Shown in pieces: positions 1-64,000 of a stretch of 64,000 nucleotides of DNA. A program made the position numbers and the translations under genes. The notes under the pieces are model-generated. The model was not told where the DNA came from, searched no databases, and saw only the letters and a list, made by a program, of their open reading frames with translations. The DNA is taken from assembly GCA_963696385.1 (NCBI GenBank), contig CAVOKF010000003.1:1-64000 (forward strand), given 5' to 3'. The stretch comes from an uncultured delta proteobacterium. GTDB lineage: Bacteria > Myxococcota_A > Polyangia > Polyangiales > Polyangiaceae. Position 1 is the first letter of the stretch, and every line of letters begins with the position of its first letter.

Positions 1-8
1 GCGGCCTG

Positions 9-1621
9 ATGAAAACGATCACCTCCGTGACCGAGAGCGGGCGTCCCATGACGGCGCACTGGCGCTCTCGCGAGGAGTTGATCCACCAGGTCGTCGTGTT
101 GACGGCCCAGGGGATGAGCCGGCGCGCCATCACGCGGGCGCTGGGGGTCAGTCGAAACACGATTAAGAAGACTTCGGACCCACGGTCGCGAGCGCGACGA
201 CGGGCACGCCGCGCTGGCCGCTGCGCCCGTGCGCGCGCCGCGTTCCCGCAAGATCGACGCCTACCAGGGTCGCGTGAGCGAGTTGCTCGCGCGCTACCCG
301 GACATCACCGCGCAGCGCGTGCTGGAGATCCTCAAGGACGAGGGATTCCAAGGCGGCTACACCGCCGTCAAAAAGCAGATGCGGCGCGTGCGGCCAGCGG
401 CCAAGCCGACGCCGAGCCTCGAAGCTCCGGTGTTCGGACCGGGTGAGATGGCCGAAAACGATTGGTCGCCCTACACGCTCACGTACACGACCGGCCTCTC
501 CGAGACTGTGCAGCTGTTCTCGTATGTCCTGGTCTATTCGAAGCGCAAGTCCTTCGACGTCTTCGGCTCGCCGGACTTGTTCGCGCTCATGGACGGCCAC
601 GAGCGCGCCTTCGCGCGCTTCGGCGGCTGCGCCGCGGGCTGCAAGTACGACAGCCAAAAGCCCGTCGTGCTCCGGTGGGAAGGCCACCAGCCCATCTACA
701 ATCCTCGGTATCTCGCCTTTGCCGCGCACTACGGCATTCAGCCCGCCGCCGTGCGAGGAAAACCCAACGCCAAGCCGCGCGTCGAACGCAGCTTCTGGGA
801 GCACGAGCGATCGTTTCTCAACGGCCGCTCATTTCCGCGATCGCGACGACTTCGCCGCGCAGCTCGCCGACTGGCTCGTTCGCGTCGTCGACCCGCGCAA
901 GCGTCACGGGCTGTCCGCCCTCGATCGGTTTCGCGACGAGGCGCCTCATCTGCGGCCGCTGCCCAAGCATCCGTACGACACCGCCCGGGTCACGTATCGA
1001 CTCTGCAGCATCGACGGGTACGTCGAATGGCTCGGTAACCGCTACGCCGTGCCGTACGACCATGTGACCGACTTCCTGCCGCTGCGCATCACGCAGACGG
1101 AGCTGTTCGTCTACGGGCCGAATCTCGCTTGCCTGGCGCGCTATGAGCTGCGACCGCGCGGACGCGGCGACAAGATCGATCCGCTCGGGCTGCATCCTCG
1201 CCCAGAGAGCCGGTCGCCCATCGACGTCGACAAGCTGCGCGCCACCTTCGAGCAGATGGGCGACGGGGCCGCCGCGTTCCTGCTCCAGCTCTCGGGCGCC
1301 CACGTGACCCGTGTCTGGACCCACCACGCCCGGCAGATCCTGCTCTTGCGTGCCCGCTACGACAGCGCCGACGTCGACGCCGCCCTCGCGCACGCCGTTC
1401 GGTTCGGCGCGCTCGACGCGGCCTCGGTCGAGCGCATCCTCGCCCGACGCGCTCCGCCCCGGACCCTCGACGAGTACGTCGCCGAAGACACCGCCAAGCG
1501 CATCGATGACGCGCTCGGTCCCGTCGTCACACGCCCCCGCGATCTGGCCGAGTACGACGCTCTGCCGCTCGCCACCCGCCGCCCCGTGGAGACCGCCGAT
1601 GGCCAAGACCAAAACGGATAA
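9..1621 (+). pseudogene. istA: IS21 transposase IstA, split across three frames
   Basis: HTH (GMSRRAITRALGVSRNT), rve core (ENDWS, YSKR, YDSQK, KPRVER), C-terminal DGYV..GNRYAVP; frameshifts near 170 and 830. Confidence 0.85.
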
Positions 1622-2462
1622 ACCAGACTCCAATGACCGGGTGACCGGCCCGGCCTCTGACGAGGCCGTCGTGGTGATCGATCGCCTGCGCCGGCACCTC
1701 GGCTACTTGGGCCTCTCCCATACGCTCTCCACGCTCGACGACTGGCTCGCGTGGGCCACCCGCGAGCGACCCGGACACACCGCCCTGCTCGAGCACGTCC
1801 TGGCCGCTGAGGTCGATCACAAGTCGGCCGCACGCCTGGACCGGCGTATCCGGGTCAGCGGCCTGGTCGAGCGAAAGACACTCGAGGCCTTCGACTGGGA
1901 CTTCCAACCCTCGATCGACAAGAGCCTCGTGCTGGAGCTCGCCCGCCTCGACTTCGTCAGGCGCCACGACGACCTGGTCATCACGGGAAAGAGCGGCACC
2001 GGCAAGAGTCACATCCTCAAGGCTCTCTCCCTGCGCGCCTGCGTGCAGGGCATCTCCCTGCGCTACGCGCGGTGCGTCGACCTGCTCGCCGACCTGCACG
2101 CCGGCCTCGCCGACGGCACCTACCCCCGACGCCTGAAGGCCTGGGCACGACCCGACCTGCTCGTCATCGACGACGTCGGCCTGGGGCAGGTGCGCCAGCG
2201 CGACGACGAGCCCACCGCCGCCCATACTCTCTTCAACCTCGTCGATCGCAGGCACGGCAAGCTCTCGACCGCGGTCACCTCCAATATCGATTTGCGCCAG
2301 TGGGGACGCTACCTGGGAGACGCGACCGTCGCCGCCGCCATTCTCGATCGGCTCGCCATGCATGCCATTCGTATCGACATCGACGGACCGAGCTACCGCC
2401 AGCACGTCGCTGCCGAGCGTGCCGGCAAGCCGGTCGCACCCACTCGGGCGACGGCGCCGTGA
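1599..2462 (+). CDS. istB: IS21 helper ATPase IstB
   Basis: KTLEAFDWDFQP, Walker A GKSGTGKSH, LLVIDDVG, AILDRL, GPSYR. Confidence 0.92.
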   Translation: MAKTKTDKPDSNDRVTGPASDEAVVVIDRLRRHLGYLGLSHTLSTLDDWLAWATRERPGHTALLEHVLAAEVDHKSAARLDRRIRVSGLVERKTLEAFDWDFQPSIDKSLVLELARLDFVRRHDDLVITGKSGTGKSHILKALSLRACVQGISLRYARCVDLLADLHAGLADGTYPRRLKAWARPDLLVIDDVGLGQVRQRDDEPTAAHTLFNLVDRRHGKLSTAVTSNIDLRQWGRYLGDATVAAAILDRLAMHAIRIDIDGPSYRQHVAAERAGKPVAPTRATAP

Positions 2463-2773
2463 GGCGCCCGCGCCGCGTTCCACCCGCTCCGCCTCCGCCC
2501 CGCGTCCCGGACCTCGTCGTCGCGCCGGAGCTCGCCTCCATCATTCTGCTCGAACACGCGCTCGACCTCGCTGCCGACGCGCTCTTGGCCGAGCACCAGA
2601 CGCTCATCGACGACTTCCATAGGCCACGCGACCAAGGCCCTGTCGTCTTCCTCGCCCACACGATCTGCCGCAGGGCCGCCACCTTGCGCGAAACGCTCTG
2701 GCGCTACCGCCACGCCGTCCGCGAAGCAGCTATGCCACCCGCGCACGATCCCACGGACGACAACTCCTTCTGA
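2459..2773 (+). CDS. hypothetical IS passenger protein
   Basis: GTG overlaps istB TGA (GTGA coupling); lies inside the IS right end. Confidence 0.55.
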   Translation: MRRPRRVPPAPPPPRVPDLVVAPELASIILLEHALDLAADALLAEHQTLIDDFHRPRDQGPVVFLAHTICRRAATLRETLWRYRHAVREAAMPPAHDPTDDNSF

Positions 2774-3461
2774 TAGCCGGACTCCCACGCTGAGCCGCGA
2801 GCCCGAGCGCTCGCGAGTCCTACCGGCGTCTTGGCGGTTCCCCCCTTCGCCCGGCCGAGCACCTCGGGGTGAGCCACTGGCCCTGACGCGCGCCCTTTCC
2901 GATAGCAAGGGGTGGGTCACGATCCCGCCGCTGCCGCCACCCCGACCCCGGCGACGGGTGGATCACTTCGGTCGCCAGAAGTGGATCACTCTAAAGGCGC
3001 CGCTGAAGTGCGTCGCAGAACCCCACGATCTGCCGCTCACGGACGAGAGTCGGATCGCGCAATCGCCGTTAGCGACACTGTTCCCAGACGATCCATTACA
3101 GCTTGGCTGAACGGGAACTCGGTCCGATGATTCGCCGCTCATGGGACCCGTTCACGCTCTGCGGCCGCCCGAGCCGGTGCACGAAACCTCATGGCCTACC
3201 GCGGCCTCCCGACGCTATCGAGAATCAAGGCCCGTTGTTGAACGGCCGTCCGCAGCATCGTCGACAGCGTGGAGCCGCTAGTAAGCCAGCTCACAGAAAG
3301 CGACTCGCGGCGAAGCCGATACTCGTCCGCGCCGGGCGCTGGTCCGGTCGCCGCCTGCGATGCGCCGTTTGCGCACGCTCGCGTGCTGCGGTTCGTGCTC
3401 GTACTGCCCGACGATTCTCATGATCGCCTTAAGCGGCATGTCCTTGGGTACGGTACGTATC

Positions 3462-4379
3462 TTACAGAACCCACGGTCCCCCTGGTCGCCAGTGAGCGCC
3501 CCACGCTTGCAGGTTGGCGGCTACCTTCATGGGCGCTTGAAGAAAAGCCCGGATGGCATCGACCACGGAACGCAGCGGCTCGGCGTCAGAGGTCGCGCCC
3601 GATTTTCGGAGAAAAGCCGTCCACTGCGTCAGCTTCGTTGCGTCGCTGACGAATGCCGGTGATAGCGCGACGGGTGGTCCGTTGGGTAGTTCCGTTCCGC
3701 GCCGTTCGAACGTGGCGCGAAGCGCGCGCACGAGCAAGTCGCCGTCGAAGTCGAATGTTCGCGACAAGATGGCGATGTCGAAAAAGTCCTTCATACGGCT
3801 GTTCGCCATCCCGAGCTTCACGATCGCTTCGAGCTTCTCCGCGACTACTGCTTCGCGCGGGTACGCCCGCAGCGTCGGTGCCGGGAAGTCGAGGAGCGCA
3901 GGGAACTCGACGAGCTCCGGCGCCGGCGTGATCGCGTCGCCGAAACCGACGTCGATTTGAAGGCGGACTCGCGCGCTCGTCACGGCGGCCGTCAGCGAGA
4001 CGCGAACGCCACCGTATTCCTGGTCTTCGCGAATGGGACCGACATCGAGCGATGCGAGGTCGAAGACGACGCCATCGTCGGGAACGTCGAGCTTGAGGAT
4101 CTCCTCGAACACGGCACGCATACGCGCCTCGGACGGGTCGCCGTATCCGAGGAGGTCAATATCGCGCGTGGCGCGGTGCGCGCGGCCGGTCCAGAGTGTG
4201 AAAAGCGCGGCGCCCTTGAGCACGAACTGACCCGCGTACGGCGACAATGTCAGCCGATGGAGAAGGCGCTCGTTCGCATAGCGCGTGAGGAGAAGGTGGA
4301 AGTCCTCGCGCCTCTCGGTCGAGAGCCGAAGCAGGCGTGCGCGCACGGACGCACCGATGTTCTTCGGCGTCTTGGTCAT
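3462..4379 (-). CDS. type IV TA toxin, AbiEii nucleotidyltransferase
   Basis: FVLKGA, RATRDIDL, AEKLEA, NSRMKDFFD motifs. Confidence 0.9.
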   Translation of the reverse strand: MTKTPKNIGASVRARLLRLSTERREDFHLLLTRYANERLLHRLTLSPYAGQFVLKGAALFTLWTGRAHRATRDIDLLGYGDPSEARMRAVFEEILKLDVPDDGVVFDLASLDVGPIREDQEYGGVRVSLTAAVTSARVRLQIDVGFGDAITPAPELVEFPALLDFPAPTLRAYPREAVVAEKLEAIVKLGMANSRMKDFFDIAILSRTFDFDGDLLVRALRATFERRGTELPNGPPVALSPAFVSDATKLTQWTAFLRKSGATSDAEPLRSVVDAIRAFLQAPMKVAANLQAWGAHWRPGGPWVL

Positions 4380-5092
4380 GCGAGAGCGTCTAGGTACGGG
4401 CGCACCACCGTGTAGACGCGCGCCGCCCTCGCGGCGGCAACGAGTGCGTCAATGCTGAAGAACCAAGGATCGCCGTAGCGGGTGCCGTCTCCGTTGCCCG
4501 CACCAGATTCGCCCCCGTATCCGTCTCCGCCACCGGTTCGGTTGGCCCGTCGTTGCCGATTGGTTGGTCGTTCGCGCCCTCTTGCCAGGTAGTCGCGAAG
4601 CGCCTCGAGCGCGACATCGAGGCCGACGTGGCGGCGATACCGGAAGCAGTCCGCGACAGTCTTGGCGGGCGTCGTTACATGAACTTCGACACCCTCGATC
4701 GTTCGCGTCGCGACCCCGTACTCGCGCGCCGGTCCATGCGCGCGAACGACCTCGATTGCCGGCGTGTCGAGCTTCGGCGTCCGAGCGCGCGTGTCAATCA
4801 TGATCCAGACCGCGTGCGGCGCCTCCGTTGTGAGCCCGTGCACTTGGAGCGCGCTCAGCAGACAGATCGTCGCATGCGGAACGCGCTTTCCGACCTCGGC
4901 GAGCGAATGAAGCTCCGTCACATCCGCGTCGGGCAGCCGGTAGAGCCCACGGCCTACGTGCTCAAGCAGATTCCGCTCCGTGAGTCGCCTGAGATACACG
5001 CGCGGGATGTTCGCCGCGTCGAGATCGCGAGCGCGAAACGGCCCTCCCCGAGCGAGACGAAGGACCTGGGCTGTTTTGGCTGTCTCAGGCAT
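4376..5092 (-). CDS. type IV TA antitoxin, AbiEi transcriptional regulator
   Basis: GRGLYRL, ICLLSAL..HGLTT, PAKTVADCFRYR; ATGA overlap with toxin. Confidence 0.9.
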   Translation of the reverse strand: MPETAKTAQVLRLARGGPFRARDLDAANIPRVYLRRLTERNLLEHVGRGLYRLPDADVTELHSLAEVGKRVPHATICLLSALQVHGLTTEAPHAVWIMIDTRARTPKLDTPAIEVVRAHGPAREYGVATRTIEGVEVHVTTPAKTVADCFRYRRHVGLDVALEALRDYLARGRERPTNRQRRANRTGGGDGYGGESGAGNGDGTRYGDPWFFSIDALVAAARAARVYTVVRPYLDALA

Positions 5093-5531
5093 GATACGAA
5101 ACGTTGTCTCACAGAACTATAGAGCGACGTTCCAGAACAGCAAGGGGGTTACCCGTGATGCTCACCGTATGCGATGCTCACAACCCTAAAACTGAGCACG
5201 GAGGTGGGCTCGGAGGCAGTCCGATCCAGTGTCGACGGCGAGCGCGTCGATCCGCGGCGAATCTTTGGCGCTTCCGAGGTTCGTGGTCCGTGCTCGCCGC
5301 CGCTCCTCAAGACTCGTCGCCAGTGTGCTCGCCACATCGCCCCGCCCCATCAATACGGCGTTGACAATGGCGCGTTCAAGTTCCGCATCGCTCGGACTTG
5401 GGGATTCGGATGCCTGAATGGGGGCGATGAGGCTCGAACCGACCCCAGTTGACGCAATTACGGACTTGGGGTGATCGACCATTGACGACATGGCCTTTTC
5501 TGCGCGCTTATTTGATGTTTCATCATGCGAA

Positions 5532-5552
5532 TTCGAGTCCCGTCCACCCCGC
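5532..5552 (+). other. tRNA(Asp-like) 3' fragment, probable att site
   Basis: TTCGAGTCCCGTCCACCCCGC = T-loop plus 3' acceptor strand, no 5' half. Confidence 0.55.
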
Positions 5553-6343
5553 TTGAAATCATTGATGAAAATGGCCATTCAGGGCCCCGGGACGATTCCC
5601 GAAACGATTCAAACCCCAAACTGAGGGCTCTAGCCCTCGCACAAGCCGCTCTCGTCCTCCTCCAATCCGACCCGCGAAACGCCGAACGACTCCTCAGCGA
5701 CCTCGTCGGTCTCCTGGAGCGCAAGTCCGGCCAACAGCGCCCTCCTGCACTGCCGTCCGACCCCGAGCCCGACTGACCCCGACTGTTTTCGCGAGCGATT
5801 GGTCGCAGCTCCCGATCCGCGATCCACGTTCGACTAAGTCGATGCCGGGGAGGGAGAGCGCCCATAATGCGAACACCACCGTTGGAAGGAGGGGGGTGGC
5901 GTGGATGATGCGCTGCCCCCGGCCTCGAGCGCGGTGAGCTAACAATCAACCCGAGCGAGGCGACGGTCGAAGACGCGCGCAACCGGACTGCGCCTCGACC
6001 CCCGAGCCGGACTGCGCCTCGACCCCTGAGCCAATCGCAAATTCCCGCACCCGTGGGCGGAGTGGGGTGATCATCGAATGCCGGCTCCGTAGTTTCGGGT
6101 CGCTTCAGCACCAATCGTCGCGAGCTGCGTCCTGCCCGCCGCTACCGATGTGGCAAGGCCGGCCCGCTCGGTCGATGCGCAAACGACTGCCTGTACCCCC
6201 CCCGGCGTGGTTCCGAGAATGCACGCAATGCGTCTCGGGCCTATTTCTCGGGCTATTCGTCCCCCTCATGCGCGGACACGGATCGGGCCGCACGCGGCCT
6301 GGATCCTCGCCGGGAAGAAGAGCTTCGCCTAGGCTTTGCTGCG

Positions 6344-7225
6344 GTGCGCGCAGACCGCCCTAGCGAAACGGCCATTTACGTCGCGATGGGGCGTGCGCTC
6401 GCGCACGCGCATCGAACCGTAAAGAGCTTCGACGACCCATTCGCTCTCCAGCTTCTCCCCGAAGACTACCGCGCCGTCGTGGAGCGGCGCCTGCGGGGCG
6501 GGTGGCCACGGAGCCGGCGGGATGCGGTTCTCGGACTGGTCGCGGATGGCACGGAGAGGCTCATCGGGCCGCGCACCGTCGAGATCGACGACGGGCTGCG
6601 CGCGATGCCTCGCGGCGTCCAGCTCGTCATCCTCGGAGCCGGGCTCGACGCGCGCGCCTACCGGATGCGCGAGCTGTCCGAGAGCGTGGCGTTCGAGGTG
6701 GACCACCCGGCGAGCCAGGCGCTCAAGATCGAACGGACGGCGGGGCTCGTGCCGCGCACGCGCGAGCTGCGTCGCGTGGCCGTCGACTTCGAGCGCGAGC
6801 GCTTCGCGGACGCCCTCGTGCGCGCAGGGCACATGGCGACTGAGCCCACGGCGTGGATCTTCGAGGGCGTTATCAGCTATCTCGCGCCGTGCGACGTCGA
6901 AGCGTCGATCGACGCGATCGCTGCGCAGTCGTGCGCGGGCAGTCGCCTGCTGGCGACGTACAATGAGCCGAGCCTGGTGCGGCGCCTGTACTCAAGGACA
7001 TCCGAGCGATCGGGCGAGCCGCACCGAGCGATGTATACACGGGAGGAAATGCAGCGGCTCCTGGGCGAGCGCGGGTTCGTAGTGTGCTCGGACCGCGACG
7101 GGTACCAGCGCGCGCAGCGGTGGAGCGCGTCGCCGACGTTTTTCGACCGGCGCTGGGGGCGTTTTCACCACGTGGTGATCGCGGACTTCGAGAGGAACGA
7201 TGCGCCGCTGGCCACCCGGGCGTGA
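6344..7225 (+). CDS. class I SAM-dependent methyltransferase (LCM-like)
   Basis: DPFA, RT..IDD, QLVILGAGLDARAYR, FEVDHP, WIFEGVISYL. Confidence 0.88.
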   Translation: MRADRPSETAIYVAMGRALAHAHRTVKSFDDPFALQLLPEDYRAVVERRLRGGWPRSRRDAVLGLVADGTERLIGPRTVEIDDGLRAMPRGVQLVILGAGLDARAYRMRELSESVAFEVDHPASQALKIERTAGLVPRTRELRRVAVDFERERFADALVRAGHMATEPTAWIFEGVISYLAPCDVEASIDAIAAQSCAGSRLLATYNEPSLVRRLYSRTSERSGEPHRAMYTREEMQRLLGERGFVVCSDRDGYQRAQRWSASPTFFDRRWGRFHHVVIADFERNDAPLATRA

Positions 7226-7754
7226 GCGCGCGCTCACGTCGACACCGCCATCGTCGAGGCTCCTCTTCTGCATGATGTCAGCCCAGAAAATCGAGCCGAT
7301 GGCGCATTTCCTGTGGGCTTTCATCCGCGCGCTGGTTTTCGTCACCTGGCGTCGGGCGCGTGTCGGTCCGAAGCGCCATGGCATTCGGACGTAACGGCCT
7401 GCGAGCCAGCCATACCCTGGACGTCATTTGCTCGACTTCTGCTCGGGTAGCTTCGATAGCTAGGAACCGAGTAACCACGCTCGAAATCCCACCCCACCAA
7501 GGGGGCTTTCGATGGGCCGATAGGGCATCAAAAGGCCGGTGCGAGGCTGGACGGAAGCCAGCGCCGACGGGCGGCTCGGCGTCTCGGACGAACCGCTCGC
7601 GGAGAACGAACCACCGCAACCTCCCATGCGCCCGTGCGGACATCGGCGCATTTCCGCTTTCCTTCCTCCCTCTCTGCGGCGTGCGTCCCATTATCGCTCG
7701 ATGTCCTCCCCTCGGACCTCCGAGCACGACGTGATTGCCGCCCCCGGTGCCGCA

Positions 7755-8221
7755 ATGGCGGCCGTCCATCATGCGCAGACGCTGGCGGCTCAAACGAGTG
7801 CCTACGATACTCTGGCAATCGATGCGAAGAACTATTTGACAAGCCTCGGGCAAACGTTCGCTCCCCCAGTATACCCCAACAGGCTCATTGGGGCAGCAGA
7901 CTATCGTCTGACGGTCGTCGAGGCGGATGGCACAGTGGTCCTTGACAGCGGCAAATCGTTCGACAGCAGCATCACCACTCCGGGAGGCCGTGCTCGGATC
8001 CCACGGCGGGGATCAACTGCGTTGCTAACTGGCAAAACAAGACCATCAACGAAAACCACAACAGCCGCATTGCTATTTTGGAGACACAGCTCTGGCCTTG
8101 TGGTGTCGGTGCCGAGACAAAGTATAGCTCTACGCGCGGCTTCTTTGAGAACTATGTGTCGATTCGTTTGTTGGTAGATTAATACCTGAACAACCAAGGT
8201 ACGGCCAGACTTTCGAAGTAG
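7755..8221 (+). pseudogene. degenerate stand-alone PhoR/Cache-like sensor domain protein
   Basis: RLTVVEADGTVVLDS, then after a frameshift ENHNSR..G.G..KYSST..YVSI; internal stop. Confidence 0.35.
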
Positions 8222-8555
8222 ATTCCTCGGTATTCAATCCCATTCCGGCGAACTGTGCGATGATGGTAGTCAGCGGCCGGTGAAGGCCGTCCGGACAGCG
8301 CTTTTCGCGCGCTCGAAGGTTGGGAAGCGGCGAGGAAAGGTGGGGAAGTGCGGTGGACACGGTCCCGACTCGGGATCGGACGCGACGGTCGGCGAAGGCG
8401 GATGAGGATGGCGCCGCTCTGGTGAGAAGTCGCTGCTCTTGGGGCTTACGGGCGCCCATCGAAAGCCCGGAGGTCCTTCCGAACGGGATCTCGTCCGTCG
8501 CCGGCGCGGGACGGCTTCCTTGGCTCTCGCTCGCTCGCTGGGTAGACTTCGCGAG

Positions 8556-9509
8556 ATGCCGACCGTTCTTACGGGAATCAAGCCGACGGGCACGCCCCAC
8601 ATTGGCAACTACGTTGGCGCGATCAAGCCCGCGCTGCAGCTCGCGGCGGATTCTTCGGTGCACGCTCTTTTCTTCATCGCGGATTACCACGCGCTCACGT
8701 CGGTCGAAAATCGCGGCGAGCTCAAACAGCTGACGTATGAGGTCGCGGCGACGTGGCTCGCCTGCGGGCTCGATCCATCGCGCGTTCTCTTCTACCGGCA
8801 GTCGGACTTGCCCGAGACGTTCGAGCTCAGCTGGATCCTCGCTTGCCGATGCAGGAAGGGGTTATGAACCGCGCGCATGCCTACAAGGCGAGGGTGGCCG
8901 AAAATCGCGCAGCCGGCCGCGATGAAGACGATGGGATCAACATCGGCCTCTACACGTACCCCGTGCTGATGGCAGCCGACATCCTCCTCTTCGACACGGA
9001 CATCGTGCCGGTCGGAGAAGACCAGGGGCAGCACGTCGAGATGGCGCGCGACATGGCGGAGAACTTCAACCGCACCTTCGGCAACGTCCTCACGGTCCCG
9101 CGCCACCAGATTCGCAAAGAGGTCGCGGCCCTCCCGGGCATCGACGGCCGCAAGATGAGCAAGGGCTATCGCAACACGATCCCGCTTTTCGGCAAGCCGG
9201 ACGAAGTTCGGTCCCTTGTCGCGCGCTTCAAGACCGATTCGTCACGACCCGAAGAGCCGAAGGACCCGAACGCGTCGCCCCTGTATCTCATCTACCGCGA
9301 GATCGCGAGCGAGCTGGGGAGACGTGAAGAAGGAAGTCGCGCGTGCACTCGTGGACGGCCTCGCGCCGAAGCGAGACCGCTACGACGCGCTCATGGCCGA
9401 TCGCGCGGAGATCGATCGCGTTCTGAAAGAAGGCGCCGAGAAAGCGCGCGCGATCGCCATTCCGCTGATGGACCGCGTCTGTCGTGCGAACGGCAAGCTT
9501 GCGGATTGA
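8556..9509 (+). pseudogene. trpS: tryptophanyl-tRNA synthetase, frameshifted with internal deletions
   Basis: TGIKPTG.PHIGN, YPVLMAADIL, VPVGEDQ, GRKMSK; three frames. Confidence 0.88.
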
Positions 9510-9719
9510 CCCAAACGACGCACGCGATCGCAGCGGCCATGAACCGGGCCACGTCTTCCTGGGTGGGTGGCGCCCGCGTAGTGTCGCCCCAACGACGAGA
9601 ACAGCCCCCGGATCGGGTACTCTTTGGCCCGCCAATAAGCAAGGTGCCAAAGCCCCCGACGGTTGCCGGTCGGCCGACCGCACCCATGTCTTCAGCGGCA
9701 AAGAAGGTCTCTGCGAAGG

Positions 9720-10020
9720 ATCGGCGTCCGAGCGCAACCGCTCATCGCGGTTCGCGATGTCGACGCCAGCAGCCAGTGGTACGCGCAGCTCCCAAGCGTT
9801 CGGGACCTTGGCGTGAGCGAACACACCCGTTTCTACCAGCGCTCGCGCTCCAGCGGATGTAGATCGCGGTGCGGTTCGAGTCTTGCTCATGGTGACCTTC
9901 GCTGGGGAGATACGCGCCGCGATCGGTACTTCGGGGCGAGGCGGTCGATTTCCGGGCCCTCTCCGACCGGCATCGTGCCGCGTCACCCGCGACGCTTGTA
10001 CCGTGCTGGTCGAGCACCCG
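9720..10020 (+). pseudogene. glyoxalase/VOC family remnant
   Basis: QPLIAVRDVDASSQWYAQL N-terminal motif, then degenerate. Confidence 0.4.
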
Positions 10021-10029
10021 GTTCGCAGT

Positions 10030-10638
10030 TCACGGCTTGTCGATGGCTGTTCCGCGCGTCGCTGCCTGCTCGAGCACGAGCGTCCCGAAGCCGCGCATCG
10101 CCTCGCGCACGTGGTGTCCCATCTTGCGCCGCCTGGGGTCGTCGACCCACCGCTCGAATCCGACCTTGAACGCCGCGACCCCGGCCTCGGCCGCGAGGCT
10201 CGCGGCAGGCTCGGCGACGCCGCGACGCCGGAGGGCGGCCGCCGCGGCGGCTGCAAGCGACGCGAGCTTGCCGAGTTCCCGTTCATGCAACTCAGCGTAG
10301 GTCCGGATCAACGCATGACGCTGGCGCGCGAAGTCGCCGAACGCGGGGTCCTCGTCCGATCGCCGCGTCACGGCGGCAAGAGCCGTGGCAACGGCGTCGA
10401 GTGCGGGCGTTCCCGGGGTCGTGGCCAGGACGCCTTCCGCGAAGAATGCTTCGAGCTTCTCGGCGCCGAAAAAAAGGACCTCTCGCTTGTCCGAGAAGTA
10501 GCGAAAGAACGTCCGCCGCGTGAGACCGGCGCGCTCGGCAATCTCGGCGACCGTGACCTTGTCGTAACCGGGCTCGCGATAGAGCTCCATCGCCGCCTCC
10601 TGGAGCCGTCCGACCGCGTTGTCTTCCCAGCGACCCAT
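10030..10638 (-). CDS. TetR family transcriptional regulator
   Basis: TVAEIAERAGLTRRTFFRYFSDKREVLF HTH. Confidence 0.92.
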   Translation of the reverse strand: MGRWEDNAVGRLQEAAMELYREPGYDKVTVAEIAERAGLTRRTFFRYFSDKREVLFFGAEKLEAFFAEGVLATTPGTPALDAVATALAAVTRRSDEDPAFGDFARQRHALIRTYAELHERELGKLASLAAAAAAALRRRGVAEPAASLAAEAGVAAFKVGFERWVDDPRRRKMGHHVREAMRGFGTLVLEQAATRGTAIDKP

Positions 10639-10655
10639 GAAGTCGCACGCTACCT

Positions 10656-10707
10656 GATTGCACTCAGTGACATCAGAGGGTAGCACGCGATGGCACTGAG
10701 TGCCGTC
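10656..10707. promoter_or_regulatory. two palindromic TetR-type operators in the divergent promoter
   Basis: GATTGCACTCAGTGACATC (10656-10674) and GATGGCACTGAGTGCCGTC (10689-10707), mutually inverted. Confidence 0.7.
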
Positions 10708-10727
10708 GAATACCTGGAGGTCTCCCT

Positions 10728-11630
10728 ATGCGTGTTTTCATCACGGGCGCGTCCGGATTCGTTGGTTCCGCCCTCGTGCCCGAGCTGCTCGGCGCGGGCC
10801 ACCGGGTCGTCGGGCTCGCCCGCTCCGAAGCTTCAGCCGCCGCCGTTCGCGCCGCGGGCGCCGAGGTGCACCGCGGGGCGCTCGAGGACCTCGAGAGCCT
10901 GCGCGCGGGCGCGGCCGGGGGCGACGCCGTCGTGCACCTCGCCTTCGACCACGGCACCGCGGGCTTCGCCGAGGCGGCGCGCATCGACGCGCAGGCGGTC
11001 GAGACAATCGGGGTGGCACTCGAGGGCTCCGGACGGCCGTTCGTCGTTGCGACGGGGATCGGCCTGCCGGCTGCACGCGTGGCGGTGGTGCCCGAGTCGA
11101 ACGCCCCTCCCGCGGCACGACTCGCCGGTCCCCGCGCCGCCCTCCGGTTCCTCGACAAGAAGGTGCACACTACCATCGTGTGCCTACCCCCGGTGACCCA
11201 CGGTCCCAGCGACACACACGGCTTCGTCCCACGCCTCATCGCCCTCGCACGCGACAAGAAGGTGTCTGCCTTCGTCGGGGACGGGGCGAACCGCTGGCCG
11301 GCGGTGCACGTCCGTGACGCTGCGCGCCTGTTCCACCTCGCCTTCGCGAAATCGCCCGCGGGCGCCGCTGTCCACGCCGTCGCCGACGAGGGCATTCCCA
11401 TCCGCAACGTCGCCGAGGTGATCGGCCGGCATCTGGGCGTCACAGTCGCGCCGATCCCCGCCGCCGATGCCGCCGCGCACTTCGGTTTCATGGGAGCGTT
11501 ACTCTTGCGCGACTCGCCCTCCTCTGGCGCTGTCGCGCGCGAACTGCTGGGGTGGGAGCCGACGCAGCCCGGACTGCTGGCGGACCTGGAGGCGGGCCAC
11601 TACTTTCAAGCGGGTCACCACTTTCGGTAA
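10728..11630 (+). CDS. NAD-dependent epimerase/dehydratase (SDR) family oxidoreductase
   Basis: VFITGASGFVG, WPAVHVRDAARLF. Confidence 0.88.
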   Translation: MRVFITGASGFVGSALVPELLGAGHRVVGLARSEASAAAVRAAGAEVHRGALEDLESLRAGAAGGDAVVHLAFDHGTAGFAEAARIDAQAVETIGVALEGSGRPFVVATGIGLPAARVAVVPESNAPPAARLAGPRAALRFLDKKVHTTIVCLPPVTHGPSDTHGFVPRLIALARDKKVSAFVGDGANRWPAVHVRDAARLFHLAFAKSPAGAAVHAVADEGIPIRNVAEVIGRHLGVTVAPIPAADAAAHFGFMGALLLRDSPSSGAVARELLGWEPTQPGLLADLEAGHYFQAGHHFR

Positions 11631-11739
11631 GGCGCGTGAACGTGGTTGCTAGACGGAGTTGACCGGAGAGCCGCGTTTCTCTCTTGCGCGGCCGCTCCGG
11701 GGCAGCGGGTGTGGTGACGAAAAAAATGCTTTTTCGCAG

Positions 11740-12135
11740 GATTCCTTCGGCCGCGCCGCATGCGGTCTCGGCGGCGAGGCGCAACGTGGACCGGGGACGA
11801 CTGCGCCAGCGCCAGAGAGCCTTGAAGCCGGACCGGTGTCAGCGCAGAAGCGTCTCGGGTTGGACCACCCGCAGCACGTTTCTCCACGTCGGCGTGATGG
11901 CAGTGAGTGCCACCAGCACGATCCGGTCGAGCCGCGTCACGTGCGGCCGGACGACCGACCGCTCCAGCACGGTAAGTTGGTGTCGGAGCAAGGCGATTTC
12001 GGTGAGCAACGACCGTCCCGAGCGAAACAGATCCACGAGAGCGGTGGCGAGCACGGTCACGACGGCGAACATGGTGCGCGAATATAGCGCTGTCCCCAGC
12101 GAATTCTCGGCGGACCGGCGAAGTAGTCAGGACGG
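11740..12135 (-). mobile_element. rve-type IS transposase 5' remnant
   Basis: EIALLRHQL..R..DR..VVQPETLLR*HR (Trp to stop); 5' region repeated at ~15163-15240. Confidence 0.6.
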
Positions 12136-12379
12136 CCGGCTCCGCATGTGGTTGCGGCTGAAGGAATCCCGCAAAAAATGCACTTTTCGTCGGCACACCT
12201 ACTTCGCCTGCTTCACGAGGTCGTATGTCCGCGTGTCGATCGAATATATATTCGTCGCGTCCAGGGCGATCGACTCGATTCCGTAATGAGGCAGCCCCAC
12301 TGAGGTCACGGCTCCGGTCTTCTTGTCTCGTCGCATCACCGTGAGCGTCGTCTGGTTGCACCAATAGATGTCCTGGGCT

Positions 12380-12720
12380 TCGACCGCCGTGCGCCCGACG
12401 GCAAAGACCTCTCTCGCGGTGAGTTCGAGCCCCACATCGAACAGGAGCACGAGCGCGCCAAGGCGCGCGATCATGTCGATGGACGGATCGTACGGCAACC
12501 GGAGCACACCGAGCCCGGGCAGATTTCCGAGGACCACTCCGGCCAAAAGATCGCCCAGCACGGCCACCTGCCCGAGTCGAATGGCGGCGTGACCGCACAG
12601 GTTGGCCGCAACGAGAATGAGCGCGAGACCGAAAGCGACGGGCGCTACGCGATCGGCTGGCCCCGCCGCGGCCTGCGCCGCGGAAGAAGCAGCGTCGCGA
12701 GGACTGCCACGCACCATGCG
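12380..12720 (-). pseudogene. cation:proton antiporter N-terminal fragment
   Basis: RLGQVAVLGDLLAGVVLG, LGALVLLFDVGLE; fused to an unrelated fragment, next to MITE. Confidence 0.65.
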
Positions 12721-12725
12721 AGCGC

Positions 12726-12825
12726 CTAGTACCCCGATTCCATGAAACGGAGGGGTGAGACCACCCGATCCCGTCGGGAATATCGCGGAAAACGACCCTT
12801 CCATTCCGCGGAATCGAGGTACTAG
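12726..12825. mobile_element. 100-bp MITE, copy 1
   Basis: terminal inverted repeats CTAGTACCYCGATTCC; identical to 20513-20612. Confidence 0.85.
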
Positions 12826-12934
12826 TGCGGTCTCCACCGAACCAGCCGGACCATCTCGGGAGCGACACTATGTTCGAAGGCAGGATAGCCCGTAGCGAAA
12901 TCCGGCGGACGTCAGCTCGTTGCCACCTCGTTGC

Positions 12935-13468
12935 CTAGTGAGGCTCCGGAGTGCCGTGCTCCGTGGCGAATGCCTCCGCTCGGCGTAGAATGCGGAGATT
13001 TTCGGTCACGGAATTTCCAGTCAACGTCACGACGAAGGAGCGCCCTGTGTCCTTGACGTCGATATCCACCCACGAGCCGGGGAGCCAATAAGGATCGTCG
13101 CCCAGCTGGGAGCGTTCGACCTCACCCAACAGGGCTCGGGCGCCGTGGCAGCGGAGCAGTCGGGCCAGCTGTTCCGCGCTCACGCCGGCGGGGGCGCGCA
13201 CCACGAGCCTGACCGCGAACACCTGGGCTACGCCACTGCAGTAGTCGACGTGGCATTTCGATTCCGTTTTCAGGACCGCGATGCTTCGGAGCAGCCGCTG
13301 CTCATCCGGCCCGGCGGGCACGCTGGCACATTGATAGGACTCGACTTGTGCCGCCCGCGCTGAGATCGGCAAGCTGGCCTCGCACGCGAAAAGGGATCCC
13401 GCGGCCGCGGCGACGACGGCTCGCGGCAGCACCTTCGTCGGACGCCATCGGCTCAGTCGGGTCGGCAT
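12935..13468 (-). CDS. hypothetical lipoprotein-like protein
   Basis: basic N-terminus, hydrophobic stretch, LFAC lipobox-like motif; start uncertain. Confidence 0.5.
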   Translation of the reverse strand: MPTRLSRWRPTKVLPRAVVAAAAGSLFACEASLPISARAAQVESYQCASVPAGPDEQRLLRSIAVLKTESKCHVDYCSGVAQVFAVRLVVRAPAGVSAEQLARLLRCHGARALLGEVERSQLGDDPYWLPGSWVDIDVKDTGRSFVVTLTGNSVTENLRILRRAEAFATEHGTPEPH

Positions 13469-14746
13469 AGACGGTCTACGCGCGCGAGCCTGAGACGTTT
13501 CGCGCACCCCGCACGGTTCGGCGGCCGCCGACGATCGTTTTGCCGCCTTGGCGTTGGCTCCGGGTCGAGCCACGCCGGCTTGTCGAGTCAGGTTCGAGGG
13601 TGACGCGGCCACGCCGCAGTCGACCTCTTCGACGGCATGTTCCACTTCGAGGATGTCTGCACGTTTCGGTGTCGGAAGCCCCGCTGGAAGGGATCGACCT
13701 TCTCACGGTCGGGATCCAATTGGCTCGCTTTTGGGGTGCTCCATTGCAGCGGAGTCGGCCACCGCGGCGAGCTCGCATTCGTCGCCGATCGACTCGTGCG
13801 GCAAGTCGTCGAGGAAGCGCCGACCGCCGGAAAATTGCGCGGCGACGTGCTCGACAAACTGCCGGTAGCGGACCTCGGCGCTCGCCCGCGCGGACTTCTT
13901 GCCGCTCTCCGGGGATAACTGGCGTATGCACGTCTGTCGCCGCACGGAATTGGTCGAGGCGCCGGGCGAGGGCCGGGTCACGCAGGGCGGCAGCCGCACG
14001 CGGCCGTGACGAACCGTTTTGCCCATAGCGGTAGCTCCTTGTTGATGGTGGGAAAGTCAGGACCCTCGGCCTCTGAGCGGCACGCGTCGCCGCATCGTGA
14101 GCGGCGAAGGATCGCTCCTGGACGTCTTCGGCGGCGCGCTGGCTGCCTCTTCGCGCGGCAAAACTCGGGGCTCGGTTGCCGCGTCGAGTGCGGTCGGCGC
14201 AACCTTCGGGGCGAACGACGGGCCCGAAGTCACCGGTCGGGGGGCAGCGAGGCCGCCCAGTACGAAGGCTCACTCAGAGGGCTCGATAAGACGAGCCCGT
14301 CCCATTCGCTGGCCACGGCGATCGCGCCGATCATCGTGATGCCGCTCCCGTCGCGAAAGCCGGTGGGCGCACGCGACTTGGCGATCGGGCTCCAGAGGAG
14401 CCGGCTCCAGGGCGGATAAACGGGCCACGATCTGACGAGGACCCAAGGCACGCCCATCTCGGGAGGGTAGGGCAGCTCGGCGGCGCGGAGCAGCGACAAA
14501 AGCGCCAACGCACGCATGGGTCCTCCGCGACCTGAGAACACGCGCCCCGAGTCCGAGGCGCCACTCGCGGAAAAGGCAACGGGGCTTGGGAGCGACGGCC
14601 AATCTGAGTCCAGTATTCGAATCTGTCACATGCGATATCGATCCGATTGACTCCAATCTGTCGCCGTATATGGCTTCGCGCCACCGGGAGTCCGACACTC
14701 TTCCGCCCTGAAAAAAGAGATGGCTAACCGCGCCGCGGGCAAGGGG

Positions 14747-14776
14747 AGGGGGGGTCAATAATTATTGACCCCCCCT
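14747..14776. repeat. perfect 30-bp palindrome followed by an imperfect second copy of its core
   Basis: AGGGGGGGTCAATAATTATTGACCCCCCCT, then GGTCAGCAATGATTGACC. Confidence 0.85.
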
Positions 14777-14959
14777 GGTCAGCAATGATTGACCACCCTC
14801 ATCCCTGACGCGCACCCGTGAGTCCATGATTTCCTGCGGTTAGGCGCGAGAGGTCGCCTGCCGCGGCCTGGCGCGCGGCTTGCGGTAAAGCGTCCCATGA
14901 ACCACCGCACCATTCGCGGACCGCCATCGGCCGTACCCGCCCGTGGCCAACCTCAAAAC

Positions 14960-15240
14960 ATACGCCCTCACCCGCCGCACTCGCCCACGGCGGCACCGGC
15001 GTTTCGGTCGACCCAGGCCCGGTGGGCAGCTGCACCCAGGGCGCGCGTCTCCGTGGGTCGAAAGGCAGCCGCGCTTGCACCCGTCGCTTCGACCGGATCG
15101 CCCTGGAGAGTCATCCTGACGTGCTTCGAGCGAGCCGGAAGCGGAGTTGTTGCGCGCTCCACGATGGCGAACATGGTGCGCGAACATAGCGCTGGTCCCC
15201 GGCGAATTTTCGGTGGATCGGCGAAGTAGCCAAGACGGGG
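14960..15240 (-). mobile_element. second remnant of the rve-type IS seen at 11740-12135
   Basis: ~70 bp highly similar to 12061-12133, including the ATG TTC GCC start. Confidence 0.55.
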
Positions 15241-15252
15241 TTCATCACTTCT

Positions 15253-15364
15253 CTTCGGCTGCGTCCTTGCGGACGCGGCGCATGACTCGGGGTCATCGTG
15301 GGTCGCTAGCCCTTCGATGTGAGGCTTTCTCATTCTCTCCTTCCTGCCGCTTTTCACGGCGCAC
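15253..15364 (-). ncRNA. group II intron 5' fragment (domain I start)
   Basis: starts GTGCG; continues CCGTGAAAAGCGG..CGAAGGGCTAGCGACCCACGATGACCCCGAGTCATGCG, recalled as a bacterial group II intron 5' end. Confidence 0.65.
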
Positions 15365-15790
15365 CCCTGACGCAACGGAAGCCGAGGTAGTAGTTGCGGT
15401 ACGACGGGTAGAAGGAGTCGTAGCGGAACGGGGGAAGCAAGTACGACGCGGGGCCGCTGAAGCCGCCGCCCCGGAACACCCGGGCGGAAGCTGTCGTGAG
15501 ATAGGCGCAATTCGTGCCGGGGTCGACGTACGTAGCATACCAATCCAGGTTCCACTCCCAGACTTCCCCCGCTATATCCAGCTGACCCCAGTAACCAGCT
15601 CCCAGCGTCGCCGTCCCGATCGGCGCGATATCCGTCGGGTTGGCCGTGTAGTTGAAGTCGTAAATCGCGTACTCGTTCGCCGTCCCCGGATCCGTTGAAC
15701 CCCACGGGTACTCAAGCTGCTGGCTCCCTCCCGCCGCCACGTGCTCCCACTCCGCTTCGCTCGGCAAAAAACCGTAACGGTGTCGGGCGA
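15354..15790 (-). pseudogene. FGE-sulfatase/SUMF1 (CLec-fold) protein, 5'-truncated
   Basis: LPSEAEWE.AA, YPWG, DIAGEVWEW, RVFRGG, GFRC. Confidence 0.85.
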
Positions 15791-16009
15791 GCGGTGGAGC
15801 TGATCGAAGCGGGCGAGCGTCGCCTTGACCAGCTCGGGCGTCGGAACGCCATCGATGTGCGGAGTCTCTGGCCGGCCGTGCTCGAGCGCTGAACGCCATT
15901 CGCGATAGAGCGCCCGCACGCGGTGGGGCGGCACCCGGGCTCGAATGACAATTTCGCGAAGCGCTCTTGCGGTCCCGACACCCGCCACTGCGTCATGGGT
16001 CCATTCCCC

Positions 16010-16453
16010 TCAGACAGCGCGAACGCTGACCTGTCGATCGTTTTGGAGGAGCCTGTCGAGTTCGTCGGGGTCCGACGTGAGGACGACGGCCGGCGATCCG
16101 TCGCCAACAGCTGCCGCGGCGACCAACGCATCGATCCCATCGTCCGTCTTGGCGAGGTAGCGCAGTCGTCCGGCCCGGCGAGCGGTCGACTCGTCTGGCG
16201 CTTGGAGCACTGTTGCGGCGCGCTCAAGCGCCCCGAGGATGCGATTGACCTCCGCGTCGCGAGCCCCATCGCCCGTCGTGCTCTCGACCAGGATCGGCGT
16301 GGGCACGCAGATCGCCCCATCGTGTTCGATGACCCAGCGCAACCACTCTCGGGCGCGCTGGGAGCCACCAACGAGCGCCGTAAGGCCGCCGCTGTCGAGC
16401 ACGCACCGCGGCGGGCCGACCTTGGCGCGCTTCGACGATCGCCCGCGCCTCAT
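16010..16453 (-). CDS. PIN-domain (VapC-like) toxin
   Basis: VLDSGGL, PILVE, IDALVAAAA, VLTSDPDEL. Confidence 0.85.
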   Translation of the reverse strand: MRRGRSSKRAKVGPPRCVLDSGGLTALVGGSQRAREWLRWVIEHDGAICVPTPILVESTTGDGARDAEVNRILGALERAATVLQAPDESTARRAGRLRYLAKTDDGIDALVAAAAVGDGSPAVVLTSDPDELDRLLQNDRQVSVRAV

Positions 16454-16677
16454 CGAGCGCGGAAGATGCGGCGAGCGTCGCGGGCAACCTCGGCGCGAAC
16501 GGCCGCCGGTGCCGCTCCATGCTTGGCGTCGAGCTCGTCCAGCAGCCCGCGGAGCTCCAAACGCGCGAGACGCTCGCGAGCGGCCTCATTGAGGAAGCTC
16601 GAGACGCCGCGTGGGCCGGCCACGTGTCGGATTTTCGCTAGCGTCTGCTCGTCCAAGGTCGCGGTAACGCGTTCCAT
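16450..16677 (-). CDS. RHH-type (VapB-like) antitoxin
   Basis: 75-aa ORF coupled (ATGA) upstream of the PIN toxin; VSSFLNEAARERL. Confidence 0.8.
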   Translation of the reverse strand: MERVTATLDEQTLAKIRHVAGPRGVSSFLNEAARERLARLELRGLLDELDAKHGAAPAAVRAEVARDARRIFRAR

Positions 16678-17141
16678 GCCTAAAGCATACTCTGAGTAAT
16701 ACTTTGGCGCCAGAGCCCTCGACCGTCGTCTCCATGCGATCTCGCGTGTCGCCAATGGGTTGACCGCGGTCACCACGCGATCGATGAAGCGTCGACTCCA
16801 CGACGCCCCGCTCGCTCGCGAAATCGGCGGCCGGTCGACGACTGGGCCTCCACGCCGCCACGAGTCGTTGCCCCTGCTCCCAAGTCCGCCGCGATGTTCC
16901 CGTCTTCGTGTGTCATGGCTGGGCGAGTACGGCGCCGAAGCGGGCAGCGTCATGACGCGGTCGGCCGAACGCCTACCTGCAACGAGCATTGAAACAAGGA
17001 CACCCGCGATTGACTATCGAAGCCAGCGCCCCTAGGTTCAAGGCTCCGGCGATGTCAAACGACGGCGCGGTCTTACTTCCCGTCGGCCACCGCTGCTCCA
17101 CCGTTGCGCTCTTGGACGCGTGCGGTCTGAGCTCCAAGACA

Positions 17142-20116
17142 ATGGCGTTCGACTCGATGATCTCTCAGCTGAGCGCGATTCGCGACTGTCTCGAGAATGA
17201 CTTCAAAGAGTTCCTGAATCCGACGAACTATCGCAAAGTCCACACGCGCACCGTCAATATCATCGATGGCGCTGTGGAAGAAGCCTGCGTCGAATACCCG
17301 AGCGTCAACTGGTACTACGAACAGGCGCACCGGGCCATCGGCGACAACGACCTCACGAACACCTCGACCTATCACCTGCAGCTCGCGTTCACGCATGAAG
17401 ACCCGAGCGACCCAAACACCCACGCGACCATGCTGCGCCGAAGCCGCCGCATGCTCGACGTGCTGAAGGAGGAGCGCAACAAGATCGCAGTTCACATCGC
17501 GCCGGTGTTGGGCCTTACCGACTACACCCAAAAGAAAGCCGAGCTCACAGACGAGTTCGTGAGCTTCGCCGACTTCTTGGCCTCGCGTTACAGCCACACT
17601 TCCGGCTTGTTCTTTCTCATCGTCAAACTGCGCGAGCCGGCTCCGGAGGAGAACAGCGAGCTCATCTTCAAGAACGAGCGCTGCAGTGTCTACACGATCT
17701 ACGCGAACAGCGAGTTCATCGACGCCGGCGCCCCCTTCGAGGGCAACCACGAGCACGAGGTCGAGGCCATAAAGAAGATCCTTCAGCGCGAGAACCTCGA
17801 ACGCAGCCGAAGCTACAAGATCTACTTTCCGCTCTTCGATCATGTCGAGGGAGCGAGCAACGAGATGCGGCTAACGCACGAGGGACTCCTCGACCATCCG
17901 CGTGTAAAGCTTGTCGACCGTCCATCCATTGCCGACTACATCATTTTTTGCCAGAACCATTTGGTCGACAGCAATCCGTTCGCGCATCAATTTCGCCCCG
18001 TCAAGAACAGGTTCAAAGAGAAAACGATCTTCCTCGACTACGACGACAATCCGCACACGATCTATGACGAGGGCAATTTCGGCTGGCGGCTCTATTTCAA
18101 ACGGAGCATCGTCGACCGCGAGAACGGACGTGTCGTGGACTACGGCAATCTGCCGATTCGGCCGACTGCGTATGCGGTCCTAAACGACATGTGCGATCCA
18201 CCAGATCTGCGTAGTGCGAATGGTGACTCGAGCCGCCGGATCGACGTTTCCTGTCTCTTCGACGACGACATCGCTGGCCAGTGGTGCTTCGCGCTCGCGC
18301 GCGGCCGGCTGCTCACGTTTGCCAAGCGGTTCGCGAGCAATCATCCGGAGCTCGTGATGCAGGTGGGCACCGTTTCCGAATGCGGCCCGGTCGGACGTAG
18401 CGCGATCAATCCCAAGTACAAGGAGTGTCTGTACGGGAGCAAGATCGTCCTGCACGCCAACCCCGACGCCTGGGAGGGCGATTCGCGACTCTGGGAAGCG
18501 CTCGCGTCGGGCGCGCTCGTCTTCGTGGACCGAATGGTGGCGCCCATCGAGCATCCGCTCGAGGGCGGCGAGCATCTCATCTTCTACGACGTCACGGACG
18601 AGGGGCTACAAATTCTCGAGCGGAAGATCCTCTACTACCTCGCGCATGAAGACGAGCGCGCGCGCATCGGACAGGTCGGGCGCGAGTTCGTGCTACAGCA
18701 TCATCGCTCTCGGCACCGCTTGCGCCACATCATCGACACGCTCGAGCGGACGGGGCCCCCGGTCGTGTCCGCGCAGAAGAGAACGTCGAGCCTCGACATC
18801 ATCGTCTCGATCGCGACCGGCTACGAAGATATCGGCTCTTACACCCAATTCATTGCGACTCTACGCAAGACGGGCGCGACCTGTCCAATCTTGCTGGGCA
18901 TCTCCGACGGCCCGGAGTTCGAACCGATCAAGAAGTATCTGCTCGAAAATTCGGTGAATTACTTCATCGTCCCGCCCATTTCACCGGGCCACAAGGTTTG
19001 CTACGGCTACCGCTTCGCGCAATACCGGAAGTGGCTGCGCGACCTCGATTTCCGTTACGCAATGATGCTTGATTTCCGCGACGCGTATTTCCAGAAGGAT
19101 CCGTTCATCGACATCGATCGGTTCATGCACGATTGCGATCTCTACCTAATGTCGGAGTTTCACTATCTCACCGTCGGAAATCATCCGAATGGAATGAACT
19201 ACGCGTGGGTGGCGGAACCGTTCGGGAGCGACGTCGCGGACGCAATCAAGGACAAGCCGATCTTGAACTCGGGCGCGCTCCTCGGTCGCAAGTCGGCGGT
19301 CATGACCTTCTTGGACGCCATCGCCGACATCACGACCGAGCAGGGTTACGAATTCGCCGATCAAGGCACGCTCAATTATCTCGCTCATACCGGGCGCCTC
19401 GATCATTGCGGGCGCATCAAGATCGAGCCCGCCGGCGTGAGCATCGTCAACAACTGCGGGTTCACCGAGCTCGATGAGCTTAAGCGTAACAGGCCGCTGA
19501 GCAAGGCGGAAGAATCGCGCATCGCGTTCATTCCGCGCACGGCGGAGGGCAGGCTGAAGCTTCATCGCGACCACGACGGTTGGGTGCTCGACGACGACGG
19601 CAACGTTTCGTATGTCGTGCATCAGTACGACAGGTTCCATCCCGATATCGACGACCTTGTGAACAACCTCAAGAATCACGAGTGTCCTGATCGCATCTTC
19701 GTGCCGGGTGAGGGGCGCACGTATCACGCGGAAAAATACACGCTCTCGCAGGCCTCGGCAGCGGCGATGCTCAAGCCGGATGCGACCCGTCGGCTAGTCG
19801 ACACGATAAAGAACCTGCCTGTTTACAAGAAACCGCTGCTCATTCTGAATCATGAATGGAAGCATGCGTTCATGTTTGGCTACGGCACGCTGCACATCGA
19901 CCTCTTGTTCGAGGCAAAGGAGCTCCGACAAAAATTTTCGACTCCACACTCAGTCCGCACGAGCGAAAGCTATTCTGCAATAAATGGGGCTACGAGCTGG
20001 TCGTCGTCGACGAACGAGACATCTTCCATACGCAGGAGCCCGAGAAGGTGGGGGATGCGCCTCTCAGCGTCGCGCAAACGTTCAAGGAAGCGCGCAAAGC
20101 GGCAGAGCACTGGTAG
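17142..20116 (+). CDS. multidomain glycosyltransferase (GT-B Glyco_trans_1_2-like plus GT-A); frameshift near 19935
   Basis: SRLWEALASGALVF..EHLIFYD..RARIG; LDFRDAYFQKDPF, ILNSG, DQGTLNY. Confidence 0.7.
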
Positions 20117-20119
20117 CCT

Positions 20120-20430
20120 CCTGACCTACGACTTCATCGTTGTTGGTGCCGGATTCTTTGGCGCTGTCTTTGCTCGCGAAGCAAAGGATGCCGGAAGGAG
20201 CGTGCTCGTGCTCGAGAAGCGCAAGCACATTGGCGGCAACTGCTACGACTTCGCCTTCGAGGACAGCGGGATCACTCGAGCTCCTGGCGAGATATCAAGC
20301 GCTCGCGCGCGACCAGAGCCATGTGATCTTTGGCGGCAGGCTCGCAGAGTACAAGTATTACGACATGGACGATGTTATGGCGCTGGCGCTCGGCGCGGCC
20401 AGAAGAGCGCTCGCACAATGGGACGGCTGA
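20120..20430 (+). pseudogene. glf: UDP-galactopyranose mutase with large internal deletion
   Basis: YDFIVVGAGFFGAVFA..EKRKHIGGNCYD joined to FGGRLAEYKYYDMD. Confidence 0.85.
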
Positions 20431-20512
20431 CCCTAGCGCATCGGCAGTTGCTTGTGGCGGATAACTGGAGCGCGCGACATTGCGTCAATTCGCTGAGCGC
20501 GACCGGATGACG

Positions 20513-20612
20513 CTAGTACCCCGATTCCATGAAACGGAGGGGTGAGACCACCCGATCCCGTCGGGAATATCGCGGAAAACGACCCTTCCATTCCGCGGAA
20601 TCGAGGTACTAG
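20513..20612. mobile_element. 100-bp MITE, copy 2
   Basis: identical to 12726-12825, same orientation. Confidence 0.85.
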
Positions 20613-20654
20613 GAGACATCGATGTGTCATCCTTTGGCGAGAACGAGCCGGCTA

Positions 20655-21314
20655 CTACAGGAGGACTTTGCCGCTCGGGCAGCTTGCGCATTGGTCGTTG
20701 CTCGGACCTACGCATGTTGCACAACTCGCGTCGCAGGGCCCGCATACTGTATCGCTACTGGAGGTACAGGCCGTCACGGTGTACTCGTTACTGGCGCAGA
20801 GCGAGCAACCTTCGGCGTGGCCAGTGAAGGAGAAGTTCGTGTCAGTCGGGTCGGTAAACGTCCAGACTTGCCAGGAGGAACAGTCGGCCGCGTTGGGCGC
20901 CGCGGGTCCGTAGGACGCGATGGTGCCGGACGACGGGCTGATGCCCGTGGGAGACACGCTGTCGATGACCGCATCGAATGGGGACAACGTGGCCGACGTG
21001 AGATTGACCCCCTGAACATTGCCTGTTAGCTGATGCGTGCCGACATTGTACGTGACCGTGCCTGAGCACGTGTGGAAGAAGACGTCCCCGCTGGTCTCGC
21101 CGTACGGAAGCTGCACTTGCAGCGGGTAGTCGCCCGACGCCCGAAGCGTGACTACGGTCATCGTCCCCTGTTCGACGTCAATGCTTCCCATGAAGCGAAG
21201 GAGCGCGGGACGGGATCCGTCGGGCGCTCCGATTGCCGCAGGAGTCTCGAGGGGACCGGAGCATGCTGCGACCGCCGCTACACTAATTCCAGAGACGAAT
21301 CGACGGTAACGCAT
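20655..21314 (-). CDS. lipoprotein with Cys-rich TNFR/furin-like repeats, probably truncated
   Basis: VAAC lipobox; C-terminal CSLC..Y..ACTSSSDTVCGPCDASCATCVGP..DQCASC. Confidence 0.6.
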   Translation of the reverse strand: MRYRRFVSGISVAAVAACSGPLETPAAIGAPDGSRPALLRFMGSIDVEQGTMTVVTLRASGDYPLQVQLPYGETSGDVFFHTCSGTVTYNVGTHQLTGNVQGVNLTSATLSPFDAVIDSVSPTGISPSSGTIASYGPAAPNAADCSSWQVWTFTDPTDTNFSFTGHAEGCSLCASNEYTVTACTSSSDTVCGPCDASCATCVGPSNDQCASCPSGKVLL

Positions 21315-21547
21315 CAGTTACGAGGGTCATGATATCAGATTCCGCTGGTCTCCGCTCGCGCTACAGCAAGCCTCTCGCTTGTGTCCGCTGTGCGGCCATG
21401 AAATGGGGCCCGCTTGATGGACGGCACTTACTTCTGCAGGCCTGCAGAAATAGTTGACGTCGATCACCCGCTCTCCCGCGCCTCTCCACGCGGCATTGCG
21501 TAGCGCGCAAGCCCACTCCTGCGGGCTGCCGTCCCCAAGGGGGGGCG

Positions 21548-22288
21548 TCATCTTCGGTACCGCGATTCTGGAACCTCGTATTCGTAGAGATTCTCCGGAA
21601 AATCACTGAAGCAGTACGCTTTGGGGTGCGCCGAGCACACATAAAGCTCGGCGGCCATTCGATCATCTCGGTGGGCTTGCCAGTAGGCGTAACCGTTCTG
21701 CAATTTGCGAATGTATTCGCTCGTGGCCCACCAGAAGTTGCCGCCGTAGTGTGTGTGGATGTCGTCGAGCTCGACGCCGCACGTCTCGTGCTCCGTAAGG
21801 GCATTGACGCAGTCTCGCCAGCGCTCCAGGTTGAAGTACTCCATGTACAACCGCCACGCGTTGGTGGCCGGATTTGAGCAAGACGCGCCCTTTGTGTGAA
21901 AATAGAAGCACAAGAACGGCTCAGCGCGCGCCAGTGCCTCCTGCGACAGTCTCGCCAGAGTCGGGTATTCGAAGTCGCCCGGATTGTCAGTGACAAATAT
22001 ATCGAATTTGGGGTCGTCGAGGATCGGAAGGGGGAGTGCGCGGCTATGGCCTTTGCCGCCGACGAAACCGACGACGATTCTTTCGCACGCGTCGCGCAGG
22101 CCGCACGCGCGCAGCTTTGCGTATTGCTCGCCGGCGATCCGCGACCAGTCGCCGATGACGCCGATGTGCCAGAAGCCGACAATCTTCTTGGTAGGGTGCA
22201 GGCGCACGACTGGCTTCTCCCAGCTAGTCACGCACGAGTCCGCGCCCAGCGGCCTCTTCGAACGTGATGAGCTGGGCCCAGTCGTCAT
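21548..22288 (-). CDS. putative glycosyltransferase-like protein (true start may be ~22210)
   Basis: EYPTL, YFHTKG, WR.YMEYF, HYGGNFWWATSEYI motifs; coupled to GT60 gene. Confidence 0.55.
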   Translation of the reverse strand: MTTGPSSSRSKRPLGADSCVTSWEKPVVRLHPTKKIVGFWHIGVIGDWSRIAGEQYAKLRACGLRDACERIVVGFVGGKGHSRALPLPILDDPKFDIFVTDNPGDFEYPTLARLSQEALARAEPFLCFYFHTKGASCSNPATNAWRLYMEYFNLERWRDCVNALTEHETCGVELDDIHTHYGGNFWWATSEYIRKLQNGYAYWQAHRDDRMAAELYVCSAHPKAYCFSDFPENLYEYEVPESRYRR

Positions 22289-23237
22289 CAGAGTGAATCG
22301 TCACCGGATCGGGATTCTTGCCGGTGAACACATCGGGATGCGCGCGCTTGCGAGTAAAGTCGAAGCCCGCGTAGGTCTCGTAGTCGCGCAGCGTGCGCTC
22401 GTGGCCGAGACAATACGGACCCAGTGTGTGCCCTTCGGCGGTGTAAACGAGTCGGCGCAGGCGATCGAGCGCGATGGCGTTGTGCCGCCTAATGACCTCT
22501 TCGCCGTGTTCCCAGTGTCGTCGCGGCGGTGCGTGACGATAGTACATGTGCCACGCGACCACCTCCGTCGGCAAAAAGAGGTCGTACCCCCACGTGTAGC
22601 TCCGCACGGTGACGCTGAACTCTTCGCCCCAATAGTAATGATCCGGGTCCTGCGGCACTTCGACGTTCCACTGGCCGCGCGTGAAGGCGAAGTTTCCGTT
22701 CACGAAGCGGGTGCGCCCCGGCTTCTGCTCGTTTGGATCACCGAAGTTGAACCATGGGGCCCACCCGCCGCCCTCGGACCATTCGCTGACGCGCGTCGTC
22801 GGGACGCCCATCTGAAAAGCGCGCTGGAGGTTGCCGGTGTCGTCGTAATAGAAGAGCGGCGAGTTCATGGACAGGATGGGCTTTTCGGCGGGCATCGACT
22901 CGAGCATCTCGATGAGGCGCGCGTCCCAGTCGGGCTCGAACTTCATGTGCGAGTCGACTTGCAGCGTGTAGGCCTCGCCGCGCCACAGCGACTGAGCCAA
23001 GTTGCGCGCCCAAGGGCCGCCCTGACTTTCTCGCACGCTGCGATCGAGGAAACGAAAGCGCGGGTCTTCGCGGAATCGACCGAGATCAGTGGACTCGTGT
23101 GGATCGAATTGCCAGCAGACGCCAAAGCGAAGCGCGTCCGGGAAGCGCGACATCTCTAGACAATCGTCGAGCGTACGCGGCAGTTCGGGGTCCGCGTAGG
23201 AGGCAATCGCCACGAAGACTCGCTGGTCCCTTTTCAC
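22224..23237 (-). CDS. GT60 GlcNAc transferase (Skp1-hydroxyproline Gnt1-like)
   Basis: VFVAIASYAD, RFGVCWQ, ARNLAQSLWRGEAYTLQVDSH, EVP.DP..WGEE, TWGYDLF.P. Confidence 0.85.
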   Translation of the reverse strand: MKRDQRVFVAIASYADPELPRTLDDCLEMSRFPDALRFGVCWQFDPHESTDLGRFREDPRFRFLDRSVRESQGGPWARNLAQSLWRGEAYTLQVDSHMKFEPDWDARLIEMLESMPAEKPILSMNSPLFYYDDTGNLQRAFQMGVPTTRVSEWSEGGGWAPWFNFGDPNEQKPGRTRFVNGNFAFTRGQWNVEVPQDPDHYYWGEEFSVTVRSYTWGYDLFLPTEVVAWHMYYRHAPPRRHWEHGEEVIRRHNAIALDRLRRLVYTAEGHTLGPYCLGHERTLRDYETYAGFDFTRKRAHPDVFTGKNPDPVTIHSDDDWAQLITFEEAAGRGLVRD

Positions 23238-23434
23238 CGTACGCTTTCAGGTCTTTGTCCAGCAACTGACATTTCGAGGGTAGACCGCGCTCTGCGCGAG
23301 TTCCAGGCCCAAGCACGGAGCACACGCGACCGAAGCGGCTCGTCGAAGCGGACCGTGCCGGCCGCGGCGCCAGTCCGCGAACACGATAAAAGAGTCTGCG
23401 ACCGCGGAACAGAAATGGGAGTAACGTAGCTCCC

Positions 23435-23899
23435 GTGACCGAGGGCAAGAGAACCATAGAAGAGCTGATCGCCGAAATCGAGGCCCTGAAGAGGCAACTC
23501 GAAGACCGCGACGCGAAAAGTGACACGCCCTTCTCACGCCGCGACCTCGCCAAGTGGATCGCACCCGTAGTCTTGACGCTGCCCGTCGTGCAGGTTGCGG
23601 CTGGGCTATCGGTCACGCTGGCAGGCGCTAAGGAGGCGGCCGCACAGGAGGGGGGGCAGTGCGTCCCCGCTCCGACCGCGTCGCCGACGTTCAAGCCAAC
23701 CGCGTCGCCGACGTTCAAGCCAACCGCGTCGCCGACCACCACCAAGAAGCCAGCACCGACGTTCAAGCCAACCGTCGCGCCGGTTCTGGGCACGGCGAGC
23801 GGCCCGAATTGCAGCCCTAGCCCGAGTGGCCTCGTCGTCCTCGGCAGCGCTCGCGCCCTTTCGGGCGTGAACTGGCTGGTCGTCGCACGCGCGGCGTGA
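23435..23899 (+). CDS. putative substrate/precursor: SRR..W.APVV leader plus Pro/Thr repeats
   Basis: SRRDLAKWIAPVVLTL, EAAA|Q, repeated PTASPTFK, hydrophobic C-terminus. Confidence 0.7.
   Translation: MTEGKRTIEELIAEIEALKRQLEDRDAKSDTPFSRRDLAKWIAPVVLTLPVVQVAAGLSVTLAGAKEAAAQEGGQCVPAPTASPTFKPTASPTFKPTASPTTTKKPAPTFKPTVAPVLGTASGPNCSPSPSGLVVLGSARALSGVNWLVVARAA
23672..23773 (+). repeat. 24-bp coding tandem repeat (PTASPTFK)
   Basis: CCRACCGCGTCGCCGACGTTCAAG x2 plus partial copies. Confidence 0.9.
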
Positions 23900-23915
23900 G
23901 CCTCGCGCCGGAACG

Positions 23916-25241
23916 TTGGCATGTCGGATGAGCACGACAAACGACCGCGGCCCGTCTTCGCTCAAGCACTCGGTGCTGCCGAAGTCGAAGCCGGGATTTT
24001 CCGCGCATCCGGTTGCAAACGAACTCGTTCTCTTGTCGCCCGACGGTGAAGTCACGCATGCGCTGAACGAGACTGCCGCGGCGGTCTGGGAGCTGTGCGA
24101 TGGCAATCACACACCGCTCGACATGCTCGAGGAGTTGCGGTCGCAGTACGACGGACGGGACGTGCACATCCTCGGCGACATCACTGCCGCGGTCCTGCGG
24201 TTTCAGCATCTAGGTTTGATCGAGGTGGCGACGCCTTCCGGCGACGAGGAGGTAACGTTTGGAGGGGGGCTCGCCAGCGATCGGCCGCGCGCGCGCTTCG
24301 TCTTCGGTGTGGAAGACAAGCCGTACTTTCACTGGCAGCTGGGAATCCTGTTCGAGTCGCTCGTTGGCCAGCTCAGGGCCGGTTGGGACATCACGCTCGT
24401 GGTGTGCAACGACCATGCAAGGCTCTCGCCCGAGCTTGCTCGCCTCGTGACCACTCACGGGCTGCGGGTGATCACCGGACGGAACCATGCTCACAGCCAC
24501 AAGATCGACTTCTCGTCTCACGACGGCGGCTACGTCGCTCTTAACCGCGTCGAGGCGCTCAGAGCGATCGCGTCCCACGTCGATCCGGAAGACGTCATAT
24601 GCCTGATGGACACCGACGTGTTCCTTTATGGCGAGCTCAACGCCGATCTGTTCCCGCGCGGAAACGCGATGGCGGCGGACACGATCATGAGCGACCCCCT
24701 GTTTTTGGGCGGCGGCTCGACGGAAAAGGGCATCGACCTGCAGAAAGTTTTGGCCGCGATCGGCGTGAGCACCGAACTCAAGCGCGGCGCGGTCACCGTG
24801 TTCATGACCGGCGCGAACGCAACGAACGAAAAGGTAATCAGAGACTGCTTCCGCTTCGCACAGATCATTTTTCTGCTCGGCAAAACGAACGGTCTGCCCG
24901 ACCATAACGTGTGGATGTCGGAGATGGCCTGCTTCGCGATGGCGTTCACCGCCAACGGAATCGACTTCGATCTGCTCCAGCACCCGCAGTTCATCACGCC
25001 GCTGCCGCAAGCGCAGTCGGTAGCCGAGGGCACGTTCTTTCACTACTACTGCGACGCGAACGACGGCCACGGAGGGCCGTTCTTCGGGTCGGCGTGGAAC
25101 AAGCAACTTTTCAACGATCGCAATTTCCTCGCGGAGAACCTCGAGAGTTTCCGCATCTCGGCAAAGACCGAGATCGAGCGCCGCTTTTTCGATCTGGCCA
25201 TCCGTGCCAGGAGAAGGCTGCTTGGGCCGCCCGCGACTTGA
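23916..25241 (+). CDS. PqqD/RRE fused to GT96/GT95-like glycosyltransferase
   Basis: LNETAAAVWELCDG RRE; PYFHWQ, YVALNR, LMDTD (DxD), WMSEM..F, FFHY. Confidence 0.7.
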   Translation: MACRMSTTNDRGPSSLKHSVLPKSKPGFSAHPVANELVLLSPDGEVTHALNETAAAVWELCDGNHTPLDMLEELRSQYDGRDVHILGDITAAVLRFQHLGLIEVATPSGDEEVTFGGGLASDRPRARFVFGVEDKPYFHWQLGILFESLVGQLRAGWDITLVVCNDHARLSPELARLVTTHGLRVITGRNHAHSHKIDFSSHDGGYVALNRVEALRAIASHVDPEDVICLMDTDVFLYGELNADLFPRGNAMAADTIMSDPLFLGGGSTEKGIDLQKVLAAIGVSTELKRGAVTVFMTGANATNEKVIRDCFRFAQIIFLLGKTNGLPDHNVWMSEMACFAMAFTANGIDFDLLQHPQFITPLPQAQSVAEGTFFHYYCDANDGHGGPFFGSAWNKQLFNDRNFLAENLESFRISAKTEIERRFFDLAIRARRRLLGPPAT

Positions 25242-25276
25242 TTCGCCCCAAACGGGTGACGGGGAAGGAGCAGGCA

Positions 25277-25897
25277 ATGATTCCGGAGCTCGAGCCGCCG
25301 GAATACTTGCGCCAAAAGAGCCTGCGGAACGCCGAGAAGAGCCCGTCTCTCGGACTCGGATTCAAGAAGGCGCGGCTCGAGCGGCAAGTGTACGAGCGAC
25401 TCCTCGCGCACTTTCGCAACAACATCGCACGCTTTGAGGTCGAGGCGCCCGAAGACGAAATTCGCACCGCCAAGAAGAACATGATCCCGGCGCTCTTGTT
25501 CGAGGATCCGACTTTCAACGAGCGCTTCGTCAGCGAGCTCAAGCCGCTGCATGAAATCTGGGCGAAAACACCGCTCCGGATCTCCGCCTGCTACGGGATT
25601 CGCGCGTACCAGTCCGGCACGTTCCTCTACAATCACGTCGACCGGAAGCCGCACATTGTAAGCTCGACGATTTGCATCGATCACGCGCTCGACTCGCGCT
25701 GGCCGCTGCACATCGAGAGCATCGACGGCACCGTGCACCAGATCGACATGGATCCGGGCGAGTACATTTCGTACGAGGGCGCACGTCTCATGCACGGTCG
25801 CCCCTACCCGCTCGACGGAGAGTTTTACGCCGGCATCTTCGTTCACTATTACCCGGCGGATATGCTCCGAAAAGACGAAGAAGAGGGGCGTGAGTGA
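25277..25897 (+). CDS. 2OG-Fe(II) oxygenase (putative prolyl hydroxylase)
   Basis: YGIRAY..G..L..HVD, WPL, HGRP, FVHY. Confidence 0.75.
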   Translation: MIPELEPPEYLRQKSLRNAEKSPSLGLGFKKARLERQVYERLLAHFRNNIARFEVEAPEDEIRTAKKNMIPALLFEDPTFNERFVSELKPLHEIWAKTPLRISACYGIRAYQSGTFLYNHVDRKPHIVSSTICIDHALDSRWPLHIESIDGTVHQIDMDPGEYISYEGARLMHGRPYPLDGEFYAGIFVHYYPADMLRKDEEEGRE

Positions 25898-27915
25898 TGC
25901 GCTCTCTTTATTATACGAATTATCAATCGGGCGTGTCGGGACTCTCGAATGGCATCATGTCGATCGAGATCGGCGTGATTCTCGCGCACCTGACGAATCG
26001 ACTGCTCGTTCTCGACGGCAACATTTCGCCGCCGGCGAATCTGGTCACCTACGACAGCCGCGTGAACAACGAAGTCGGAAGCCGCGTGACCGATCTCGTC
26101 GAGATTCCAGTGCCGTGGATTGAGGCGAGCGAGGTTGATCTGAGCGAACTCGAGAGTGCTGAGCTCACCAGTCTCGACTACTGGGACTTCGCCTTTTACT
26201 TTCCGAAAACGCTCGACGTGTCGTCGCACGACGCGCGCGCGTTCGCTCGCGATCGCACCCAGTGGGTGACGGTAACTGGCGAACACGACCGCGTGCCGGT
26301 GCTTAGGCTGTCCGAAGAGCCGTTGACTCCGGATCCGGTCACGGGCCGCGCGCGCAATAGGCGCGCGAACCTCGGCTTCTACAGCTACCAATTTTATCTC
26401 GATCAGGCGACGCGTCGTTCGGTCTACCGCATCCTCGAGCGAATGCAGGCAAAAAAGCCGTACGCGGAGCTGGCGGCCCGCGTGGCGCGGGACCTCCACA
26501 GCTTCAACGCAGTGCATTTCCGGCGCGGTGATTTCAAGGTCACGTACGGCGTGACGACCCTCGACCGAAAGCCCTCCGAGGCGATCGACGCCATGGCCCC
26601 TCTGTTCAGTCGCAAGGAGCCGCTGGTCATCCTCACCGACGAACGGGAGGATCCATTCTTCCGTGAGATCAAGCTCGCCTACCCCGAGCACCTCTTCATC
26701 GATTGGCACATCCTTGATCACTACGGCGCGGAGTTCGCAAAACTCGAACGCACCGATAGTTTAAGCCTCGCGTACCTATCTCAGCTCGTGGCGGCAGAGT
26801 CGAAAGAGTTTCTCGGCACGATGACCAGCACCTTCACGGCGCTCATTCAGCGCTATCGTGGCAATCGGGGTAAGCGCGAGGTCTTTCGCTACCTGTGGAA
26901 CGAGCTGCCCGATTCAGGCGCGAAGTTCGAGCGAGGCAGGCATGCCATCAGCGAATGCATCCCGCTCGATTGCGGTCGGATGGTCGACCTGTTCCAGGGG
27001 CCGTACTCATGGAACCGCGTGAGCCAGCAGCTGAACCCCGCGTGGATGCGCGAATGGCCGGAGAGCTTTCTTTTGCCGGAGGTCCTGCAGACCGGCTCGC
27101 TCGTCAAGGAAAAGGAGACGGTGACGGTTCCGACTTCGCTCGAGATCTCCGGGTTCATCAAAGAGCCGGTGCTTTATGTCGGGTTCGAGAACCTTCAGGT
27201 GGCGATCCGGTGCGAGGACGGGGCGCTTTTCAAGCGGCTTGCGACGGAACTCGGCGTCGACATCGCGACGCGAGCGAGAAACGTGATCGCGAACTTCGAC
27301 ATCACCCAGGGGGCGAGCTACGGCATCACGCAGCGCGGGCACGCAAAAGGAACGTTGTGCGACAAGAAGGAGCTTCCGATAGAGCTCAAGCGTCAGATCG
27401 CTACGCTACTTGCCGGCGTGCGCCACAACTATTCGTGGCTGACGTCCGCGGCATTTGCGAAGGACGGACGTGGGCTAGTGATCGCTGGCGATGTCGACGA
27501 CGCGAACGATCAGTTCGTCTGCCTGCTCGAGGCGCGAGGTTGGCGGTCGATCGATCGCAAGCTGATCGCGATTCGCGCCGGAGATCTCATGGTCATACCG
27601 TTTGGTGCCCAGACGCAGGGGGAGGGGTCTGCGTCGCAGGTACGCTTTGCCGTTCCCCTCGATCGCCTGGTGATTGCAAAGAAGGCGCCTCTCTACGCGC
27701 GGGATACGCGAATTCTTCCGATGTCGCCAGCGCATGGGGTCGCGGCTCTCGTCGGTCTGTCGCTCGATTTCAGCGTCGAGCGAGAGCGCGCGGTCGAAAA
27801 ACTTTGCCGTCTCATCGAGCAGAGGCCGGCGGCACTGCTTCACTATAGCCGCCCGGACGAGGCGGCCGAAGTCATCTCGCGCTTCGCCCATGCGGGCGGG
27901 GAGGACATCGAGTAA
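25894..27915 (+). CDS. O-fucosyltransferase-family protein with degenerate C-terminal HprK-like domain
   Basis: GLSN, FNAVHFRRGDF, ILTDE, FLGTMTSTFT; C-terminal SAAFAKDGRGLVIAG lacks GKS/T. Confidence 0.72.
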   Translation: MMRSLYYTNYQSGVSGLSNGIMSIEIGVILAHLTNRLLVLDGNISPPANLVTYDSRVNNEVGSRVTDLVEIPVPWIEASEVDLSELESAELTSLDYWDFAFYFPKTLDVSSHDARAFARDRTQWVTVTGEHDRVPVLRLSEEPLTPDPVTGRARNRRANLGFYSYQFYLDQATRRSVYRILERMQAKKPYAELAARVARDLHSFNAVHFRRGDFKVTYGVTTLDRKPSEAIDAMAPLFSRKEPLVILTDEREDPFFREIKLAYPEHLFIDWHILDHYGAEFAKLERTDSLSLAYLSQLVAAESKEFLGTMTSTFTALIQRYRGNRGKREVFRYLWNELPDSGAKFERGRHAISECIPLDCGRMVDLFQGPYSWNRVSQQLNPAWMREWPESFLLPEVLQTGSLVKEKETVTVPTSLEISGFIKEPVLYVGFENLQVAIRCEDGALFKRLATELGVDIATRARNVIANFDITQGASYGITQRGHAKGTLCDKKELPIELKRQIATLLAGVRHNYSWLTSAAFAKDGRGLVIAGDVDDANDQFVCLLEARGWRSIDRKLIAIRAGDLMVIPFGAQTQGEGSASQVRFAVPLDRLVIAKKAPLYARDTRILPMSPAHGVAALVGLSLDFSVERERAVEKLCRLIEQRPAALLHYSRPDEAAEVISRFAHAGGEDIE

Positions 27916-28916
27916 TGGCACCTCGAGACATCAAGCTCACCATCCGGTTGATCAACGGCGACTGCCACGAAGTTCGCTTGGGCGAAGATGCGCCAGAGCT
28001 CGCGACGCTGTTCGGTGCGCTCGCCTCGCCCTCGCCGGAGCACAGCGCGGAGAACCAATTCGTCGAGCTTCCGCTCGAGGGCGGCCGCGTCGCATGGTCG
28101 TTTCGGACGTCGAACGTCGTCTCGATCTTGAGCGACCCGCCGGTTGTGCTGAATCCGGAGCAGCTGAAACGCCCCGCGCAAACCGAGGCGCGCGCGGACG
28201 GCTCTGCAAAGGACGCCGCCGGGGTCGTGAATCAAACCGCGTACACACGCCGCCCTCGTTTTGTCGTCGTCGACGATTTCTTGGCCGCCGAGGAGCACGA
28301 TGAGCTGCTCGCCTACGCGCTGGTCTCCGAAGATCAGTTTCAGCCGGGTACCGTCTCCTCCTATGAGCCCGGAGTTCGGCAGAATCAAGCCATCATGAAT
28401 TTCGGTGAATCGGTTCACAGCCGATTCCTTGAAAATCGGTTGCTCATTTGGTTCCCACTCCTCGCGAAAACCTTGGGCATCCCAATGTTTCCGCTCTCCG
28501 CCTTCGAGTCGCAGCTCACCGCGGCGCGCGACGGCTACTACTTCAAAACGCATTCGGACGAATCACCTGACATTCCGCGCGTGCTCACTTGCATCTACTA
28601 CCTGCATCGCGAGCCGCGCGGTTTTGCCGGGGGCGAGCTGCGGCTGTACGACTGCATTGGAGATGGCGACGAGAGAAGGGCGGCCGAGACGTTCGCCACG
28701 GTGCACCCGACAGCCAACCGGCTCGTCGTGTTCGCGTCGAATGAGCTCCATGAGGCTCGGCCGGTTCGCTGTCCATCGGTGGAGTTCGCCGACAGCCGCT
28801 TTGCCGTCACCATGTGGATGCACCGCGCGAAAGAGTTCGATCCCCTCGCGCGGTTCGGTTGGGGCCATTTCTCTTGTGGCGTCCTGCCGCCACAGCTGCG
28901 GAAGCCGAAGTCGTGA
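27915..28916 (+). CDS. 2OG-Fe(II) oxygenase, prolyl 4-hydroxylase-like
   Basis: ESQLT, FKTHSD, RVLTCIYYL, GGELRLYD, NRLVVF..HE, SRFAVTMW. Confidence 0.82.
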   Translation: MAPRDIKLTIRLINGDCHEVRLGEDAPELATLFGALASPSPEHSAENQFVELPLEGGRVAWSFRTSNVVSILSDPPVVLNPEQLKRPAQTEARADGSAKDAAGVVNQTAYTRRPRFVVVDDFLAAEEHDELLAYALVSEDQFQPGTVSSYEPGVRQNQAIMNFGESVHSRFLENRLLIWFPLLAKTLGIPMFPLSAFESQLTAARDGYYFKTHSDESPDIPRVLTCIYYLHREPRGFAGGELRLYDCIGDGDERRAAETFATVHPTANRLVVFASNELHEARPVRCPSVEFADSRFAVTMWMHRAKEFDPLARFGWGHFSCGVLPPQLRKPKS

Positions 28917-30055
28917 TCACCACTGTCTTCTGTAACTCCGACGAGCCGGAGTGGCGCGCCGAGCTGCTCGAGTATTCCTGGGGCCGGGCGCGGCAGCCGG
29001 GCGAACTCGTTCGGTTGGTCGCAGAGTCGCCTTCGCCGCCGAGTCATCGCCATGCGCGCGTCGTACCCACGACGGCGTGGTCTCCTCATCCGTACACGGG
29101 CGACGTCTACGCGCCGTATCAAAGAGCGGGTGGGGTCCTCGAATGGCTCTTCACCGAGCAGCCCGACGGAACAATTCTCCTTGTCGAGCCCACCACGGTC
29201 TTTCGCGCCGCGGTGACCGACGAAGTACGGCCGGGCGGAGCGAAGGCGACGGCACGGTCCGTCTCGGATGGTTGGGATGGCCGGTCGCAAGGCAAGGGTC
29301 CGTTTGGTCTCGGGCCAACTTTTGCGTTCTTGGAGAAATACTGCATCGATCGCGACCTCGAACTCGACGCAGTGAAACTTCCGCTGCTCATTCACTCGAA
29401 AGACCTGCGCAAAATCGCCGCGCGCTGGCTCGAGCTCATGAGCCTCATTCGCGCCGAGGCGGCGCGCGCACAAGACCGCCCGCTGAAAGATGCCGACGAG
29501 GTGGCCTACCTGATCGCTGCGGCCGAAGCGCACGTACCGCACAGCGTCGCAGAGCTCGGCATCGGCACCGAAGTCGTGAGCGGTGCGGCACCACTTATCG
29601 ACTACCGGCGCCCGATCGAATATGCGGACCGCGAATCTGGCGAGGGCGGAAACCTTTGGGAGTGGAGCAAGTATGACGCCTGGCGTCCGGTGCAGCCGGC
29701 GTCCGCGAAGACGGAAACGGGCCGGGAGGTGCTCACCATCCTAAGCGACCTGATCGAGCGTCGCGCACGCGGACACGAGCTCGACTTTCTTCGTCCCCGC
29801 AGGAACAACGGTGTCCGCGAAGGCAAGATTCTTGGCTCGTTATTTCTCGAGATTCCTGGCCGCGCAGACACGGTCTCGCTCAACACCGCCGGCGCCGCCA
29901 TCTGGGAGGCCTGTGACGGAGCGCGCACCATCGCCGACATTCACCGAACGCTCGAGTGGCGCTTCGAGATGCCGCCTGGGGCGTTGCAAGACGACGTCGA
30001 GGTGGTGATTCGGCGCCTCGAAAAGATCGACGCGCTTCGGTTGGAGCCGGTCTAG
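28913..30055 (+). CDS. GT96/GT95-like domain fused to C-terminal PqqD/RRE
   Basis: YSW..ARQPGELVRL, WSPHPYTGDVY, GVLEWL, IHSKDLRKIAARWL; LNTAGAAIWEACDG. Confidence 0.72.
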   Translation: MITTVFCNSDEPEWRAELLEYSWGRARQPGELVRLVAESPSPPSHRHARVVPTTAWSPHPYTGDVYAPYQRAGGVLEWLFTEQPDGTILLVEPTTVFRAAVTDEVRPGGAKATARSVSDGWDGRSQGKGPFGLGPTFAFLEKYCIDRDLELDAVKLPLLIHSKDLRKIAARWLELMSLIRAEAARAQDRPLKDADEVAYLIAAAEAHVPHSVAELGIGTEVVSGAAPLIDYRRPIEYADRESGEGGNLWEWSKYDAWRPVQPASAKTETGREVLTILSDLIERRARGHELDFLRPRRNNGVREGKILGSLFLEIPGRADTVSLNTAGAAIWEACDGARTIADIHRTLEWRFEMPPGALQDDVEVVIRRLEKIDALRLEPV

Positions 30056-30057
30056 AT

Positions 30058-30966
30058 ATGAATGCGGCCGACAGCCAGATTTTCATCTCGATCGCGTCGT
30101 ACCGCGACATGTATCTGCCGTTCACTATCGACTCGGCGATTTCGAATGCGACGCATCCTCGTCGTCTGACATTCGGTATCTGCTGGCAAGCCGACGAGAC
30201 CGAAGAGCTGGATCGTTTCATCGGCGATCGATTTCGCATTCGCAAATATCCCTATCAAGCGAGTCTCGGCTACGGATGGGCGCGTCACGAAGTGCAAAAG
30301 CTCTATAACGGCGAGCCGTATCATCTGCTTATCGACTCGCACTCGGCATTCGCGCCCGGTTGGGACGAAAACCTGATCGCCCAGCTCGAGAGCAAGCCAA
30401 GCAAGAAGCCTCTCCTCACGACCAGCTCCCCGCCGTTTACCTTCGATGGAGGTAAAAGGGTCGTGTTCCCCTGGAATGGAACGGAAGAGGAGGGGGTGCC
30501 GCTGATGCGCTGCGAGCTCGTCCGCCCGGAAGGATGGCTTGACATTCAGATGTCGACGGAGCGCAAGACCGAGCGTCACCAAAAGACGCCGTTCAGCTGT
30601 TGCAATTTCGTCTTTACGCACGGCGTGTGGATCGAGGAGGTGCCGGAGGATCCGGCGATGATCAACGCGTGCCACGAGGGACCGCTCTCCATCCGCACAT
30701 TCACGCACGGCTATGACATGTTCTTGCCCGACGAGATTCAGGTGTGGCACCTCGACTATGGCAACTATCCGGGCGGCTATCGTCACAAGGTGTGGGAGAC
30801 GAAGAGCGGCAAGTGGCAGAGTGAACACACTGACAAGATGATCCAGCGGATGCAAACGCTGGTCTTCGGCACGGGCGATATGAAAACCCTCGGTCGCTAT
30901 GGGCCAGGCACAGAGCGCAGCGTCCGCGAGTGGGGCGAGCTCGCGGGCCTCGATCTTACGCCGTAG
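30058..30966 (+). CDS. second GT60 GlcNAc transferase
   Basis: IFISIASYRD, FGICWQ, WAR..QKLYNGEPY.LLIDSH, EVPEDP, THGYDMFLP. Confidence 0.83.
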   Translation: MNAADSQIFISIASYRDMYLPFTIDSAISNATHPRRLTFGICWQADETEELDRFIGDRFRIRKYPYQASLGYGWARHEVQKLYNGEPYHLLIDSHSAFAPGWDENLIAQLESKPSKKPLLTTSSPPFTFDGGKRVVFPWNGTEEEGVPLMRCELVRPEGWLDIQMSTERKTERHQKTPFSCCNFVFTHGVWIEEVPEDPAMINACHEGPLSIRTFTHGYDMFLPDEIQVWHLDYGNYPGGYRHKVWETKSGKWQSEHTDKMIQRMQTLVFGTGDMKTLGRYGPGTERSVREWGELAGLDLTP

Positions 30967-31933
30967 AGCGATCGAGTTTCGCTGACTTCACCTGTGACTC
31001 GATCCAGCGATAAGTGGGCAGAAGCCCCTCGCGCAGGTTGCAATGCGGCGCCCAGCCGAGTCGCGCGCGAATGAGGTGATTGTTGGACGTGCGCCCGCGC
31101 ACGCCGAGCGGCCCGTCGATGTGGCGAATCGAAAGTCTCTTGCCGGCGATGTCCATGATGAGTCGCACCAGCTGATGGATCGAAAGCATCTGGTCCGAGC
31201 CGACGTTGAGGGGCTCTTCGCAGTCAGATCGCATCAGACGCAGGACCCCCTCGAGGCACTCATCGACGTAGAGAAAGGAGCGCGTCTGCTGGCCGTCGCC
31301 CCAGATTTCGATCTCGTCGTTCGCCATAGCCACTTTGCGGCACAGCGCGGCCGGCGCCTTCTCGCGGCCATCGTTCCAAGATCCTTCGGGGCCGAAGACG
31401 TTGTGCAGCCGCGCGATGCGCGTCGCGAGGCCATAGTTGCGCGCGAAGGCTAGATAGAGCCGTTCGCTGAAGAGTTTTTCCCAGCCGTACTCGCTGTCGG
31501 GCGCCGCGGGATAGACGCTGTCTTCGCTGCAGTGGGGATTCAAGGGATCGAGCTGGTTGCGTTCGGGGTAGACGCACGCGGTCGAGGAGTAGAATATGCG
31601 GCCAATCGAAGCCTGCGTGCATACGCGTAGCAGGTTCAGGTTGATGAGCGCGGAGTTGTGCATGATGTCGGCGTCGTTCTTGCCGCTTGAGATGTAGCCA
31701 GCTCCGCCCATGTCGGCGGCGAGCTGGTAGACCTCGTCGAAGCCGCCCGAACACGCATCGGCACAAGTCTTGGAATCGTGCAGATCGCCGACGATGAATT
31801 CGTCCGCCGTCGTCGGGCGATAGCGGGGTCGCTGTAGGTCGACGGCGCGCACCCAAAAGTTCTCGCGCTTGAGGCGATTCACCAGGTGGCTGCCGATGAA
31901 CCCGCCGCCGCCGAGGACGAGCGCGCGCTTCAT
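30956..31933 (-). CDS. GDP-mannose 3,5-epimerase-like NAD-dependent epimerase
   Basis: GGGGFIG, QLAADMGGAGYI, PDSEYGWEKL, REKAPAALCRKV, WGDGQQTRSFLY. Confidence 0.85.
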   Translation of the reverse strand: MKRALVLGGGGFIGSHLVNRLKRENFWVRAVDLQRPRYRPTTADEFIVGDLHDSKTCADACSGGFDEVYQLAADMGGAGYISSGKNDADIMHNSALINLNLLRVCTQASIGRIFYSSTACVYPERNQLDPLNPHCSEDSVYPAAPDSEYGWEKLFSERLYLAFARNYGLATRIARLHNVFGPEGSWNDGREKAPAALCRKVAMANDEIEIWGDGQQTRSFLYVDECLEGVLRLMRSDCEEPLNVGSDQMLSIHQLVRLIMDIAGKRLSIRHIDGPLGVRGRTSNNHLIRARLGWAPHCNLREGLLPTYRWIESQVKSAKLDRSTA

Positions 31934-32752
31934 GCCTCGCCGCCACTGAAGAACCGTCGGTGGAAGTTCTCCATGTCCCACATCCGCTGCGAGTGAAAAT
32001 GGAAATGGAAATGGTCCCCCTCGGGAACTTGCCGGAATTCCGGCTTGAGCACGAAAATCCATGCTGCTGCCGCCGTATGGCTGGATGAACGTTTGGTTCT
32101 GCGTGGGCCGCTCCGCTCTGTGAATGCGCCCCGCGATCACGTCGATCGCCTCGCCCCCATATCTGTTGGCGATGAAGTGACCAACCGCCACGTCGTCGGG
32201 CATGGTCTTGGGATAGGTGGACAGGATGTGTTCCCGGCAGTTCGCCAGGTCCGCCACGATATCCCTTGAGATGAGAAATCCGGACCCCGACACGAACGGG
32301 AATCCGCTCGCGCCGTCGACCATCACGGCGCCCTGATAGACCCCCGTGCGAGGGAGGGTCTTCGCGTACTTCTCGAGTCCGGCTACATCCACGTAGCTCG
32401 ATGCACAAACCGTGTAGACGAAATCGTAGTCCCGCATGAGGTGCCGAAATGCGACCAAGCGTTTTTGCAAAACGCAGTTCGCCTGGTCGGAAAATACGTC
32501 CGCGGCGCCACACAAAATAATGTCTCCGGAGACGCAGAATTCACCCTCGGCGAGCTCTGGCTTCTCCGTCGAAATGAGCGCGTCGACCTCGACGAGGCTC
32601 GGACCGGCTCCGTGGGCGCCGTAAACATAGAAAATGTCGGCGTGGGAGGGGACTCTTGCCCACGTCGCGCGGATCGTTTGGATGCAGCGCTGATAGTGCG
32701 TGAGCCTACATCCGAGAACCAAGATTGCGATCTTCACGTCGGGCGTGGACAT
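31930..32752 (-). CDS. GT31/fringe-like glycosyltransferase; frameshift near 32050
   Basis: IRATW, LQK..AF, YDFVY, SSYVD, FVSGSGFLISRD, PDDVAVG; the alternate frame ends at TGA overlapping the epimerase ATG. Confidence 0.6.
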
Positions 32753-32895
32753 GGCCTCCGCTTTTTCGACTGTCCGTATACCACAGTCTTGTCGTGACAA
32801 AATCCGCGTCGCGGCGGTCGGCGGCTGGGTGTGCAGCAAGTGGCCGTCCTGGCCTCCGAGACAGACCGCAAACGGCTTGCGGATCGCTCATTCCG

Positions 32896-33879
32896 TCATC
32901 GGGTCGGGCGCGGCGGGCCGTCGACGCGGGGCGCGAGGCACTCGCGCCGCACGAGCGCCGAGGCTTGGCCGACGTCCGCGAGCCAGTCGGATCCCATGCG
33001 AACTTCGTAGGTGCACGCTCGGTCGACGAGCGCCCCGATGAGCCGCAGCTGCTCCGCGGACCGCGCGACCCCGTCGGCCGCAACGAGCGCGCACGAAGCC
33101 AGCGCCCTGCCGAAGGCCTCCGCGGGCCCCGTCGTGACGACGCGTGTGTGCGGCTCGACGGTCACGCACGGAAAGAGGACGATGTCGGGGGTCGCCATCT
33201 CCGGCGCGAGATTCCAGGGGAGCGCCTCGAGCGGGACTTCGCCCTTTCCGCTCGCATCGGGCTCGCCGCGAGTCAGGGCGGGGAATGCGGCGGCCGTCGC
33301 GTCGCCGAGATGAAACGGACGGGGAAAGGCGAGGATCGTCCCGCGCCCGGCACGCTCGGTGAGAAACAGCGCGTCATCGCCGAGGTAGCGCGCGCCCTCG
33401 TCGAGGAGCGAGAGGGTCACCGTCGACTTGCCCGCCCCCGAATCGCCGAGGACGAGCACCCGCAGGCCGTCCCCTCGTATCAGGGCGCCGCCGTGGAGGT
33501 GAAAGATCCCCTGGTGTCGGAGGGCAATCGAGAGAGCGATGAAGAGCGTCGTGCCGGCGAAGCCCCGGGGGTCGAGCCGGGCGATGTCTCCCTCGACGTC
33601 GATGCGCCGGCCGTCGTGCGCGACGAGGACGCGCGCACCCGGCGTGACGAGCAGGAGAGCGCCTCTTCTCTGCAGGGCGCGCACGTTGCCCTGGAAGAAC
33701 GACGGGCGAAACCCGCTTGCGTCGAGCACGCCTCGGTCTGGCTCGATCTGGATCGTCACGTCGGCTGCGCCGTTCGCCGTGGACGCGGCAAAGCCCCCCA
33801 GGAGCCGCGCGACGGGATCGCGCGGCAACGCGGGCGCGCGCCACTCGACGCGCAGTCCGTAGACGTCGACCGCGGGCAC
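32896..33879 (-). CDS. HPr kinase-related (RiPP-associated) kinase
   Basis: HLHGGAL, GDSGAGKST, YLGDD. Confidence 0.8.
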   Translation of the reverse strand: MPAVDVYGLRVEWRAPALPRDPVARLLGGFAASTANGAADVTIQIEPDRGVLDASGFRPSFFQGNVRALQRRGALLLVTPGARVLVAHDGRRIDVEGDIARLDPRGFAGTTLFIALSIALRHQGIFHLHGGALIRGDGLRVLVLGDSGAGKSTVTLSLLDEGARYLGDDALFLTERAGRGTILAFPRPFHLGDATAAAFPALTRGEPDASGKGEVPLEALPWNLAPEMATPDIVLFPCVTVEPHTRVVTTGPAEAFGRALASCALVAADGVARSAEQLRLIGALVDRACTYEVRMGSDWLADVGQASALVRRECLAPRVDGPPRPTR

Positions 33880-33897
33880 AGTGCGCCTCGCTCGCTC

Positions 33898-34173
33898 TCA
33901 GTCGCTCGTCACCAGTCCCTCGACAAGCATCTCCCGGAGCACCGGTTCGAGGTCGCGCCGCACGGTGTCGCGATCGACGCGGAAGCGTTGCGCGAGACGT
34001 TCGGCGAGAACCTGGCGCGTCGTGCCCGTCTGGGCGCTGAGGGCGCTCCAAGCGGCCACGCCGGTCGCGTTGATATCGTAATAGAACTTGGTGCCGAGAT
34101 GCAGGAGGACACCCGTGCCGTCCCGGAGCTCGGTCAGGATCACCTCGGGGCTGGCGCGATAGCTGGGCTCCAT
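33898..34173 (-). CDS. PqqD/RRE family protein (lasso B1-like)
   Basis: GVLLHL..YYDINATG..AW, LAQRFRVD..RRDL..GLV. Confidence 0.85.
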   Translation of the reverse strand: MEPSYRASPEVILTELRDGTGVLLHLGTKFYYDINATGVAAWSALSAQTGTTRQVLAERLAQRFRVDRDTVRRDLEPVLREMLVEGLVTSD

Positions 34174-34246
34174 GGCGCCCGAACCTAACACGCGGGCGGG
34201 GCGTTCTCGGTCGCGAACGAACGCCCTCGAGGCAACCGAAGCGAGC

Positions 34247-34624
34247 TCACGCGAAGCGAAACGTGACAACGAGTCGCGGGTCGGGGTCTTCGCCTACCGG
34301 CGCCCCGCCAATCTCGACCCACGCGTGGCCGGCTCCCGGGTCGTCCTGACGGACCCCCATGACGAACTCTGCGGGCAGACCCGCGCTCCGGAGCGCGACC
34401 CAGCGCGCGATCGCGCGATACAAGCACGTGTCGTGAGCGCCGAGGCACCGAGCCAGGCGCTCGGAGCGCGCCAGCGCCTGACCGGCGCGCGCTCGCGTGA
34501 CCCGGCCGGCGCGCGGAGTGATCGTGCGGAAGAGTGCGGGCAGCGACAGCGCGCGCATCCCGAACGGTAAGAGGCATCGCATCGATACGAGGTGAGCGTC
34601 GAGGACGAGGCCGCGCACGTTCAC
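34247..34624 (-). CDS. lasso peptide B2-type leader peptidase
   Basis: CLYRAIA..LR..G..FVMGVR..GHAWVE; GTG overlaps radical SAM stop. Confidence 0.85.
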   Translation of the reverse strand: MNVRGLVLDAHLVSMRCLLPFGMRALSLPALFRTITPRAGRVTRARAGQALARSERLARCLGAHDTCLYRAIARWVALRSAGLPAEFVMGVRQDDPGAGHAWVEIGGAPVGEDPDPRLVVTFRFA

Positions 34625-35709
34625 CGCCGGATCGGCAATCTTGTGCGCGCCGGCGCCTGCCCCTTCGGCTCGCCCCACGCGCCGACCCACCGCTCTCGCC
34701 CTGCGCCCGGCCCCGCAGCGCCGTCGTCGGCCCAGTGGGGCTTGCCAAAGTGCTTCAGGCACCAGTTGCACGGGAGGTGGTCCCACGCGTCGAGCTCGCC
34801 CTCGGCGAGCTGCCGCACCTTCGCCACCTGCGTTCTGTGAATCAAACCGAGGAGCTTGATGTGGGCCTCGGCGATCGTCGTCGTCCGCAGGTCCGCGACG
34901 ACGTCGCTCTCGCCGCTCGGCGGGCTCTCCGATCGCGGAATGCCTGCATGCTGACAGCAGAGATTCAGGTGGCCGGTCACGTCGACGTGGAGCTGCTCGG
35001 AGCGAAACGGCTCGCAGACGTGAAAGGGGTGCTTTTGCGGCCACCCCTCGGGGAGGCTGACCGCCATCTTGAGCGTCGCGGCGAGGCGATCGACGCGATC
35101 GGCGATGGATTGCCAGCCGGACACGGGCAAGAACAGCGCATCGTCGTGGGACGTGCCGGTCGGTTGGAGCACGGCGAACGAGGCACGCTCGGCGCCAAGC
35201 TGGCTCGCCAGGAGGCCGAACGCCTCGACCTGGTGGTGGTTGACGGCGTTCACGACCATCTGGAGCACGAACGGGATCCCGTGGGCGACCGCGAGCGTCG
35301 CGGCGGTCATCACTTCGCGAAAGCTGCCCTTGCCGCGGATCCGGTCGTGCGTGGCTTCGTCGGCGCCGTCGAGGCTAAGATAGACGTGCCGCATCGACGA
35401 CCGACGCGGCGGGCTGTCGTCGAGCCGGTCCATCAGCCACCCGAAAGTCCGGCCGTTCGTGACGATGTGCCAGGTGAGGCCGCGCTCGGCGATCGCGTCG
35501 ACGGCGTCGACGAAGCGCGGGTAGAGCGTGGGTTCTCCGCCCGTCATCGCCACGTGCGTCGTCTTGTACGTGCGGGCGACCTGGTCGAGCGCACTCGTGA
35601 AGACTTCGAAGTCCAGATCGAGCGGCGCCCGGCTCGGATCCCGCAGGCAATGCTTGCAATCGAGCTGGCAGCGATCGGTCAGGTGGAAGGCGAGGTTGCA
35701 GACGGCCAC
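34621..35709 (-). CDS. radical SAM protein with C-terminal SPASM/twitch-like cysteines
   Basis: CQLDCKHC, TGGEP, TNG, SLDG, C..CC..CNWC. Confidence 0.88.
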   Translation of the reverse strand: MAVCNLAFHLTDRCQLDCKHCLRDPSRAPLDLDFEVFTSALDQVARTYKTTHVAMTGGEPTLYPRFVDAVDAIAERGLTWHIVTNGRTFGWLMDRLDDSPPRRSSMRHVYLSLDGADEATHDRIRGKGSFREVMTAATLAVAHGIPFVLQMVVNAVNHHQVEAFGLLASQLGAERASFAVLQPTGTSHDDALFLPVSGWQSIADRVDRLAATLKMAVSLPEGWPQKHPFHVCEPFRSEQLHVDVTGHLNLCCQHAGIPRSESPPSGESDVVADLRTTTIAEAHIKLLGLIHRTQVAKVRQLAEGELDAWDHLPCNWCLKHFGKPHWADDGAAGPGAGRERWVGAWGEPKGQAPARTRLPIRR

Positions 35710-35729
35710 GAGGAGCTCCTGACGCGTGC

Positions 35730-36998
35730 GTGTCGACGGGCCGTCGACCGCCCACCGACCTTACTCCGCACCGTCTTGTCGCGCGGCGTCCTTCTTCAGC
35801 CGAGTTCGATAGCGCCGCTCGCTTTCTTCGAGCTCATTACCGATGCTTCCTCCGGATGCACGCGCCCCCTCCCGCTCGACCGCCCACGCCCGCCGAGCGA
35901 TCTCTTCTCCTGGCCACCGCCGGGCTCGCTCCCGGATGGGGAGGCCCGACGGGCCCGCTCGACTGGGACTTCCTCGTTCCTTATGCCTGCAGACATCTGC
36001 TTCTTCCTGCCCTGGGAAGCGCGGCGCTCCGCTCGGATCCGGCATTCGCCCTGCTCGGGATTCCTCCGGACGCGCGCGGCGCGATGAGGGACGCGGCGAT
36101 CCACAACGAGATGCAAAATCATGTGCTTCTCGTCGATCTCGCGGAGGCCGTCTGCGCCCTGGATCAAGCCGGAATCGGAAGCATCGCGCTCAAGGGCGCG
36201 GGGTTGATCGCACGCTTTGCCGACCTCTTGCGCACGCGTCACACGGACGACATCGATCTCTGGGTCGAGCCGGGGTGCGTCTTCGAGGCCGACCGGATTC
36301 TCCGCGCCCGCGGTTATGGCGATCTCGTGCACGCGTCCGAGCCGGTTCCACGCTACGACGGATCTGCCCGCTCGGCGCCCTTGCGGCAGGAAGCCCACCA
36401 ACTGCCGGTGCTGGTGAGCGTGCGGGGCACGCCGCTCGAGATCCATCGCCGTCCGCCGGCAGCGCCAATCGCGACCGCCGCTCGCTGGGCGCAGGCCCTC
36501 GCCCGCGCCGAGCACGTCATCGTGCACGGCGTACGGGTCCGGATTCGGGATGCGGGGTCGATGCTCCTCGATCTCTGCACCCACGTCGTCGTCCATCACG
36601 GCGCGAAGCCCTGCCTATGGCCGCGTCATCTGCTCGATGTGGAGACGCTCCTCGGGGGTCACCAGCACCTCTTCGCGGAGGCCGCGGCGGCCGCTCGCAT
36701 CGCCGACCGGATCGCGCTCGGGGTCACCTCCGCCGTGCGCGGGCAGGTCCTCTCATCCGCCTCCGAGCCGCTGGCGCGCCGGCTGGTCCTCCCTCTCAAG
36801 TCCTTCGTTGGATGGGGTTGGTACAGCCTGGCCGAGCAAATCCTTGGCTACGCGGCAAGAGGGCCAGGGAGCCTGGCGCGTGCGCTCTGGCCCTCGACGT
36901 CGTTCCTCCGCGCGCGCGGCTTCGACCCCGACCGCGGGCGCCTGCGAGCCCATCTGGCGCGCGCACGCGATGTTGTCGCGAGGGCAGGTGCGCGATGA
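35730..36998 (+). CDS. nucleotidyltransferase family protein (lasso-cluster type)
   Basis: IALKGAGL, RHTDDIDLWV, LEIH. Confidence 0.8.
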   Translation: MSTGRRPPTDLTPHRLVARRPSSAEFDSAARFLRAHYRCFLRMHAPPPARPPTPAERSLLLATAGLAPGWGGPTGPLDWDFLVPYACRHLLLPALGSAALRSDPAFALLGIPPDARGAMRDAAIHNEMQNHVLLVDLAEAVCALDQAGIGSIALKGAGLIARFADLLRTRHTDDIDLWVEPGCVFEADRILRARGYGDLVHASEPVPRYDGSARSAPLRQEAHQLPVLVSVRGTPLEIHRRPPAAPIATAARWAQALARAEHVIVHGVRVRIRDAGSMLLDLCTHVVVHHGAKPCLWPRHLLDVETLLGGHQHLFAEAAAAARIADRIALGVTSAVRGQVLSSASEPLARRLVLPLKSFVGWGWYSLAEQILGYAARGPGSLARALWPSTSFLRARGFDPDRGRLRAHLARARDVVARAGAR

Positions 36999-37299
36999 GT
37001 CACCGCGCCAGACGAGCGCGGCGTCCCGATTCTCGCGAGTGAACGTGTTGCGGACGACACGGGCTCGACGCACGGAAGCGGTTACGGCAAGTTAGACAGA
37101 GGGCGGCGGGGCCGAGGGTTCGCGACGGCGTGCATGGAGGCGTGGGGGGGTCGATGCAATCGCTCAAGATACTTTTCGGCGCGAGGTTTCCCTCCGCCTG
37201 GTGCGCCTGCTCCAGCGGCGCGCCCGAGCGGTGAATCTCGCAAATCTCTTTCGAGCGCGCGGGCCGCACCGGGCGCGAGCCACACCCCGCCCATTGTCG

Positions 37300-37817
37300 A
37301 CGGCAATGTGGACGTCGTCCACGGCACCTCGATCAGCGCGTACTTCGACATGACCGATCTGGGCGGCGGGTGGACCGAGGTCCTCGACCAGGACCTCAAC
37401 GTCGCGCCCGGCTACGAGAGCAAGACGAGCTGGGCCGGGCCGCTCAACATCGGGGCGCCAAACGCCGGACAGTATTCGATCGTGAACCTGCTCGCCGCGA
37501 TCCACAGCGGGACGAACTACACTTCCTCAATCACTACCCTCTCCTCATACCTACAGTACCCTCTCCTCAAATACCTACAGTATCCTCTCCTCAATACCTT
37601 CGAGGATCCGAGGACCCTCAACAACACGCTCCCGACGCTCGTCGGAAGCGTCGTCGAGAGTCCGGCCAGGCAGACAGGCGGCTGTGCAAGATCCCCCTGG
37701 AGCGCTATCTACCTGTCGTCCCAATCGGACTACCTGATCGCCGAGGGGACCCGCAGCTGCGGGTTCTTTGCGGTCGGCACGAACGGGGAATGGAACGGGG
37801 CAGTTCCCTGCGAATAA
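37300..37817 (+). pseudogene. fibrinogen C-like domain remnant
   Basis: AYFDMTDLGGGWT resembles VYCDM..GGGWT; interrupted by an AT-rich tandem duplication at 37535-37599. Confidence 0.4.
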
Positions 37818-37848
37818 CCAGCCGACCTCACCCCGAGAAGGACTTGTC

Positions 37849-38019
37849 ATGAACCCCAGAGACCAGGCGCCCCTCGAAGCCGAAAGCCACGAAGACTCCG
37901 AAGACGACGCCCGCGCGCCCTACGAGAGGCCGCGTCTCACGAAGAAGCGATCGGTGGCACGCGTCACCCTCTTCTCCGGACACGGGGCCATGGGCGCATC
38001 GGGCCTGACGAGCTCCTGA
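37849..38019 (+). CDS. RiPP precursor with lasso-type leader
   Basis: GAGAAGGA RBS; YERPRL (YxxPxL), Thr(-2) in VTL, core FSGHGAMGASGLTSS. Confidence 0.78.
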   Translation: MNPRDQAPLEAESHEDSEDDARAPYERPRLTKKRSVARVTLFSGHGAMGASGLTSS

Positions 38020-38079
38020 ACGCCAGCGGCTCCGCCAGGAGAAGGACCCCCTCGAGGTGCGTCGATTCTCTCTCCGTCG

Positions 38080-38345
38080 GCGAGCGCCAGCCGATCGCCC
38101 TTGGCCCGCCTGCTCTGCGCGGATGCGTCGCTCTTCCTCCTCGACGATCCCGACGCCAACCTCAGATCGCGCGGGCATCGCCCTCGTGGCTGGGCTCATT
38201 CGCGAGCTCGAGGGACGCGCCATGGGCGCGTTTGCCGCACGCACGCCGGAGCTCCTCGAGGTGGCTGATCGCGTCGTCGTCCTGAGCGGCGGCCGGGTGG
38301 TCGAACCGGGCCGGATGCACTCGGCCGCGAGGGCGCAGAGGGTCA
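38080..38345 (+). pseudogene. ABC transporter ATPase C-terminal fragment
   Basis: IALARLL..LFLLDDPDANL, ADRVVVLSGGRVVE; frameshifted. Confidence 0.65.
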
Positions 38346-39377
38346 GCGGCGTGGCTGAAAGCTCGCCTGGCCGTTCACGCTGGGACCGTTCGTGAGTTGA
38401 AACGGCAGCCGGGCGCCGGGGATCCCCAGGAGCGTGAGCTCGGGGTTGTCGGCCGCGTAGCGCGTGCTCGTGACAACGAGCCGACTGCCATCCGGCGAGA
38501 ACGCCGGCTCGGAGTCTCCCTGCACGGAGAACGGCGTGATCGCGTTCGTGCCCGTCGTGAAGAACACGACCTGGGTGGACGTTCCGCCCCCCGAGCCCGC
38601 GGCCGTTTCGGTGAAGGCGATCGTCGCGCCGTCGGGCGAGACTGCCGGGCCACCAAGGATGCCGGCCCCCGTCGTCACCTGCGCAAGCCCACCTCCATCA
38701 GGTTGTACCGACCACACATCGAATCCTCCCCCGTCAGCGCGATCGCTCGAGAAGTAGACGACGCTGCCATCGGGCGCCCAGGCTGGGGAGTTGTCGCGGA
38801 AGCCGCCCGCAGTAAGCGCGGCGGCCGTTCCACCCTCAGCCGGAATCGTGTAGAGGCCGCCAGGTCCTCCCACGACCGACCACGCGCCGTCCGGTGACCA
38901 GGCGGGAGAGACCACGTCCGGGAGGCCGGTCTCGATCGAGACGATCGCCGCGCTCGCGACGTCGACGACGAAGAGCCGATACAAGCCCGCGTCGCTCCCG
39001 CCGTTCGAGGCGAACGCGAGCGTCACGCCGTCCGGCGACCAGGCCGGGAAGAGATCGGAGCCGGGCTGCCGCACGATCGGGTGAAGGTCGGTGCCGTCGT
39101 CGTGAACGAGGTAGAGATCGAAGTCGCCGGTCCGGTTCGAGGTGAAGGCGATCCACGGACCGCCGGCACCCGCGTCGGTCGACGGAGTGTCCGCGTCGTC
39201 GACCGCGGGTTGCACCGATGCGGCGCCTTCCGCAAGGCCATCCGCGTCCGGGGGTTGATCGTTCGAGGTGTCGAGCCCCGGACGGGCTGCGTCGAGCGTG
39301 CCACTCGCATCCGGGCTACCGTGGCCGCACCCCGCGACCCCGAGTAGTGCGCAAGTCAGCGATGTCCCCACCCTCAT
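38343..39377 (-). CDS. TolB-like PD40-repeat lipoprotein
   Basis: VAGC lipobox; repeated PAWSPDG. Confidence 0.85.
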   Translation of the reverse strand: MRVGTSLTCALLGVAGCGHGSPDASGTLDAARPGLDTSNDQPPDADGLAEGAASVQPAVDDADTPSTDAGAGGPWIAFTSNRTGDFDLYLVHDDGTDLHPIVRQPGSDLFPAWSPDGVTLAFASNGGSDAGLYRLFVVDVASAAIVSIETGLPDVVSPAWSPDGAWSVVGGPGGLYTIPAEGGTAAALTAGGFRDNSPAWAPDGSVVYFSSDRADGGGFDVWSVQPDGGGLAQVTTGAGILGGPAVSPDGATIAFTETAAGSGGGTSTQVVFFTTGTNAITPFSVQGDSEPAFSPDGSRLVVTSTRYAADNPELTLLGIPGARLPFQLTNGPSVNGQASFQPRR

Positions 39378-39921
39378 CGAGCGCCCCCGCGAGACGTATA
39401 CCTCCCAATCGAGGAGCCCGTCAAACAAGAGCCGCGCCGAGGTGCCTCGCACATCACGCGCCGTCAGTCCGTCCGAAGTTCAATCGGCTTCGCGGGGCGC
39501 GCGCGATGTCGTTGCGAGGGCCTTGCGTCGCGAGACCAGTGGCTGACGCGACGCATCGTTTCCCTGGCGCGCTGAACCGCACGATCGAGGGGTGAAAATC
39601 GCCCCATTCGCGCGGTGTGCGGGGCGGGAGGATCACGCCGAGCACGAGTTCGCCCCGAGCGTTGACCTTCGGCAGAACGCGGACGTCTGCGAAGCCCTTG
39701 GATTTCGCGAGGGCTTCGAGGGCCCCCATCAACACGCGCACGCCGAGCGATAGCTCCATAAGCTAAACATTTGATCAGCATCTCCCACGCGTCAAGCGAC
39801 TCCTGGGAGACCGACCGCCACGGCCATACGCCGCCGGCCGGTCCAGGCCGCCTCGCTGGAGCGCTTGATCCCGGTGACGCGGCGAGCGGAGTTTCCCCAA
39901 CGTGAAAAACGGGGCCCCCAT

Positions 39922-40105
39922 ATCCGGTGACGAAAATGACGAAACTCGGCAGGGCCATTGTTGCTGCCCTCCCGCGTCAGACCCAAGCCCTCTGAATCCG
40001 GTGACGAAAATGACGAAACTCGGCGGGCTATCGTTGTTGCCCTCCCGAGTTGTTGACCCAGCGGTCCCGACCCGTAAACGAAAAATGAAAGAACTCGGCG
40101 GGTCG
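39922..40105. repeat. three ~74-bp degenerate direct repeats
   Basis: ATCCGGTGACGAAAATGACGAAACTCGGC at 39922 and 39996; variant near 40075. Confidence 0.75.
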
Positions 40106-40172
40106 TGGTCACGGCCTCGCGTGGGGCTGTTCCAGAAACATCCCCGTTCGATCTGCAGCGGTCGGCATAGGC

Positions 40173-40760
40173 CTATCCGGGCAGATGCATTCTGCCCTCG
40201 ACGACGACCGTTTCGCCGCCGACTCGTACGCCCGTGATCACGCCCTCGTGCTTGTCCGACTCGACGTCGAGCAGACTGGGGCGCCCCATCTCGAATCCTT
40301 GCTCGACACGCCATCGAAATGTGCCCGATTCGCGTGGATCTCGAGCGCCGAGGTAGGCTCCGAGAGCGACGCACGCCGCGCCCGTCGCCGGATCCTCGGC
40401 GATGCCGATCCCGGGCGCAAACATCCGCGCCCGCACGTCCGAGGCAGCCCGTTCGGCATCGCGCGAAAAGACAAAGACGTTGTGCGCCCACTGGCCGCGC
40501 AGCACCGCTTCCCACACCTCGAGTCGAATGCGCGCCCTGGCTACGGCTGCCCGATCGCGCAGTGGAACGAACAAGAAGGGCACGCCGCAGGAGACGGCCT
40601 CCGGCGACCAAATGCCGTCGAGCAGGTCGTCAAGATCGAGCGAGCGAACTTCCGCGAGGCGTGCGCGCGGCGGGGCAGGGGGACCGATCTCGGGCAACTT
40701 CGCGACCGAGAGCTGCTCGAAGACCGGGACACCGCCGAGAGTCCGAATGACGACCGGCAC
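40173..40760 (-). pseudogene. PhzF family epimerase, 5'-truncated
   Basis: VSCGVPFLFVP, RARMFAP..GI.EDPATG, EQGFEMGRPS. Confidence 0.8.
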
Positions 40761-40813
40761 GACACCGACGTAGGCCGAATTGTGTCCGGGCGGGCGGGGA
40801 ACTTCAGTCTAAG

Positions 40814-41869
40814 TCAGCGATGTCGCTCAGCGCCAAACGGATCCAGCGCTGGATCTATGACGGGGGCGTCTTGCCCGTGCTTTGCCTCGTAGAGGGTGCG
40901 CGCTAGGGAGTCGAGCAAGGCGGAGCTTTCGACGTCGCGCACCCACGTTGCGCGGATCGCAGGCAGACCCCACGCCGCACCGGCAATAGCGCCAGCGATG
41001 CACGCAATCGAGTCGCTGTCGCCCGAGGAGTTGGCGCCCATGAGTACGGCGGCGCCGAAGTCGCCCTGGGCACGAAGAACGCACCACAAAGCGGTCGCGA
41101 CCGCCTCCTCGCCGACCCAAGCGCCGCCGAGCACCGAGCAGACGTCGTCGGTCTCCAAGGCTAGAGTCGGCTCGACGCGGTCGAGGGTGGCGAGCATCTG
41201 CCGGTTGCCGATCGATCGCGCGAGCGCCGGCTCGCAGCCCGCTTCGAGCAGGATTCTTTCGTCCACGCGTTCCACGTGAGCCCGCACCGAGGCCACAAGC
41301 CCGGCGAGACTTTCCGACCGAAGCGCGGTCGCCACCGCCGCGGCGGCTGCCACAGAGCTGGCAATGCCCGTGGGGTGTCTGTGGGTGAGCGCGCTCTGCG
41401 CCGCGGCCGCGCGGACCAGGGCATCTGCGTCCTCAGCGAAGTAAAGGCCGAACGGCGCGGCGCGCATCGCGGCGCCGCATCCCTTGGAGCCGGCGACTCC
41501 AGCGTTACGCCAGCTCGCGCCCGCTGCAAGCGCGTGACAGCCGGCCATGCATGCGCCTCCCGGCGCGCGATCGTTGGCCGGCGAGGCCGCCCATGCAACG
41601 AACTCACTGGCGAGGATCGTCATCAGTCGATCGGTCCCTGCGTGTCCGGCTCGGATCAGGGCGCGAGCCGCCGCGATGGACATCTGTGTGTCATCGGTGA
41701 AGGTGCCCGCCGGATGGTTTGCGGTCGCTTCGAATGTGGCGACGCCGTGGTTACCCCAGCGAGCCCGAATCGCGCGGACGCTCGGAATGAACTCCGTCGG
41801 ATGCCCCAGGGCGTCGCCCACCGCGAGCCCGATGATGCATCCTCGAAACCGATCGATCTCTGATGCCAT
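40814..41869 (-). CDS. ADP-ribosylglycohydrolase
   Basis: GLAVGDALG, FTDDTQM, GCGAAMR, GDSDSIACIAG. Confidence 0.9.
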   Translation of the reverse strand: MASEIDRFRGCIIGLAVGDALGHPTEFIPSVRAIRARWGNHGVATFEATANHPAGTFTDDTQMSIAAARALIRAGHAGTDRLMTILASEFVAWAASPANDRAPGGACMAGCHALAAGASWRNAGVAGSKGCGAAMRAAPFGLYFAEDADALVRAAAAQSALTHRHPTGIASSVAAAAAVATALRSESLAGLVASVRAHVERVDERILLEAGCEPALARSIGNRQMLATLDRVEPTLALETDDVCSVLGGAWVGEEAVATALWCVLRAQGDFGAAVLMGANSSGDSDSIACIAGAIAGAAWGLPAIRATWVRDVESSALLDSLARTLYEAKHGQDAPVIDPALDPFGAERHR

Positions 41870-42003
41870 TCCAGTTTCTCCCGAATCGCAAACGCGAGTG
41901 CCGCTTAATTTGATCTGCCCCGACCATGGTTGGGGCGTGGCGACCTTTTTCCTTTCAGGCAGAGGGGCGGCCGCTCGCGAGTACGGCCTACACGGGCACC
42001 GTG

Positions 42004-42794
42004 TTACGTGTTCGCTGCTGCCTCGCGCGGACGGGCGAAGAGCTGGTCCTTCATTTGGGGCAGGCGCTTCTGGCGGAACGCCGTGGGCAGGCGCGGGTCG
42101 TCGACGATCGCCTCGGCCGGATCGACGCCCTTCATTCGATAGAGCTCCTTGGCGTGGTGATCGCGCATGCTGAAACGGAAGATGCGCTCGTTCAGCTTGA
42201 GAACCGTGCGCGGCGGCTGCTCGGCGTCGATCCGCCCGTCGAGGACATCGAGCATGTACTCGCGTGCGCAAAGGATCGACACCCGAAGCTGCTTTCGCCC
42301 CTGCTCTGTGTCATAGGCGCCGGGCAGCCCCACGGTGTTGTGCACGCGGCTCTCCATGGAGAGCACCGGGTGTATCACGTAGAAGCGAACGCCCGTCGAC
42401 GCGCCCGCGTCGTCGACAATCTCCACCGCGAGCGCGGTATCGTGGACCTCGGCGCCGTCCAAACCGAAGGGGGCGGACACGACGTCGAGTGTCCGCGAGA
42501 CTCCGTCAGCGTCGGCGAAAACCACGGTACCGCTATTCGGCGTGGCGTCATCGGACGTGGCCACGCGCGCTCTACCGTTCAGGCGCTCCGCGCAGATGCG
42601 CACGGACCTCTGGCGCCGCAGAAGTCGATGTCCTTGCTGGTGAAGGGCGCGTCGCGCGCCACCGTCGGCACGCGGTGCTCGTAGACGTGCGCCCAGAAGT
42701 TCACCGCTTGCCCGCCGACGAGGACGAGGTCGCGTCCGAGGTCCTCGACCTTCGCAAGGATGGGCCGAATGTCCTGGTACGCGAGGTCCGTCAC
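42004..42794 (-). CDS. putative nucleotidyltransferase toxin; frameshift near 42610
   Basis: VLVGGQAVNFW, SKDIDF; continues in another frame. Confidence 0.55.
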
Positions 42795-42976
42795 TCGAGA
42801 GGCTTCGCCCCGCGCGAGCTGATGCGCACGTTCGGGAACACGAAGTGGCCGTTCTCGCGTTGGAGCTGTTCCCGGCTCTTCTCGCGGCAGGCGAGCGCGC
42901 GAGCGTCCTCCTCGCGAGAACGCTGCTTCTCGCGGGCACGCTCCTTCGGGTCGAAATGCTCGATCTCCTTGGCCAT
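42791..42976 (-). CDS. small charged protein, putative antitoxin
   Basis: 61 aa; its TGA overlaps the GTG of the nucleotidyltransferase. Confidence 0.55.
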   Translation of the reverse strand: MAKEIEHFDPKERAREKQRSREEDARALACREKSREQLQRENGHFVFPNVRISSRGAKPLE

Positions 42977-43118
42977 CCGGTAAAAATACGGCTCTCCTGG
43001 CCGTCGCGCAAACGGGGGCCCGTGTCGAGCCACGCACGCAACCTGTGACGTCCCTGCGCGCGCTTCAGCTTGAACGGCAAGCGCACGAAGTTTTCGCCGC
43101 TCGACCCCAGAGATCCCC

Positions 43119-44324
43119 GTGGACAATCTGGCCGGCGCGCGGGAGTGTGCGCGCGTCGCCCACGAGTTTTTGCGCAGGGGCGGAGCCGTGCCCAAGGTGC
43201 GCCGCGAAACGGTTCGCGAGTGGTTCGGACGCATGCACGCGTCCAAGCAGGCAAAGGGCCTCGCAACAGTTAAGGATATGCGCGGTCGTGCGGCGCGATG
43301 GGTGTTCCCGGTCTTCGGCGACAAGGGCATGTGCGACGTCACGCGTGTCGACGGTGAGCGGCTCGTCGGTCAGCTGGACGCGGCCGTCGCCGGGTTCATG
43401 AAGAATGGGCCAGGGAACGGGAGGCTCGCCCCCTCGACCGCGGCGAATGTCTGGGGCGACGTCCAACACGCATTCGATGAGGCTGTCAACGCCAAGGATC
43501 CCCGCCTGCGCGTGCTTCACGCGAACCCGCTCCACGGCGTGCGCGGACCGGATGGCGGAGAGAACCGTCAGGGGCAAATCCTGTACTCCGACGAACTGCT
43601 GGCACTGCTCCGTGGCGAGCCCGCCGCCGACCGCGGCCTGGGCGTGCCACTTTATCGGCGCTTAGTCTACGCGATGGCCGTCTACACGAAGGCTCGCGCC
43701 TCCGAGCTCGAAGCGCTGACGGCGGCCGACGTGGACCTGAAGCATCAGACGATCACGATTGCCAAGCAGAGCGATCCGACCACGCAGGGTCGGAAAGGTA
43801 CGAAGCAGACGAAGACGAAGCGCATCCGCGCCATCGATATCGAGCCGAACCTCTTTCAACTGGTGGCGGACCTTGTCGCGCATCCCCAAGGGAAAGGGAC
43901 ACGGCTGCTCCACATGCCGCCTCCCGAAGACCGCGCCAAGCTTCTACGAAAAGACCTGCGCAAGGTGGGCGTCACGCGGGCCGCGCTATTCGTCGAGCAC
44001 GACCCCCTTCAGCGGGCGATCGTCTTCCACGATCTTCGCGACACGGGCCTCACGCATATGGCGGTCCGCGGTGACTCGCCGATCCTCATCCAGTGGGCCG
44101 GCGGACACACGGACTTCAAGACCACGCAGAGCTACATCGCGCGGGGCCAAACCGAGCGCCGACGCATCGGCGATCCCCTTCCGCCGCTTCCGCCAGACCT
44201 CTTGGCCGCTCGAGCGAGTTTAGGATGCGTTTCGGATTCATCCGAAACTATAGATGCTAAGTTCCCGTTCTCACTCGGGAATGTTGTGACCCCAACGGGA
44301 ATTGAACCCGTGTTACCGACGTGA
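43119..44324 (+). CDS. tyrosine recombinase/integrase
   Basis: ARASEL, FHDLRDT, GHT..TTQSY catalytic residues; 3' end overlaps tRNA-Glu. Confidence 0.88.
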   Translation: MDNLAGARECARVAHEFLRRGGAVPKVRRETVREWFGRMHASKQAKGLATVKDMRGRAARWVFPVFGDKGMCDVTRVDGERLVGQLDAAVAGFMKNGPGNGRLAPSTAANVWGDVQHAFDEAVNAKDPRLRVLHANPLHGVRGPDGGENRQGQILYSDELLALLRGEPAADRGLGVPLYRRLVYAMAVYTKARASELEALTAADVDLKHQTITIAKQSDPTTQGRKGTKQTKTKRIRAIDIEPNLFQLVADLVAHPQGKGTRLLHMPPPEDRAKLLRKDLRKVGVTRAALFVEHDPLQRAIVFHDLRDTGLTHMAVRGDSPILIQWAGGHTDFKTTQSYIARGQTERRRIGDPLPPLPPDLLAARASLGCVSDSSETIDAKFPFSLGNVVTPTGIEPVLPT

Positions 44325-44358
44325 GAGGCCGGTGTCCTAACCGCTAGACGATGGGGCC
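44287..44358 (-). tRNA. tRNA-Glu(CTC)
   Basis: GGCCCCATCGTCTAGCGGTTAGGAC..CTCTCAC..GGTTCAATTCCCGTTGGGGTCA cloverleaf. Confidence 0.95.
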
Positions 44359-44428
44359 ATTTACTCGTGGATTCTCGCTCTGCGCATTGGGATGCGCTGC
44401 CCGGGGCGCTTTGATGTAGGCGACCAAG

Positions 44429-44499
44429 CTGGGGGACAAGGACTCGAACCTTGATAAGCGGAGCCAGAATCCGCTGTCCTACCGTTAGACGATCCCCCA
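44429..44499 (-). tRNA. tRNA-Gln(CTG)
   Basis: TGGGGGATCGTCTAACGGTAGGAC..TTCTGGC..GGTTCGAGTCCTTGTCCCCCAG. Confidence 0.95.
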
Positions 44500-44666
44500 A
44501 ATACTATCGAAGCGAAGCGCAGGATCCCTCCCGAGAGATGCAGTGTGGGCGTCGCGAGGACGGCGAACACTATCCATACCGAGCAGCTTGTCAAGGACGA
44601 GGAACTTGCGATGGACATCGCGCGCGCCCCTTGACCGCGCCCAGGAAAGGCTTAGCTTCCGCGCCG

Positions 44667-44693
44667 CTAGCGCTCGTTGAAGGAAAGTGCCAA
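44667..44693 (+). promoter_or_regulatory. degenerate CIRCE (HrcA operator)
   Basis: CTAGCGCTC-N9-AAGTGCCAA vs consensus TTAGCACTC-N9-GAGTGCTAA; TTGACC/TAGCTT promoter just upstream. Confidence 0.7.
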
Positions 44694-44762
44694 TTGTCGC
44701 TGCGGGAGGTTCCTGCCACGTCCGAAAGTTGCATCTGGCGAGCGCGTCGGAGGTTTTTCGCC

Positions 44763-45043
44763 ATGAAAATCGTCCACTTACCGATCCGATTGATCATCAA
44801 GCGCGCCGAGCAGGAACAACGACAAATGGCGGCCATTATGATCCCGAACTCGGCAAAGGAGAAGCCCATTGGGGGGGCTCCTCATTGCCATCGGCATGCG
44901 CAAAAAGTGGAAAAGTGCGACCGCCGTGCGTTAGAGTGAGGGATCGTTCTATGTTTTGTAAGCACTCGGGAACCCAAGTGAAACTCTACGGCACGGAGCA
45001 CGTGATCCTCACAGAGGACGACGCCCTGGCCGTGATCGGCTAA
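44763..45043 (+). pseudogene. groES: co-chaperonin GroES, degraded
   Basis: MKI..RLIIKR..IMIPNSAKEKP, then [24 protein letters not shown] in another frame. Confidence 0.8.
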
Positions 45044-45056
45044 GGGAAGAACAGCC

Positions 45057-46766
<1,710 letters not shown>

Positions 46767-46771
46767 TAGGA

Positions 46772-47990
46772 TTGCAGGAATCCGAGTTCGGCGCGCGACT
46801 CGCCGCGTTGCGGCACCGGCATCGAGGGTGCGCCTTTCCGCGTTGCGGCACTCGCCAAACTCGCAGCGGTCGAAGAGGGTATTGTTGCCGGCGGCGGAGG
46901 GCCGCCGCGGCGCTCGAGCGGTTGGCTCTCTCGGGCGACGAGGCAAGTGGCGTGAGCCTTATCAAGCGTGCGATTGAGGAGCCATTGCGGCAGATCGCGG
47001 GCAATGCGGGTGTGGAGGGCGCAGTCGTCATCGAGAGCGAGGGCGGGTCGGGTAGGCGAGAGGCGCGGGTGGTTTAGGTCGTCGCTTGGCCGTAACTGCG
47101 GTTTCCCGCTTCGTGCCCGTTTAGCGGCAGCCGTGCTCCCGTTTCCTCCCGCATTCCCGTCGCCTCGCGCGGTTTGTCTGCGCCCTTCGTACTCTCCAAG
47201 CCAGTCGCCGGTCCTCGCTCTGTGTCGAGGGACGCTGGCGGGTGGAGTACCGCTGTTCGAGCGGCAAACCCCGCTCTACCCCAGGGGCCCTCGCTCCGGT
47301 CCGGGTTATAGTGTCCCGGTCCATCAACGCTTATTCGGCCCCATCCGCCCCACTCGCCCGCACATCGCGACTTCGCCGCTCGGCGGCTTATACGCGATGC
47401 CTTTGCTGTGCGGGTGCGCCTGGGCTGCCCGCGAGTGGTTCCGAGCTTTTGCTGACCGTTCTGTGCCGTCATGTCGTCCCCTGCGACCCCGGAGAGCTCG
47501 TCGGCTGCATGAACCAGTTCTTCACCGACGACTTTGGCCTTCGCCGACTGAAAAACGGCTCGGCGCTCTCGACACTCCCGGCATCCCCTTCAGCCGGGCC
47601 GTTGATTTCGAGGCTTGTACGGTTCGCTTTCGCTACGACCTGACGACTGGCTCGCCCCCCTGTGTTGGATCCGGCCTGCAGACAGCCGACGGGGGCTTTT
47701 ACTCCCAGGCTTTCGCCGATCCGATCGCCCTTCACGGCGCTGGGTATAACTACGATGGTAACTGGTTGATTCCATCGGCAAGACTTTCACTTGCAAGAAC
47801 GGCAGCTAGCTTCGCTGCACTTTCGGCTTCAACGCTGCGACGTGCAGGAATCCGAGTTCGGCGCGCGACTCGCCGCGTTGCAGCACCGGCCTCGAGGGTG
47901 CGACTTGCCGCGTTGCGGCACACGGCAGTGGAGGATTGCAGTAATGCGCGACTCGCCGCGTTAATGCGCGACTCGCCGCGTTGCGGCACG
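46772..47990. repeat. partial groEL 3' duplication and REP-like GCGCGACTCGCCGCGTTGCGGCAC repeats
   Basis: 46863-47046 and 47821-47842 copy groEL ~46269-46500; 46772-46830 recurs at 47843-47905. Confidence 0.8.
47047..47820 (-). ncRNA. ORF-less, internally deleted group II intron
   Basis: 5' GTGCAGCGAAGCTA, 3' CCTACCCGAC; precisely splits GAGGGCGG|TTTCGGC of the groEL copy; no RT, no recognisable domain V. Confidence 0.78.
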
Positions 47991-48108
47991 GCGATCGAGG
48001 GTCCGGGTGGCGCTTCGCAACGGATAAAGGCTGACCTTGCGCTCTTACCGCATGTGAGGCCCCCCCCTTGCATCCGGCCGCCTCCGGTCTCAGATAGAAT
48101 CCTTCCCC

Positions 48109-50589
48109 GTGACGCAAACTCGCTCGGAGCTACCCGCCCCGCCCACCCTTGTGCCCACCGTCGAAGGGCTCGAGGACGACCCGGAAGGAACACGTATCGT
48201 TGGAGAAGAGATCAGGCTTTTCTCTACGGTGAAACGGGTGCTGGACGGATCCGGTCACACGGACATTTCTGCGGCGAAGGGGCGCGCAATGGACGACGAA
48301 CGGATGCTGGAGCTACGGGACCATGTCGCGGTGGCCAAGCCCGAAGACCTGCCCGCGCTATTCGAGCAGATGCATAACCTGGGTGCGCTACGCGCCCATC
48401 GAGGGCGCAGCGTCCAAGGCTCGGTCGACCGTTCGAGTCCTTACTTCGCGCACATCCGTCTCGAGGAACAGGTCGCGTGCGGAGCCTTTGATCGAACGCC
48501 GGCGGCGCGGGGCAAGATGAGCGCGCGCCGGCGCGACATACTCATCGGAGCGCGATCGTATCTCGATTCAAGCGAGGGCATTAGAATCGTCGACTGGCGT
48601 CACGCGCCGATAAGCCGAGTCTACTATAGATACGCCGAAGGGGATGAGTATGAAGAAGAGCTAGGCGACCGATTGATCGAAGGTCGCGTGCTCATTCGGC
48701 GCGGGGTGAGTATCGTTCACCGGGAACTCGTTCGCGTTTCAGCACCGCAGGGGACCTTTCTGAAAGGGAGCAATGGTCATTGGGGGCGAACGAGCGCCGA
48801 GCGCGCACTCCTGGAAACTGAGGCGAAGTGGGCCGCGCGTCACGGCGTCGCCGCTGAAGCGGGTCTCGGGGTCGGCTCCGACGGCCGAATGCGTTCAGAC
48901 AAACACCTGCCTGCCATTGCCGCGCTACTCGACGAGCGTCAGTACGAGCTCATAACAAGGGACGCGAAGGGGCTCGTGGCCATCCAAGGGAGCGCTGGCA
49001 GTGGTAAGACCACCGTCGGATTACACCGAGTTGCGTACCTCGCGTTTCAGGAGGCGCAGCGCTTTCGCCCCGACAAAATGTTTATTGTCGTACCCAACGA
49101 CGCGCTTGTCCATTACGTGTCACGCGTCTTGCCGTCGCTGGGGGTCGAGGGCGTTCCCGTATCGACCTTTGCCGGTTTCGCTTCACGCCTAGTGGGGCAG
49201 CTGTTCCCCCGACTCCCGACGAAATTGAGCGACGAGACACCGGCTGTCGTAGCGCGGGCGAAGTCGCATGCAGCGATGCTGCGGGCGATCGAAACGTACG
49301 TCGGCCGCACCACACGCGTGGTCGACGAGAAAATTCATTCAAGTATGACGAAGTGGCCGGATGGTCATCGCGTTGCGGCCGCGTGGGCGGCGACGGGTGC
49401 GGCCGCGGTTGCCAGCTCCCCGGAAAGCCAGTTGGCCTGCGATGTGCGGGTGTCGATCTTGGCCCAGTGGCTCGGGAACAAGCGAACAATCGCGGGCGTA
49501 AAGTCGGCTTTGGAGGTACCCGACGTTACGCGAAGCGCGGCCCAAGTCCTTCTCGGCGAATTGCGATCGGTCACACGGTCCGTGACGGGCCTGTGGGACG
49601 AAATCCTGACTTCGCGCGAAGCGCTCAACGAGACCTGGGCGTCCGAAGCAACGTTCAGCGCGTCGCAGCTCGAACAGGTGCACTCCTGGTGTGTGCGCCA
49701 GTCGCGCGTGCGGTCAGAAGGAGAACGCGACGGGGAAGAGCCCACCCTCGACGCCGAGGATTACTCGCTCCTACTCCGTTGTTGGCAGGCGCTTCGCGGT
49801 CCGCTAGTCGACCCGGAGGCGAAGCCAATTCGATTTGCCCACGTCTTCATTGACGAGGTCCAAGACGCAAGTCCAATCGAACTGCGGGTTCTTCTCGAGC
49901 TGACTGGTAGCGAACGTTGCATTACCCTCGCAGGTGACGTGGCGCAACGCCTGCTCGACGAAGCGGACGATCGTGGCGAATTCGATTGGAATGGGCTGCT
50001 CGATGACCTGGGCGTTTCACATAGACGTATTGAGCCCCTGCGCGTCAGCTATCGCTCGACCTCGCAGATAACGGCCTTTGCGCGCACGGTCCTCGGGCCA
50101 TTGGCGCACGATGACGCGCCCCAGACGACGCGTAATGGGCCGCCCGTCGAACTCTTCGAGTTCGGATCGATCGGCGAAACCGTGGCCTGGTTGGCGGAAG
50201 TGCTTAAGCAGCTTGCGCGCGACGAGCCCGATGCGAACGTCGCTTTGATTACACGCTTCGCGCAGCAGGCAGATGTGTACTTCGACGGCTTGCTCCGCGC
50301 CGAAGTGCCGACCGTGCGGCGCGTCGCCAAGCAGGATTTTTCTTGGGAGCCTGGAGTTGATGTGACCGACGTGCGCCAGACCAAGGGTCTCGAGTTCGAC
50401 GAGGTGGTTCTCCTGGAGGTTACGGCCGCTAGCTATCCCGTGTCGCCGCAAGCGCGCCACGCGCTTTACATCGCGGCGACACGCGCGTCGCACCAACTTT
50501 GGTGTGTCGCGAGCGATGCGCCCTCGCAGCTTGTATTGCAGGGCCTGGATGGACCGGCGCCGGCGCCGAGTTCACATAATGTTCCTTAG
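48109..50589 (+). CDS. UvrD/HelD-like superfamily 1 helicase
   Basis: SPYFAH, IVDWRHAP, GSAGSGKTT, IDEVQD, AGDVAQ, SYRST, KGLEFD, YIAATRA. Confidence 0.9.
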   Translation: MTQTRSELPAPPTLVPTVEGLEDDPEGTRIVGEEIRLFSTVKRVLDGSGHTDISAAKGRAMDDERMLELRDHVAVAKPEDLPALFEQMHNLGALRAHRGRSVQGSVDRSSPYFAHIRLEEQVACGAFDRTPAARGKMSARRRDILIGARSYLDSSEGIRIVDWRHAPISRVYYRYAEGDEYEEELGDRLIEGRVLIRRGVSIVHRELVRVSAPQGTFLKGSNGHWGRTSAERALLETEAKWAARHGVAAEAGLGVGSDGRMRSDKHLPAIAALLDERQYELITRDAKGLVAIQGSAGSGKTTVGLHRVAYLAFQEAQRFRPDKMFIVVPNDALVHYVSRVLPSLGVEGVPVSTFAGFASRLVGQLFPRLPTKLSDETPAVVARAKSHAAMLRAIETYVGRTTRVVDEKIHSSMTKWPDGHRVAAAWAATGAAAVASSPESQLACDVRVSILAQWLGNKRTIAGVKSALEVPDVTRSAAQVLLGELRSVTRSVTGLWDEILTSREALNETWASEATFSASQLEQVHSWCVRQSRVRSEGERDGEEPTLDAEDYSLLLRCWQALRGPLVDPEAKPIRFAHVFIDEVQDASPIELRVLLELTGSERCITLAGDVAQRLLDEADDRGEFDWNGLLDDLGVSHRRIEPLRVSYRSTSQITAFARTVLGPLAHDDAPQTTRNGPPVELFEFGSIGETVAWLAEVLKQLARDEPDANVALITRFAQQADVYFDGLLRAEVPTVRRVAKQDFSWEPGVDVTDVRQTKGLEFDEVVLLEVTAASYPVSPQARHALYIAATRASHQLWCVASDAPSQLVLQGLDGPAPAPSSHNVP

Positions 50590-50626
50590 GGGCCTTTAAT
50601 CTGTGGCCTCGAAGCTACGGCCGGTA

Positions 50627-51907
50627 TCAGTCGACGACGGCCGGTCCGTCGACCTTTAAGGCTAGGAGCGTTCCAGAGTCGCTGAGCAAGTATGCGCGGC
50701 CCCCGAATGAAGTCGGCGCCTGAGAGAATCCAGCTCCGAGATCGAAGCCATCGATGGCATGTCCATCACGCGGCGAAAGAAGAAATACTCCGTATCGCGT
50801 GGTGCCGACCAAAATGGCGCCCGCAATCGGTGTCGGCGCCGTGACGCCGCCTTCAGGGACCGGGATGCGCCAAACCGGCCGACCGGTGGCCGGCTCCAAA
50901 GCCCACATTCCTGTCGCAGCGCTGGACGCGAGCACGAGCTCAAGCACGGAAACGGGCGGACCACCGACGACGAAGTCCGGGCTGCCCGAGTTGGCCCTGT
51001 GCGCAGCCTCTCTCCAAACCGTAAGATCCGTAACACCGGTGACCTTGTCGTTCCGCCAGACGGGTACGCCTCGCTCTTCATCGATAGCGAATAGGCCTCC
51101 TGCATAGCTGGCAACGAAGACAACGCGTCCTTGCGCACCGAGATCGTAGGGTACTGGAGTCGTATCGACATCCAGGTAGCGTAAGGCCTCCGCACCTGCG
51201 GACTGCTCGGCCTCGGCGGACAGGTCGATTGAAGGCCATCGCTCGCTGCCGTCTCGCGCATCGTACGCGCCTACTTGTCCGTCGGAAAACGCGAAGAACA
51301 CCGCGCCATGGTCGACCGCCGGTCCAGCGTATCCACTAATCTCCATGCCGAGTGCCGGCGTTCTGTGCACGTGCCAGCTGGTTTTGCCCGACCGGCGATC
51401 GATCGCGAAGAGGTTGTCGGCCGCGTTCGCGAAATAAAGCTCTTCGCCAACGAGCACTGGTCGGCGCGCGACTTCCGCCCCGCTATCGTACCTCCACACC
51501 AGCGTCCCGTCACTAGCGTGCACTGCGTACAGCGCACCATCGTCCGAGCCGAAGTACACCATGTCTAGGTCGGCGTCGTAGAGCGGTTCACTCTGGACAG
51601 CTCCTACAGTTTCGAAACGCCAGATCGAACTCCCGTTGCTCGCGCGCAGCGCATATAGGCCCCCGTCCCTCGTCCCCACGAAGACCCGCCCGCGGGGGGC
51701 GTCGATCTCCGGGCGCCCGCGCTCGTACGCCTCGCCCACAACGCGCGATGGCGCCGTCAATGGCCTTACGAACAGAACATGCAACGCGCCACTCGCGCGA
51801 TGAAACCATAGTGGCTCCTCGGGATTGGTGCGATCGTTTCCGGTTTCCAGTGCGCCACATGCGGCGGTCCAGGAAGCCATCGCGACGACGAGAGCATACC
51901 GCGTCAT
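50627..51907 (-). CDS. BamB-like PQQ-repeat beta-propeller lipoprotein
   Basis: TAAC lipobox; repeated LYA..G...W motifs; follows a TPR gene. Confidence 0.78.
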   Translation of the reverse strand: MTRYALVVAMASWTAACGALETGNDRTNPEEPLWFHRASGALHVLFVRPLTAPSRVVGEAYERGRPEIDAPRGRVFVGTRDGGLYALRASNGSSIWRFETVGAVQSEPLYDADLDMVYFGSDDGALYAVHASDGTLVWRYDSGAEVARRPVLVGEELYFANAADNLFAIDRRSGKTSWHVHRTPALGMEISGYAGPAVDHGAVFFAFSDGQVGAYDARDGSERWPSIDLSAEAEQSAGAEALRYLDVDTTPVPYDLGAQGRVVFVASYAGGLFAIDEERGVPVWRNDKVTGVTDLTVWREAAHRANSGSPDFVVGGPPVSVLELVLASSAATGMWALEPATGRPVWRIPVPEGGVTAPTPIAGAILVGTTRYGVFLLSPRDGHAIDGFDLGAGFSQAPTSFGGRAYLLSDSGTLLALKVDGPAVVD

Positions 51908-53052
51908 GGTGAGCCCGGTCTCCCCTTGTGCTGCATTTGTCGAATGATCTCTTGGATCTTCTGGTCGTTCATATCGACATTGCCTCCCGGTCCTGCGCCG
52001 TTCGTTCCGTTAATTCTCGGGACCATCGATGGCAGTGCGGTCGGGTCGACTTCCCGGAGCTGGTCCTCAACCACGAACTGCAAATACGCAAAGGGATGTC
52101 CCGCTTCGGGTTCGCTTATCCGGCTTTCGATCTGCTTTAGGACCTCGAGAGCCTTCGTCCTGTCGCCTTTGTTGGAAAGTAGGCGGGCTTGGTGGTACAT
52201 GCCGAGTTCCTTGTAACCGTTCGCGTCGACCGCCTCGAGCGCCTTGAACTCGACGAGCGCCTCGTCCAACTCCTTGTTGCTTGGCGCCTCGGTTTGCGCC
52301 AGGAGCTCATCGGCGAAGCCCATGCCTTCGAGCGCGCGCCCGCGTACCTCGGAGTCCGCCTGGGCCAGGCGGGACGTGCTGACGGCACCATAAGCAGCCA
52401 GAGCTCCTTTCGCGTCACCACCGTCGAGAAGAAGAGAGCCCTCCCCGAGCTGTGCGAGCGTCGCAGCGCCCGTCCGAGCGTACAGCTGCTCGACGCGTCG
52501 GTACTTCGCGAGCGCAGCTTCCCTTCGGTCCGCCGTGGACTTGAAGGTGGGGTAGAGTCTGTTTGTCGCTGAGTCGTCGTCAGACTCGTAGTCTTTGGCC
52601 CCGGCGATGTTGCCAAGATCGTCGGCTATTGCCTGTGCGAGGAGAACGGAAGCGTCAGCGTTGCGCTTGTCTTGCCACATGACCCAGCCGATAGCGCACG
52701 CGGCGCTAAGAACTGACAGAGCCACAAGTCCTGCGAAGCTGGATTGATGTTCTCGGATCCACTTTGTCGTCTGCGCTGCACGCTCGAGAAGCCGATCGGC
52801 TTCTGGAATGGTGTCAACCGACGTCGAGGGCCGCTTGACGCTCCCCTCCCCAATCCTGGTGAGCCGCCTTGACGCTGCCGCCTCGAGGCCCGTCTTTTTC
52901 CGCTCTCGCCTGCGTTGAAGGAGCTTAAGCTCTTCCTCGCACGCAATCCGCTCCGCATCGGTCTCTGAGCCAATCTTGTCGATTCGGGCAGCGATCGCAT
53001 CTGGGCGGAACTTGTCGTCGTCGGTGAACTTGGGATCGTCGTCGTCGGGCAC
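51904..53052 (-). CDS. membrane-anchored TPR protein (YfgM-like)
   Basis: single TM segment then TPR-like helices; upstream of bamB-like gene. Confidence 0.65.
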   Translation of the reverse strand: MPDDDDPKFTDDDKFRPDAIAARIDKIGSETDAERIACEEELKLLQRRRERKKTGLEAAASRRLTRIGEGSVKRPSTSVDTIPEADRLLERAAQTTKWIREHQSSFAGLVALSVLSAACAIGWVMWQDKRNADASVLLAQAIADDLGNIAGAKDYESDDDSATNRLYPTFKSTADRREAALAKYRRVEQLYARTGAATLAQLGEGSLLLDGGDAKGALAAYGAVSTSRLAQADSEVRGRALEGMGFADELLAQTEAPSNKELDEALVEFKALEAVDANGYKELGMYHQARLLSNKGDRTKALEVLKQIESRISEPEAGHPFAYLQFVVEDQLREVDPTALPSMVPRINGTNGAGPGGNVDMNDQKIQEIIRQMQHKGRPGSP

Positions 53053-53106
53053 GTTGAGGGCTCCTCGGGCGGTCGCGGCGGAGACAATTTGCGCGACGGG
53101 GCTTCG

Positions 53107-55965
53107 TCAATCAAGTCGGCCGATCGGAGCGATCCAAACAGCAAGGACACCACCGCCTGTAACGTGCAGCTCAAGACGGACACGTCGCGTCCGGGGCGTT
53201 TGGCCCCCAGGAAGATCAAAAAGTTGCACCTCGCCTTCGGTGATGACTGGCAAAGCCGGTCGGCCGTCCGCTGAAACCGTGGATATTGCTCCGGCTGCTG
53301 ACAGGAGCACGATGACGCGAGCGGGCCGTTTTTGAACTCCCATCTCGAGGACGACGTTCATGACGGGCGATTCGGAGGCCCATTCGTGGGCGCCGAGGGC
53401 CAGGAGGGCTTGCGCTTCGTGCGTCCGCGTAGTCACGTACGGCTCGTCCGCCAGTAGCTGTAATAGCGGCGAGCGGGCGCGTTCGTCCCCCAAGGCGCCA
53501 AGCGTGTCCGCGACAAAGGCGCGTGCGCGGACGTCCTCAAGCGCTCGAATTAGCGCGGGAACCGAAGACCGACATCGGGCGATCCGTGTGGCGGCCAGTA
53601 ATTCCCGGGCGTGCGCGAGATCGAGGGTGAGTCGTACTTGACCATTGTCTGGCACCGCTGTGGGAACCACCTCGCCCCACCAAGCGGCAAGTTCGTCGCA
53701 GGCTCTTGGGTCGCCTCGCTCAGCAAGAGCGATGGCGGCTGGACGGCGCCAGTTCGGCTCGGAGTCCCGCAGGAGACCTTCGGCGAGAGGTATAGCGGGC
53801 GAAGCTAGCCGCGTGAGGGCCAGAGAAGCCCAGCGTTCTACAACATCGTCATCGTGGCGACGCAACGTCATTTTCAGCTTGTCAGCAGTCTCCGGCACAT
53901 GAAGTGCGAAGCAGACCTCGGCCGCTTTTTGCCGGATCGCCGGATCGGCGTCATCCAGTAGCGCGGCGACGTCGATCGCAGCGTCCGTTTCGCCTTGAAG
54001 GCCACGCCGCAGAGCCTCCGGCCATACCGACTCCCTGGTCGTTTCGTACCGACCGTGCTCGGCCTCGGTGGCTCGAAGCAACGCGTGAAGCTCGCGTCCG
54101 CGCTCTCCGGTAGCCCCGAGATCCCGACGTTCAAACGGGTCATCGGCTGGCCTGTAGAGCGCGCATGCAGCGGCGCGACGCTGACATATGAAACGATCGG
54201 CGCCCTCCGCGACCAAGTTGTAGTCGTCGGTTTCGGCAAATGCAAAACCTGCGTTGAGCGCATATGCTTCGCCCGTCAGAACGGGCCCCAGGTCACGGCC
54301 CCTGACCCGGGCAGGACGCGGGATGCCGATCGCCGAGAGGACCGTCGGCAACAGGTCGATGGTTTGCACGACCGTTGAAACTCGAGAATCGGCGCGTACT
54401 CCGGGCCCCACGATTACGAGTGGCACGCGCACCTGCTCCTCGTAAACGGTCGTTCCGTGGTAGCGGCCGCCGTGCTCGCCGAACTCCTCTCCGTGGTCCG
54501 CGGTCACGATGATCACGGCCCCCGGTCGACGTCTGCGTACAAGTCGCACGATGCGACCGATCCCGTCGTCGGCGGTTGCCACTTCGCTGTCGTAGGCATC
54601 GATGTCCGCCAATCGCCCGCCGGAGAAAGGATGATCGCCGTGTGCAACGTAGGGCTCGTGAGGCTCGAAGAAATGAACCCACAGAAACATCGGCCTTCCC
54701 AGCGCGGCCGTCTCGAGATATGCGGCCACCTGCCGTTCGCGCCGTGGTGGATCCGCGAATTCGACCTTGGCATACTCGAAGCCAAGGTGGTCTTCCTCGA
54801 GTTGACCGAATTTTTCTTCGTCGATGAAAAAGACCGCCGGCGGATAGAATGCGGCTGTCCGCCAACCGTAACGGCGGACGTACTGCGCCAAGGTCTCTGA
54901 ACTCGCCCCCAGGCCCAGTGCGAGAAGCGGGCGCAAGTACTTGCCCGTCATCATCGAAGTAATCGAGTACGAAGTATGAGGCGTTGGACAATAGGCGCTG
55001 ACGAAGAGTGTCCCCTCACGCGCCAGGGCGTCGATGTTCGGGGTGGTCGCGCGAGCATATCCATATGCCGAGACATGATCGGCCCTGAGCGCGTCGACCG
55101 TTAACAGTACGACGTCGCGATCCGACCAACTGAGTGATCGGGCAACCTCCGCGGGTGCCAGCCGGACCTCTTCCCCGCGTGAATCGTTCGACTGGGGGGG
55201 GTGCAGTCGCATCGCAACGACCACGGTCGGACCTAGCAACGGGGCGTGCTCCACGAGTAGAATCCGCAAATTCGTCGCTCCCTCCAGCGCTGACAGTGAG
55301 CGGGGCACTCTTGCGACGGACTCGATGACGAGGACGGCGACTAGCGCCGCGCCGATTCGCGACAGGACCCGATGCGGCCTCGTCTCGCAGCGAATGGCAA
55401 ATGCCAATAATGCGGCTCCCATGAGCATCGCCACAAACAACGCTATATGAAATGCGGGATAGAGTCGTGGAAGAACGTAGGCGTCGGCGAGCCACGATAC
55501 GGTAGCCAATAGTAGTGCTTGAAGGGCGAGCAACATGGGGCGACGTCGCAGCAGCCTGAGGCGGCGCACGCCAAAAACACTCGCGCAGGCCGAGACGATC
55601 GAAATGGTAACGACAAACGCGCTCCGCAGTTCGGGGTTCGCGAAGTGTCTTCCGCCGGAGACCCCCCATGCAAGCGCCGCTCCGGCCAAGATACCGCACG
55701 TCGCCAGCACCCATGAGGCCATGCGTGAGCGACTCGTAGCCGTTCGCCACGCCGCGGCTACAACGAGGGCTGCTGGCGTCAAGCCGGCCGTGGCGAGTGG
55801 GACCGCGGCGCGCCTCGCAAGCGCAATTTCCCAGATTCCCGAAAACTGATCGCGCTCCACGAATCCGAGTACGACCGTTTCGGCGACGAGCGCTCCAGTC
55901 CAAACTGCGAGTACGGCCGCTGCATCAACCAACCATGAAAGAATTCGCAGCGAACGGATGTTCAT
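53107..55965 (-). CDS. membrane sulfatase-like protein with HEAT repeats
   Basis: N-terminal TMs; TVDALRADH, EPHEPY, TADHGEEFGEHG. Confidence 0.85.
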   Translation of the reverse strand: MNIRSLRILSWLVDAAAVLAVWTGALVAETVVLGFVERDQFSGIWEIALARRAAVPLATAGLTPAALVVAAAWRTATSRSRMASWVLATCGILAGAALAWGVSGGRHFANPELRSAFVVTISIVSACASVFGVRRLRLLRRRPMLLALQALLLATVSWLADAYVLPRLYPAFHIALFVAMLMGAALLAFAIRCETRPHRVLSRIGAALVAVLVIESVARVPRSLSALEGATNLRILLVEHAPLLGPTVVVAMRLHPPQSNDSRGEEVRLAPAEVARSLSWSDRDVVLLTVDALRADHVSAYGYARATTPNIDALAREGTLFVSAYCPTPHTSYSITSMMTGKYLRPLLALGLGASSETLAQYVRRYGWRTAAFYPPAVFFIDEEKFGQLEEDHLGFEYAKVEFADPPRRERQVAAYLETAALGRPMFLWVHFFEPHEPYVAHGDHPFSGGRLADIDAYDSEVATADDGIGRIVRLVRRRRPGAVIIVTADHGEEFGEHGGRYHGTTVYEEQVRVPLVIVGPGVRADSRVSTVVQTIDLLPTVLSAIGIPRPARVRGRDLGPVLTGEAYALNAGFAFAETDDYNLVAEGADRFICQRRAAACALYRPADDPFERRDLGATGERGRELHALLRATEAEHGRYETTRESVWPEALRRGLQGETDAAIDVAALLDDADPAIRQKAAEVCFALHVPETADKLKMTLRRHDDDVVERWASLALTRLASPAIPLAEGLLRDSEPNWRRPAAIALAERGDPRACDELAAWWGEVVPTAVPDNGQVRLTLDLAHARELLAATRIARCRSSVPALIRALEDVRARAFVADTLGALGDERARSPLLQLLADEPYVTTRTHEAQALLALGAHEWASESPVMNVVLEMGVQKRPARVIVLLSAAGAISTVSADGRPALPVITEGEVQLFDLPGGQTPRTRRVRLELHVTGGGVLAVWIAPIGRLD

Positions 55966-55991
55966 CCCAGGGGCTCACGATTGCGACGCGC

Positions 55992-56465
55992 TCAGCCGAA
56001 CACGATATCCAAGACTTCGTAGGTGCGCTCTCCACCTGGCATCTGCATCTTCACCTCGTCGCCCACTTGCTTACCGATGAGTGAACGGGCGAGTGGGCTC
56101 GTGATGCTAATGCTGCCTTTGGACAGATTGGCCTCGTCGGCCCCCAGAATACGGTACGTAACCTCCTCGCCCGTGTCAGCGTTGGCGAGCTTCACGGCGG
56201 CGCCGAAGGCCACACGGTCGCCCGCCAATTTGCGCGGGTCGATGACCTCTGCCAGCGCGAGCTTGTTCTCGATTTCCTTGATCCGGCCCTCGACGAAGGA
56301 TTGACGATCGCGTGCGGCATGATACTCTGCGTTCTCGCTGAGGTCGCCGTGCTCGCGGGCCGTTGCGATTGCTTGAATGATGGCGGGGCGCTCGATGCTC
56401 TTCAGGTGGTTAAGCTCGTCGCGGAGCCGCAACGCACCTTCAGGTGTAATTGGGTTTTTCTGCAT
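55992..56465 (-). CDS. greA: transcription elongation factor GreA
   Basis: [27 protein letters not shown]. Confidence 0.96.
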
Positions 56466-56949
56466 GGCGAACGCGGTTTTACCGTGGTGCTGATAAGGTG
56501 TCACCAGGTTCCGCCGGTTTCGTGTGGGAGGGGCCCGGCGGGGCGACCCCGCCGCCCTATCCCGATTTTCCGTCCTGCGCAACCAGCGGTGCGGCTCCGC
56601 ATCCGGCGGTTCGGCAAGGTGGGGCAAATATTAGGCAAGATTCCGCGCGCCCGAGGTTGCCGAAGTGGCTCGCAGGCAGGGCGATGTTGATGGTCAGGCT
56701 GAGTTTCTCCGCCAGCTTCTGGTGTTCGTGGCAACTGTCGCGGCCTTCTGCTCGGAAAGTCCGAGAGCAGGAGTTCGCGATAGACGGTGGCTTCTCGCTT
56801 CCGGTGTTTCGGTCGCAGAGCTTCAAGCGCATCACTGCGCCTTTCGACTCGTTGATGCGAAGCCGCAGCTTTGACAAGAGATACCGCAGCATCCGCATCA
56901 CGCGTTCGCCCGCGCGCCGCGACCGTATGACACGTTGACGTCGTCGGCG

Positions 56950-57290
56950 TATGTGGCTGGGAGAACGAGCCACCCAAAACGGGGCTTGGGGCGCCGAGCA
57001 TGCGTATCACCGGACGATGATTACAGGTCAAGGCTCATCCGTGGATGGAAGCGCTGCGCTGATGCATGAGGCTAAGCGCAAATATCGCAATTCAAAATAT
57101 GCTCGCCTTCGGAATTTCGGATGGCGATGCCGACCCTGCGAACAGGAGAAATTTTCGGACGCGGTCCAATGAATACAAGGAAGAATACAAGGAACTCCGC
57201 CACGCCCATCGGTCCGACGAGGAGGACATTGCGGAAGCGCGACCACGCAGGGCGGATGCGACGTTTGCCGAGGTCCATTCACGCCCGCTA
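56950..57290 (+). pseudogene. degenerate partial duplicate of bamD
   Basis: aligns by eye to 57711-58035 with many indels (MHEAKRKY..SKYAR, EQEKFSDA, HAHRSDEEDI). Confidence 0.8.
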
Positions 57291-57637
57291 CTCGCCACAC
57301 ATCGGCGTTGTAGGCCAATTTGCGGCTGGATGCTTTCCTCCGGGACCAAGTACTACGGCTACTCCGGATGCCGATTACCATGGCTCGGCGATCAGTGCAA
57401 CCGCCCGGCTTGAGATCAGCATGGCGCTCTCCGGTGATGGCGCAGTCCACGTCGACCTTGCGCCGGCCCCCTCCCCGGGAGTTACAGAGAAGCTTCATTT
57501 GCTCGGGCGTGCGCTTTTGAGGCGCGCGCGCGCCGACCGGGCGTCGCCTCCGCGACGACTGGTACGGTGGCGAGCCGAACCCTAAGCGCGTTACAGGCGC
57601 TAGCGTCGCTTGAAGCGCTTGACTAGGCTCTGCTCCA

Positions 57638-58495
57638 ATGAGCTGGGGACGCGCGACTCCTCTTGTCTTCGCGGTGATCGCGCTCACCGCGCCGCCCATC
57701 TGCATCGCTCTATGTGGCTGCGAGAACGAGCCACCCAAGACGGCGCTTGGGTACGCCGAGGGCGCCAAGCATGCGTATGACCAGGCAATGATACAATTCA
57801 AGGCTCATCAGTGGATGGAAGCGCAGACACTGATGCATGAGGTTAAGCGCAAGTATAGCTACTCGAAATATGCGCGCCTTGCGGAACTTCGGATAGCAGA
57901 TGCCGACTTCGAACAGGAGAAATTTTCGGACGCGATCCGTGAGTACAAAGAATTCATCCACGCCCATCGATCCGACGAAGAGGACATTTCGTATGCGCGA
58001 TCACGCATCGCGGATGCGACGTTTGCTGAGATCCCAGAGTCGTTCCTGATGCCTGCATCGGAAGAGCGCGACCAAGCGAGTGTCGTGGATGCTTACAAGG
58101 AGCTATTGGCATTTCTAGCAGATTACCCACACGCCGGGGAGGTCGCGCACGTCCGTGAACTACTGGGAAAAGTCACGGCGCGCCTGATTCGCCACGAACT
58201 ATACGTCGCAAGGTTTTACTTGGGCAAAGACAATTACGGAGCGGCGGTCGCTCGCATTCGGTACGCCCTCACAAGGTATCCAGACCCGGCAGCGAGCCCC
58301 GACGCCAATGCTCCCGTGGAGGACCATGAGCTCCAAGCCGAGGGGCTCCTTCTGTTGGGCGAGACCTTTCTGAAGATGCGCAGATGGGACGACGCCCGCC
58401 ATTCGTTTGAAGTCATCATAAGCACCCATGGCCGCACCCCGGCCGCCGTCCAGGCGAGAAACTATCTCGCGTCGATGCGCGATCGCGGAGGATGA
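57638..58495 (+). CDS. bamD: outer membrane protein assembly factor BamD
   Basis: lipobox-like Cys, AELRIADADF, RDQ, HELYVARFYL. Confidence 0.88.
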   Translation: MSWGRATPLVFAVIALTAPPICIALCGCENEPPKTALGYAEGAKHAYDQAMIQFKAHQWMEAQTLMHEVKRKYSYSKYARLAELRIADADFEQEKFSDAIREYKEFIHAHRSDEEDISYARSRIADATFAEIPESFLMPASEERDQASVVDAYKELLAFLADYPHAGEVAHVRELLGKVTARLIRHELYVARFYLGKDNYGAAVARIRYALTRYPDPAASPDANAPVEDHELQAEGLLLLGETFLKMRRWDDARHSFEVIISTHGRTPAAVQARNYLASMRDRGG

Positions 58496-58518
58496 TCGGC
58501 TTCGCTGTACACCACGAC

Positions 58519-60033
58519 ATGGCGGACTCTTCTTCCCGTACCAGTCCATCGACGGCGCCTCCCGGTGCCCCGGCGCCGCGTACAGTTCTCGTCGTCGATG
58601 ACGAGAAAAACATCCGGCGCGCGCTGCAGCTGGTGCTTGAAGGAGAAGGCTATCATGTGCTGGGTGCGGAGACGGCTGGGCAAGCGTTGGCTGTGCTCGT
58701 GAGCCCGGAGACTCCTGTCGATCTAGTTGTGCTTGACGTGCAGCTTCCAGACAAGAGCGGGCTCGAGGCTCTCGCGAAGCTGCGCTGCGATGAGGCGACG
58801 CGGGATCTGCCCATCATCGTCATTAGCGGACACGCAACGGTCGACGACGCCGTTCAGGCGATCAAGTTGGGCGCAAGTGATTTTTTCGAGAAGCCACTTG
58901 CTCGCGAACGCGTGCTCGTCAGCGTGCGGAATGTGCTTGACGCAGCCAAGACGCGACGCGAGCTTGAGCGCGTCACCGAGCAACAACTGCAACGTTATGA
59001 AATGATTGGCAGAAGTTTTCCAATCCAACGCTTGTTCCGGGACATGGAAAAGGTGGCGCCAACGAAAGCTTCCGTCCTCATCACGGGCGAGAGCGGTACG
59101 GGCAAGGAGCTCATCGCCCGCGCCCTTCACCGTCTGAGCCCTCGCGCAGATGGTCCGTTCGTGAAGGTCAATTGTGCGGCGATTCCACGCGAGCTCATCG
59201 AAAGCGAGCTTTTCGGCCACGAGAGGGGGGCTTTTACGGGCGCGCTCTTACGCCGTCGCGGACTGTTCGAGCAGGCGCATGGCGGAACCCTTTTCTTGGA
59301 CGAAATCGGCGATATGGACGTCGTTGCGCAGGCTAAGGTCTTGCGCGCAGTTCAATCCGGTGAGGTGTCGCGCGTCGGTAGTGAGCACGTAATCCACGTC
59401 GATGTTCGAGTGCTCGCCGCAACGAACAAGGACCTCGCACGCGCCGTCGAAAACGGTACGTTCAGAGATGACCTATTCTTTCGGTTGGCCGTATTTCCTA
59501 TTCGCAGCCCTGCGCTACGTGAGCGGGTTGAGGATATCCCGCTTCTGGCCAACGCCTTTATGGGCCAGTTCGCACACGAAAATGGCACTCGTCCCAAGCC
59601 TATCGACGATGCCGTGATGCAGGCTCTCGCCGCGCGAAAATGGCCCGGAAACGTGCGCGAGCTGAAGAACGTCGTGGAACGTAGCGCAATCCTAAGCGGA
59701 GACCGTGTTACTATAGCGGATCTGCCTGAAGATCCACACGCCAGTCCGTTCGAGGAGGAGCCGGAGTCAGCAGCGGCTGCCGAAGCGGCCACTGCGGAGC
59801 CGATCGACGAGGACAGTCCGTCGGAATCGGCGCGATCGCTTTCCCCTTCCCTCCCGGGGCTCAAGCACCTGACTTTGCGGGAGTTCCGGGAAAAGTCCGA
59901 ACGGCGATATATCGTCGACACGCTCAAGATGACGGGGTGGAACATCACTCGTACCGCCATTTTGCTCGGAGTTGAGCGAACAAATTTGCACAAAAAAATT
60001 CGTGCCTATGAAATAAAGCGTGGAGAGCGATGA
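58519..60033 (+). CDS. sigma-54-dependent response regulator (NtrC/NtrX family)
   Basis: REC domain; GESGTGKE, ESELFGHERGAFTGA, WPGNVREL; Fis-type HTH. Confidence 0.93.
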   Translation: MADSSSRTSPSTAPPGAPAPRTVLVVDDEKNIRRALQLVLEGEGYHVLGAETAGQALAVLVSPETPVDLVVLDVQLPDKSGLEALAKLRCDEATRDLPIIVISGHATVDDAVQAIKLGASDFFEKPLARERVLVSVRNVLDAAKTRRELERVTEQQLQRYEMIGRSFPIQRLFRDMEKVAPTKASVLITGESGTGKELIARALHRLSPRADGPFVKVNCAAIPRELIESELFGHERGAFTGALLRRRGLFEQAHGGTLFLDEIGDMDVVAQAKVLRAVQSGEVSRVGSEHVIHVDVRVLAATNKDLARAVENGTFRDDLFFRLAVFPIRSPALRERVEDIPLLANAFMGQFAHENGTRPKPIDDAVMQALAARKWPGNVRELKNVVERSAILSGDRVTIADLPEDPHASPFEEEPESAAAAEAATAEPIDEDSPSESARSLSPSLPGLKHLTLREFREKSERRYIVDTLKMTGWNITRTAILLGVERTNLHKKIRAYEIKRGER

Positions 60034-60046
60034 CGGTGCGGGGTGG

Positions 60047-60499
60047 CTAGAGTCGCCCGGTGGAGCCGTATCCGCCGGTCGAGCGGACAGTCACGTCGAG
60101 CTCGCCGACAACAACCAGCTCGGCATGCGCGACCGGCGCGATCACGAGTTGCGCGATGCGCTCAAAGGGAGCGATAGTCGCAGGCTGTTCGCTAAGGTTG
60201 ACGAGAACGACGTGCACTTCACCGCGGAAATCGCTGTCAATCGTCCCTGGAGCGTTTAGCACGGTCACCCCCGTACGCGCTGCGAGGCCTGACCGAGGGC
60301 GAACCTGCCCCTCAAACCGCGCTGGAATCGCGAAAACGAGCCCAGTCGGAACTCGAACGCGACCGAGGGAGGCGAGCGTCCAAGGCTCGTCGATCGCGGC
60401 ATGCAGATCCATGCCTGCCGCCCCTTCGGTCTGGTAGCGCGGAAGTGGCACGTGGACGAGGCCCATGCGGGCCACGCGGATGCGAAGGTCGGGGACCAC
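60047..60499 (-). CDS. dut: dUTP diphosphatase
   Basis: [35 protein letters not shown]. Confidence 0.95.
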
Positions 60500-60577
60500 G
60501 TCACGAGTCTACTCGGTAGGCTCCATATACTGCCACGTCTTGACGTCGGCGGGGTGCCTGGTACTCGACTTGTGGAA

Positions 60578-62131
60578 ATGCACGCCGGCCGCGAGCTCGT
60601 ACTCATCCTGGATTTCGGCGCACAGTACGCTCAGCTGATCGCGCGGCGCGTGCGCGAGCAACGTGTTTATTGCGAGATCCATCCGTGTACAGCCCCGTTC
60701 GAACAGATCTGCGCTTGGGCGCCCCGGGCGATCGTTCTGTCGGGTGGCCCGGCCAGCGTCTATGCCGATGCCGCACCGGCAGTCGATGAGCGCATTTTCG
60801 CGCTAGGTGTACCCGTGCTGGGCATTTGCTACGGACTTCAGCTCATGGCGCAGATGCTCGGTGGGCGCGTCGAGCAGGCTGGCTCGCGTGAGTACGGGCA
60901 TGCTCGGGTACTCGTCGAGCGGCAGGAGGCAATCTTTCATCGCTTTGCAAGGGGAGAGGCGCTGGACGTGTGGATGTCTCATGGCGATCGCATCACGGCG
61001 CTTCCGCCTGGCTTTCAAACCCTCGGAGTGTCCGCCAATACTCCATTCTGTGCGGTCGGTGATGCGGCGCGCCGATTCTACGGCGTTCAATTTCATCCTG
61101 AGGTCGTTCACACTCCACGGGGCGCTGATCTGCTCGCCGCGTTCTTGTTCGACGTAGCGGGCCTCCGTCCCGCGTGGACGCCGGGAGCCTTTACCGATCT
61201 CGCGGTCGCCGAAGTGCGTTCGAAGGTCGGACCGACTGACTCGGTATTGTGCGGCCTGTCGGGTGGAGTGGACTCTTCGGTGGCGGCCGTCTTATGCCAC
61301 CGCGCACTCGGCGACCGCCTCACCTGCATTTTCGTAGACAATGGTTTGTTGCGACTGGGGGAGGCGGAACAAGTTGTCTCAACGTTCCAAAAAAGCCTGC
61401 AGTTGAACATCGTGGCTGTTGACGCGCGTGATAAGTTCTTGTCAGCGCTTCACGGAGTGACCGATCCGGAAAAAAAACGCAAGGCAATCGGTCGAATTTT
61501 CATCGACGTATTCGAAGAAAAGGCTCGCGGAGTTCGTGATGCAAAGTGGCTCGTCCAAGGAACGCTTTATCCCGATGTGATCGAGAGTGTCAGTTTAAAG
61601 GGGCCGAGCGCCATCATCAAAAGCCACCACAATGTGGGTGGCTTGCCGGACACGATGAATCTCAAGCTCATCGAGCCGTTGCGCGAGCTGTTCAAGGATG
61701 AGGTTCGCGCTGCGGGCGAAGAGTTGGGCATGGCAAGACATCTGCTTTGGCGTCATCCGTTTCCTGGCCCGGGGCTCGCGGTTCGTTGCGTCGGCGAGGT
61801 CACCGCGGCACGACTCCAGGTCCTGCGTGCGGCTGACGCGGTCGTCGTGGATGAAATCAGGTCGGCGGGGCTCTACGACTCAATCTGGCAAGCATTCGCG
61901 GTGTTGCTGCCGGTAAGGAGCGTGGGCGTCATGGGTGACGAACGGACGTACGAAGAGACTTGTGCGATCCGCGCAGTTCACTCAATCGATGGAATGACGG
62001 CAGATTGGGCTAAGCTTCCGTATGATGTATTGGAGCGCATCTCTTGCCGAATTATCAATGAAATACGTGGAATTAACCGAGTGGTTTTCGACGTTACGAG
62101 CAAGCCCCCCGGAACCATCGAATGGGAGTGA
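60578..62131 (+). CDS. guaA: GMP synthase (glutamine-hydrolysing)
   Basis: [36 protein letters not shown]. Confidence 0.97.
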
Positions 62132-62134
62132 GCT

Positions 62135-62509
62135 GTGTTCAGCCCCCCAGGTGATTATTTATCATTATTCGGCGCAAGCGAAGAGCACTTCCGTCTCCTC
62201 CGCTTGCGATTGTTCGGGTCGTGGGTCCTGTCCGCTTTCATGCTTGGCTGCTTTCCCGCACAATCGCCGGCGCAGAGAACGGTCAGCTTGAGGATCCAAG
62301 GCTTCACGCCGGAGGCGACTGTAGAGATCGATGAAGAGGTGCTCGGAACGCTCGCTTTCGTCGCCGCGCACGGTGTGGCGCTCCCGCTTGGTGTCCACCA
62401 TTTGACCGTTCAAGCGCCGGGCTACTTTCCGTGGGACCGAACGGTCGAGGCAAAACTGGGCTCGGCGCTGATTCAATTGCACGTGGTACTAACGCCTGTA
62501 CCCAAGTGA
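62135..62509 (+). CDS. PEGA-domain protein
   Basis: PEATVEID..LG, G.HHLTVQAPGY. Confidence 0.7.
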   Translation: MFSPPGDYLSLFGASEEHFRLLRLRLFGSWVLSAFMLGCFPAQSPAQRTVSLRIQGFTPEATVEIDEEVLGTLAFVAAHGVALPLGVHHLTVQAPGYFPWDRTVEAKLGSALIQLHVVLTPVPK

Positions 62510-63181
62510 GGTGGCGATTCGAGCGGGAACCGCTATGTCGGAGGCGGATTGATTCAATCGAATTGGCTTTGAACCGCGTAGGGTATCCGGCCCCCGTGTG
62601 CTTTCGGCAAGCACGCGTGAGTTTGCGGTCGTCGGCCCGCAGCCTCGCCCACGGAGGCGAGGTGCGACATCAGCGGACGAGGACACGGCAGGACGACTCT
62701 GGATGCGGTTCGCGAGCGAATCTCGCGCTGGCTGTCCAGCGGAGCGGACCTGGCATTCCGCTGCCCGAAGAGCTCTGGACGGCGCTTGTCAGGCGTTCGT
62801 CGAAGTCAACGTGAGCGGCTGTGCACGACGGCGAAGACGGTCGTCCGCCTCGAAGGGACAACACCCGCAGCCGCGCGATGCTGGTCCGGTTGCCAACCAG
62901 ATCCCGGCGAGGATAGCGAGGACGCGAGCACGGTGCATGTGTCATTGTGGGACGGCTTGACATGGCACGAGTTTTGCGCGACATTTGGTTCATATTATGT
63001 CGAACCGCGCAATCTGGAACGTAAAGAAGCGTCACGAGTGGCTCGCAACGCCTCTCAAGGCGAAACGCGTCAAACGTGCGCAGCGGCTACGCTGCGGACT
63101 TCAGGACGCAATTAATCGCAAATCCGGCACCGTCAACAACGCCGAGAGCTGATCGTTCTGACCGGGACGCGCGCGGCCTGG

Positions 63182-63943
63182 TCACGGCGTGAGGCGGTAG
63201 CGCACAACGGCTGTCAACACCAGTGCCAGGGGCGGAGTTGTGGCCATTAGCGCCGGAATTAGTTGGGCTGCCGCTGCCTGGAACAAGAAGATCGTTGCGC
63301 CCGCCGAAATGCCAATAGCCGCTAGGGCGTTGCGCGCAATCGGCACCCGGGACATTGACCCCCTGCCCAAGGGGGCGAGCAGCGCATAAGCCCACCACAG
63401 GGCCGTGCCCACCCCGGCAATTGCGGTCGCGAGTCCAGCTGCAGCACGAGCCGCGGGGATCCGTGGGATTGAGGGAACTTGGGATCCAGCCTCCGGCGTT
63501 CGTATTGGTTCGCCGTGCTTGCCGACGCGGAGATGCTGCAGAGGATCGACGAACGCGTCGCCGTCCCAACGCCACTCGGCCGCGTGCCGCGCGGTTGGAT
63601 AGAAGCCCTGAACGCTAATTGCAGAGACTGTCCATATGGCGAGCGCCGCAATGAGCGCAGTGGTCGCGCCGCCGGCCACCGCATACGCGGCAATCTCCCC
63701 GCGCGTTCGACCCAGCGCCGCCAGTGCAACCGCCTCCCCGTGGGCCCGAATCTGAGCCAATGCGCCCCATACCCCCACGGCCGCACATAGGGGTGCAAGT
63801 GGGATCGCGCGCCCGGCGCGCTCGCCCCATGAAATCCCCCCCTCGTCCGTCGCCACCGTGAGGAGCCAAGTGAGGCCAAGCGCTAGCGTCGCGACGCCCG
63901 CCGAGCGGGCGAAGATGGCGATGTCCCAGACGGTTGCTCGCAT
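63182..63943 (-). CDS. integral membrane protein, weak LptF/G-like motif
   Basis: several hydrophobic segments; GEAVALAALG. Confidence 0.55.
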   Translation of the reverse strand: MRATVWDIAIFARSAGVATLALGLTWLLTVATDEGGISWGERAGRAIPLAPLCAAVGVWGALAQIRAHGEAVALAALGRTRGEIAAYAVAGGATTALIAALAIWTVSAISVQGFYPTARHAAEWRWDGDAFVDPLQHLRVGKHGEPIRTPEAGSQVPSIPRIPAARAAAGLATAIAGVGTALWWAYALLAPLGRGSMSRVPIARNALAAIGISAGATIFLFQAAAAQLIPALMATTPPLALVLTAVVRYRLTP

Positions 63944-64000
63944 CGGCGTGCCACGCTACGTCCTGCGTTCGGGCAAAGCGAGACCGCGAGAACGAGAAAG

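Follow-up and report, generated by a model that had tools for sequence, protein, structure and literature searches.

What does a bacterium make with a compact gene set that combines a Pro/Thr-repeat protein, two 2OG/Fe(II) oxygenases, several glycosyltransferases and RRE domains? The question is raised by a locus in a 64,000-nucleotide stretch of DNA (the window) from an uncultured delta proteobacterium of the Polyangiaceae. The explanation we favour, and consider reasonably probable, is RiPP-style, leader-guided hydroxylation of Pro and O-glycosylation in the cytoplasm, followed by export of the product. We infer the chemical steps, the binding of RRE to leader and the export from what is directly established, namely gene content, domain families, folds, synteny, a conserved leader and repeat statistics. 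Full-text literature searches returned no description of such a cassette.

Gene organization and conservation of the cassette

The genes of the locus, with the evidence on which each assignment rests, are as follows.

A: 21548..22288, - strand, DUF8361-like protein, accessory gene (ESM Atlas neighbours)
B: 22224..23237, - strand, GT60-family glycosyltransferase, divergent to the operon (PF11397)
C: 23435..23899, + strand, 154-aa PT-repeat precursor and putative substrate (family alignment)
D: 23916 (or ATG 23928)..25241, + strand, RRE plus GT-A glycosyltransferase (PqqD, Foldseek)
E: 25277..25897, + strand, 206-aa 2OG/Fe(II) oxygenase with PHD/P4H-like fold (AF2 and Foldseek)
F: 25894..27915, + strand, O-FucT-like GT-B plus HprK-like C-terminal domain (PF10250, below cut-off)
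G: 27915..28916, + strand, P4H-type 2OG/Fe(II) oxygenase (2OG-FeII_Oxy_3)
H: 28910..30055, + strand, HPAT-family GT-A plus C-terminal RRE (PqqD; PF23452 in orthologues)
I: 30058..30966, + strand, GT60-family glycosyltransferase, final operon gene (PF11397)
J: 30956..31933, - strand, GDP-mannose 3,5-epimerase, convergent to the operon (phmmer against 2c59)
K: 31934..32752, - strand, weakly GT31-like (Fringe/Galactosyl_T), frameshifted, convergent to the operon (sub-threshold Pfam)

Genes C-D-E-F-G-H-I form a tightly packed + strand operon at window positions 23435-30966. The ORF map places consecutive genes from C to I at +16, +35, -4, -1, -7 and +2 nt, and these gaps and overlaps indicate that the operon is tightly coupled. 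A preliminary description of the locus had claimed such an operon with these gene families, and the ORF spacing agrees with it, as do the Pfam and fold assignments. The region also holds a 1173-aa glycosyltransferase-containing protein (Q) and a further SDR at 10728-11630, and an unrelated RiPP-like gene set adjoins the cassette in the window genome.

Related loci (n = 40) occur in Myxococcota, Proteobacteria, Binatia, Acidobacteriota, Nitrospirales and one spirochaete, with the gene order C-D-E-F-G-H-I repeated across phyla. Because synteny is conserved in 40 loci across phyla, the arrangement is more than chance, and the cassette is a conserved unit. Orthologues of D share 36-68% identity and fall into more than 120 clusters. 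Among the 31 long loci, defined as those with at least 7.2 kb after D, GT60 and E are each found in 30 and G in 27, and E, F, G, H and GT60 are all present in 27. Four long loci do not contain G, three of which do not contain H either; G and H thus tend to travel together, and one locus (L011) carries an additional C-G'-H' block. A PT-repeat gene is present in 36 of the 40 loci and lies directly upstream of D in 30, while the four loci without one comprise two that are cut by contig edges, a 5.6-kb contig and a locus of 21 kb. The earlier proposal of a dedicated Pro/Thr-rich partner therefore passed a check fixed in advance, since a linked precursor, conserved in its leader and variable in its core, is encoded in these 36 loci.

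Four peat RNA-library runs contain contigs that are 95-99% like the cluster and cover 28, 25, 21 and 22 of 30 bins. They are compatible with expression, DNA carry-over being the other possible source.

Precursor leader and repeats

C is the single PT-repeat gene of its kind in the whole 6.9-Mb genome. It starts at a GTG with GGGAG 12 nt upstream and encodes an N-terminal helix (EELIAEIEALKRQLE), followed by S-R-R and then by W-I-A-P-V and a hydrophobic stretch. After this leader come PTASPTFK-type repeats (Pfam PT repeat 1.2e-3, under the cut-off), two Cys and a hydrophobic C-terminus. An alignment of 32 precursors shows a common leader consisting of RR (32/32, as S/T-R-R in 30/32), W-x-[A/S]-P-V with invariant W, P and V, a hydrophobic stretch and A-x-A. 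The cores behind the conserved leader are variable and span 39-251 residues. Pro is their most frequent residue (21%), and 425 of 658 Pro precede Thr (observed/expected 3.26); [A/S/T]-P dipeptides are enriched, PP is rare (observed/expected 0.40), and in 24 of the 32 precursors PT most often recurs at a spacing of 4 residues. At the C-terminus, many precursors carry either a hydrophobic anchor and charged tail or a conserved motif. Given the core lengths, the product would be closer to a secreted or anchored glycoprotein than to a small peptide.

In its features the conserved leader resembles a twin-arginine (Tat) signal for export. In the alignment, judged by eye, S/T-R-R is followed by a hydrophobic stretch with AHA, AQA or AFA ends, and the combination of invariant RR, h-region and A-x-A points to the Tat route; TatC is encoded in the window genome. 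It should be noted that the position of RR is atypical for a cleaved Tat signal. The motif is located 35-100 residues into the protein, with the window copy at residue 35 and most others deeper, and in L038 it is situated behind a folded PqqD domain. A Pfam TAT_signal search gave no match. The A-x-A site suggests signal peptidase cleavage; alternatively, the leader element could be a signal-anchor, or just an RRE recognition site. The preliminary description had missed the Tat-like leader and the long cores, as well as the HprK-like domain of F.

RRE domains and proposed leader guidance

Two tailoring enzymes carry an RRE, a PqqD-like winged helix. That of D is N-terminal, spanning about residues 25-105 (PqqD 2.6e-11, residues 36-102), and that of H is C-terminal (PqqD 3.1e-10 to 3.6e-10). 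A profile of D searched against the PDB matches TbiB1 (1.4e-4), and the RRE part of D matches TfuB1 in Foldseek (TMt 0.83). The D and H domains align with each other at an hhalign probability of 98.6%, with the alignment confined to the RRE parts of the two proteins. Across the loci the RRE occurs in four arrangements: fused to D, fused to H, as a stand-alone gene adjoining the precursor (L012, L014, L048 and L049) and joined to the precursor in one protein (L038, PqqD 3.7e-6 and PT 3.7e-13). This recurrence strengthens the RiPP logic that had been proposed for the locus.

Modelling the D RRE (residues 20-112) together with the C leader (1-72) gives weak support for a complex, with a score of 0.33 against 0.01 for the best control. 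The pass mark was attained by 116 of the 157 solved complexes and by 2 of the 215 mismatched pairs; passes at a score of at most 0.60 comprise 18 of these solved complexes and both mismatches. Contact agreement between runs was at least 83% and partner pLDDT at least 52. The pass may be mere likeness, because RRE-leader complexes have already been solved.

RRE domains, a conserved leader ahead of a hypervariable core and repeated tetrapeptide units would also suit a true small RiPP natural product rather than a structural glycoprotein, with the PT repeats as a multi-core precursor cut to short glycopeptides that serve as signal, antibiotic or metal binder. We consider this quite unlikely, even with the unrelated RiPP-like gene set adjoining in the same genome. 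Cores reach about 250 residues with no recognisable inter-unit cleavage motifs, and a hydrophobic anchor with charged tail, or a conserved C-terminal motif, fits a displayed or secreted protein. Moreover, tracking homologues of window genes in the 40 loci revealed no conserved leader protease or exporter, including ABC exporters.

2OG/Fe(II) oxygenases

E has no Pfam match and no PDB sequence match. Its AF2 model (pLDDT 86.5) is most similar in Foldseek to the prolyl-4-hydroxylase of P. putida (4iw3, 2.2e-8, TM 0.60), with PHD2 entries next; the fold matches lie at TM of about 0.55-0.60 and also include ALKBH5, AviO1 and OkaE. G matches 2OG-FeII_Oxy_3 (PF13640, 3.3e-17) and carries a conserved domain of about 80 aa at its N-terminus. 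Both proteins combine an H-x-D...H iron triad and a basic 2OG residue with a DSBH fold, the residues H120, D122, H173 and R175 of E and H213, D215, H279 and R295 of G being invariant. Judging from the nearest folds, the families and the Pro-rich partner, peptidyl-Pro would be the substrate of E and G.

These oxygenases might instead not be prolyl hydroxylases, so that a dedicated substrate would still be handled in the cytoplasm under leader guidance, with glycans on Thr/Ser only. The oxygenases would then hydroxylate Thr, Lys or Asp of C, modify sugars or nucleotide-sugars, or have a part in regulation. We regard this alternative as unlikely, with a modest share of the probability. Within the repeats, Thr equals Pro in invariance and PT is the dominant dipeptide; E belongs to no Pfam family, and its fold search returns the non-prolyl AviO1, ALKBH5 and OkaE too. 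Protist GT60 enzymes, according to passages of PMC8724618, start mucin-type O-glycans on Ser/Thr and also act on Skp1 Hyp. However, prolyl hydroxylases are the top fold matches of E, G falls in a P4H-type Pfam family, and the cores contain more Pro (21%) than any other residue. Likewise, the core member H, which tends to accompany G, is of the HPAT family, named for its Hyp acceptor.

Glycosyltransferases

B and I match GT60 (PF11397), the polypeptide/Hyp alpha-GlcNAc-transferase family, at 1.7e-44 and 6.5e-43 (153 and 148 bits, cut-off 21), and both contain a DSH motif ('LQVDSHMKF' in B, 'LLIDSHSAF' in I), the D-x-H of GT60 being presumably the metal site. The divergent second GT60 of the preliminary description is borne out by B. 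The GT-A domain of D contains an invariant D232-T-D234, and Foldseek places the D model (AF2, pLDDT 73) nearest to WbbM (6.4e-7), then to glycogenin, GTA/GTB and LgtC.

F combines an O-FucT-like GT-B (about residues 1-395, motif H-x-R-R-G-D-F-K) with an HprK-like domain (about 430-673, with a weak HprK_rel_A match at 605-663). The window copy matches O-FucT (PF10250) at 2.6e-4, with 21.1 bits against a cut-off of 31.5. All 13 orthologues examined match this family below its cut-off (best 1.4e-6), hence we call F O-FucT-like rather than a member. Hpr_kinase_C matches 2 of the 13 orthologues; the P-loop is degenerate in the window copy, and the Walker A (GSWGRGKST) is retained only in L040, L041 and L045.

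HPAT (PF23452) matches 11 of 13 orthologues of H (best 6.1e-15), the window copy giving no PF23452 match at E<=1, and H falls with HPAT clusters in the ESM Atlas (score 0.93). On these matches the catalytic domain of H probably belongs to the HPAT (hydroxyproline O-arabinosyltransferase) Pfam family, for which Hyp is the acceptor and UDP-L-arabinofuranose the donor. The preliminary description had named GT96; the matches here reach the HPAT family and give no specific assignment to GT96. Taken together, the glycosyltransferase and oxygenase assignments were upheld by the profile and fold searches set beforehand as their check, with the exception of A and with K weak. Inspection by eye detected no signal peptides or TM segments in B and D-I; we take these proteins to be cytoplasmic for this reason and because they use nucleotide-sugars and 2OG.

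Flanking genes

J aligns with Arabidopsis GME (2c59) over nearly its full length (phmmer 2.5e-95, residues 6-320 against 34-347), which substantiates the GDP-mannose epimerase claimed in the preliminary description; on this match, its product is predicted to be GDP-L-galactose/GDP-L-gulose. Homologues of J with at least 45% identity occur in 13 of the 40 loci. The GT31-like gene claimed beside it fared less well. K matches Fringe at E 1.9e-3 to 8e-3 and Galactosyl_T at 3.5e-2, all under the Pfam cut-off (18.1 bits against 21 for GT31), and one or both profiles are found at E<=1 in 5 of 8 K members, sub-threshold throughout. K is also frameshifted near 32053: past 'MDF' the homologous C-terminus runs on in a different frame, an RNA-library contig has one base missing at 32053, and as a result of the frameshift K and J appear as a single 627-aa ORF. 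A, previously described as GT-like, has no match in Pfam or NCBIfam and a likely start at GTG 22207. Its closest ESM Atlas clusters are DUF8361 (PF27674, score 0.98), and homologues with at least 30% coverage are found in 5 of the 31 long loci.

General sugar genes in the region (J, Q and the SDR at 10728-11630) and a hydrophobic segment of C that could anchor in the membrane would suit a glycan linked to lipid or polysaccharide (capsule, LPS or EPS), with C serving not as acceptor but as membrane scaffold or regulator to which the RREs tether the enzymes. This seems to us very improbable, as GT60, HPAT and O-FucT-like are protein-acceptor families and the PT-repeat composition is conserved across phyla despite sequence divergence. 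In addition, Pfam scanning of the window flanks found no Wzx/Wzy, Wza, ABC polysaccharide-export or initiating phosphoglycosyl transferase genes, the flanks of other loci having been compared with the window's own genes only.

Proposed pathway

Under leader-guided hydroxylation and glycosylation, C would be made with a long leader comprising the N-terminal helix, S/T-R-R, W-x-A-P-V and a hydrophobic stretch with A-x-A at its end. In the cytoplasm, the RREs of D and H would dock on this leader, the HprK-like domain of F and the N-domain of G may act as further dockers, and docking would keep the repeats close to the catalytic domains. E, with its PHD-like fold, and the P4H-type G would hydroxylate Pro in the x-P-T-x repeats, whereupon the soluble glycosyltransferases would glycosylate Hyp and/or Thr/Ser. 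The GT60 enzymes B and I probably add alpha-GlcNAc, H probably places a sugar onto Hyp, and glycan extension is the probable role of the GT8/GT6-like D. The donor of F is probably a GDP-L-sugar, most simply the GDP-L-galactose of J, and K would take part where intact. The bulky glycoprotein would leave by a route that tolerates bulk and then be freed by signal peptidase or retained as an anchor. With the cassette present in many phyla, bacteria may make Hyp/Thr-linked glycoproteins in the style of plants and protists.

Comparison with known systems

Gram-positive serine-rich repeat adhesins are dedicated repeat proteins with an unusually long N-terminal signal; several soluble, adjacently encoded glycosyltransferases (GtfA/B and others) attach their O-glycans in the cytoplasm, and the glycosylated form is exported via an accepting route, the accessory Sec system. 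The cassette is proposed to work alike, but with other glycosyltransferase families, prolyl-hydroxylase-like enzymes and RREs, with no SecA2/SecY2 seen in the cassette, and in Gram-negative and other-phyla hosts.

RRE-dependent RiPP pathways (lasso peptide B1/PqqD-type) share the PqqD-type RRE fused to tailoring enzymes, the resemblance of the D RRE to TbiB1 and TfuB1, and a linked precursor with conserved leader and variable core. The cassette differs in having GT-A/GT-B transferases and 2OG oxygenases as tailoring enzymes, a repeat core of 39-251 residues, an export-like leader and no dedicated protease among the tracked genes. A 2025 survey describes RREs fused to PF00535 glycosyltransferases, and its passages on glycosyltransferase, hydroxylase, oxygenase and 2OG terms mention no cassette of this kind (PMC12710340).

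The Skp1 pathway of Dictyostelium and Toxoplasma, as outlined in parts of PMC8724618, comprises PhyA, Gnt1/GT60 and later glycosyltransferases including a glycogenin-like GT8. The cassette is alike in its soluble enzymes, taken as cytoplasmic, its PHD-type fold (E), its GT60s (B and I) and its glycogenin/GT8-like GT-A (D). Its substrate is a many-site repeat protein rather than Skp1, it adds RREs, an HPAT-family and an O-FucT-like glycosyltransferase, and its product is probably exported.

Finally, plant Hyp-rich glycoproteins involve P4H, HPAT/GT95 (Hyp O-arabinosylation; PMC8012813) and GT31 Hyp-galactosyltransferases. Counterparts in the cassette are G, the H orthologues, the weakly GT31-like K and the plant-type GDP-Man 3,5-epimerase J. 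The enriched [A/S/T]-P and depleted PP of the cores recall the non-contiguous Hyp motifs of AGPs. Unlike the plant enzymes, those of the cassette are soluble and carry no Golgi anchors; the motif is x-P-T-x instead of Ser-Hyp4, and guidance by leader and RRE is proposed.

Organization and distribution of the cassette

The cassette consists of an operon, C-D-E-F-G-H-I, whose seven open reading frames lie within 23435-30966 on the plus strand with successive gaps or overlaps of +16, +35, -4, -1, -7 and +2 nt, together with four flanking genes.

Genes of the cassette
C, 23435-23899 (+): precursor with a conserved N-terminal leader and a core of Pro/Thr (PT) repeats
D (+): RRE, a PqqD-like leader-binding domain of RiPP enzymes, and GT-A glycosyltransferase domain
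E and G (+): 2OG oxygenases
F (+): O-FucT-like protein with an HprK-like domain
H (+): HPAT-family glycosyltransferase with an RRE
I (+) and B (divergent): GT60 glycosyltransferases
A (divergent): DUF8361-like protein
J (convergent): GDP-mannose 3,5-epimerase
K, 31934-32752 (-; convergent): weakly GT31-like protein

Pfam searches on the window's own proteins and the layout of the reading frames bear out the gene list of the preliminary description, with corrections for A, H and K; NCBIfam returned nothing specific for these proteins beyond Pfam. A promoter and terminator scan of 21300-33000 gave counts like those of shuffles (2 promoter-like sites against 2.0, and 12 terminator-like sites against 9.1).

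In public data D is represented by >120 protein clusters (46-98% identity), whose annotations go no further than PqqD or hypothetical. When one genome per species was scanned, 40 related loci (L0xx) were recovered; they span Polyangiaceae and other Myxococcota, Candidatus Nitrotoga, Binatia, Gammaproteobacteria, Acidobacteriota, Nitrospirales, Alphaproteobacteria (Devosia, Oricola and Roseitalea), Thermodesulfobacteriota and a spirochaete. Two gammaproteobacterial isolates among them, Luminiphilus syltensis NOR5-1B (L035) and Elongatibacter sediminis CH-27 (L024), are cultured carriers, so that experiments are feasible. The order C-D-E-F-G-H-I recurs across loci in tblastn searches with the window proteins. 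Among the 31 long loci, defined by at least 7.2 kb after the start of D, E and F were each present in 30, G in 27, H in 28 and a GT60 in 30, with all five together in 27, and homologues of K, the upstream gene Q (coverage of at least 30%) and A were found in 8, 7 and 5, respectively. J-like genes (at least 45% identity) occur in 13 of all 40 loci. A reduced form is seen in L048 and L049, which have D, E, the N-domain of F, a stand-alone RRE and a precursor, with an additional GT60 in L049, and L043 retains D, a precursor fragment and a GT60.

A strict leader-motif scan found a C-type gene in the window and in 31 of the 40 loci, and a relaxed scan recovered five of the nine missed (L022, L038, L048, L049 and, as a fragment at a contig edge, L043), bringing the total to 36. 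The loci without one are L025 and L031, whose contigs end <250 nt from D, L026, which is a 5.6-kb contig, and L037. In 30 loci the C-type gene immediately precedes D and shares its strand, and of nine regex matches in a genome-wide precursor scan of the window genome, the cassette's own is the only PT-rich one. The association of PqqD-bearing and HPAT-family glycosyltransferases, GT60 and 2OG oxygenases with a Pro/Thr-rich gene, which the preliminary description took to be a dedicated partner, is thus kept in homologous clusters, and the cassette is a real and non-random finding.

The precursor and its leader

The leader of the C family contains four elements: an N-terminal amphipathic helix (K-T-K-E-E-L-L-A-E-I-E-A-L-R) that the alphaproteobacterial members lack; an R-R pair without exception, with S/T before it in 30 of 32 precursors; W-x-[A/S]-P-V-[I/V]-L, 5-9 residues past R-R and followed by a hydrophobic stretch; and endings of the AHA, AQA or AFA type. 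Past the leader the cores diverge completely and share a composition (P 21%, T 20%, A 15%, S 10%). Thr follows 425 of 658 core prolines (observed/expected 3.26), the dipeptides SP and AP are over-represented and PP under-represented (0.40), and in 24 of 32 precursors PT pairs are most often spaced four residues apart; the PT-repeat match of C itself is sub-threshold in Pfam.

The precursor C-termini vary by clade. Those of Nitrotoga and Binatia carry a hydrophobic, TM-like anchor with a charged (acidic) tail, and those of Myxococcota, the window included, a two-Cys segment with a hydrophobic tail. Gammaproteobacterial precursors (L024, L027, L028, L030, L032-L035 and L046) end in P-V-E-[L/I]-x-x-F-[E/D/K]-[V/I]-x without a TM segment, L023 and L047 end in A-L-F-[R/S]-F-D-D, and alphaproteobacterial precursors have no C-terminal element. 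These motifs are possible sorting or docking signals, and the C-termini fit a displayed or secreted product better than a small diffusible peptide.

The preliminary description proposed a RiPP-like logic, to which the related loci add four arrangements of the RRE: fused to D, fused to H, standing alone beside the precursor, or fused to the precursor itself.

RREs outside D and H
L012:1220-1594, L014:2688-3152, L048:4161-4409 and L049:14673-15002: stand-alone PqqD beside a precursor
L038:16500-17312 (-): precursor with PqqD (3.7e-6) before the RR/hydrophobic segment and SPT repeats (PT 3.7e-13)

The predicted complex of the D RRE with the leader lends weak support to binding: it scored 0.33, against 0.01 for the best control, with runs agreeing on at least 83% of contacts and a partner pLDDT of at least 52. 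Of 157 solved complexes 116 pass the mark, as do 2 of 215 mismatched pairs; at scores of 0.60 or below, no more than 18 of the solved complexes pass it, together with both passing mismatches. Since RRE-leader complexes have already been solved, this score may reflect likeness only. We regard binding of the leader by the RREs as somewhat more likely than not.

The RR, hydrophobic and A-x-A layout of the leader also reads as a twin-arginine signal peptide, a feature absent from the preliminary description, and the window genome encodes TatC. Three observations speak against a Tat signal: Pfam gave no TAT_signal match in the C family at E<=10, the RR motif is unusually far from the N-terminus, and in L048 and L049 a W-T-R-P-[I/L]-V element lies behind a separate RR and hydrophobic segment, suggesting independent recognition of the W-x-x-P-V element. 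We put export by Tat at about an even chance.

Two unrelated oxygenases

E could not be placed in a sequence family: the window copy has no Pfam match, orthologues match at chance level only, and the E profile returned no matches in the PDB. Its AlphaFold model (pLDDT 86.5) is structurally closest to the Pseudomonas putida prolyl-4-hydroxylase (2.2e-8, TM 0.60), followed by many HIF-PHD2 entries, with other 2OG enzymes also among the matches, and H120, D122, H173 and R175 are invariant. G is a P4H-type oxygenase (2OG-FeII_Oxy_3, 3.3e-17 in Pfam) with invariant H213, D215, H279 and R295 and a conserved N-terminal domain of ~80 residues. The two are not duplicates; hhalign finds no relation between them (probability 0.4%), and they therefore represent different oxygenase lineages. 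A coupling of G with H is hinted at by the Myxococcota-type locus L011, in which a precursor and, directly after it, an extra hydroxylase (G') and an extra HPAT-RRE protein (H') occupy L011:2977-5768, ~4 kb upstream of a full D-I operon, and by the joint absence of both genes, H being missing from three of the four long loci that have no G; these loci are few and related.

Glycosyltransferases and sugar donors

Both GT60 proteins match that family in Pfam (PF11397; B 1.7e-44, I 6.5e-43), and the sequence of I had no matches in the PDB. D carries PqqD at its N-terminus (2.6e-11, window copy), and by sequence its profile matched only RRE proteins in the PDB (TbiB1 at 1.4e-4, PqqD and TfuB1). In its AlphaFold model (pLDDT 73) the RRE superposes on leader-bound lasso B1 proteins (TMt 0.83 for TfuB1 and 0.80 for TbiB1), and the GT-A domain matches the folds of WbbM (best, 6.4e-7), glycogenin (GT8), blood-group GTA/GTB and LgtC at TMt ~0.4-0.47; D232-T-D234 is invariant in 13 D sequences. 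H carries PqqD at its C-terminus (3.6e-10, window copy). Its assignment as a glycosyltransferase stands, with a probable place in the hydroxyproline O-arabinosyltransferase family (HPAT, PF23452) rather than specifically in GT96; HPAT matches 11 of 13 orthologues (best 6.1e-15) and not the window copy at E<=1. The catalytic part of H lies beside HPAT clusters in the ESM Atlas (0.93), one of which is named 'PqqD family protein' and has HPAT in 55% of its members. A by-eye impression that the glycosyltransferase domains of D and H are paralogues is unsupported, as hhalign aligned the RRE parts only.

All 13 F orthologues match O-FucT below threshold in Pfam (best 1.4e-6; window copy 2.6e-4) and contain an invariant H-x-R-R-G-D-F-K, which we take to be the GDP-sugar-binding motif of O-FucT-type GT-Bs. 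The C-terminal third of F, which the preliminary description did not mention, is HprK-like (Hpr_kinase_C in 2 of 13 orthologues and a weak HprK_rel_A match); its Walker A (GSWGRGKST/GSWGSGKTT) is intact only in the alphaproteobacterial L040, L041 and L045 and degenerate in the window copy. In the Nitrospirales locus L037, F is a glycosyltransferase domain only and the HprK-like module is a separate P-loop protein (L037:8730-9761) upstream of D. Phosphorylation of the precursor is possible in these two clades.

J matches SDR epimerase families in Pfam, and its whole length aligns with the Arabidopsis GDP-mannose 3,5-epimerase (2.5e-95). Because GDP-L-galactose is the 6-hydroxy analogue of GDP-L-fucose, the product of J is a natural candidate donor for F. 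K is GT31-like as described earlier, if weakly (Fringe sub-threshold in Pfam), and it is not an intact gene in the window copy: a frameshift near 32053 causes K and J to be read as one 627-aa ORF, and past '...SSMDF' the conserved C-terminus (VLKPEFRQVPEG...FHRRFF) runs on in another frame. An RNA-library contig of a close relative has one base fewer at 32053; the frameshift stems from an indel in the assembly or marks a genuine pseudogene. A, previously read as GT-like, has no Pfam match and is nearest to DUF8361 clusters in the ESM Atlas (0.98), and its identity as a glycosyltransferase is not demonstrated.

The Atlas clusters nearest to the HPAT-like domain of H (residues 1-300) and to the DUF8361 of A consist mostly of Uroviricota (phage) records, and related protein-glycosylation genes may be carried by phages.

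Proposed pathway and relation to known systems

By eye, no signal peptide or TM segment is present in B or D-I, and each of these proteins requires co-substrates found in the cytoplasm, which favours a cytoplasmic, leader-guided model as the simplest. The RREs, and possibly the HprK-like domain of F and the N-domain of G, would dock on the leader; E and G would hydroxylate Pro within x-P-T-x; the GT60s would start alpha-GlcNAc on Hyp and/or Thr, and H would glycosylate Hyp; D, F and an intact K would extend these or add further sugars, F perhaps with GDP-L-Gal from J; and the finished glycoprotein would leave by a route that accepts bulky cargo. C is very probably the substrate of the cassette and quite likely glycosylated, and hydroxylation of its prolines is reasonably likely. 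The model as a whole, in which every chemical step is inferred, we regard as somewhat more plausible than not. Within what sequence, fold and synteny can show, the preliminary interpretation of an RRE-guided Hyp/Ser/Thr glycosylation system is supported.

On this model the cassette would belong with leader-guided post-translational modification or cytoplasmic protein O-glycosylation. Its closest functional bacterial analogue is presumably the serine-rich-repeat adhesin/accessory-Sec system. It resembles RRE-dependent RiPP pathways in its leader and RRE-fused tailoring enzymes and differs in having no visible protease and a 'core' that is a protein domain. RREs fused to PF00535 glycosyltransferases are reported in a 2025 RRE survey (PMC12710340). 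The cytoplasmic Skp1 pathway (PHD-type hydroxylase, GT60 and GT8-like glycosyltransferase; PMC8724618) has similar enzyme types, the cassette differing in its multi-site repeat substrate, and plant HRGP glycosylation (PMC8012813) shares the P4H, HPAT and GT31 families, the cassette differing in its soluble enzymes. Full-text searches outside subscription-only journals found no description of a bacterial PqqD, HPAT, GT60 and 2OG cassette, and returned no paper with 'PqqD' together with 'HPAT'.

If the model is true, Pro hydroxylation and multi-sugar O-glycosylation would be a new modification set for RiPP-type biosynthesis, extending leader-guided logic from peptides to repeat proteins and providing a bacterial equivalent of plant HRGPs and protist mucins. 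Soluble, leader-addressable glycosyltransferases and hydroxylases could be of use in glyco-engineering, and whether a heavily glycosylated protein exits the cytoplasm through Tat would become a testable question. Work on GT60, HPAT, P4H/PHD and GDP-mannose 3,5-epimerase has otherwise centred on eukaryotes, and where their pathways arose in evolution would also become testable. A broader reading, which we offer tentatively and hold to be less likely than not, is that of a mobile cassette in many phyla for eukaryote-style Hyp- and Thr-linked O-glycosylation. Neither Hyp glycosylation in bacteria nor RRE guidance of glycosyltransferases and hydroxylases would have a precedent, and one segment would serve as both RiPP leader and Tat-type export signal; the Skp1 (PHD and GT60) and plant HRGP (P4H and HPAT) pathways could be related to such a prokaryotic system or derive from it.

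Genomic setting and expression

Full-length D occurs in 2 (G000 and G003) of 25 same-genus genomes, the window's own being among the 25, and the remaining matches are RRE only; this tally rests partly on unpublished G010, which has an RRE-only match. The G+C content is ~60-69% across the window, with the cassette at the low end (0.60-0.64). The downstream stretch 40814-44324 encodes an ADP-ribosylglycohydrolase (5e-68) and, at 43119-44324, a phage-type integrase. The lower G+C (18-32 kb), the patchy occurrence within the genus and the integrase fit a horizontally moving genomic island.

Four peat metatranscriptome libraries contain contigs that are 95-99% like the region and cover 28, 25, 21 and 22 of 30 bins; the libraries come from four studies, possibly of one campaign. 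Such contigs would fit transcription in a close relative, but may also stem from DNA carry-over.

A further RiPP-like gene set adjoins the cassette.

Genes at 32896-36998
32896-33879 (-): HprK-like P-loop protein
33898-34269 (-): PqqD
ending at 34247 (-): lasso-B2-like transglutaminase
34621-35709 (-): rSAM/SPASM protein
35730-36998 (+): NTP_transf_5 protein

No precursor was identified for this set. Its genes were rejected as cassette members (M, N and O recur in 1 of 31 long loci, P in none): they accompany the cassette in the near-identical L010 alone, and the rSAM/HprK/B2 set is treated as a separate neighbour.

Two more genes lie upstream.

Genes upstream of the cassette
16989-20510 (+): Q, multidomain protein of 1173 aa with a weak DUF1796 papain-like match and Glyco_trans_1_2 (4e-16)
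20655-21314 (-): 219-aa protein, lipoprotein-like at its N-terminus (…AVAACSG) and Cys-rich at its C-terminus (TNFR_c6 1.1e-4, weak)

The 219-aa protein is conserved in L010 only, and residues 1047-1091 of Q form a short UDP-galactopyranose-mutase-like FAD/NAD-binding N-terminal piece.
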